Virus record (IMG/VR): IMGVR_UViG_3300042366_000454
Location: 1-35,405 of that record
Strand: one strand, 5' to 3'
Source: a virus
Lineage: Duplodnaviria > Caudoviricetes
DNA: 35,405 nt
Shown: piece after piece, positions 1 to 35,405 of the stretch
Layout: every line of letters begins with the position of its first letter
How positions within the stretch are numbered: the first letter of the stretch is position 1
Program-made: the position numbers and the translations under genes
The notes under the pieces: generated by a model
What the model saw: the letters and a program-made list of their open reading frames with translations, nothing else
Database searches by the model: none
What the model was told of the DNA's origin: nothing

Positions 1-32
1 TGTGGACAAACTATCCGAACGTGCCATAAATT

Positions 33-305
33 ATGAGCATTGAACAAGTCAGAAACGAACGAGGAGTAAAGCTTACCATGAGCGAGCTAATCGCTGGCGT
101 TGCGCTAATGGTAACAATGTTTTCCGCGCTTAATGGATGGATTGTCCTTCCAGAGCAAATGCGTTCCATCCAAGCTAACGATGCCAAACAAGATGCAAGG
201 ATTGAACTTATCAACAAAGAGAATCAAGAAAGATCGGAGACTTTAGCGCGGATTGACGAGCGCACAAAAAGAATCGAAGATTACTTGAAGTCCAAAGGAT
301 TTTGA
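33..305 (+). CDS. membrane protein, putative holin/lysis accessory (1 TM + coiled coil)
   Basis: Hydrophobic LIAGVALMVTMFSALNGWIVL followed by coiled-coil LARIDERTKRIEDYLK; first gene of a cassette ending in an amidase. Confidence 0.5.
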   Translation: MSIEQVRNERGVKLTMSELIAGVALMVTMFSALNGWIVLPEQMRSIQANDAKQDARIELINKENQERSETLARIDERTKRIEDYLKSKGF

Positions 306-321
306 GATAGATTTAAACCCT

Positions 322-606
322 ATGAAATCACTACTCGCAAAACTGGCTGGATTTTCCAGTGCAATCTTCAACTTCTACGCGCCCATCCTTAAGAGCGTGT
401 TTGCCTCTGGCGCAGCCGCCTTGCTTCCGATTGCTCTTGAGATTGTTCGCTCGCTTGCCGACACAAACAAAACGGGAGCGCAAAAGCGCGAAGCCGCCGT
501 TAAACTTCTTACCCAAAACGCAACGAAACAGGGCATTGATGCCGCTGAAAGCGTTATTCGCTTTACCGTTGAATCCGCCGTCCAAAAACTCAAAACACAA
601 GAATGA
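322..606 (+). CDS. putative holin (LL-H-like)
   Basis: Hydrophobic N-half plus TGAQKREAAVKLL...IRFTVESAVQKLK, resembling the LL-H holin 'G.EK...A' motif; lysis context. Confidence 0.55.
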   Translation: MKSLLAKLAGFSSAIFNFYAPILKSVFASGAAALLPIALEIVRSLADTNKTGAQKREAAVKLLTQNATKQGIDAAESVIRFTVESAVQKLKTQE

Positions 607-941
607 AAGAGAAACTTATCCAATTTTTGGTATCCAAGCTTGGCGGCATTGTCACCCCCATTATCGCCGCTGGCGTAAGCTGGGTTGTGGCCAAGATCGC
701 CTCGTTTGACCCCAACCTTGCAAGCAGCGTTGATCAGACGGCAATCGTCGCCTTTGTGTGGGCTGGCATTATGAGTGGAGTTAATTACTTCACCAATGCC
801 AAGCAAACCCAAGAAGTCAAAAAGATTCAGGCTGTTGTCAATGTTCAACAGGACGGATGGTTCGGCCCAGAAACCTACACGGAAGTCCGCAGGGCTATTC
901 CTGTAAAAAAGAAGCCAACCGTAACCCGCCGCAAGCGGTGA
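603..941 (+). CDS. two-TM holin-like protein with C-terminal peptidoglycan-binding-like motif
   Basis: Two hydrophobic segments; VKKIQAVVNVQQDGWFGPET matches the PG_binding_1 'DGxFGPxT' signature; ATGA overlap with previous gene. Confidence 0.55.
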   Translation: MKEKLIQFLVSKLGGIVTPIIAAGVSWVVAKIASFDPNLASSVDQTAIVAFVWAGIMSGVNYFTNAKQTQEVKKIQAVVNVQQDGWFGPETYTEVRRAIPVKKKPTVTRRKR

Positions 942-1117
942 ACAAACCACTAAACAAGGAGCATCTTCGTGAAATATTCAGAAAACCCCCAGAAAAAGAA
1001 GATGGTCGCCCCTTCCTCGTCCGTCTCCTCGCCTCAATCCAATTCTCTGTTAAAGGGCGGATACAGGGAGGGAAGATTACCAAACACTTCGGAATCAGAG
1101 GTGGAACGGATTTTTAG
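938..1117 (+). CDS. small hypothetical lysis-cassette protein (59 aa)
   Basis: GTG start overlapping the upstream TGA (GTGA); 3' part of track ORF 857..1117. Confidence 0.5.
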   Translation: MNKPLNKEHLREIFRKPPEKEDGRPFLVRLLASIQFSVKGRIQGGKITKHFGIRGGTDF

Positions 1118-1163
1118 GCGTTGGGACATTGGCACTCGCAGTTGCCCTTGGAAAAAATGAGCA

Positions 1164-1760
1164 ATGTGGAACGCGATCTTGAAGCTGTTTGGAAAGAGAT
1201 CAAAAAGTGGCCAGTCACAACCCTTGCCGAACTCTGCATCCGTATTGCCAACACCATCCACACCAAGCGTGAGCGTCAAAAGCTATCCAGAGACAAGAAA
1301 AAACACGCCAAATAAAGGCGGGGCTTTAATCAAGCCAGAGGCAATTGTCCTCCATCACTCTGGAGGTTCTTACGAGGGTGGGGTAAGTTGGATAATGAAC
1401 CCCGCATCCAAGGTAAGCTACCACTGTTTAATCGCCAGAGATGGCCGTAGAACCGTTTTTGCTGATGACCGCATGAGAACATGGCACGCTGGCAGAAGCA
1501 TCTGGAAGGGGCGTCCAGACCTCAATAGCTGGTCGATAGGTGTTAGCTGGGAAGGTGACACATACTTGGAACCCCTTGAGGAAGATGCCATTGCCTCAGC
1601 GATGGAATATATCTTGCCAAGAATGAGGAATTGGAATATTCAACCCAACATGGTTTTAGATCATCGCATGGTCGCTCCGAGCCGCAAGACGGATATTGCG
1701 CCAATGGAATACAGTAGGGTAATTTCAAGAATCCTTAAAGAGTTGTATGTCACAAAATAA
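1164..1760 (+). CDS. endolysin, N-acetylmuramoyl-L-alanine amidase (Amidase_2)
   Basis: IVLHHS, VSYHCLI, TWHAG, NSWSIGVSW, HRMVAPSRKTD Zn-amidase motifs. Confidence 0.93.
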   Translation: MWNAILKLFGKRSKSGQSQPLPNSASVLPTPSTPSVSVKSYPETRKNTPNKGGALIKPEAIVLHHSGGSYEGGVSWIMNPASKVSYHCLIARDGRRTVFADDRMRTWHAGRSIWKGRPDLNSWSIGVSWEGDTYLEPLEEDAIASAMEYILPRMRNWNIQPNMVLDHRMVAPSRKTDIAPMEYSRVISRILKELYVTK

Positions 1761-1899
1761 TCCAAACAAGAAAAAGAAAAAACAACAGAAGCTTAATCAG
1801 GATAGCTGCCCGTATTGTGGAGACAAAAACATTGACAGGGTTTACGTCAAACATGCAGGAACAATGAGAATCTGCAAAAATTGCAGGGAGGAATTTTAA
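1747..1899 (+). CDS. small zinc-ribbon protein (50 aa)
   Basis: Read from DNA, below track cutoff: MSQNNPNKKKKKQQKLNQDSCPYCGDKNIDRVYVKHAGTMRICKNCREEF, with two CxxC; TAATG-coupled to next gene. Confidence 0.7.
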   Translation: MSQNNPNKKKKKQQKLNQDSCPYCGDKNIDRVYVKHAGTMRICKNCREEF

Positions 1900-2168
1900 T
1901 GAAGCACGACGAAAAACTTGAAAAAATATTGAACAAGTTGTGCAATGAGCTTGTCGAATTTTTCGAGTCTGGCTTTGTCGTTGTTACTTACAAAGAAGCG
2001 GACGAAACTAAAAACGCCTTTATCAAATTTGGAAATGACTACACAATCGACGGCCTTATCTCCAACATCCACGACATCATGTATGGACAGGAAGAAGATG
2101 ATGAAGAAGAGGATGATGACGATGACGGCGGCGACTTAAAGAACGTCCTAAAGAAAACCCTTGAGTAA
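1899..2168 (+). CDS. hypothetical protein with acidic C-terminal tract
   Basis: ATG at 1899 overlapping upstream stop; EEDDEEEDDDDDG tract. Confidence 0.7.
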   Translation: MKHDEKLEKILNKLCNELVEFFESGFVVVTYKEADETKNAFIKFGNDYTIDGLISNIHDIMYGQEEDDEEEDDDDDGGDLKNVLKKTLE

Positions 2169-2170
2169 CA

Positions 2171-2392
2171 ATGCCAAAAGCAAAACTTTCATTTAATTTG
2201 CCAGAAGAACAAGACGACTTTCAGCTTGCGTGTCAGGCGCACGATCTTCAATGGGTTGTTACCACGCTTGATTGCGAGCTACGGAGCCATCTTCGTTATA
2301 ATACCCACCCTTCTTGGGATACAACCACTGTCGAAGAAATACGAAAGCTTCTTAATGAAATGATTTTCGATAGAGGCGTATCTATTGAATAA
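2171..2392 (+). CDS. conserved phage hypothetical protein
   Basis: Tightly packed ORF; MPKAKLSFNLPEE N-terminus is of a type common in phage genomes. Confidence 0.7.
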   Translation: MPKAKLSFNLPEEQDDFQLACQAHDLQWVVTTLDCELRSHLRYNTHPSWDTTTVEEIRKLLNEMIFDRGVSIE

Positions 2393-2412
2393 ACACAAAC
2401 AACAACACACAC

Positions 2413-3027
2413 ATGAAAATATATTGCTGTGGCCCAATGACGGGCTACCCCAACTACAACTTCCCCGCATTTTTTGCAGCGGAAGAAAAACTAAAAGAGC
2501 AAGGATTTGAAGTGGTAAATCCAGCAAGACTTGACACAGAAGCAGGATACGACCCAACCCATCCAGATTTTGTTATGGATAAAGAATTTTTAATTGGCGC
2601 GGCCAAGCGTGACCTAATGGGCGTTATTGAAGTTGACGCCATTGCGCTTCTTCCAGAGTGGGAAAAAAGCAAAGGGGCAAATGCCGAGCTTGCCGTAGCC
2701 AAGTGGCTTGGGAAGAAGATATACCTCTACCCGTCAATGGTGGAATACGACCAAGAATCAATCCTCGACAAAGCCAAGCAGATCACTTCGGGCGAGCGTC
2801 AAAAAGATTACGGCCATCCTACGGACAACTTCAGACGCATTGCCGATCTCTGGAATGTTTACTTGAACAACCGCAAGGTTGGCGGCAATATCTCTGTTGA
2901 AGACGTTGCTTGGATGATGGTATTATTGAAGATTGCCAGAGATCAGAACAAAACAACATACGACAATTTGCTGGACAGCATTGGTTATGTCAGGACACTA
3001 GCCATGATTCGCGGACTAGAAAAATAA
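2413..3027 (+). CDS. DUF4406 (nucleoside 2-deoxyribosyltransferase-like) + DUF6378 fusion
   Basis: KIYCCGPMTG..NFPAF..VVNPA..WEKSKGANAE (DUF4406) and SGERQKDYGHPTDNFRRIADLW..LLKIAR..DSIGY (DUF6378). Confidence 0.8.
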   Translation: MKIYCCGPMTGYPNYNFPAFFAAEEKLKEQGFEVVNPARLDTEAGYDPTHPDFVMDKEFLIGAAKRDLMGVIEVDAIALLPEWEKSKGANAELAVAKWLGKKIYLYPSMVEYDQESILDKAKQITSGERQKDYGHPTDNFRRIADLWNVYLNNRKVGGNISVEDVAWMMVLLKIARDQNKTTYDNLLDSIGYVRTLAMIRGLEK

Positions 3028-3028
3028 C

Positions 3029-3796
3029 ATGAACAACACAATCAAGCGCCGTCGCCTGTTTTTTGACATCGAAACATCTCCGAACGTTGTATTTTCTTGG
3101 AGAACTGGATATGAGCTAAGAATCCCCCATGACAACATTTTGGAGGAAAGGGCCATTATCTGCATCTGCTACAAGTGGGAAGGCGAACGCCATGTCCACT
3201 CCCTGACGTGGGACGAAAACCATTGCGATAAAAAGATGGTTAAAGAGTTTGCCGAGATAGCAAATTCCGCCGATGAAATTGTAGGCCACAACGGAGATCG
3301 CTTCGATATGAAGTGGCTCAAGACCCGCTGCCTCTACCACCGCGTTCCCATGTATCCAAAGTATGTAACGCTGGACACCCTAAAGATTGCTCGCAATCAA
3401 TTCTTGTTCAACAGCAACAAGCTTGATTACATTGCCAAATTTTTGGGCTTTGGGGGAAAAATGGAAACAGGAGGTTTTGATCTTTGGAAATCAATCGTTC
3501 TGAACAAGTGCAAGAAAAGCCTTCGCAGAATGGTTGACTACTGCAAGCGGGACGTTGTTCTGCTTGAGCGCGTTTATCAAGAACTCCGCACCTACACCAA
3601 CCATCAATACAACTACGCCGTGGCTTATGGCGGAGAGAAATACGATTGCCCTGATTGCGGTTCTACGGACGTTCATTTGTCCAAGACGCGAACAACAGCC
3701 GCTGGGACAGTCAAGCGTCAAATGATGTGCAAGTGCTGCAACACGTTTTACACGGTTAGCAACAGAGCTTACGAAACTTATCTTTCGGAGAAATAA
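3029..3796 (+). CDS. DEDD/RNase_H_2-family exonuclease with C-terminal Zn ribbon
   Basis: FFDIET, GHNGDRFD, YCKRDV exonuclease motifs; CPDCGS...CKCC. Confidence 0.85.
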   Translation: MNNTIKRRRLFFDIETSPNVVFSWRTGYELRIPHDNILEERAIICICYKWEGERHVHSLTWDENHCDKKMVKEFAEIANSADEIVGHNGDRFDMKWLKTRCLYHRVPMYPKYVTLDTLKIARNQFLFNSNKLDYIAKFLGFGGKMETGGFDLWKSIVLNKCKKSLRRMVDYCKRDVVLLERVYQELRTYTNHQYNYAVAYGGEKYDCPDCGSTDVHLSKTRTTAAGTVKRQMMCKCCNTFYTVSNRAYETYLSEK

Positions 3797-3797
3797 A

Positions 3798-4454
3798 CTA
3801 AGAAGGAAAATCTCTTAGTTGCTCTCCTGTAGAACTATCATAAATTGGCCCACCGCCGTCGCCGGGGTCGTAGGGCCAGTATTCTTCGGCTGCTATTGCG
3901 CCCGGCCCGTATCTTTGCGGAGCGGAACCCGTTCCTGTGTCCACACTAAAACCATAACCCATAGAAAGCTCCTCGCCAAAAAAATCAATAACTCCTCCTT
4001 CAGTCGGCGTGGTTCCTGATGTGTAACTTTTCCAGTAAGAATCTGCCACTACAGAACGGCCTCTTGTTGGAGTTACTAATTCTTGATCAAGAAATTGCAG
4101 CCGAAAATAAGGGTAAAAAAGACTTGTTGACTCTATATAAAGTGTTTGCGACCACCAAATTTCAAAGAAATTAAAGGGGAAATCACCGCCCACAATTTGA
4201 ACGTCGCCTGTTGGCGCGCATACCAAATTTTTTTCTGTGCGTTCGGGATTGAACGGAAAAAAATCCGTGTGTTCTCCTATGGTTACAAGAGACGCATCTT
4301 CAGAGGTTAATTTTATTTTTTTGAGCAACCAATAGAACTTCAGCATTTGGCTTTTTGTTAACCCGATGGGCCAAAGTGTCCCTGCTCCAATGTCCTGTGT
4401 CGTATGATAGGTGGTGCACCACGGAAACAGCCCTAATTGCCTTACGGTCGCCAT
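3798..4454 (-). CDS. hypothetical protein (possible tail-tip component)
   Basis: 218-aa aromatic-rich ORF, last of a closely packed minus-strand trio; function inferred only. Confidence 0.6.
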   Translation of the reverse strand: MATVRQLGLFPWCTTYHTTQDIGAGTLWPIGLTKSQMLKFYWLLKKIKLTSEDASLVTIGEHTDFFPFNPERTEKNLVCAPTGDVQIVGGDFPFNFFEIWWSQTLYIESTSLFYPYFRLQFLDQELVTPTRGRSVVADSYWKSYTSGTTPTEGGVIDFFGEELSMGYGFSVDTGTGSAPQRYGPGAIAAEEYWPYDPGDGGGPIYDSSTGEQLRDFPS

Positions 4455-4460
4455 AGCTTT

Positions 4461-4904
4461 TTACGTTGTTATTTTTTGTGCTGGTATGCGGTATTTTACG
4501 GGTTGGCCATTTTCGCAAACATCAAACTCAACCAGCGGCAATTGTTGTGACGGTCTGGAAGCACTGCCAGACGGGGGCGGAATCTCGTTTCCAATTGGAG
4601 ATTGCGTTATTGATACGCTAGGTATTAGATCAGACTGTAGTGCCGTAGATGAAGAATTTACAGATGAAGAAAATGCAACCTTTTGAGAAATGATTTGATT
4701 TACAAAATCATTTAACGCCTCCCCTAAAAGCTTGTTTCGACCGTCTTGAGAAATTCTCCCGTATTTAACTTCTCTTTTAAGCTGTTTTTCAAATCTTTCA
4801 TTTTCTCTTTCTTGTCTTTTTTCTTGAGCCGTTCCGCGTGTCGCCGTATAGGGATCGTCAGCGGGGGTATTTTTTCCAAAATTTGGATTATTTAACTTAG
4901 ACAT
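4461..4904 (-). CDS. hypothetical protein
   Basis: 147-aa ORF packed 1 nt and 6 nt from its neighbours. Confidence 0.65.
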   Translation of the reverse strand: MSKLNNPNFGKNTPADDPYTATRGTAQEKRQERENERFEKQLKREVKYGRISQDGRNKLLGEALNDFVNQIISQKVAFSSSVNSSSTALQSDLIPSVSITQSPIGNEIPPPSGSASRPSQQLPLVEFDVCENGQPVKYRIPAQKITT

Positions 4905-4905
4905 A

Positions 4906-7263
4906 TTAGGAAAAAATTGAGGCGTCTAAAACTTCGGCATATACCCTTGCATAGCCATATTGATATATTTCTACTCTTGAATCAATAAGATACAAGCCAG
5001 ACCTAGGTATATCGGTTGGCCCAGAAACCGATGGGATTGATGTTGGGCCAGTCCCATTAACCTCTACTGTTTTTGTGTCGGAAACATTTACGCTTGGGAA
5101 GTTGTCTCCAAACCAACCAATTTCAAATGACGCCCCTCCTGAATAATTTTGTTCGCCCGTGTTTTCTATGGTTATTTGTCCATGAATTGATGGAGGAATT
5201 GTTATTGTTACGGTTTGTTGCCCCCTCGCATAAGAACTGCCCTTGCCCGTTGTTCTGTCAGACGAAGAGCTTGTTGGAGAAAAAGATGCAGACGCGCTTG
5301 CTGAGCCTTCTACAGAAACTCTAGCACTTTCTCCAAATGCAGCCAAAACGTGAGAGACTGGCTTAAATATTGGCCACGGCACGGTTGAACCGCCCACCTT
5401 GGTTAATATGTCTTGCAGCGTTACGGGATATGGCAAAAAGAAAAAATAACTGGTTGTTGGGATGTTGTTTGCATAAATTTCCTCCATATCCACAACGAAT
5501 GCTGGAGAAACAGACGCTTGAGAGGATGCTCTTCCGCTTTCAGACCCAGACAAAGACCCGCTCGTTCCAGATGTAAATCCCTCAAAATCACTTGAAAAGC
5601 TTGCATCGTCTTTGCTGCCGTCCCAAATGATTGAAACGGATTTCAATATTTTCGGGAGACTTAAACTTGTTCTTGTTGGAAAGGACAAAAAAACAGCGTC
5701 CAGTTCTGATTTGACAGCATCCAAATCAATTTTGCGAACAATGTCTAAATCTTCAGATAGGGGATCAACAAATGTCGCAGCAGAACCAAGCGATTGGCCA
5801 GACGGCGTTATTTTTTCTTCATAGGGAATTATTATGTTAACACTCGATTCATAATCTTGACCGAGAAGTGTTGGTAGCCCAATATTGTCTCGTGTAACAG
5901 TTGTTTTTCTTGCGGTAAATTTTGTAATCTGCTGCTCGCTTTTTTCAATTTCATTAGAGGCTAACGATGGCATGGAGACGCTGTTTTGCGCCACTGTTTC
6001 TTGTGTTGTTTTTGTTGGCACACTTGCCCTGAACTGTTCTGGCAGCACATCTGGTTTTGACGCAGAAAATGTTTTTGCAGGAAACACTTCTGGAACTTCA
6101 GTTTTTGTGACAACGTAAGTTCCGTCGCCCAACGCTTCGCTCTGTATATCTCTCGTTGCTGTTGGAATTTCGCTTGCGTCTCCATTTTGAAGGGTTTGCG
6201 TTACTGTTGCTAATTGCTTGTCACTGTCTGTTGCTTTTTGTGTTAATGTTTTCGGAAGACTCGTTATGTCTCGATTTGTTTTAGAAATGCGTTTTACGAA
6301 TTTGTTGGTTTGTTGTTCGGACTTTTCTAAATCTCCAGCATTCAATGTTGGGATTGACGCTGTTCCAGCAAGGCTTTCTTGTTCCGTTTTTGACGGAACC
6401 AATATTCTGAATTTTTCTGGAACGGGGTCTGGACGCTGTAATGAAAATGTTTTTGCCGAAAAAACTTCTGGCGCATCAACAATTCTTTCAACGATGGTTT
6501 CAGCGTCTTCTCTTTGTGCTTCTACGGTTTTTGTTGCCGTTGGCTGTGGTGGAGTATATCCACTTACCGCCTTTCTTTGCGTTGTAACGGTTACGAGTTG
6601 GCCGTCACTGTCTGTTGCTCTTCCAATTAATTGCGGGCCGCTAACCCTATATGTTTGAACAACCTTAAAAACCAAAAATTCATTATATGGCTCATATGTT
6701 GTTTGAGTGATTGTTCCGCTTATGTTTTCAAGTGTTCCAACTTCATTGCCTGTTGAAACAATAAGCTGTTTTGATTCTTGAACGGCTCCGCGAGAGGGGT
6801 CATATAAATCCCTCGTGTTAATTGGGAACGAAGGATTAGTTACAGAACCTGAACCGTCACCCCAATTTTCCTCGATCTCAAGAGAGACAATTGCCGAGCC
6901 ATCCCGCCCCTCATAGGTTCTCTTTTGGGTTGTGGCAAGGGATGCTGTTTGCCCTGTGTTGGCTACAGCACGGCGTCTGCCTTGAATTGGGCCAAGGTTT
7001 TCGTCGTAGCGGGTAAACGGAACCCAAGGGCCGGGAAGAATCTCATAAACCCACTCAACCCTTTCGTCGCTTCTGGTTGGTTGCGCTCCAGTAAACACAT
7101 GATTTGGATAGCGTGTGCTATCTGGGTGCGCGGAAAGATCGTCAGGAATCTTGTAGCTATCTACTCTTGGGTCTTTCCTTATTGATATAATTGGATAGGA
7201 TCGGTCGTTATTTGCGTATCCAGAAACGTATGATTTTCCGAGGGGTGGATATTCCGTGGCCAT
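4906..7263 (-). CDS. 785-aa Thr/Ser-rich protein with internal ~126-aa tandem repeats, putative virion/tail protein
   Basis: Long ORF with own promoter; PEVFxAKTFS..PExFR..EKSEQQ and ATDSD motifs each occur twice. Confidence 0.7.
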   Translation of the reverse strand: MATEYPPLGKSYVSGYANNDRSYPIISIRKDPRVDSYKIPDDLSAHPDSTRYPNHVFTGAQPTRSDERVEWVYEILPGPWVPFTRYDENLGPIQGRRRAVANTGQTASLATTQKRTYEGRDGSAIVSLEIEENWGDGSGSVTNPSFPINTRDLYDPSRGAVQESKQLIVSTGNEVGTLENISGTITQTTYEPYNEFLVFKVVQTYRVSGPQLIGRATDSDGQLVTVTTQRKAVSGYTPPQPTATKTVEAQREDAETIVERIVDAPEVFSAKTFSLQRPDPVPEKFRILVPSKTEQESLAGTASIPTLNAGDLEKSEQQTNKFVKRISKTNRDITSLPKTLTQKATDSDKQLATVTQTLQNGDASEIPTATRDIQSEALGDGTYVVTKTEVPEVFPAKTFSASKPDVLPEQFRASVPTKTTQETVAQNSVSMPSLASNEIEKSEQQITKFTARKTTVTRDNIGLPTLLGQDYESSVNIIIPYEEKITPSGQSLGSAATFVDPLSEDLDIVRKIDLDAVKSELDAVFLSFPTRTSLSLPKILKSVSIIWDGSKDDASFSSDFEGFTSGTSGSLSGSESGRASSQASVSPAFVVDMEEIYANNIPTTSYFFFLPYPVTLQDILTKVGGSTVPWPIFKPVSHVLAAFGESARVSVEGSASASASFSPTSSSSDRTTGKGSSYARGQQTVTITIPPSIHGQITIENTGEQNYSGGASFEIGWFGDNFPSVNVSDTKTVEVNGTGPTSIPSVSGPTDIPRSGLYLIDSRVEIYQYGYARVYAEVLDASIFS

Positions 7264-7273
7264 TTACCAAGGA

Positions 7274-7302
7274 ACCATATCTTAAAACATCTTATCAATC
7301 AA
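7274..7302 (-). promoter_or_regulatory. sigma70-type promoter for the 7263 gene
   Basis: Minus strand TTGATT-N17-TATGGT, ending 10 nt before the ATG. Confidence 0.6.
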
Positions 7303-7315
7303 GCACATTTTTTTG

Positions 7316-7343
7316 TTGCAAAGTTAAATCAACAGTGTAATAT
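7316..7343 (+). promoter_or_regulatory. sigma70-type promoter for candidate sRNA
   Basis: TTGCAA-N16-TAATAT; same geometry as TTGCAC-N16-TAACCT at 7441. Confidence 0.5.
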
Positions 7344-7349
7344 TTGTTT

Positions 7350-7415
7350 GTTGTTTTGGTTTTTTCATGGTGTGTGTTGGCGGGGTTGGGCTTAAAACCC
7401 GACCCCGCTTTTTCT
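7350..7415 (+). ncRNA. candidate trans-acting antisense sRNA (G/U-rich seed + terminator)
   Basis: Promoter, then ~30-nt GU-rich stretch containing UUUUUUCAUGGUGUGUGUUG, then an intrinsic terminator; seed is complementary to many phage start-codon regions. Confidence 0.55.
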
Positions 7416-7417
7416 TT
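7380..7417 (+). terminator. intrinsic terminator
   Basis: GCGGGGTTGGG-cttaaaa-CCCGACCCCGC, an 11-bp stem (one G:U) followed by TTTTTCTTT. Confidence 0.85.
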
Positions 7418-7440
7418 AAAAAAAGATTGAACGAATTTTC

Positions 7441-7468
7441 TTGCACCGTGTCTGTATATGCCTAACCT
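7441..7468 (+). promoter_or_regulatory. sigma70-type promoter, near-leaderless transcript
   Basis: TTGCAC-N16-TAACCT ending 8 nt before ATG 7477. Confidence 0.5.
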
Positions 7469-7476
7469 GAAATACT

Positions 7477-8151
7477 ATGGCATTCCAAAATACAAATAAC
7501 AGACCCAAAGACCCGACCCTATACCACAGCGCACTCGTCAAAGACGGCCCCAAGCTTGTCACTGTCATGGGCGCACCGAAGATGGTAAAAAACAACACAC
7601 TCTGCTTGGTAGAGCTTCTTGTTGATGGGGTTAAGCATGTCTATTGGGTTGACACACCAGAGATTAAATCTGGTTTTGAGGCAAATGTTGGGCAACAAGT
7701 CGTTCTTATGGCTTCTGGAAACAGCAAGCAAGGAACGGCGCGAATGGAGTTTCAGTTGGCCGGGGTTCCTGCCACACAGATTCCTCAACCAGCAAAAACG
7801 GTAGCGGTTGCGCCCGTGGTCTCTCAGCCCCAAACGTTCAACGTGGTTGTTCCAGCGCAACAGCCCTCTCAACAAAAATCAGATCGTGATGCAAAAACCT
7901 TCTTGTGCCAAGCGTCCAATCTTATGCGCCTTTGCGTCAAAAAGGCAAACGACATCAAGGTTGAGCTTGGTCTTTCTGACGAACATCGTCAGGGGATTGC
8001 AACCACGCTCTTTATTCAGTCTGATCGCAAGGGATTTATTGACTCCATGCCCGTAAATCCTTATACGCCAGCAGAGCTTGGTTTTGGTGCGAGTAACGCT
8101 CAAAATTTAGCGGAGGCACAGCCGTCAAATGACGAAGACGAAGCCTTCTAA
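7477..8151 (+). CDS. putative ssDNA-binding/recombination protein
   Basis: Beta-rich N-domain, P/Q linker, and acidic C-terminus ending in Phe (NDEDEAF) as in SSBs; near an exonuclease gene. Confidence 0.45.
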   Translation: MAFQNTNNRPKDPTLYHSALVKDGPKLVTVMGAPKMVKNNTLCLVELLVDGVKHVYWVDTPEIKSGFEANVGQQVVLMASGNSKQGTARMEFQLAGVPATQIPQPAKTVAVAPVVSQPQTFNVVVPAQQPSQQKSDRDAKTFLCQASNLMRLCVKKANDIKVELGLSDEHRQGIATTLFIQSDRKGFIDSMPVNPYTPAELGFGASNAQNLAEAQPSNDEDEAF

Positions 8152-8353
8152 TTGGAAGGTTCAAAAGTATAACAACGGAAGCTTTTATGTGCCGTCGCGC
8201 CGTAATATCCACGAAGGCTACATTGTTGACACAACAGAATCCCCTTGGACTTGCTGTTGTGATAGCTACATGTTCCGCCACCGTAGAGACAAAAACCACG
8301 AGTGCTGGCATATAAAATACATCAAAAAACTGTTAGGAGTTAAATCAACATGA
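8129..8353 (+). CDS. SWIM zinc-finger protein
   Basis: WTCCCDSY...ECWHI fits CxC-xn-CxH. Confidence 0.7.
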   Translation: MTKTKPSNWKVQKYNNGSFYVPSRRNIHEGYIVDTTESPWTCCCDSYMFRHRRDKNHECWHIKYIKKLLGVKST

Positions 8354-8511
8354 AAAAGAAAAATGGACAGAAAAAAGTCGCAACTGTAATGCGCGAATAT
8401 TCCAAAGGAAAACTAAAAAGCTCCTCTGGCCAAAAAGTAACCAATCCGCGCCAAGCAAAGGCAATTGCCCTTTCGGAAGCGGGGATGAGCAAAAAGAAAA
8501 ATAAACGCTAA
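8350..8511 (+). CDS. small basic protein, DUF6496-like (53 aa)
   Basis: Read from DNA: MKKKNGQKKVATVMREYSKGKLKSSSGQKVTNPRQAKAIALSEAGMSKKKNKR; ATGA overlap. Confidence 0.8.
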   Translation: MKKKNGQKKVATVMREYSKGKLKSSSGQKVTNPRQAKAIALSEAGMSKKKNKR

Positions 8512-8516
8512 TTCTT

Positions 8517-8595
8517 TGTGACGGGTTTCTAAAGCGGTCGGCCTATAACCGATGCGGCGACTGGTGTAATAAGTCCAAACAACTTCCCTGTCACA
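8517..8595 (+). ncRNA. candidate structured intergenic/leader RNA (three-way junction)
   Basis: TGTGACGGG (8517-25) pairs with CCTGTCACA (8587-95), enclosing GTCGG/CCGAT and GACT/AGTC hairpins. Confidence 0.4.
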
Positions 8596-8603
8596 CCAAC
8601 ACA

Positions 8604-9476
8604 ATGACCATTACAAACATCCATAACTTGCCCCAACCATTCGTTGATCTTGTCAGTGAAGACTCTTACAACAAGGGGGAAGCACAATACAGCACAACAC
8701 AACTTATCGGCCCACCCAAGGTTAGCGTTCTTTTTTCGCGCCATCATGCAAAAGTTGTAGAAGACGCTTCAGATCGAGTTTGGACAATGAGCGGAACCGC
8801 CAAGCATTATGTGTTGGAGCAGATCGCAAAACGCAACCCAAGCCGCTACATCGTAGAGAAGCGCATGTATTTGGATGTAGATGGAATTAAGGTCGGAGGA
8901 CAGATTGACCTTTACGATAGCGAAACAGAAACGCTTTACGACTGGAAAGAATCAGGAGTATGGAAAGCATTGTCAGACGATAAGTTTGAGTGGACTGCAC
9001 AGGGTAACATCAACAAGCTTCTGTGTGAGGCCAACGGGGTTTATCCCAAGAAGCTCTGCAACATTATCATAATGAAGGATTGGAAGTTGCGCGAGGCGAA
9101 GATTAAGCCAGAATATCCGCAATGCGCCATTCAATCAATTGAGCTTCCAATCTGGAAGCCCGAAGAAACATTGGCCTATATCAAGAGCAGAATAGCGGCA
9201 CACGAAGCAGCTAGGGCATCTATCCACGATGACGAGATTCCCCATTGTTCAGAGCGCGAACGCTGGCAAAGGGAAGACGCATTTGCCGTGCTAAAAACAA
9301 AAGACGCCAAACGTGCTGTCTCTGGAGGAATATACAATGATTATGAATCGGCAAAGTCCCACGCATCCAAGATTGGCGGGGTTGTCGAAGAAAGGCGTGG
9401 AGAACCAACAAGATGCTTGAATTATTGCCGAGTTAGGCAATGGTGTAATTTTGGAAAAACGTTAACAAGGGAATAA
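8604..9476 (+). CDS. PD-(D/E)XK exonuclease (RecB/Cas4-like)
   Basis: VEKRM..GQIDLYD..LYDWK motifs; C-terminal Cys cluster C..RCLNYCRVRQWC. Confidence 0.8.
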   Translation: MTITNIHNLPQPFVDLVSEDSYNKGEAQYSTTQLIGPPKVSVLFSRHHAKVVEDASDRVWTMSGTAKHYVLEQIAKRNPSRYIVEKRMYLDVDGIKVGGQIDLYDSETETLYDWKESGVWKALSDDKFEWTAQGNINKLLCEANGVYPKKLCNIIIMKDWKLREAKIKPEYPQCAIQSIELPIWKPEETLAYIKSRIAAHEAARASIHDDEIPHCSERERWQREDAFAVLKTKDAKRAVSGGIYNDYESAKSHASKIGGVVEERRGEPTRCLNYCRVRQWCNFGKTLTRE

Positions 9477-9481
9477 ATAAT

Positions 9482-9757
9482 ATGAGCATAGAATACAGAG
9501 GAGAAAGGTTCTCTGGCTACAACAAGCCCAAGAGAACCCCCAAGCACCCAGAAAAGTCACATGCTGTTTTGGCCAAGTCTGGAGACAATGTTAAGTTGAT
9601 TCGATTCGGACAGCAGGGGGTCAGTGGCTCCCCCAAGAAAGAAGGAGAATCTTCAGCCTATCGCAACCGCCGCGAATCATTTAAAGCGCGTCATGCAAAA
9701 AATATTGCCAAGGGCAAAATGAGTGCCGCTTATTGGGCGAACCGCGAAAAATGGTAA
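9482..9757 (+). CDS. small basic conserved phage protein
   Basis: KLIRFGQQG..RRESFKARH..SAAYWA motif seen in small Lys/Arg-rich phage proteins. Confidence 0.75.
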   Translation: MSIEYRGERFSGYNKPKRTPKHPEKSHAVLAKSGDNVKLIRFGQQGVSGSPKKEGESSAYRNRRESFKARHAKNIAKGKMSAAYWANREKW

Positions 9758-9761
9758 CAAC

Positions 9762-9947
9762 ATGAAAAAGAAATCTAAAAGCACTGTCAACGCCGCTGGC
9801 AATTACACCAAACCCGAAATGCGGAAACGCCTGTATCAAAAAATTAAGGCGGGAACAAAAGGCGGCGACAAAGGCGAGTGGAGCGCGAGAAAAGCGCAAA
9901 TGCTTGCCAAAGAATACAAAGCCAAGGGCGGAGGATATAAAGACTAA
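9762..9947 (+). CDS. DUF5872-like protein, N-terminal half
   Basis: NYTKPEMRKRL..IKAGTKGGDKGEWSARKAQMLAKEYKAKGGGY; ATG at 9762. Confidence 0.7.
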   Translation: MKKKSKSTVNAAGNYTKPEMRKRLYQKIKAGTKGGDKGEWSARKAQMLAKEYKAKGGGYKD

Positions 9948-9949
9948 TT

Positions 9950-10183
9950 ATGAAAAAGCCACAAGAATCACTAAAGAAATGGACAGAGCAGAAGTGGAGA
10001 ACTTCAGACAATTCTCCATCCAAGGGCAAAAAGCGTTATCTGCCAGATGCAGCATGGAGCGCATTGACGCCAGCGGAAAAAGCCGCAACCAACAGGGCTA
10101 AGGCTAAGGGCAATAAAGCTGGAAAGCAATTTGTCAAACAACCGAGCAAAATTGCAAAGAAAACCTCACGTTACAGAAAATGA
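9950..10183 (+). CDS. DUF5872-like protein, C-terminal half
   Basis: QESLKKWTEQKWRT..RYLPDAAWSAL..GKQFV. Confidence 0.7.
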   Translation: MKKPQESLKKWTEQKWRTSDNSPSKGKKRYLPDAAWSALTPAEKAATNRAKAKGNKAGKQFVKQPSKIAKKTSRYRK

Positions 10184-10401
10184 AAAGACACCCAGAAGAC
10201 AGAATCTACGATGCCAAGAAGTTCATCAACGAGCTTTCCAAGGTTCAAGATCGTCGCTTCAATAAGCTTGTCAAAAAATTGGGAATCAGCAAAGAGACAG
10301 AAGACCTTTTGTTTGATTACATCTACAACGAGCAAGAAACAGAATTAAGCTTTGGGGAGTATCTTGAATGTCGTTGTGGGGCGACATTCCCTGAATGTTG
10401 A
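10180..10401 (+). CDS. hypothetical protein
   Basis: Start overlaps the upstream stop; 73 aa. Confidence 0.65.
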   Translation: MKRHPEDRIYDAKKFINELSKVQDRRFNKLVKKLGISKETEDLLFDYIYNEQETELSFGEYLECRCGATFPEC

Positions 10402-10414
10402 CTAACGGCAACAA

Positions 10415-11194
10415 ATGACCATCAACATATTCACCATTGTTCTTGATGGTTCGCCTTGGATTGGAGCACAGTTTGCCGAATTGTGCCGATTGCGCGAACT
10501 TGATTGGCATTGGTCAATTGTTGAGGGTGCATCCCTCCCAAAAAAAGACACGGCTTGGATGGGAAACCAAAGTGGCAAAGTCAGCCATGATGGAACCCAT
10601 CAGTTTCTCCAGTCATTAAAAACCCACCCAAGAATCACAGTAAACAGCAAGTCAGAATGGGGCGGCAAAACGGAGATGATTAACGCCGCGCTAACAGCGT
10701 TTAAGAGGGATGGCGTCTTACTACAAATGGATAGCGACGAGCTATGGACGGAGTTTCAAATGAAGTCCCTTGCATCCATGATGGAAATTGAAAGGGAAGT
10801 TAATACCGTTCAATTTAAAATGGACTACATGCTTGGGCCAAACGTAATATCAACATCGAAAGACGGTTATGGAAACAGAGCAAATGAGTGGGTCAGGGCT
10901 TGGCGTTACAGCGTTGGAGAGTGGATGGAATGCCACGAACCCCCAGTATTCAATGGCAACAGAGAGCGAATACTTGGACGAGACGAATCAGAACGACTTT
11001 TTGGACGCATCCTCCACATGGCATGGGTGACTCCGCAGCAAGTTTCCCAGAAGCAACGTATATACAGGGGTGGATACGAAAACGCTTGTGAGAATTGGGA
11101 AAAGTTACAGAACAATATGAAGTGGCCAGTAAAAGACCTTCAACAGTTTTTGCCTTGGGTTGGCAAGGGAGCAAGCGCAGACCTGATTTTTTAA
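10415..11194 (+). CDS. GT-A fold glycosyltransferase (family 2-like)
   Basis: IFTIVLDG, IVEG, SHDGT, DxD motif QMDSDELW, CHEP. Confidence 0.75.
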   Translation: MTINIFTIVLDGSPWIGAQFAELCRLRELDWHWSIVEGASLPKKDTAWMGNQSGKVSHDGTHQFLQSLKTHPRITVNSKSEWGGKTEMINAALTAFKRDGVLLQMDSDELWTEFQMKSLASMMEIEREVNTVQFKMDYMLGPNVISTSKDGYGNRANEWVRAWRYSVGEWMECHEPPVFNGNRERILGRDESERLFGRILHMAWVTPQQVSQKQRIYRGGYENACENWEKLQNNMKWPVKDLQQFLPWVGKGASADLIF

Positions 11195-11195
11195 T

Positions 11196-11271
11196 GTGGC
11201 TGTAACTCAGTGGATAGAGTATCGCTCTTCTAAAGCGAGAGTCGAAGGTTCAAGTCCTTCCAGCCACGCCA
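11196..11271 (+). tRNA. tRNA-Arg(TCT)
   Basis: Acceptor GTGGCTG/CAGCCAC, anticodon arm TCGCT-CTTCTAA-AGCGA, T-arm GAAGG-TTCAAGT-CCTTC, encoded CCA; 76 nt. Confidence 0.96.
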
Positions 11272-11280
11272 AATCTTGTA

Positions 11281-11309
11281 TTGACCTAAGTATTGATTCG
11301 TGATATTTT
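11281..11309 (+). promoter_or_regulatory. sigma70-type promoter for the structural/ejection operon
   Basis: TTGACC-N17-TATTTT with extended TGn, ending 10 nt before ATG 11320. Confidence 0.55.
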
Positions 11310-11319
11310 CTTAGCGCAA

Positions 11320-12291
11320 ATGTCACTTACACTTGGTCTATCCATAGAAAGATTGCCAGCCTCAGTTGTGCCGCAACCAGACCCGCCTGATTTGGTGGGT
11401 TTTGATGCACAGGGAGAGCTTCGCAATAACATCAACAGAGTTCTTGAGAGGTTCCATGCAGAAGGGAAGTGGGAAGGCTTGGTAGTTCAGGCAACGGTTG
11501 CAGCTTACGAAGACGCAAACGAAAACAAGTTTATCACGCTTCCCAGACACCTTGAAACGTGCATTCGTGCTGGCCGCGCTGGATACCAAACCAGAGGAGT
11601 TCAGAGCGAGTGGTATCAATATTTGCCCAATGGTCGTGGAATCAGAAAGCCAGACCAAGCTTATCACGGGGCTATTCAAGACATGGGTGAAGGGTTTGTT
11701 ACGTTTAGAGACATTCTAACACCTTCTCAATTGACAATTTCTTCTTCTCAGACCGAATCGTCTGGTGCGTATATTGTCATTCGTGGCAAGGACGCCAACG
11801 GCGACAAGATTTATTCCACTGTTGAAGGCGCGGTTATTGAAGGAATCCGATTGGACATGGCTTCTGGGACACAGACAACCAGCCAGACATTTTCAGAGAT
11901 TTACGCCGTAGAGAAAGAAGTCACCAAGGGGCTTATCACTGTTAGCGCAGGAGCTACAACGCTTGCGGTTTACGAGCAAGGTGAACGCGCCATCAATTAT
12001 CGCCGTTACATGGTTGACAAGAATTGGGACAGCGTTCAAGGTGTTTTTAAACGCCGTCATGTGTGGGCAATCTCTGAAAATGATCAGTTGTTCCCAGACA
12101 GTCTTGAGGCATTAAAGCTTGGACTTATGGCACTCAACGCAGAAGAGAAGGCGGACGTTGAGCGCGGACAATATTACATGGACAGAGCTTTATTGCTTCT
12201 CAATGCAGAACTTAAAGAATACAATTCTGGACAAGAGGGAACAATGCAAACCGCGCCTTGGCTAACACGCAGAATGATTAACATGAGGTAA
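11320..12291 (+). CDS. putative virion protein (head-tail adaptor/tail tubular-like)
   Basis: Helical ends with beta-rich middle (INRVLERF..KW..ITLPR); precedes ejection-type genes; function inferred. Confidence 0.45.
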   Translation: MSLTLGLSIERLPASVVPQPDPPDLVGFDAQGELRNNINRVLERFHAEGKWEGLVVQATVAAYEDANENKFITLPRHLETCIRAGRAGYQTRGVQSEWYQYLPNGRGIRKPDQAYHGAIQDMGEGFVTFRDILTPSQLTISSSQTESSGAYIVIRGKDANGDKIYSTVEGAVIEGIRLDMASGTQTTSQTFSEIYAVEKEVTKGLITVSAGATTLAVYEQGERAINYRRYMVDKNWDSVQGVFKRRHVWAISENDQLFPDSLEALKLGLMALNAEEKADVERGQYYMDRALLLLNAELKEYNSGQEGTMQTAPWLTRRMINMR

Positions 12292-12295
12292 TGAT

Positions 12296-13210
12296 ATGCC
12301 AGAAGAAGAGAAAAATAAAATTCCGCAATTTCCAACAAGCACAACCCCGATTGCTACAAGCGGAGCTTCGTCATTCGGAAGTCCCTTTATCCCAAACGTT
12401 ACTGGAGGCTTTAACCAAAGAGTAAGTAGTCAGGCAGCACAGGGAACCGCGCCGCAGTTTGTAAGGGCAACACAGGCTGGAAAAGAACCTATTAGCGTGG
12501 CATCTGGAACAATTTTCGCAACACCTCAACAGGCTTCGGCTATGACGGCTTCAAGAAACATTGCAGAGCAGGGAACCAGAACGCCAGAGCAGCAACAAGC
12601 GTTGCTGGCCCAGATGCGTGAGCGTGGATCGCAAATCAGGCAAGACATTATCAATCAAAATATTCGACCAAGCCAAGAACAAGTTAGTCAATACTATACG
12701 ATTCGTCAGGGAATGGAGGAACGTCGAGCACAAGAAGCATTGACACCCTCAGTTTACGAGGGTGGTGTTGCGGGAACAGACAGAAGAATGGCTGGAGCGC
12801 AAGCTTTAGTTAGCGCGGAAAGATGGAGGCAAGCCGCTTCTGGAGAACGCTCCGCAATGGGGCAGTCTCCAATATCCGCTTTTGGCGGAGCGTTTAGACA
12901 AGGTTCAATGGGTCAATTTTCTCCGATTCAGCAGCCGACATATACGCAAGGAATATCTGGAATGCAGAACATGTTTGCGCCAGCGGCACAGACAACGCCA
13001 GCAACGCTGCTTCCTGCAATGGGCGAAACAAGACAAAACGCCACACAATTAGGGACTTCTGGAACGCCGTTTTCATTTACTCCGTTTGCTGCCACATCTC
13101 AAAGTATGGCAGACCCGTTTAGGGGATTAAGAATGGCAACGTCTCCAAGAAGAAGGGGTTCAAGATTTACGCCTCTACCTTTTGGATTGAGAACCACACC
13201 AACCGTATAA
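12296..13210 (+). CDS. low-complexity Q/A/T/P-rich protein, putative internal virion/ejection protein
   Basis: Composition and position upstream of giant protein. Confidence 0.5.
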   Translation: MPEEEKNKIPQFPTSTTPIATSGASSFGSPFIPNVTGGFNQRVSSQAAQGTAPQFVRATQAGKEPISVASGTIFATPQQASAMTASRNIAEQGTRTPEQQQALLAQMRERGSQIRQDIINQNIRPSQEQVSQYYTIRQGMEERRAQEALTPSVYEGGVAGTDRRMAGAQALVSAERWRQAASGERSAMGQSPISAFGGAFRQGSMGQFSPIQQPTYTQGISGMQNMFAPAAQTTPATLLPAMGETRQNATQLGTSGTPFSFTPFAATSQSMADPFRGLRMATSPRRRGSRFTPLPFGLRTTPTV

Positions 13211-13211
13211 T

Positions 13212-14219
13212 ATGGCTGAAGAAATAACAGGCACTAAAATAGATTTGCCAGCTATGGCAAGACCGAGCGCACCGAGCGTTGCTGACTTGATGGTCGGAAT
13301 GCGTCCTCAATCCGGTATTACTCCGGAAGACTTGCCGGAAGATTGGGGCGGAAGACCGACAGGAACATCCCGCAGGGCTATTCGTATGCAAGCGGAATGG
13401 GACAAAAGGCGCGAAAGACAGATTCAAGAATACAACATTCAACGCCAAGCCTATGAAAACGACAGGTCTTACGGGCTTCAGGCCAGAGATCAAATGATGC
13501 AGGAGGCAAACTTTCAAAAGACACAAGAAGAAGCTGTAGCAAATCAAAAGCTAAAAGCCCAAGCAAGTCTTGAATCTGCAAACATTATATCATCCATAAA
13601 TCAATTAGACCCAAGATCGCCAGATTTTGAATCAAGCGTGGCAAAGATAATGGCACAAAATCCATTAGGCACAACCGACGAGGGGGTTCAAAAAATAGTC
13701 TCTCAATACAATTCTGCCTCCCAAATTTACAGAAGCGCAGAGCAATCCAGAACCCAATCAGAAAAAGCTGAAGCTGAAAAGCGTCAAGCTCTCAGCAAAG
13801 AGATGGCTAGAGTCGCAGAGGTTGCCGCCAGAATGGAAAAAGATAAGAGCGAATTTGTTAAATCTGTTAATGGCGTTGATGTCATTGATTATGAAGCGTT
13901 GGGTCGTGCGGAAGGACAACTCAAATTAAAAGAAGAAAAATCATTGATTGGCGGAAGACCCCAGCAAGAAATAGAATCAATCATCACTTCTATTGAGGCC
14001 GACATTGCTGAATCGGAAGCAATGGGTGACGATAACAAGGTTAGCGGATTAAGCAAAAAGCTGGAATATTACAGAAATCTTTTACCAAAGGGTGGCGGCT
14101 CTCAGGCTACTACATCAACAAACATTAGAAGCTTCGACAGCGCAGAAGAAGCCAATAATGCGGGCTTGCCAAAAGGAACAATTGTGACTATTAATGGCAA
14201 GAAGGCTCGTGTTGACTAA
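13212..14219 (+). CDS. coiled-coil protein, putative ejection protein
   Basis: E/Q/K/A-rich helices; small C-terminal domain LPKGTIVTINGKKARVD; TAATG-coupled to the giant gene. Confidence 0.5.
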   Translation: MAEEITGTKIDLPAMARPSAPSVADLMVGMRPQSGITPEDLPEDWGGRPTGTSRRAIRMQAEWDKRRERQIQEYNIQRQAYENDRSYGLQARDQMMQEANFQKTQEEAVANQKLKAQASLESANIISSINQLDPRSPDFESSVAKIMAQNPLGTTDEGVQKIVSQYNSASQIYRSAEQSRTQSEKAEAEKRQALSKEMARVAEVAARMEKDKSEFVKSVNGVDVIDYEALGRAEGQLKLKEEKSLIGGRPQQEIESIITSIEADIAESEAMGDDNKVSGLSKKLEYYRNLLPKGGGSQATTSTNIRSFDSAEEANNAGLPKGTIVTINGKKARVD

Positions 14220-17200
14220 TGGCGATTACATTTTTAGACGAAGAGGAAGATGGGGCTTCTCCAGAACAGGAGATCGGCACTAAGATTACGTTTCTGGACG
14301 AAGAGCCAGAAACTGGAGTCACGTTCATAGAGGAAGACCCGGTTCAGTCTTATTCTTCCGCTGTCAAAGAATTTAAAGACGTTCAAAAAACTTATGAATC
14401 GAACGCCGCTGCATACAATGAGTTTTCATCTTTACCACTAACTGAGGCGGACGAGCCAGAAAGATTGCGCTTGTTTGATGGCGCAAGGAATAGCGAGATA
14501 CTTTTAGATGACAAGTTGCGAAAAGTCGAAAAGCTAAGGCCAGCATATGAAGCCGTCCAAGAGCAGCGCAAGCAGGAGGAGATTGCGTCACTTAACAAGC
14601 TTTCCGAGAATCCTCTTACCGCTGGAGTTGTTGAGCCAGCATTGGCGGCAAGGGAAAAACGTGAAGCACAACTTGCAGCGTTGGCTCAAGAAAACTTGGA
14701 AGACGAAGCCTACAGTCAGAAGGCTAAAGAAATCTCTGAAGAGTATTCAAACTTTGTAAATAGCTCTATTCAGAAATCCATTAAGGATAGCGAGGAAGAA
14801 AGGCTTCTTTTGCGTGATGTGTTAAACGAAAGAAACCGAGCAAGAATGACGGGCCTTGGTCGTGTTGGCGCGGCTGAAGCTGTTGGCTCCGTGATTCTTG
14901 GAACGCGGGAAAGTCAAAACGTGGCCGACCTTGCAAGCGAGCTTGGTGAAGAATACGCAAACGAGATTTTGGGCAGAAGCGCAACCCCCAGAGATGTTGC
15001 CCGTGGTGCTGTTGCAAGATTCGTTGGTGGTGGCATTGCGGGAATCCCATCCAATGTTATTGATCTTTTTGCTGGAGGAGAAAGGGAACCTGAGTCGCTT
15101 GAAGAAGTTAGAAGACTTCAATCTCTTGTTGATGGTGGAGACGCTTCGGTTGCCCCACAACTTGAAGAGGCCAAGAAAAATCTACGCAAAGAAGCTTTGT
15201 TGACGGCGGTTGAGAGAATGACGCCAGAGGAAAAGTTTAAAATTCAGCGCGATTATCTTGAGTCAAAACAAAACGAGATTCTTGCAGGAGCTCCACCGGA
15301 GCGCAGACAGAGAATCATTGACGCATCCGAGCGCATTATGGATTCGTATGAAGCCTCTAGGTTTAACCCAGAAGACCCCAAGGCATACGGAGCATTATTG
15401 CCAGACGGAACAATTTATTTTACCCCCAAGGGCAAGGAAGATGTTAATTTGGCCGTTGACAAGATTGCTGACGCTGGACTGATTTCCGAAGCGAGCAAAG
15501 AAAGATATAAGAGCTACTACAACAATCTTGAGGCAGAAAGAGAACGCGCAATACGAGCCTCTGCCGTTCAAACCACAACATTCCAAAACTGGATTAAAAA
15601 CAACCCAGAATATTCAATAGAGACGGATGCTGGGGTTGAAGAGGCGATTGCGGCATTTGAGGAATCTCACAATACGCCCACGGCCAATATCGTTGACATT
15701 GTTCCGGGGCTGTTTCGCGGCATTAAAAGCTATGTAACCGACGCAACAATAGGGGCGCGGCTTTCGGCTATTGCCGCTTCTGATATAAGCGAATCAGAAA
15801 AAGCAGACCAAATGCTTGCCATCTATGCGGAGGAAACAGAAAAACTTGGAGAGCGTCCCCCAACTAGCTTTCTTGGTGGTGCTGCCGAGATCACTGGAAA
15901 CTTTGCCGCCCAAGCTTTGCCAATGATTGCTGCCAAGTTTCTTAGCTTGTTTGGCCCTACCGGAAAGACCGCTGGAAAGTTCGCCGTCCCAACAGCTAGA
16001 GCATACACGCTGGCCCATATGGGTGCGCTGTATGCTGGACAAGGTTACATTGAGGCCGTTGGACAATCCGTAAGAGAGTCCGGCTACAATTCCCTTGAAG
16101 AAATACAGGAGCAAAATCCAGAGCTTGCCGAAAGGATTAACGAGACTGGCAAACGCGCCATGATTGACGCTGCCAAGATCAGTCTTACAGAACAGATTCC
16201 GATTGAGGGTCTTGTTTCCAGTATTGGAAAGTTCGCCAAAAAGCCAACCACGTTCAAGAGAATCATGGAGGCCGTGGCACTGAATCCAGCGGCTGAAATT
16301 TCACAAGAAATATTTGCAGACGCCGCAATGCAAGCGGCACAGTCGCGTTACAGTCTGGAAAACAAAGACATCAAAATGATGAGCTTGGAGGAAATTGGCC
16401 AGATGTATCTTGGCGTTCTTCCCATTACTGGCGGAACAGCGGTTGCCGCTCGCACGGCAGACAGGGCAATGCAACGCAAGGAAGACGCCATTGCCAAACT
16501 CAACGAAGAACAGCGTAGAATTTTTGAGGCTGAGTCCGCGCTTATTGATGTTGCTGAAAGGGCAGCTAAAGACGCCGAGGCCACAGCACCCGAAACGGCC
16601 AAGGCGGTTGCAGACGAAGCGGCAAGAGCCAGACAAGAGCTTGACGCCAGAATTGGACAGACCGCAGAATCCGTTGGTGGAGAGCCAATCAGTATTCGTG
16701 CTACAGTAAGCCCAAGGAGAGAGGGCGAAACAGATCAGGAATGGCGAGCAAGGATTGAGCAGGAACGGGCAGAACAGGGCGTAACCATTCCAGAATCAAG
16801 AACGATTGCCGATGCCGTAAGGGACAAAGACACTTTTGTATTTAACGGGATGCGCGGAGCCTTGGTTAAGGACGGAGATCGCGTTTCGTTTAGACCGTTT
16901 GGAACGCAGGAATCATACGAGGTTCCTGCAAGCGAGGCACAGAACATTTCCGAGGTTGAGGGCGTTGAGTGGGTTCGCAGGGGGCAGATAAGAACCACTG
17001 TTCAAGAGGCCCCCGTTGAGGTTTCGACCGAGATTGAGGCAACACCAGTTGTCACCGAGGATGAGGCAAGCGAAGTGGCGGACGATGTTGAGGTTCCCCC
17101 GTCTCTCGTTGAAATTGAAAAGTCGCCAACGCTAAATTTCTTTGCTGATCTTTTTGATACTGGCGAATCAAGAGTTTCCCAAGAGGGCAAACGCGCAAAG

Positions 17201-20200
17201 AAGGTTTCCCAGACTCCAGAATTTTACAGGCAGGTCAGGCCAGAACAAATAGATCAAGCTCGCAAGCTTATTGACAACGCTCTCCGCATCATTGATGCTA
17301 TGGATGTAAGCGATGCCGAGAAAGATTCGCTGGCCCAAGGGTTTTTGCTACTTGATCAAGACATTGACAAATATGAACAAAATAAAGAATACCAAAGATA
17401 CAGAGCCGAAGCAGTTAGGGAGGTTCGCCCTACTGTCGAAGCTGGGCAGATCGAGCCAACTGAGACAGAAGCTCAAGCAGCAGCGCGAGAGCTTGAGCAA
17501 CGCTCCAGAGCAGAAGCAGAGCGTTTAGAGCGCGTAGCAACAGCCCGAAGAGTTGCCGCTGGCAGAGCCGCATTTGTTCCCGCTGGACAGGCCGAAGCAT
17601 TGGGCCGTGTTGCAAGAGCCGAATCCGCGCCAGACGAATTTGAATCTCTTGTTGAGCAGGGGTTCGCGGAAGAATATAAGGGTCAACAGGTTCTTACCGA
17701 AGCAGGAATTGCCGCACTCCCCGAAGCGCAGCGTCCACGGCTGTCTCCGCAAGTAAGAAAGATTCAGATTGATACAGGGGCCACAGATGCGGCAGCAGAA
17801 GCCATTTCCAAGAATCTTCGTATTGGCGTTGATCAGGTTCCGCCCAACGTAAGAATGCCCGAAGGCTGGACGCTGGAAGGTGACGTTTATATCCCTCCGG
17901 CTCCACAACAAGTTACCAAGGCTCCAGAGGCAGCTCCGACCCCCGAAGTTTCCCCCGAAGCTATCCCAGAAGTTCCAACAGAGCCAGCAAGACCTCAGCG
18001 TAGGGCCGCAATAGTAGAGCAAGCCCCAGAAGAAACGGACGATGCTGACGTTAGGGACGAGGTTCCAGCCCTTACTACATTTGATCGCCTGTTCGCGTTT
18101 GCCGAAGATTTGATAGCCGCTACTCCCGAAAAAGCGGAGAGCATTAGGAAGACCATTGCTAATATGGCGGCAAGAATAACGGCTATGACCAAGAACAGGT
18201 CTGACGATTTCAGAGACGCCGTTATCGACAAGGCGGCAGACAGGCTCAGAAGATCGCTTGAGCGTGGTGTAAAAACAATTTCGGGTGCAAGAATAATCGC
18301 GTCCGCCTTTGATGATGTTAAAAACCTTAAAAGATTTTCTGGAGAGGTTAATCAGATTGAATCCTCTATGGATGAGGATAAAGATGAGGGGGTAAAACTT
18401 GGAGACAAGCTTGACGATGGACAACTTTCCCCAGACGTTGTTGCCGCCAGAACCGACGCGGCCACAATACTTGAATCATTTACACCTCTTGAGAGGGCGG
18501 CACTTAGCGGTCTTCTCATTCAAAGAAACTTAATAGATAGAAAGCAAGCTTATGAATACCTACAAGAAGCAATCGAAGCCGGATTCACAGCCGATGACAT
18601 CAGCAACGCAATCGACGCAGCAGAACAAAAATTCAACGATGTCCAACGAGGAGTTGGAAGAACTGTTGGACGGGCTGGTGTTGCGCCGACTGGACAAGTT
18701 GCGCCGACTGAAACGAGACTCCAACAAACAGAACGCTCTGGCGTAATGGGAGAGGTGTTGTCGGAGGTTGATAAATCCGATAATCTGACACCGAATGAAA
18801 CAGCGGCCAAAGACAAGACTAATGACCCCACGCTGAACAAGATTGGCTCTTGGCGCAATACGCTACCTGAAGGGCCGTTGCGCGATCTGATTGATCTTAT
18901 CATTAGCGTAAGTCCAGACGCCGCGAATCTGGACATTAAATATGTTTCTACTTTGGATGGAAGATATGACGGACTGTATGACCCGCAGACCAACACGCTT
19001 TACATGCCACTTAATCCGACAAAGGACATTAACCTGTTGATCGGTCACGAACTTGTCCATGCAACAACTTTAAGCAAAGCAAGAGAGTTTGATAACGGAA
19101 ACCTCAACGCACTTTCGGCCAATGACCGCGCCGTATTTAACGGACTGGAGAAAATAAGACAGCGGCTTATTAGAACGATGGGTAGAGGCAACGCCAAGTT
19201 TGCTGAGATTATGCGGATTAAGAACGCCGCAGAAAGAGGATTGGCGGCAGCAGACGCAGTGGCAAATGGCGAGATTGACGGAAACCTGTATGCCCTTGTC
19301 AACATGGCTGAGTTCCTTGCCAACTCCATTGATAACGATGGATTTAAAGACGCTCTTGGCGCGGTTGACAGAAATATCCTGAACGAGATTTGGGACTTGA
19401 TTAAGAGACTCTTCACCCTTGGAGGCAAAACGCCTAATGGAGTTGACTTGGTTTGGAGATCAATCGCGCAGCTTTCTACCACAGTAGAGGGCGAAGGGGA
19501 TGTTTCCGCAGCCGCGATCACTCCCCAACAAGACAGAGGGTATCTTCTGGATGCGATTGAAAGAGGAGATTTTGATGCGGCACAAGCTTTGGCGGATGGC
19601 GGGGCAACGATAGATCGCGCCACATTCCTTCGTTCCATCCGACCAGCGGCGACCCAACGCGCAACCACAATCCACGCCCGACTTGAGAAAGATGGAATTA
19701 TCTCAAAGGATGAGTTTTCCAACGAGCGGGGTTTGGTTTACGGTGATGGGCGGGGTGCTGCGTCCCAATATTTAGGGGCGCAATCTTACGAGCCATATCC
19801 TCCAGTTGGATTTAAACCAACTTATACGGGTGATCGCGTGGCTGGCGAGGGTGCGGCGATTGACAAAAAATTCCGCACGATCCTCAATACTTTTGTTTTG
19901 AATGTAGTAGATTCCGAAACACGAGCATTCATAGTTAAGGACATTGCAAACTTGTTAGTCAATGGAGGAAGGGCGGTATTCGTTACTCGCGGCAAAGATG
20001 TTGCCACATCTAAAGCCTTGGTGTCTTTCGGGCCACTTGAAAGAATTCAAAGATCGGAAGGCAAGCTCACTTACCAAAAAGGATTTACACAGCCAGAACT
20101 AATTCAATATCTTCAAGAAACTCTTGGGGACGGATTTAATGTTCGGGCCTTGCGCGGAGGGAGTTCCAGCGATGTGCGCGCTGAAGTAATTAAGAATACT

Positions 20201-23200
20201 GGTGCTACATTGGACAATCCCCCGCTGGTTCAGGAATCTATAGAAGGGCGAAATTTGGTTGCCCCCTCCGCTATTACTCCACAACAAGACGCCGACTACC
20301 TCGCAGCCGTCGAGCGCGGCGACATGGAGACAGCGCAACGGATGGTGGATGAGGCGGCGAAACGGGCTGGCTATACCACTCCAGCATCTCATGGAAGCGC
20401 AGCCGACAAAGAGTTTACGGTATTTGATACAAGCACAAGCCCATATGGAAGGGTGCAGGGTAGTTATTTTACGAAAAACATTACAGGAACATGGAAGGGG
20501 TGGCTAAAGAACAGGCGGCTAATGCGCGTGTATCTCAAGTTTAATAATCCTGCTACGACAAGTGTATTAAATGAAATGGGATATAGTATTATTGGAGAGG
20601 ATGCAAGGCAATGGCTTGAGTCAAGAGGATATGACGGAGTTGTTGATGATTCTATGGATGAAGTTGTTGCATTTCGTCCAGAACAGATCAAATCCGCCGA
20701 CCCCGTAACCCGCGACGATCAAGGCAACGTCATCCCTCTATCCAAAAGATTCCAGCCCACAGAGGCAGACATTAGATTTGCAGCTATTGACCCAACCAAA
20801 CTACAGAAGCCAGATGACATGGACTCGCCAACACAGGCGGAGGCTTCTGAAAACGTGGCGAATAGGGCGGAAGCAAAGAAGGCGCAACTCAATCTGTTGG
20901 GTCACTCCATCTTGGAAGATGAGATTCCCGAAGAATATACCGAACTTACCAATGAAGACTACGAGAACGGAATGGCGTTCCAAGACTTTAAGTTTTCCAA
21001 GTCCTACAATTTCAACAATCCAACTTACGCTCCGTTCGTTGCCGCGCAATGGTTGAGACTCAATGGTGGGTTGATGCCCACTGTAAAGGTTCAGGGGCTT
21101 GAGCTTTCCAAGCCAGAGAAAGGAACAGCCGAAGCCGAATCCCTCCGACTCCTCAAGAGGGCCGTTTCAATTTACGACAGCAGAAGCGAAGTTCGCGGAG
21201 GCAAGGAACTTACTTATAGCTTGGGCGACATCATGGCAACATGGATGGAGTCCGGTCTTGGCGAGGCAGCATTGCGTAATGCCATTGTCCAATTCACCAA
21301 CCTTGATGTCTCGATTGCCGAGAAAGCTGCCGCCAACTTTGCCGAGGTTTACAAGCTTGCTCAAGCCGTTCAAGACGCTAAGAATCGCGCCGTAACAAGG
21401 GTTGAGCGCGGGTTGCCAGCGGAAACAGCAAGGCAGAGAAAAGAGAAAAATGCTCGCCTAAAACTTGAACAAGCGGCTGGAACCATTGATGCCATTGCCG
21501 AGTCTATCAAGATTGCATTTGATGTTAATGTCAATAAACCCAGAACCGACAGGGCTACCGAGCGCAAACAAATCGAGGAACAGCTTCGTCAGGCTAAACG
21601 CATATTGCGTGATATTGTTCCGTCTCAATACCTTGGTGGACAGCTTGCCAGTCTTGAGGCGGCAACCGGAATTGACGGGCTACGCAAGGTTGTAGAGGCG
21701 GCACAAGATGCCCTTGGAAACGCCATGCTGGACAACGCTGTTGCTCGCGCCAAAAACGCATTCATTAAGGCGACTAAGGCTATCAAGAAAAACGAAATTG
21801 GCCCAGACGCAGCAGCGGCCTTGCGTGAGTTTGTCGAAAACTACAAGACAAAAGGCATGTCCGAAGAGACGAGGAAAAAGATTCAGGAAGCAGTTACTGC
21901 CTTTGACGCAAACCCCGTTGAGGCGTTGGCTGATATAGCTTCAGAGAAGTATCGCAAGAGGGCTGGAGAGCTTGACCAGATCAGAATAGATAAAGAGCTT
22001 GGATTAAACACCCTTAACGAGATTTCAGATTTTGTTAACTCTGTTCTTCATGCGGACAAAATTGCTCGCGGTGAGATGCTTTTCAATAAAAAGCAAACCC
22101 GCTTTGAAATCATTGACAAATCTATAGAGGAAATTGATAAGGCCAAAAACATTTCCGACTCATTCCTTGTTAAGTTCTTTAGAATTACGCAGGGCATGAG
22201 GGGTGAAGCAATCTTGAATGCTTTGGGTCTTGAGACACTTCGCAAGTTTGCCTACGAGAACTTGGTTACAGACGCTTATGGCGACCAACTATCAAGCACT
22301 CACAGGCTAAAACATCAGATTGAGAACGCCATCAAAGAAATAACGGGATTTGAAATTGGCAGCAGAGACTTTGACCTGTATTCCAAAGAGCTTATAGAGG
22401 TTCGCGGAGTCAACCTGTCTGGCGAGTCTGGAACTATTAAGATTCAACGCAACGAGCTTTGGGACATTCTTGGCTCGCTTAGAGACCCAGACAACATGCG
22501 CCGTGCCGTTCAGTCTGGAGGCTTTGTCATTGACCGCCTCCGCACAGAGAACATTGATACGGTAAAGATAACGCCCGACAATTATATTGATTTGCTGGCC
22601 AAGGCTACCGACAAGGATAACGCCATGATCGGTTTCTTGCACGGCATGTATAACAATGACTTGTTTGAAATCCTTAACGATTCATATATTCAGGCTTATG
22701 GCCACGGAATCAAGAAGGTTGATTCTTACTATCCAAGAAACGCAGATTGGGTTACGCGCAGGGTTGAATCAAAAGATGACCTTGCTTATTCGGCTTACAC
22801 GCAGACTCGCGTTGATGACTTTGGCCCCCTCAAAGAGCGCGACGAAAGGGCAAGAGCAAGGCTTGTGGCCACCGACGCCATTTCAAGAATAGACTACCAC
22901 TTGGAGAATGATGCAAGAATCGCGGCATATCTTCCCATCAGCAAGGACATTGATTCGGTGTTGAACGACCCGATTATTAAAGAGAAGCTAACCAAGAAGC
23001 TTGGCCGCAAGGGATACCAGATTATTGTGGAAATGACCCGTCAGCAAATGGTTCCTACCCGTGGGCTTCCTTCTGGCGTTCTTTCAATTCTTTCTACCAA
23101 CGTTGGCGTTGGTGTGCTTGGCTTGAAGATTCATGCCGCTATGCAAAACCCTGTCGGCATTCCCATTGCCGTGGCGAGCTATGGTCTTGAAGGATTTAAA

Positions 23201-24595
23201 TATCTTGCCAAGGCATTGCCCTATGGAGTTAGTGCGGTTGACCCAGCTAAATGGCGCAAGATGGCCAACGTTCTAAAAGAGTTTGCCCCGTATTATGCCG
23301 AACGTTATGGCCTTGGTGGATACGCAAGAGAAATGACCAGCAGCATTGTTGATGTCGATTATAGAAGCTCCAAGTTCAGAAAATCAACGGAACATGCCGC
23401 GCTTTTCATGCTGGAAAAGACCGACCAATGGGGTGCATATATTCGTTACAGAATTGCACAAGAGCGAATCAGGGACACAACCAACCTTGAGGAAGGCACA
23501 GAAGAGTTTAATAGGGCCGTCGCTAAAGAGTGGTCGCTTATCATGTTTAGAAGTGAAAACACTTCTCATGGCGCAGACAGAACTGGAGTGTTTCAGTTTG
23601 CCGCCAAGCATCCATTCGCCAAATTCTTTATCATGTTCCAGAGTGCCGTGTCCAAGCAGTTCTCGCTTGCGGCTGAAGGTCTTCTGCAAATCCAGCAGGG
23701 CGGGGCAAAGAATAGAAGAGAGGGGCTTTCCAAGCTTGGTTTGTTCTTTACCAGCGTTTACATGAGTGCCGCCATATCTCGCGCCTTCTACGGATTTATG
23801 TTCCCGCCGAAAGACGAGGAAGAAGAAAAGAAGACTTGGCTTGAGTTCTTTGCGGGAATGATTGCCGCCCCCGCTTCAGCAATACCTGTTCTTGGAAACT
23901 TTATTTCTACAGGCATTGAAAACATTGCCGGAGCTGCTTCTGGAAAACCGGACATTGGTTTGCCTAAGCCAATGCAAATTGATTTGATTTCTTCATTGGC
24001 CTTTAGTTCTCTTGATTTCGGTATTGCGTTAGGCAGGTTTATTGCCGACCTTTCCGACCAAGAAATTAACGAGATTACTGGCAATCCTAAATATGTTGAC
24101 TCGTTTTTAAGAGCAGCCAAAAAAGCTGCGAGTCCAGCATCTATGTTGAGTGGTGCGCCAATTGGTGGCGGTATGCAGCTATGGAACCTGTTTATTACAA
24201 AGCCAAGAGAGATGTTTTTTGCTGGAGATGAGGCTAAACGCAAAGAGACAACCAAGAAGATCAAAGACAAAATCAAAGCGGAGCGTCCTGAACCCATCAG
24301 GCAAGAGGTGGCCAAGCTTTACTTCGCGGCTATGGAAAACAATCAAAAGCAATTCGCTCGCGCCTACAAGGAACTGAAAGCCAAGCGCAAAAACTTCTCT
24401 CTCAAAGACGCCAGAGACTACATCTCAAGACGCGAAGAGTTTATCATCTCCAGACTTGTTGAGAGTGGCGACATCAGTATCAAGAATGGCGACATCACCA
24501 GAGAAGAATATCTTGAGAATAAGGCATTGCGGAGCGCAACGCTGTCCGCTATTAGCCAGATGTGGAATGACACAAGATTAAAGCAAGCCCCGTGA
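14219..24595 (+). CDS. 3458-aa large polyvalent (probably injected) protein: zincin metallopeptidase + SAM methyltransferase + ART-PolyVal-like domains
   Basis: HELVH (aa ~1610) with downstream EFLA; LVYGDGRG..FVLNVV..YQKGFT; HGS..GSYFT..GYDGV..DEVVAFRPEQIKS; long helical C-region. Confidence 0.85.
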   Translation: MAITFLDEEEDGASPEQEIGTKITFLDEEPETGVTFIEEDPVQSYSSAVKEFKDVQKTYESNAAAYNEFSSLPLTEADEPERLRLFDGARNSEILLDDKLRKVEKLRPAYEAVQEQRKQEEIASLNKLSENPLTAGVVEPALAAREKREAQLAALAQENLEDEAYSQKAKEISEEYSNFVNSSIQKSIKDSEEERLLLRDVLNERNRARMTGLGRVGAAEAVGSVILGTRESQNVADLASELGEEYANEILGRSATPRDVARGAVARFVGGGIAGIPSNVIDLFAGGEREPESLEEVRRLQSLVDGGDASVAPQLEEAKKNLRKEALLTAVERMTPEEKFKIQRDYLESKQNEILAGAPPERRQRIIDASERIMDSYEASRFNPEDPKAYGALLPDGTIYFTPKGKEDVNLAVDKIADAGLISEASKERYKSYYNNLEAERERAIRASAVQTTTFQNWIKNNPEYSIETDAGVEEAIAAFEESHNTPTANIVDIVPGLFRGIKSYVTDATIGARLSAIAASDISESEKADQMLAIYAEETEKLGERPPTSFLGGAAEITGNFAAQALPMIAAKFLSLFGPTGKTAGKFAVPTARAYTLAHMGALYAGQGYIEAVGQSVRESGYNSLEEIQEQNPELAERINETGKRAMIDAAKISLTEQIPIEGLVSSIGKFAKKPTTFKRIMEAVALNPAAEISQEIFADAAMQAAQSRYSLENKDIKMMSLEEIGQMYLGVLPITGGTAVAARTADRAMQRKEDAIAKLNEEQRRIFEAESALIDVAERAAKDAEATAPETAKAVADEAARARQELDARIGQTAESVGGEPISIRATVSPRREGETDQEWRARIEQERAEQGVTIPESRTIADAVRDKDTFVFNGMRGALVKDGDRVSFRPFGTQESYEVPASEAQNISEVEGVEWVRRGQIRTTVQEAPVEVSTEIEATPVVTEDEASEVADDVEVPPSLVEIEKSPTLNFFADLFDTGESRVSQEGKRAKKVSQTPEFYRQVRPEQIDQARKLIDNALRIIDAMDVSDAEKDSLAQGFLLLDQDIDKYEQNKEYQRYRAEAVREVRPTVEAGQIEPTETEAQAAARELEQRSRAEAERLERVATARRVAAGRAAFVPAGQAEALGRVARAESAPDEFESLVEQGFAEEYKGQQVLTEAGIAALPEAQRPRLSPQVRKIQIDTGATDAAAEAISKNLRIGVDQVPPNVRMPEGWTLEGDVYIPPAPQQVTKAPEAAPTPEVSPEAIPEVPTEPARPQRRAAIVEQAPEETDDADVRDEVPALTTFDRLFAFAEDLIAATPEKAESIRKTIANMAARITAMTKNRSDDFRDAVIDKAADRLRRSLERGVKTISGARIIASAFDDVKNLKRFSGEVNQIESSMDEDKDEGVKLGDKLDDGQLSPDVVAARTDAATILESFTPLERAALSGLLIQRNLIDRKQAYEYLQEAIEAGFTADDISNAIDAAEQKFNDVQRGVGRTVGRAGVAPTGQVAPTETRLQQTERSGVMGEVLSEVDKSDNLTPNETAAKDKTNDPTLNKIGSWRNTLPEGPLRDLIDLIISVSPDAANLDIKYVSTLDGRYDGLYDPQTNTLYMPLNPTKDINLLIGHELVHATTLSKAREFDNGNLNALSANDRAVFNGLEKIRQRLIRTMGRGNAKFAEIMRIKNAAERGLAAADAVANGEIDGNLYALVNMAEFLANSIDNDGFKDALGAVDRNILNEIWDLIKRLFTLGGKTPNGVDLVWRSIAQLSTTVEGEGDVSAAAITPQQDRGYLLDAIERGDFDAAQALADGGATIDRATFLRSIRPAATQRATTIHARLEKDGIISKDEFSNERGLVYGDGRGAASQYLGAQSYEPYPPVGFKPTYTGDRVAGEGAAIDKKFRTILNTFVLNVVDSETRAFIVKDIANLLVNGGRAVFVTRGKDVATSKALVSFGPLERIQRSEGKLTYQKGFTQPELIQYLQETLGDGFNVRALRGGSSSDVRAEVIKNTGATLDNPPLVQESIEGRNLVAPSAITPQQDADYLAAVERGDMETAQRMVDEAAKRAGYTTPASHGSAADKEFTVFDTSTSPYGRVQGSYFTKNITGTWKGWLKNRRLMRVYLKFNNPATTSVLNEMGYSIIGEDARQWLESRGYDGVVDDSMDEVVAFRPEQIKSADPVTRDDQGNVIPLSKRFQPTEADIRFAAIDPTKLQKPDDMDSPTQAEASENVANRAEAKKAQLNLLGHSILEDEIPEEYTELTNEDYENGMAFQDFKFSKSYNFNNPTYAPFVAAQWLRLNGGLMPTVKVQGLELSKPEKGTAEAESLRLLKRAVSIYDSRSEVRGGKELTYSLGDIMATWMESGLGEAALRNAIVQFTNLDVSIAEKAAANFAEVYKLAQAVQDAKNRAVTRVERGLPAETARQRKEKNARLKLEQAAGTIDAIAESIKIAFDVNVNKPRTDRATERKQIEEQLRQAKRILRDIVPSQYLGGQLASLEAATGIDGLRKVVEAAQDALGNAMLDNAVARAKNAFIKATKAIKKNEIGPDAAAALREFVENYKTKGMSEETRKKIQEAVTAFDANPVEALADIASEKYRKRAGELDQIRIDKELGLNTLNEISDFVNSVLHADKIARGEMLFNKKQTRFEIIDKSIEEIDKAKNISDSFLVKFFRITQGMRGEAILNALGLETLRKFAYENLVTDAYGDQLSSTHRLKHQIENAIKEITGFEIGSRDFDLYSKELIEVRGVNLSGESGTIKIQRNELWDILGSLRDPDNMRRAVQSGGFVIDRLRTENIDTVKITPDNYIDLLAKATDKDNAMIGFLHGMYNNDLFEILNDSYIQAYGHGIKKVDSYYPRNADWVTRRVESKDDLAYSAYTQTRVDDFGPLKERDERARARLVATDAISRIDYHLENDARIAAYLPISKDIDSVLNDPIIKEKLTKKLGRKGYQIIVEMTRQQMVPTRGLPSGVLSILSTNVGVGVLGLKIHAAMQNPVGIPIAVASYGLEGFKYLAKALPYGVSAVDPAKWRKMANVLKEFAPYYAERYGLGGYAREMTSSIVDVDYRSSKFRKSTEHAALFMLEKTDQWGAYIRYRIAQERIRDTTNLEEGTEEFNRAVAKEWSLIMFRSENTSHGADRTGVFQFAAKHPFAKFFIMFQSAVSKQFSLAAEGLLQIQQGGAKNRREGLSKLGLFFTSVYMSAAISRAFYGFMFPPKDEEEEKKTWLEFFAGMIAAPASAIPVLGNFISTGIENIAGAASGKPDIGLPKPMQIDLISSLAFSSLDFGIALGRFIADLSDQEINEITGNPKYVDSFLRAAKKAASPASMLSGAPIGGGMQLWNLFITKPREMFFAGDEAKRKETTKKIKDKIKAERPEPIRQEVAKLYFAAMENNQKQFARAYKELKAKRKNFSLKDARDYISRREEFIISRLVESGDISIKNGDITREEYLENKALRSATLSAISQMWNDTRLKQAP

Positions 24596-25231
24596 TTGGG
24601 CTTCTTTAATTTCTTCTTCGCTCCATTGTTGTGCATACCAAACTTCAGCATCCCAAGGCAGCGGCCTCATGCGGTCAACCCCGAAAGAAAGTCTCCTGTA
24701 GTTGTCTGGAGCGTTCTCTTCCAGCTTAACAAACTTGTCCTCTGGAAGCATGTCCTTATCGTCTGGGAGTGCCAAGTAATCCCTGACAAACTCAAGAATG
24801 AACCAATGCTTGATCAGGAATGTTGACTGAGCACAAGCCATCCAAGGGGCGGCATCCATCTTGGCCCCGAATACCATACCTTTATCTCCGCAATCTTGAT
24901 ACATTTTTCCGAGAATATCACCGAACCATAGGCAGTCCGCTTCCTTATAGATAAAGTCTCTTCCGCAATTGTAGGCAATTAGTGCCAGTGTAACAACGGA
25001 GGCAGACCAACCGCATAATCCAGAACGGTTCTCTTTGATTAGATCGCCAACATGACCAAGATTATGGTTGCAGAATATTTGTTTTGTATGAATCGCTTGA
25101 GGCATTGTGTGTATTGTGCAAGCGCAATACCAAGATGGTGAATATTTCTCCGTGTTGGCTATCCAGATGTTAGCCATTTTCTCGTCCCATTCGGAACGCC
25201 AGTGGTATCCTGTCCCAATAACGTATTTCAT
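24578..25231 (-). CDS. putative glycosyltransferase (GT-A-like)
   Basis: ATG at 25231 overlapping the upstream TGA; FIYKEADCLW DxD-like motif. Confidence 0.5.
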   Translation of the reverse strand: MKYVIGTGYHWRSEWDEKMANIWIANTEKYSPSWYCACTIHTMPQAIHTKQIFCNHNLGHVGDLIKENRSGLCGWSASVVTLALIAYNCGRDFIYKEADCLWFGDILGKMYQDCGDKGMVFGAKMDAAPWMACAQSTFLIKHWFILEFVRDYLALPDDKDMLPEDKFVKLEENAPDNYRRLSFGVDRMRPLPWDAEVWYAQQWSEEEIKEAQSRGLL

Positions 25232-25791
25232 TTTTTTCGATAAACAGAAAGCGTGGGCTTTACCCAACGGGCAGTAGCCACGGAGCGGAGATGTATTGAA
25301 TATTCTTCCATCCATTGATAGCCCCAAAATTCAAAGATGTCATTCCAATAGGATTGCGGCTGGCAATTAACATGGTGGTGTCCTCCGTCGCTCCATTGTG
25401 GCTCCGAGTAAGTCATTGCCACAATCTTGGCCGAATTAAATGTTGCCATGTAGTTGTTGACGTATTGATGTTCAACGTGTTCGACAAACTCGCAAGACCA
25501 AGCCATATCAAAACTTGATTCAACCCTGAACGGGCCTTTTGTGTAGTCATGGAGAATGATGCGATCTTTGACGGGACTATTTTCCAATGCGATGGGCGAT
25601 CCCTCAATACCAACAGAATCAACGCCGTGGTCTGCAAACCACTTAACGGAATGCCCTTCCCCGCATCCAATATCAATCAGATTTTTGGGGTTAAATGCTT
25701 TGATTAACTCCGACCATACCGCCGTGTCGTATGTGTCTGGGTCGCCGCCACGAACGAATCCGCCCAAGTGTCCATCCATTACGAGTTCCAT
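25228..25791 (-). CDS. class I SAM-dependent methyltransferase
   Basis: LIDIGCGEG, FDMAWSCEFVEHV, GHHHVN. Confidence 0.9.
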   Translation of the reverse strand: MELVMDGHLGGFVRGGDPDTYDTAVWSELIKAFNPKNLIDIGCGEGHSVKWFADHGVDSVGIEGSPIALENSPVKDRIILHDYTKGPFRVESSFDMAWSCEFVEHVEHQYVNNYMATFNSAKIVAMTYSEPQWSDGGHHHVNCQPQSYWNDIFEFWGYQWMEEYSIHLRSVATARWVKPTLSVYRKK

Positions 25792-26327
25792 TTGTGTTTT
25801 ATTGCCTCCGCTATAATTGTTTCTGTTTTATTGTTTCTATCTCCAATGACCTTTCCGTGGCCCTCTACTCCGCGAAGCTCTTCATAAGATGATTCGCCAA
25901 CCCTGCATTCGGTTATGTATGCTTCTTCAAATCCAGCGGCATACAAGCATGTTTTCAGAATTGGGAAATTCCAAGCAGAAAGATGGCCGTGATTTAAGAG
26001 GATTGACTGAACGGCTGAACGTCTTGTTCCGTCGCCGAATCCAGATTGTCCGAACCAAGCAAGATAAGCTTCGTCGGCCTTGTCCATAATCTTGTCTGCA
26101 CTTGGGACGGCAATTCTGATAACGCTGTCAGCCCCAAGAACCCTGTAAGCCTCCATGAAAAACCTAACTACGTCAGGGGTTGTTAGGTGCTCGCAAACGT
26201 GCTCCGCGAAAATGAAGTCGAAAGACTCGTCTTCGTATGGAAGTGGTTTACTTATGTCCACATCTGCATCGTGATTTTTCCACCCATCTAAAATGTTGCC
26301 GCCGCAACCCAAGTTTAGTTTTCTCAT
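25779..26327 (-). CDS. class I SAM-dependent methyltransferase (type 11-like)
   Basis: KLNLGCG, LPYEDESFDFIFAEHVCEHL, IRIAVP. Confidence 0.9.
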   Translation of the reverse strand: MRKLNLGCGGNILDGWKNHDADVDISKPLPYEDESFDFIFAEHVCEHLTTPDVVRFFMEAYRVLGADSVIRIAVPSADKIMDKADEAYLAWFGQSGFGDGTRRSAVQSILLNHGHLSAWNFPILKTCLYAAGFEEAYITECRVGESSYEELRGVEGHGKVIGDRNNKTETIIAEAIKHKWNS

Positions 26328-27673
26328 TGCAATAGTTGTTTAAATATTCTTTCGTTCCACTTCGCCGCTGGCATTTCCATTTTATCTGTCCAGCTTGATT
26401 CGTGGTCTGGGTGGATAAATAGACCATCGTTGGCTATTTCGCAAGGGTATAAATCCCATTCCAGATTTTGCATTGTGCTGTTCCATCCGAATTGTTTGCG
26501 AATCCAAGCGGCAATAGCCAAGTCAAACCAAGGGCAAGCAACGGCAACGTCTGGGAAATCCCTTAGCCTGTCTGCCAACCAGTCCCAACGGAAGGCGAAC
26601 ATTTCCCTGCCAATGTGGGCGGGGTCACGCCGAACACTTGCCGCGCCAAAGATTCGTGCGTGATTAACAATTGGAAACAAGTCCACAACCTTAACATCGT
26701 CGTTCGTCCAAATGATAATGTCTCTATCAGATGTAAACATTACCGCCCTACTCAACATTTCTTTTAGCATTGGCAATGGTCTTGGGTCGCCAATCTCTTG
26801 TGCGGTTCTTTTTATTCCGCTGGCCCCGAACCACATTCCAAATGCCTTTTGCTGGCTCTTAAACGCCTCTCTGTGACGTTTTTCCTTTCCGAACCTATCT
26901 ACGACCCCGACAACCGAACCATGAGGAAATAGGCATGATTCCACAGCATCGCACACTTGATCTATCTGGAAGTCCTTATATCTGAACGAGGCCACACTTG
27001 TTACAGGGGGCGGACTGCCGCGCCAGCCATCGTTAATCAACGTCACTACGGGGCATTTGGTGACATTGGATAGCCACAGATGGGCGGTATCAATCGTGAC
27101 CAGACAGCTTGCCGCATCCAGAATACCGCAAAGATCATGGAATTTTTCAGCCTTGATTGTGGAAAGATCAACAATTTTCCATCCATCAAACCTTTCCCGT
27201 AATCCAGACAGCAGTTGTTCGCTATTCGCAAATGGCGAACTTACCCCACTTAGAGCAACCACAATGAAGGGTTCAACATCATAAACCTTGGGGAATATCT
27301 GATTGAATAATTTTTGTTCCCGCTCAGGATTGCGTTGATCAAACACATAGGGAAACTTCCTCCAAAGATCGCCAAATCTTCCCAAGCGGTAACTTTCTTG
27401 AGCAAAGCTTGGCTCAAGGTGTCTTTGATCTTCATTCATAAACACCTGTGCTACCCGCAAATCGGGGAGATTTCCGCATAAACCCTTGGCGTGCTGAAGT
27501 TCTATCGGGTCGCCGCTGTATCTTTTAATGTCGCAATATGCTACCCCATCAAATATCTCGCTGTATTTTTCAGCCGTTACAAATGTTGCCTTCCGACCCG
27601 CCAAGTGTTCAGCGTAAGCTATGGGCAACAAATTGATGTTGTCCCCCAGTCTTCCAAGATTTAATATGGTCAT
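26324..27673 (-). CDS. two-domain glycosyltransferase (GT9-like N-domain + GT-A-like C-domain)
   Basis: RLGDNINLLP and LVTIDTAHLWLS (GT9 heptosyltransferase-like); IIWTNDDV..FDL in the C-domain. Confidence 0.7.
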   Translation of the reverse strand: MTILNLGRLGDNINLLPIAYAEHLAGRKATFVTAEKYSEIFDGVAYCDIKRYSGDPIELQHAKGLCGNLPDLRVAQVFMNEDQRHLEPSFAQESYRLGRFGDLWRKFPYVFDQRNPEREQKLFNQIFPKVYDVEPFIVVALSGVSSPFANSEQLLSGLRERFDGWKIVDLSTIKAEKFHDLCGILDAASCLVTIDTAHLWLSNVTKCPVVTLINDGWRGSPPPVTSVASFRYKDFQIDQVCDAVESCLFPHGSVVGVVDRFGKEKRHREAFKSQQKAFGMWFGASGIKRTAQEIGDPRPLPMLKEMLSRAVMFTSDRDIIIWTNDDVKVVDLFPIVNHARIFGAASVRRDPAHIGREMFAFRWDWLADRLRDFPDVAVACPWFDLAIAAWIRKQFGWNSTMQNLEWDLYPCEIANDGLFIHPDHESSWTDKMEMPAAKWNERIFKQLLQ

Positions 27674-29274
27674 AACTTCTTATATTCTTCAAGTAATGGA
27701 ACAAGGTCTTTGATGTTTCCGCCATTGGAAACTTCTTCCGTTCTTTTCTTTAACTCAAGTCCCAAAAGCGAGCGATAAATTTTACCAATGGGCGCGGACT
27801 TGACTGATTCTGGACTAATATCAACAAGGTAGCTTTCGATTGCAGGGTTCATTCCCGCCAAAAGCATGGCTACCGATGACTGATTGGTGTGGTCAAAATC
27901 AGAATGAATCAATGATTTAACGTCCTCGTCTCCAATGATTTCCCAGTTGTATTTTTTGATCTCATCTTTGCCGTAATAAACTGCGTATGCTATGAGAGTT
28001 TTAACCGCCTCGCTTATCTCTCTCTTGCTTTCCGTAGGAACAGAGGAGTGTCCTCCGCGCATGGCAACATGCTTGTTTAGCTCGCCTATCGAAACTCCAA
28101 GCTTTGGGGCCACAGAGGAAACAACGGCATCCCTGATAATTCCCTCATCCAAATTGGAAATTGCCGCGCCGATTTGCTTTGCCGCCTTCAGCTTTTCTTC
28201 GGCGGTTTCAATCTTTCCAATCATCCCATCAGCCAGAGCGTCAATGTATCCGCTGGCGTTATTTATCAAGATTGATAAGTTGCCGCCCTCCAAAATAAAT
28301 TGGTCAGGGTCTTTGCCATCTGGAAGCGAGACGGATTTAACATCAACCCCAATAGGCGCAAGAGCGCAAAATATTTTTCTGGACGCTTCTTTGCCAGCCT
28401 TGTCTGCATCCAAGGCAAGAACAACCTCGCCGCAAAGACGCTTGATTGTCTGGCAATGATGGGTAGTAAAAGCCGTTCCAAGCGGGGCTACCACATTTTT
28501 TATTCCGTTTAAGTGACAGCGTATTGCGTCAATTTGCCCTTCAACAATTACAATTTTGCCAGAGTCGATGACTTCTCGTTTGGCTTTGTGTAATCCATAG
28601 AGGAGCCTTCCCTTGCTGAACACCTTGGAATCTGGAGAGTTGAGATACTTTGCCGCATGGTTTGCCGTGGTTCTCCCACTAAACCCACATACGTTCCCCG
28701 ATTCGTTGTGAATTGAGAACATGATTCTTTCGCGGAATTTTGGATACCCCCCATCCAAAAGCAAACCAGCCGCCTTCAAAATTTCTGGATTTCCAGAGAG
28801 CGAATAGTTTTTGGGCGCATACCCAATACCCCATTCCTCGCAAATATCTTTGGTGAATCCTCTTGCCCTTAATTGGTTTCTTGCTTCACCCCCATCTGGC
28901 CCAATTAGTTGTTCAAAGAAAAACCTTGATGCAGAATACAACGCAGACTCTATCTTTTTCCTCTGATTGGATTCCTCTGATTCCTCCTCCTCAACGGCAA
29001 TGCCTAAACGCGCACCAATCTTTTTAACCGCCTCTGGAAAACTAATGCGCTCCATGTCCATGACAAAGCGAAAGACGCCTCCGCCAACGCCGCACCCCCA
29101 ACACTTGTAAACATTCTTGTTGTCGTTGATATAGAACGAGGGGCTTTTCTCGTTGTGAAAGGGACAACACGCCACATACTGGTGGCCCCTCCGCCTTACT
29201 GGAAAATAATCCCCAGCAATTTCGGAGAGGCGCACCCGCGATGTGATGTCGTTTATTGTGGATTCTGGAATCAA
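27670..29274 (-). CDS. dnaG: DNA primase (DnaG-type)
   Basis: CPFHNEKSPSF..CWGC CHC2 finger, KYLNSP, VEGQID, LDADKAG, KDPD Toprim motifs. Confidence 0.96.
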   Translation of the reverse strand: MIPESTINDITSRVRLSEIAGDYFPVRRRGHQYVACCPFHNEKSPSFYINDNKNVYKCWGCGVGGGVFRFVMDMERISFPEAVKKIGARLGIAVEEEESEESNQRKKIESALYSASRFFFEQLIGPDGGEARNQLRARGFTKDICEEWGIGYAPKNYSLSGNPEILKAAGLLLDGGYPKFRERIMFSIHNESGNVCGFSGRTTANHAAKYLNSPDSKVFSKGRLLYGLHKAKREVIDSGKIVIVEGQIDAIRCHLNGIKNVVAPLGTAFTTHHCQTIKRLCGEVVLALDADKAGKEASRKIFCALAPIGVDVKSVSLPDGKDPDQFILEGGNLSILINNASGYIDALADGMIGKIETAEEKLKAAKQIGAAISNLDEGIIRDAVVSSVAPKLGVSIGELNKHVAMRGGHSSVPTESKREISEAVKTLIAYAVYYGKDEIKKYNWEIIGDEDVKSLIHSDFDHTNQSSVAMLLAGMNPAIESYLVDISPESVKSAPIGKIYRSLLGLELKKRTEEVSNGGNIKDLVPLLEEYKKL

Positions 29275-29459
29275 AACGACAAGGGGCTTGGGTTGCTTGG
29301 CATTTCCGAAACCAACGGAAGGACATGAATTGTCCGGTTGATTTCTTGCTTGGGGAGTGTTTTTGGTTTTTCCCCGCCCTCAATCACGATGATTGCCGCG
29401 ATTGCCGTTGCCGCAATCAAGGTTGCAGCAATCCATTTGTTTTCGTTTGGTGTTTTCAT
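29271..29459 (-). CDS. small membrane protein
   Basis: One TM segment; stop overlaps the primase ATG. Confidence 0.65.
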   Translation of the reverse strand: MKTPNENKWIAATLIAATAIAAIIVIEGGEKPKTLPKQEINRTIHVLPLVSEMPSNPSPLSF

Positions 29460-29465
29460 GGGTGT

Positions 29466-29582
29466 TTATTTTCTCCTAAAGGCATCGACAATCTGGAAGA
29501 AGATTGATGATGCGGTTACAATAATTACGCAAATCAGAACGAGTCTGTCAATGATCGTGCCGATGATGTCTAAGATGTTCAT
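29466..29582 (-). CDS. 38-aa membrane peptide
   Basis: Read from DNA: MNILDIIGTIIDRLVLICVIIVTASSIFFQIVDAFRRK; ATGA-coupled. Confidence 0.55.
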   Translation of the reverse strand: MNILDIIGTIIDRLVLICVIIVTASSIFFQIVDAFRRK

Positions 29583-29821
29583 TTGGCGCAAACAAATTCG
29601 TAATCGTCAGACAATGCCCCCTCATGGCGGAAGTGGACTAGCAACTCCGCCATAAGCCAATCTGGAATAACGTCAGATTCCACAAAGATTCCGCTTCTGC
29701 GTTCGTAATCTTCGATCTCGTCTGGTGTGGCCTCAAGCTCCATTGTTCCCGATTCATTCTCAAGATACAGATTTCCTTGAAGCGTCTTAATCGCATCGAA
29801 TGTCTGATGGATAATTTTCAT
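29579..29821 (-). CDS. hypothetical acidic protein
   Basis: ATG at 29821, 1 nt after the upstream stop. Confidence 0.6.
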   Translation of the reverse strand: MKIIHQTFDAIKTLQGNLYLENESGTMELEATPDEIEDYERRSGIFVESDVIPDWLMAELLVHFRHEGALSDDYEFVCAK

Positions 29822-29822
29822 T

Positions 29823-29948
29823 TTAGCGATACAGATAGCGGTTGATGTTTTGGTATGAGAACAGGCGATCAAGCCATGATGAATTGTTGAACCATGCGAT
29901 TTGCAGGGCCAGCAACGAGGGTTGTTTTTTCTTTTTGAATAGTTTCAT
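29823..29948 (-). CDS. 41-aa hypothetical protein
   Basis: MKLFKKKKQPSLLALQIAWFNNSSWLDRLFSYQNINRYLYR fills the gap exactly with an ATGA overlap. Confidence 0.5.
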   Translation of the reverse strand: MKLFKKKKQPSLLALQIAWFNNSSWLDRLFSYQNINRYLYR

Positions 29949-30163
29949 TTGTATTGGAACGTGTTGATTTTTAGGTGTTTGTGTATTTCTGACAGGTTAT
30001 ATTCTTCTGGGTTTATGTTTTGAACTTGGCAAACCTCTAAGACTTCGGAGTCTCCATATTCAAAACAAAGGTTGTAAAGCGGAAGGCTTTTGTAGGTTTT
30101 TCCGTTGAGTTTAAGACCTTGCCAAAACTCAAAATGGATTTCTCCGCAAGCGTCAATCCACAT
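29945..30163 (-). CDS. hypothetical protein
   Basis: ATG at 30163 overlapping the upstream gene. Confidence 0.6.
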   Translation of the reverse strand: MWIDACGEIHFEFWQGLKLNGKTYKSLPLYNLCFEYGDSEVLEVCQVQNINPEEYNLSEIHKHLKINTFQYK

Positions 30164-30362
30164 AAAGCTCCCTTTCGCGCACACCCCTCATTGCTGCAAG
30201 GGTATATTTGATTTCTCGCTTCCGCATTGGAGACTTGCGAAGCTGAAAGTCTGATTTGATTTTCTTCTCTAACGCCATGCGGATTGTTGTAATCTCCTCA
30301 AAGCCAAGGCGCAGAACGTATCCGTTTTGGGGCGGGTTGTATTTTTTGATTGTTGCTTTCAT
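30153..30362 (-). CDS. hypothetical basic protein
   Basis: CA-rich leader followed by ATGAAA. Confidence 0.65.
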   Translation of the reverse strand: MKATIKKYNPPQNGYVLRLGFEEITTIRMALEKKIKSDFQLRKSPMRKREIKYTLAAMRGVRERELYVD

Positions 30363-30408
30363 GTGTTTGTGTGTGTTAAATTTTTAGACACCGAATAGTT
30401 TCTTTTGT

Positions 30409-30627
30409 TCAATGAAAAGTAGTTGGTCTATCCATGATTTTGTTCCAGAGGAGGGCGAGGCTCCCGCGCCGATTGCCGAAAAGCCTTTCGTTCCTCCGCC
30501 TCTGACTTCCAAAGAAAGGGACGCCATAAGGTTTGCGTCTATCCGCAATCGTCCAGACCGCAAAGGACGTGGAGCCAGACGTAGGGCAGGAGAAAAACGA
30601 TGGGCGACTAAGGGTAAATAGTTCCAT
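30409..30627 (-). CDS. hypothetical protein (frame ambiguous)
   Basis: Colinear with the operon, but competes with 30412..30621 (+) and 30384..30686 (-). Confidence 0.35.
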   Translation of the reverse strand: MELFTLSRPSFFSCPTSGSTSFAVWTIADRRKPYGVPFFGSQRRRNERLFGNRRGSLALLWNKIMDRPTTFH

Positions 30628-30871
30628 AGGTTTTGATGAGTTTTTGCATTTGCGCTAATTTTTGTTTGGCGGCATTTTGCCTCCAAGGAACAAGTGATTT
30701 CTTTTTCTCATAATAGAAGTCCGAAAGAACCGATCTTGATTTTGTTATCAGTTTTGTGTGACGTGTTCCCTCGTGCCAGTAGTATCCTGCTTTAATCCAT
30801 ACGGCATTTCCGCTCGTGCTGTCGCATGGGACACCCTTAACCTTGCGCTTGCCGATATAAACCTCACTCAT
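30608..30871 (-). CDS. hypothetical basic protein
   Basis: ATG at 30871 overlapping the upstream stop. Confidence 0.6.
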   Translation of the reverse strand: MSEVYIGKRKVKGVPCDSTSGNAVWIKAGYYWHEGTRHTKLITKSRSVLSDFYYEKKKSLVPWRQNAAKQKLAQMQKLIKTYGTIYP

Positions 30872-31214
30872 CGTTCCACATTGATTGACGTTCGTATGTA
30901 TCCGTCTCAACGTCCTGCTGAATATCGCCAGCACGGGATTCAGCATAGACTTGAATTTCGTGCCATATCGCGTTGTCAATAGCACTTGTTAAGTCAGGGT
31001 TGCCGTCAATAATAACCTTGTCAATTTGTCTGCCTTCAATTCTAAATGGAATATCCATTCCATCCAAAACCCCGATTTGACATTCTGTTATCTGAACCTC
31101 TTTCGCTTCGGCGTTAATATCAAAATCAACATCCATTTCGATATAAACGTAATAGGTTGTTCCCGCCGATTCTATTTCTGTATCAACTGAGACGGGATAT
31201 GTTAGCGTGCTCAT
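30864..31214 (-). CDS. hypothetical acidic protein
   Basis: ATG at 31214, ATGA-coupled. Confidence 0.65.
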   Translation of the reverse strand: MSTLTYPVSVDTEIESAGTTYYVYIEMDVDFDINAEAKEVQITECQIGVLDGMDIPFRIEGRQIDKVIIDGNPDLTSAIDNAIWHEIQVYAESRAGDIQQDVETDTYERQSMWNDE

Positions 31215-31546
31215 TGCTGCCCCCCTTCGGCTTTGGCGATTGCGGCGCGAGCCTTGGCAAATGATAACCCTTCGGCTCCGTGCCACTGGCCAGAATCTTC
31301 TTCCTCTATGGCGATACCTACCCCCTCCAGTTGGTCTACAAGCTCTTGTAGTGCATCCAAAAGCTCAGGTGCAGCGGCGACGAGTTGAGCGTTTGCGCGA
31401 GCTGTTGCTTCATCGAGCCTGTGAGCAGAATCTTTCCCACAAGCCCATGCGATATTCTCACCCTTCCATCGGATAGGGGTTGCTCCAGTGTTAGGTGCTG
31501 AAACGCGGCCAATTTCCCACGGCCCCGGAGTGTGTTGTTTATTCAT
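31211..31546 (-). CDS. conserved phage early protein (HTPGPW..ANA.L.AAAPELL family)
   Basis: Characteristic HTPGPW and ANAQLVAAAPELLDAL motifs. Confidence 0.8.
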   Translation of the reverse strand: MNKQHTPGPWEIGRVSAPNTGATPIRWKGENIAWACGKDSAHRLDEATARANAQLVAAAPELLDALQELVDQLEGVGIAIEEEDSGQWHGAEGLSFAKARAAIAKAEGGQQ

Positions 31547-31560
31547 GGTGTTTATTTTGT

Positions 31561-31899
31561 TTAGTGTGTTAATGGTTCGCTAAAATCTGATTCGTCTGAA
31601 TTGAAAATGTCCCAAGCTGCAATCCATAGGAGGCGATGCCAATTCTGTTCATCGTCCGCCAATTCACCATCATCCCATGCGCCATATTCGCTTAACTCTT
31701 TTCGGATTGTGTCTGGCGTCGGGCGATTGGTGAATCCGTCCTTGTCTGCCAATTCTTTTACGACATCCACCCAATAAGAAATAGATTCAGAGTTGTCTCC
31801 GCTATGGCAGATGTCGAGAATGGCTTCCCCTTGAATCCGAAACTCGTGGTAGTTTCCGGTTGCCCAATATGTTTTGTCTGGTTGTATTTTGTTTTTCAT
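31561..31899 (-). CDS. hypothetical acidic protein
   Basis: ACACC-ATG start at 31899; ELSEYGAWDDGEL..RLLWIAA. Confidence 0.7.
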   Translation of the reverse strand: MKNKIQPDKTYWATGNYHEFRIQGEAILDICHSGDNSESISYWVDVVKELADKDGFTNRPTPDTIRKELSEYGAWDDGELADDEQNWHRLLWIAAWDIFNSDESDFSEPLTH

Positions 31900-32072
31900 G
31901 GTGTTTGTGTTTTTGTTTTGCAAATTTCTACTAGCATTTGCTGCGTGATTCTCGTTCCGCAACGGGCGACAAATTCAATTTCTACATTAGGAAAATCGGG
32001 GCTTGTAACTCTTTTGCCGTCGAACAAAACCGCAACAGATTCTCCCGCAATATTTAATACTATATTATTCAT
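31896..32072 (-). CDS. hypothetical protein
   Basis: Overlaps both neighbours in coupled fashion. Confidence 0.55.
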   Translation of the reverse strand: MNNIVLNIAGESVAVLFDGKRVTSPDFPNVEIEFVARCGTRITQQMLVEICKTKTQTP

Positions 32073-32628
32073 TGTTTCCACTCATTGTTTTCCAGATCAA
32101 AAGATCGGCGTCCGCTAACGATAGGTTGGGAAACGACCGCGATATAAATTTTAACGCGAGCTTTTGCAAATCATCGTATCGTTTTCCAGATGGTGTAGAT
32201 TTTGGCGTTTTGACTCCATGAACCTCCCTCATCCATCGCAATATATGGGTGTCCAATACTGCTCCAACATGATTGGGGCGCGAGTGGAGTAGAAACATAT
32301 TGGCGGTTTTGTATCCAATGCCATGAACTTTTAGCAAGTCTCCCATCGTGCAAGTGCGAAGATTCAATTTCATTACACCAAGAATGGCGGGAACAATTCT
32401 GCGATATTGACCAACCTTCCAAAAGCGAAGATGATCTTCCAACAGGATGCGTTTTAGATATTGAAATGGCGTTTCGTTTGTTTCGGATTCGCGCAAAACG
32501 TTGCCAATGAGATTGGCGGTTTGTGCTGCATTTTTTCCTGCTACCGCAATGGAGAAAAGCATAAAAGCTTCTAACTCTGAATCGGTGCGATTATAGTTTG
32601 TTATTTCTTTTGGGTTAATCGTTGTCAT
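32065..32628 (-). CDS. HhH DNA glycosylase/lyase-like protein (Ogg-like)
   Basis: LLKVHGIGYKTANMFL HhH with Lys, AVLDTHILR with Asp, C-terminal ADLLIW. Confidence 0.8.
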   Translation of the reverse strand: MTTINPKEITNYNRTDSELEAFMLFSIAVAGKNAAQTANLIGNVLRESETNETPFQYLKRILLEDHLRFWKVGQYRRIVPAILGVMKLNLRTCTMGDLLKVHGIGYKTANMFLLHSRPNHVGAVLDTHILRWMREVHGVKTPKSTPSGKRYDDLQKLALKFISRSFPNLSLADADLLIWKTMSGNNE

Positions 32629-32638
32629 GGTGTGTGTG

Positions 32639-32651
32639 TATATACGGATTG
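32639..32651 (-). promoter_or_regulatory. repeated upstream motif CAATCCGTATATA, copy 1
   Basis: 10 nt upstream of ATG 32628. Confidence 0.65.
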
Positions 32652-32676
32652 ATATGTTTTTATTATTTTGTGCGAA

Positions 32677-32883
32677 TTACCGAGTGTCGCCACCAAGAGT
32701 AGCAAGGCTGATCGACGTTAATACGCTGTTTGATTCCCCATCATACAAATCTTCCCAAACGTGTTTGACCATATACACATCCGAGTTGTTGCTATGGCGA
32801 TAGTTTATTTCTACATCTTTTGGATCAACTCCATGCTGATCACACATCTTTTGTATTTTGTTTATTAGTTTTTGGGCGTTCAT
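32677..32883 (-). CDS. hypothetical protein
   Basis: ACACACC-ATG start; preceded by the repeated motif. Confidence 0.7.
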   Translation of the reverse strand: MNAQKLINKIQKMCDQHGVDPKDVEINYRHSNNSDVYMVKHVWEDLYDGESNSVLTSISLATLGGDTR

Positions 32884-32893
32884 GGTGTGTATG

Positions 32894-32906
32894 TATATGC
32901 GGATTG
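32894..32906 (-). promoter_or_regulatory. repeated upstream motif CAATCCGCATATA, copy 2
   Basis: 10 nt upstream of ATG 32883; one mismatch to copy 1. Confidence 0.6.
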
Positions 32907-33206
32907 TTATTTTACTCTGATAGAAACGTAGTGATAAAGCTCGCTTGCATCATCTGATAATTCATCATCATCTTCATGTTCCGTTTCTGGAATGTCCGAT
33001 TTATCTGACAATTCGTTTTCAATGTGCTCGCAGTCCCAATCATCCATCGACGCATCATTGAGCGCATCTTCTAAAGCCTCAAATGGCGTATCTCCAATTC
33101 CTGTATAAACCGATTCGTATTCTGTGAAGGCAGTCCCGCATCCACTAAAGAATTGCGAGTGCTCAACTCCGTGGTCGATGATTTGATATTTGCTAATTGT
33201 TTTCAT
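32907..33206 (-). CDS. very acidic hypothetical protein
   Basis: D/E-rich; CA-rich leader. Confidence 0.7.
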   Translation of the reverse strand: MKTISKYQIIDHGVEHSQFFSGCGTAFTEYESVYTGIGDTPFEALEDALNDASMDDWDCEHIENELSDKSDIPETEHEDDDELSDDASELYHYVSIRVK

Positions 33207-33236
33207 TGTGTTTATGTGTGTGTTGTTTGTTTTGTT

Positions 33237-33449
33237 TTATTGATTAACGGATAATTTCATTTTGTTGGCGAGACTTTCCACGCATTCCATGTTGGCGGTC
33301 ATTCTCTCGAAAAACGTCCGATAATCCTCCTCATTCGGTGGGTAATTATTACCCACACCTATAAGATACTCTCTCCAATCTTGTTCAATTTGAGAAAGAA
33401 CTTGCAAGACGTAATCTCCGTTCATGTTGTTGTTCGTTGAATTTTTCAT
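33237..33449 (-). CDS. hypothetical protein
   Basis: CA-rich leader followed by ATGAAAAA. Confidence 0.65.
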   Translation of the reverse strand: MKNSTNNNMNGDYVLQVLSQIEQDWREYLIGVGNNYPPNEEDYRTFFERMTANMECVESLANKMKLSVNQ

Positions 33450-33469
33450 GGGTTTGTGTGTTTTGTTGA

Positions 33470-33982
33470 TTAAGCAAAGTTGCCATTTTCAAGATATTCT
33501 GGATCATTCATAATAATACATTCTTCAATTACCTCGTCACTCATTTGATACTCGTATTCATCGCGCAACATTTTCAGATGTTGCTCCAGCATTGAGTGAA
33601 GAAAATCATCTTCTATTTCTTCTTTCTCGTTGTCCAGTTTGTAGGTTGCAAGCTCGCCATATTCATCTTTTTCAGCATTAGCCATAAATTCTTCCATCGT
33701 TTTGCGATAATGATTGGCTTCCGCCCATGTTGAGCATTTGTCGCCGTGGTCTGATAGGATTTTATTAGCGGTAAAATCTGCCGATTCTGTGAAATGTCCC
33801 TTGATCGTCCCGCGATAGGTGTCAAACTCTGTAATTTTGATGCCGATATTTTCCGCATCTTCATAAGTAAACTCCCACCATTGATAATCTAGTGCAGTTT
33901 CACGCCACTTATCACGCGCACGCTCCTTTGCCTTGTCGCTTAATTCTTTATAGCTGTATATGTTGATTGTCATTGTTTTCAT
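33470..33982 (-). CDS. conserved acidic phage early protein
   Basis: IYSYKELSDKAKERA..LRDEYEYQMSDE..EYLENG pattern common in phage early regions. Confidence 0.75.
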   Translation of the reverse strand: MKTMTINIYSYKELSDKAKERARDKWRETALDYQWWEFTYEDAENIGIKITEFDTYRGTIKGHFTESADFTANKILSDHGDKCSTWAEANHYRKTMEEFMANAEKDEYGELATYKLDNEKEEIEDDFLHSMLEQHLKMLRDEYEYQMSDEVIEECIIMNDPEYLENGNFA

Positions 33983-33987
33983 GGTGT

Positions 33988-34119
33988 TTATTTACTTTCT
34001 TTCTTGAATAGTTTTATGGCTTCTTTCTTTGTCGTGTAGTAGTAGGTTTTTTGCACGCGATGTCCGCCGATAATGTCAGAGACAACCCATGCGCCGTGGA
34101 TGTTTTTATTGATGCTCAT
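33988..34119 (-). CDS. 43-aa hypothetical protein
   Basis: MSINKNIHGAWVVSDIIGGHRVQKTYYYTTKKEAIKLFKKESK; preceded by the repeated motif. Confidence 0.65.
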   Translation of the reverse strand: MSINKNIHGAWVVSDIIGGHRVQKTYYYTTKKEAIKLFKKESK

Positions 34120-34127
34120 TGCAGGTA

Positions 34128-34140
34128 TATATACGGATTA
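34128..34140 (-). promoter_or_regulatory. repeated upstream motif TAATCCGTATATA, copy 3
   Basis: 8 nt upstream of ATG 34119; overlaps the previous stop codon. Confidence 0.65.
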
Positions 34141-34515
34141 AAAAGATGAGACGATGATACCGCCATCAAACTCAATCAATGCTCCATTATCATTTATATA
34201 CTCTTTGATTTTGTCGTCGGGAATCTCATCATCATTATCTGATAATTCGTCTTTGTCTGGCATATATTCGTCGCACAATTCTTCTTTGGCTTTATCTTCA
34301 CCACCGAAATAATCGGTTGCCCATTCTTGCAAGCTAGAATATTCTGAAAAATCGCACCGAATAGCAACCCTATCAAATTCCATTTCTTCTCCGGTGTCAG
34401 ACTCCCATTCTTCAAGATATTCAGCTATTGCCAAGGCTCCGGCCCATGACCAATTTGCGTTGTTGTCATTTTTCAATTCGTTTGCAATATCGTGTGTTGT
34501 TAGTGTTTTTTTCAT
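34138..34515 (-). CDS. conserved acidic phage early protein
   Basis: YLEEWESDTGEEMEFDRVAIRCDFSEY motif; D/E-rich. Confidence 0.75.
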   Translation of the reverse strand: MKKTLTTHDIANELKNDNNANWSWAGALAIAEYLEEWESDTGEEMEFDRVAIRCDFSEYSSLQEWATDYFGGEDKAKEELCDEYMPDKDELSDNDDEIPDDKIKEYINDNGALIEFDGGIIVSSF

Positions 34516-34538
34516 AGTGTGGTTATTGGTTGAGTTAA

Positions 34539-34551
34539 TATATACGGATTG
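34539..34551 (-). promoter_or_regulatory. repeated upstream motif CAATCCGTATATA, copy 4
   Basis: 23 nt upstream of ATG 34515. Confidence 0.65.
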
Positions 34552-34571
34552 TTTTTATTGGTATTAGTTTA

Positions 34572-34775
34572 TCAGTTTATCAGTTTATCAATAGCTATCA
34601 GTAAAAGGATGGTCGCCGCGCCGCAAATAATCACAGAATCCATAAGAGAGACATTGCAAAACTCTCGCATGATGCCCCGCAAATAAAACTTTCCCTTCTT
34701 TGGATTCTTTAGGATAGCGCGAACATGGAGATTAACCCGCCCCATAGACGTATCAACTTGATTGTGTGTTTTCAT
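34572..34775 (-). CDS. hypothetical protein with C-terminal TM
   Basis: ACACA-ATGAAAAC start at 34775. Confidence 0.6.
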   Translation of the reverse strand: MKTHNQVDTSMGRVNLHVRAILKNPKKGKFYLRGIMREFCNVSLMDSVIICGAATILLLIAIDKLIN

Positions 34776-34779
34776 TGTG

Positions 34780-34959
34780 TTATTTATTCTGTAAAGATTG
34801 ACACAGATAACCCGACCAATAAGCTCTGACAATCGGGGCGGTAAATTCACTCGCAACCGACTTTAATGCCTTTGCCTTGTTTTCTGGATGCGGGAACTTT
34901 CCGCTTTCCATCCCCTTGTTAAATGCTGATTTTATCGTCATATGTCTTTTGGTTTTCAT
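34780..34959 (-). CDS. 59-aa hypothetical protein
   Basis: Read from DNA: MKTKRHMTIKSAFNKGMESGKFPHPENKAKALKSVASEFTAPIVRAYWSGYLCQSLQNK. Confidence 0.6.
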   Translation of the reverse strand: MKTKRHMTIKSAFNKGMESGKFPHPENKAKALKSVASEFTAPIVRAYWSGYLCQSLQNK

Positions 34960-34965
34960 AGCGTT

Positions 34966-34997
34966 AATATATACGGAAGATTGTCATGTTTTGTCAA
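34966..34997 (-). promoter_or_regulatory. early promoter: TTGACA plus motif copy 5 (CTTCCGTATATATT)
   Basis: Minus strand TTGACA-N18-TATATA, ending 8 nt before ATG 34959; a second TTGACA lies just upstream. Confidence 0.6.
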
Positions 34998-35051
34998 TAT
35001 GTCAAATAATTTTGTTATTTATTTTGCGTTCCTTATTTAGAAGTATTCCAA

Positions 35052-35336
35052 TTAGTAATAAGAGCGTGCGGGAATTAGGCTTTTTGCTTTTTCTTTCCAA
35101 GTAGAAAATTCGTCGCTTTCCAACTCAAACTTTGCTGCGATTCTGCATAGCCTTTCGCTTTCAATGCCGACAACTACGCCTTGCAACACTTTGGAAAAGC
35201 GTCTTTCCTTTTCGCGTTCAATTAAGCGATGCTCGCATTTATCAAAGTTTGTATAACACGTTAGGCACGTTCCCACGCGAAAGACAGAATTTTGCTCTGG
35301 CGTGACGATGTTCATTTTCAACATTTGATTTTTCAT
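35052..35336 (-). CDS. hypothetical protein
   Basis: 94-aa ORF with CA-rich leader; CxxC..C..H. Confidence 0.65.
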   Translation of the reverse strand: MKNQMLKMNIVTPEQNSVFRVGTCLTCYTNFDKCEHRLIEREKERRFSKVLQGVVVGIESERLCRIAAKFELESDEFSTWKEKAKSLIPARSYY

Positions 35337-35405
35337 AGTGTTTGTTGGTTGATTGTTTGCGGGATTGTCTCCCCTGCTCCCCGCGACAATCGCGCCACGG
35401 GGAGA

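Follow-up and report, generated by a model that had tools for sequence, protein, structure and literature searches.

An uncultured tailed phage apparently carries a real, conserved and so far undescribed small-RNA gene, and the open U/G-rich seed of the predicted small RNA (sRNA) pairs preferentially, across the AUG, with the start regions of a cluster of small genes in the same phage. The window, that is, the whole stretch of 35,405 nucleotides analyzed here (IMG/VR record IMGVR_UViG_3300042366_000454), is half of the phage genome (complete relatives measure 68–73 kb). It is very probable, judging from the sequence, that the element at 7316–7417 is a real plus-strand RNA gene, and its conservation, the strand specificity of its structure and the unconserved ORF opposite to it strongly support a stand-alone sRNA gene on that strand. 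The pairing recurs, more weakly, in six relatives.

Results

A promoter, an open seed and a terminator between divergent genes

The window encodes a holin, an endolysin, two exonucleases, a tRNA-Arg, a 3458-aa protein, methyltransferases and a primase, together with ~20 small genes of mostly unknown function that cluster at 29.3–35.4 kb on the minus strand and that we presume, from position and gene type only, to be early genes. A second record (G001), in which the protein adjoining the element is identical, overlaps the first ~21 kb of the window and reaches 28 kb further upstream. The 3458-aa protein (14219–24595, plus strand), which is without a PHROG match and whose positional counterpart in relatives is 2700–3000 aa long, is probably an ejection or virion protein.

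A preliminary description of this DNA had placed the promoter TTGCAA-N16-TAATAT and an intrinsic terminator between divergent genes, with no plus-strand gene in the 3.5 kb upstream. Both statements hold: the motifs are present in the sequence as described (Table 1), and the nearest likely plus-strand gene upstream ends at 3796. The two hexamers, 16 nt apart, match the sigma-70 consensus at only 8 of 12 bases, because of which our promoter scan did not flag the site. In the fold of 7350–7418 (−24.4 kcal/mol, z −3.3), residues 7350–7378 are unpaired, and the terminator hairpin, with 12 pairs between 7379 and 7409, is followed by TTTTCTTT. The seed consists of a U-rich arm facing codons 2–4, the triplet CAU (7366–7368) facing the AUG, and a GG(UG)n arm facing the CA-rich leader. 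A trans-encoded sRNA is expected to be intergenic, with a promoter and an intrinsic terminator of its own, as found here with the motifs in 63 of 63 loci (see below), and to have a conserved single-stranded seed that is partly complementary to several distant mRNAs, as found here by computation. The element overlaps no conserved gene and its predicted targets lie elsewhere, which sets it apart from cis-antisense RNAs of the OOP type.

Table 1 Features of the element, its surroundings and its predicted target start regions (energies are those of the computed seed duplexes, in kcal/mol; "in register" means CAU on AUG)
Feature	Position	Strand	Remarks
−35-like hexamer TTGCAA of the predicted sRNA promoter	7316..7321	+	TTGCA invariant in 31/31 aligned units
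−10-like hexamer TAATAT	7338..7343	+	relatives mostly TG-n-TAGATT/TAAGTT/TAGGTT
Predicted small RNA, ~65 nt	7350..7417	+	start placed by prediction 6–7 nt after the −10 box
Unpaired seed	7350..7378	+	by fold; mean unpaired probability 0.87 around CAU
Intrinsic-terminator-like hairpin and U-tract	7379..7417	+	12 pairs; stems replaced but paired in relatives
14-codon antisense ORF	7324..7368	−	judged not a gene
Divergent promoter-like site TTGATT-N17-TATGGT	7274..7302	−	10 nt before the AUG of the 785-aa gene 4906–7263
TTGAAC-N16-TGTC, candidate middle promoter of the 224-aa gene	7427..7452	+	7 motif copies in L064 vs 0.26 expected
Neighboring 224-aa gene	7477..8151	+	used for collecting relatives
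Start of gene 32065–32628 (8-oxoguanine glycosylase-like)	32615..32637	−	−23.5, in register
Start of gene 32677–32883	32870..32892	−	−26.1, in register
Start of gene 31561–31899	31885..31911	−	−25.3, in register
Start of gene 33237–33449	33437..33462	−	−24.7, in register
Start of gene 29271–29459	29446..29465	−	−23.9, in register
Start of gene 35052–35336	35324..35347	−	−23.7, in register
Start of gene 34138–34515	34504..34525	−	−22.5, in register
Start of gene 30153–30362	30352..30378	−	−20.7, in register; behind TTGAAC-type promoter motif
Start of gene 31211–31546	31533..31556	−	−20.5, in register
Start of gene 34780–34959	34945..34964	−	−20.0, in register
Start of gene 33470–33982	33968..33992	−	−19.6, in register
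Start of gene 32907–33206	33197..33225	−	−22.6, best duplex not in AUG register
Start of gene 2413–3027, outside the cluster	2403..2422	+	−21.6, in register

The reading that the preliminary description had held against an sRNA, namely that the segment is merely the start of a minus-strand ORF of 14 aa, fails on conservation. The ORF does exist in the sequence; in relatives, however, it ranges from 3 to more than 100 codons, or its ATG is absent. Because of this range of lengths, we conclude that it is no peptide gene: frame, length and sequence are not conserved as they should be in a minus-strand small protein, and we rejected the ORF as a gene.

The 224-aa protein encoded downstream gave only weak matches to OB-fold and single-stranded DNA-binding proteins (best E 0.009, none at or below 0.001) and is possibly a single-stranded DNA-binding protein. 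It is specific to the family; its N-terminal part is a beta domain, two conserved helices form a pair, and its tail is acidic. On the other side of the element, the 785-aa gene would yield a near-leaderless transcript from its promoter-like site, an arrangement that recurs in G005, G007 and G009.

The unit is present in all relatives collected

The relatives are 63 IMG/VR loci with a gene for a protein related to the 224-aa neighbor (43–100% identity); a repeat scan of the viral collection with protein alignment gave the identical 63 contigs. The expectation that related phages carry the same promoter-seed-terminator unit was borne out in 63 of 63 loci (62 by script, with L060 checked separately). 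Its anatomy comprises TTGCA, a TAxxxT-like box ~16–17 nt further on, often a small 5′ hairpin, a UUUU-CAU-GUGUGUG seed, a strong hairpin and a pyrimidine run, and a profile search found one copy per record searched. Of 42 metagenome loci, many of which duplicate the first set, the 30 that have upstream sequence were inspected, and the unit was visible in these. A pattern scan of the collection returned 65 loci, 34 of them on new contigs, of which two are family members and the others lack the terminator. In the loci examined the unit always stands between the same two divergent genes, and the collection-wide pattern scan gave no other context, a fixed position that partly follows from how the loci were collected. 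When cultured phages were searched with the unit by blastn, only weak terminator-like matches were obtained.

In L037 and L059 the unit lies 0.6–1 kb upstream of the relative of the 224-aa gene, with inserted coding sequence between the two. Such extra coding sequence stands beside the unit at ~7380–7900 in L037 and ~6480–7280 in L059, and upstream of it in L017, L027, L046 and L048, so that it is found on either side with the unit undisrupted; we read these inserts as endonuclease-like.

Among the aligned units, the promoter spacer is free to vary while the hexamers and the seed are kept. The terminator stems are wholly different between clades yet always paired, and folding is better on the plus strand in 44 of 44 distinct RNA versions. 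In 28 versions, 161 G-U pairs were counted on the plus strand vs 26 on the minus strand, an excess that fixes the polarity more than it proves function, because a G/U-rich strand has more chances for G-U. In the main clade (an alignment of 17 sequences, with L037 and L023 left out), 356 of 356 cells pair, with A-U/G-U/G-C exchanges; this evidence for the structure is modest, as only two pairs changed on both sides and 14–16 of 500 shuffles reach the score. RNAalifold found zero consensus pairs in a 31-sequence MAFFT alignment, because the stems are replaced wholesale between clades, and the structure was judged from per-sequence folds and the 17-sequence clade alignment.

Within the seed, CAU stands directly 5′ of the UG tract in 40 of 44 versions, and 32–38 of those 40 have U at positions −1 to −4. 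CAU is absent in four of the 44 and in L260, and a stem takes up part of it in the L045 clade. Only the UG tract is present in all units, the coding-side arm being more variable, and the only non-U/G sequence well kept in the open seed is the CA of CAU. In the nearest relative, L002 (87% identity in the neighboring protein), CAU-(UG)n is kept and the coding-side arm does not mirror AUG-AAA. The feature conserved family-wide is the (UG)n anti-leader tract, to which CAU over the AUG would be a usual, non-universal refinement. The seed sequence changes fast between close relatives. Two CAU-centered seed-like segments stand in tandem in L042 (9853–9979), L044 (9839–9968), L058 (9818–9958) and L250 (upstream of 803), which suggests seed duplication.

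The seed pairs preferentially with start regions of the small-gene cluster

The preliminary description had listed six perfect matches to the seed that span an AUG, and all are exact, at the positions and lengths given (13, 13, 12, 12, 10 and 10 nt). Outside the element, the window holds 15 matches of at least 10 nt, nine of which lie at or beside a start codon; the four longest (12–13 nt) all span the AUG of genes in the small-gene cluster. The string ACACCATGA occurs six times (the element and five starts) vs 0.28 expected. Most of the predicted targets have no obvious Shine-Dalgarno motif.

We computed duplexes against −20 to +15 around starts called by a simple gene-calling script; the energies ignore target accessibility, and most strong sites are in weakly folded regions. 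The median was −19.7 kcal/mol for 20 cluster starts (from 29.2 kb) vs −11.1 for 77 other starts drawn from the window and G001 (p 4e-4), and 1089 non-start ATGs gave −10.4. The cluster mean of −17.0 was reached by 0/1000 fully shuffled seeds, by 1/1000 when CAU was held in place, and by 2/1000 when, in addition, each side was shuffled separately, so base order counts, beyond G/U richness. The comparison with shuffled seeds and other starts that had been proposed as a check therefore came out in favor of the cluster, and the preferential pairing across its AUG codons holds in this phage.

On a separate list of 20 cluster starts curated by hand, CAU falls on the AUG in 14, among them all but one of the 12 strongest duplexes (−19.6 or better). 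The AUG register alone discriminates poorly, because roughly half or more of the weak duplexes formed with other genes have it too. Strong sites are also predicted in non-cluster genes (8604, 9950 and 2413); the non-early starts at 8604 (−20.0) and 9950 (−20.2) are as strong as early ones.

Some further sites named at the outset need qualification. The 15/16 match at 29459 is obtained only with a one-base bulge. Of the looser matches, that at 33206 gives a strong duplex, out of the AUG register, and that at 34775 proved weak (−13.6). The starts at 30362, 29459 and 2413 form in-register duplexes, but they are probably middle rather than early genes, because they lie behind phage-type promoter motifs; 30362 starts 22 nt after such a motif, which differs from the sRNA promoter. 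Starts of structural genes had been said to lack the context, and they do share only the AUG in register, yet 13212 still reaches −16.7 through a CA-rich leader.

Two repeats were noticed in the cluster. One, AATCCGTATATA, recurs shortly upstream of five cluster genes (34968–34979, 34539–34550, 34128–34139, 32894–32905 and 32639–32650, minus strand) and did not appear repeatedly in six other records that were scanned for it; it may be peculiar to this phage, as part of a promoter or as a signal at the RNA level. The other consists of three head-to-tail copies of CTGATAAA-like 9-mers at 34566–34600 (minus strand), just upstream of gene 34515.

Pairing is weaker in relatives and seeds are largely interchangeable

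In seven of seven genomes, the resident seed favors the same-strand gene cluster located upstream of the primase gene (AUC 0.63–0.82, p 0.03 to <1e-5). These genomes are related, three of them share one seed, and for G009 and G011 the limits of the cluster were drawn manually. In most genomes, the cluster is enriched in AUG-AAAA starts and in CA-rich leaders (AUG-AAAA in G009: 9/19 cluster starts vs 5/68 others); G011 shows neither, and G003 shows AUG-AAAA only.

The seed of the window was the best of those tested on its own cluster (−18.0 vs −11.1 for other genes). With equal 16-nt cores, the G005 seed scored −16.8 on the cluster of the window vs −15.4 on its own; on the genes of G009, three of the foreign seeds tested did better than the G009 seed; that of G003 hardly had a preference (−6.9 for its own cluster vs −6.5); and a clear preference was absent for the G015-type core. 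In most relatives the seed reads CAU-GU, although no pair precedes the cluster AUGs more often than CC (in some cases it ties for first place), so these seeds need a bulge. The GG of the seed in this phage exactly fits its own CC-AUG starts, which are found in 7 of 19 cluster genes.

We therefore rejected clean seed–leader co-evolution, for which co-variation had been put forward as a check: the seeds are largely interchangeable, and co-evolution with the leaders of the phage itself is not clearly supported. The seed mirrors a start signal that is common to the phage family and that may be set by the host. Of the initial reading as an sRNA directed against start codons, the predicted RNA gene and the computed AUG-spanning pairing in this phage stand, with weaker pairing in the six relatives and no clean co-variation of seed and leader.

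A candidate middle promoter and genes that may escape

A conserved bipartite motif, TTGAAC-N16/17-(T/G)GTC, is present in 3–12 copies per record (G001, G003, G005–G007, G009 and G012), often 7–11 nt before an AUG and mostly at replication-type genes. Its sites in the window are 7427–7452 (+), 30387–30412 (−) and 1929–1955 (+), and the 20-kb piece L064 has 7 copies vs 0.26 expected. We regard the motif as a candidate phage-specific middle promoter that would give near-leaderless mRNAs. A 109-aa HTH protein with a weak match to sigma-70 region 4 is encoded at 14838–15164 of L072. In one clade (16 of the 63 loci), a TTGAAC-type motif is nested within the sRNA promoter, which fits sRNA expression continuing past the early phase.

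Sigma-70-like sites stand 9–12 nt before the AUG of structural-region genes at 7274–7302 (−) and 11282–11310 (+) of the window, and also in G005, G007 and G009, suggesting near-leaderless late transcripts. A tRNA-Arg(UCU) gene (11196–11271, plus strand) directly precedes the promoter-like site of gene 11320.

Leadered genes account for 65 of 119 cluster genes and 171 of 456 others (p 8e-4) in six genomes. The top 15% of duplexes per genome include 33 of those 65 leadered cluster genes, 23 of the 171 leadered genes outside the cluster and one of 53 that are near-leaderless, and the scarcity of the last class is partly built in, because a missing leader leaves less sequence for pairing.

Searches for hosts, related phages and known RNAs

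A relative of the 224-aa neighboring protein was not found in GTDB contigs, and the seed-plus-hairpin pattern matched five unrelated genomes, all without the unit. Cultured phages yielded no close relative: they gave no match for the 224-aa neighbor or for a 406-aa virion-region protein of G001, the primase (~30%) and an exonuclease (54%) matched Flavobacterium phages, and further matches were weak; the protein atlas returned viral or generic clusters only. We found 15 matches to CACACMCATGAAAA in 13 of 201 genomes of one candidate host phylum vs 8 control matches; these genomes were drawn around G016, a Bacteroidetes MAG, and their phylum is only a candidate, so the scarcity of CACACMCATGAAAA says little. 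The host might be a member of the Verrucomicrobiota, a guess based on leader and promoter style. Two members of this phylum are listed as poor Shine-Dalgarno users in the accessible part of one source (PMC10783764).

At the gathering level, Rfam recognizes only the tRNA in the window; loose thresholds give weak, unrelated matches, none to GcvB. Membership of the GcvB family was rejected, as a covariance-model match is absent. Full-text searches of openly available papers, judged by titles and the opening of abstracts, turned up neither this RNA nor a class-wide anti-start-codon phage RNA. The motif was not found in the accessible part of the supplements to a survey of candidate structured RNAs in viruses (PMC10690425), a survey that could include this RNA.

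Discussion

We lean, by no great distance, towards the view that the element encodes a stand-alone phage sRNA, GcvB-like but unrelated, which blocks the CA-rich initiation regions of presumed early genes and spares middle and late genes that are near-leaderless. Host RNA polymerase would transcribe the RNA from the TTGCA-N16-TAxxxT site, and the product, 60–85 nt across the family and ~65 nt here, would accumulate over time, a build-up that would provide a delay. The open U/G-rich seed would cover the CA-rich leader, the AUG and the first codons of about a dozen presumed early genes and a few middle ones, and the duplexes would block ribosome loading, so that the gene set would be shut off together. 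A chaperone is perhaps dispensable, because the duplexes are long (computed −20 to −26 kcal/mol, ~15–22 bp), and many middle and structural genes may escape because a promoter motif of their own lies just 7–12 nt before the start or because the preceding gene is directly adjacent. The proposal builds on the observed layout, one-copy conservation, plus polarity and computed pairing, to which it adds transcription, timing, repression and chaperone independence as predictions.

The RNA could be real and yet have been selected against mRNAs of the host or of competing phages that bear the same CA-rich AUG-AAA start, the early genes of the phage having copied the strongest signal of the host. Seeds that are nearly interchangeable between genomes and untuned to their own leaders would be expected on this account, as would the sparing of near-leaderless phage genes; a host-type promoter means that the RNA could appear from the first minutes; the CACACAC-AUG-AAAA start is also found in unrelated viral contigs; and the lambda RNA PreS acts mainly on host mRNAs according to the accessible part of its report (10.1101/2024.10.31.621285). 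We nevertheless consider it unlikely, given the rarity of CACACMCATGAAAA in the 201 genomes of one candidate phylum, for what it is worth, and the exact fit of the seed GG to the CC-AUG starts of this phage. Likewise unlikely, in our estimate, is a switch of translation mode, in which the RNA would block leadered CA-rich AUG-AAA starts both on host mRNAs and on the early genes of the phage, and near-leaderless or coupled middle and late starts would escape; if true, host shut-off and developmental timing would be achieved by one 65-base RNA directed against a non-Shine-Dalgarno start signal.

If, by contrast, the (UG)n tract alone silenced CA-rich translation enhancers in the manner of GcvB, with the cover of the AUG incidental, the universality of the UG tract and the loss or partial burial of CAU in some versions would be natural, and GcvB is indeed described as acting on ACA enhancers at variable distances from the AUG (PMC3879156, accessible part). 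It is quite unlikely, though, that this is the whole account: CA is the sole well-kept non-U/G sequence of the seed, U is kept 5′ of CAU, shuffles that preserve CAU and the composition of each side still pair worse, and in most genomes, such as G009 though not G011, AUG-AAAA starts are overrepresented in the cluster. A role in cis or in protein binding, as a leader or attenuator of the putative single-stranded DNA-binding gene, as an R-loop or primer RNA, or as a (UG)n decoy titrating an RNA-binding protein, would suit the constant position between the same two genes and the fast change of the seed among close relatives; we find it decidedly improbable, since the position owes something to the way the loci were collected, a separate TTGAAC-type promoter motif serves the downstream gene from beyond the terminator, as far as the sequence shows, inserted coding sequence parts the unit from this gene in L037 and L059, and both the anti-AUG character and the order-specific match to cluster starts would be left unexplained. 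Finally, the segment might hold no functional RNA and be a minus-strand micro-ORF start, or a stray early leader, beside a terminator that stops read-through from the lysis genes. The minus strand does read as a perfect cluster-type start with 14 codons behind it, but the ORF is unconserved, the U-tract and the G-U pairs of the hairpin are on the plus strand, the promoter scan found zero minus-strand sites in 6800–8000, and termination of read-through has no need of a plus-strand promoter motif at a fixed distance or of the extra 5′ hairpin seen in most relatives, all of which makes this very improbable.

Comparisons with known systems refer to the accessible parts of the sources cited. The enterobacterial sRNA GcvB pairs through its G/U-rich R1 seed with CA-rich elements in or near ribosome-binding regions (PMC3879156), and the predicted phage RNA, for which the pairing is computed, resembles it as a trans-acting RNA with many targets whose conserved G/U-rich seed is unstructured and directed against CA-rich, ACA-containing sequences. 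It differs from GcvB in being without a sequence or Rfam match, in being phage-encoded and 60–85 nt long, and in a seed that usually sets CAU over the AUG and extends an arm into codons 2–4; GcvB works with Hfq, whereas an Hfq gene was not found in three of three near-complete phage relatives. SviR is likewise a conserved trans-acting sRNA of a mobile element, lowers the translation of several lytic-phage mRNAs and is reported to be independent of Hfq and ProQ (10.1101/2022.04.08.487710); it is, however, a weapon of the PLE satellite against its helper phage, whereas the phage here would regulate a class of its own genes (homology was compared via Rfam only). Lambda OOP and aQ are short RNAs with which the phage represses genes of its developmental program (PMC12197685), but they are encoded in cis with a single overlapping target, while the present RNA, 22–28 kb from the predicted cluster, would act in trans on many. 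PreS of lambda and VpdS of VP882 are phage-encoded sRNAs that favor lytic growth through host and phage mRNAs (10.1101/2024.10.31.621285; PMC12197685). Unlike the RNA predicted here, both are Hfq-dependent RNAs of temperate phages, the effects of PreS fall mainly on host mRNAs, and neither is described in those parts as the mirror of a start-codon motif shared by a whole class of phage genes.

The shut-off of early, often toxic, genes of lytic phages is usually credited to proteins. Phage sRNAs with known targets are few and mostly from temperate phages or satellites, and their role in lytic phages is unclear in the accessible parts of recent accounts (PMC8244752; 10.1101/2022.04.08.487710). 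The repression predicted here is testable without culturing the phage. A family-wide RNA that mirrors the start codon and its surroundings would give phage development an RNA timer and would hint at a CA-rich initiation signal that can be blocked.
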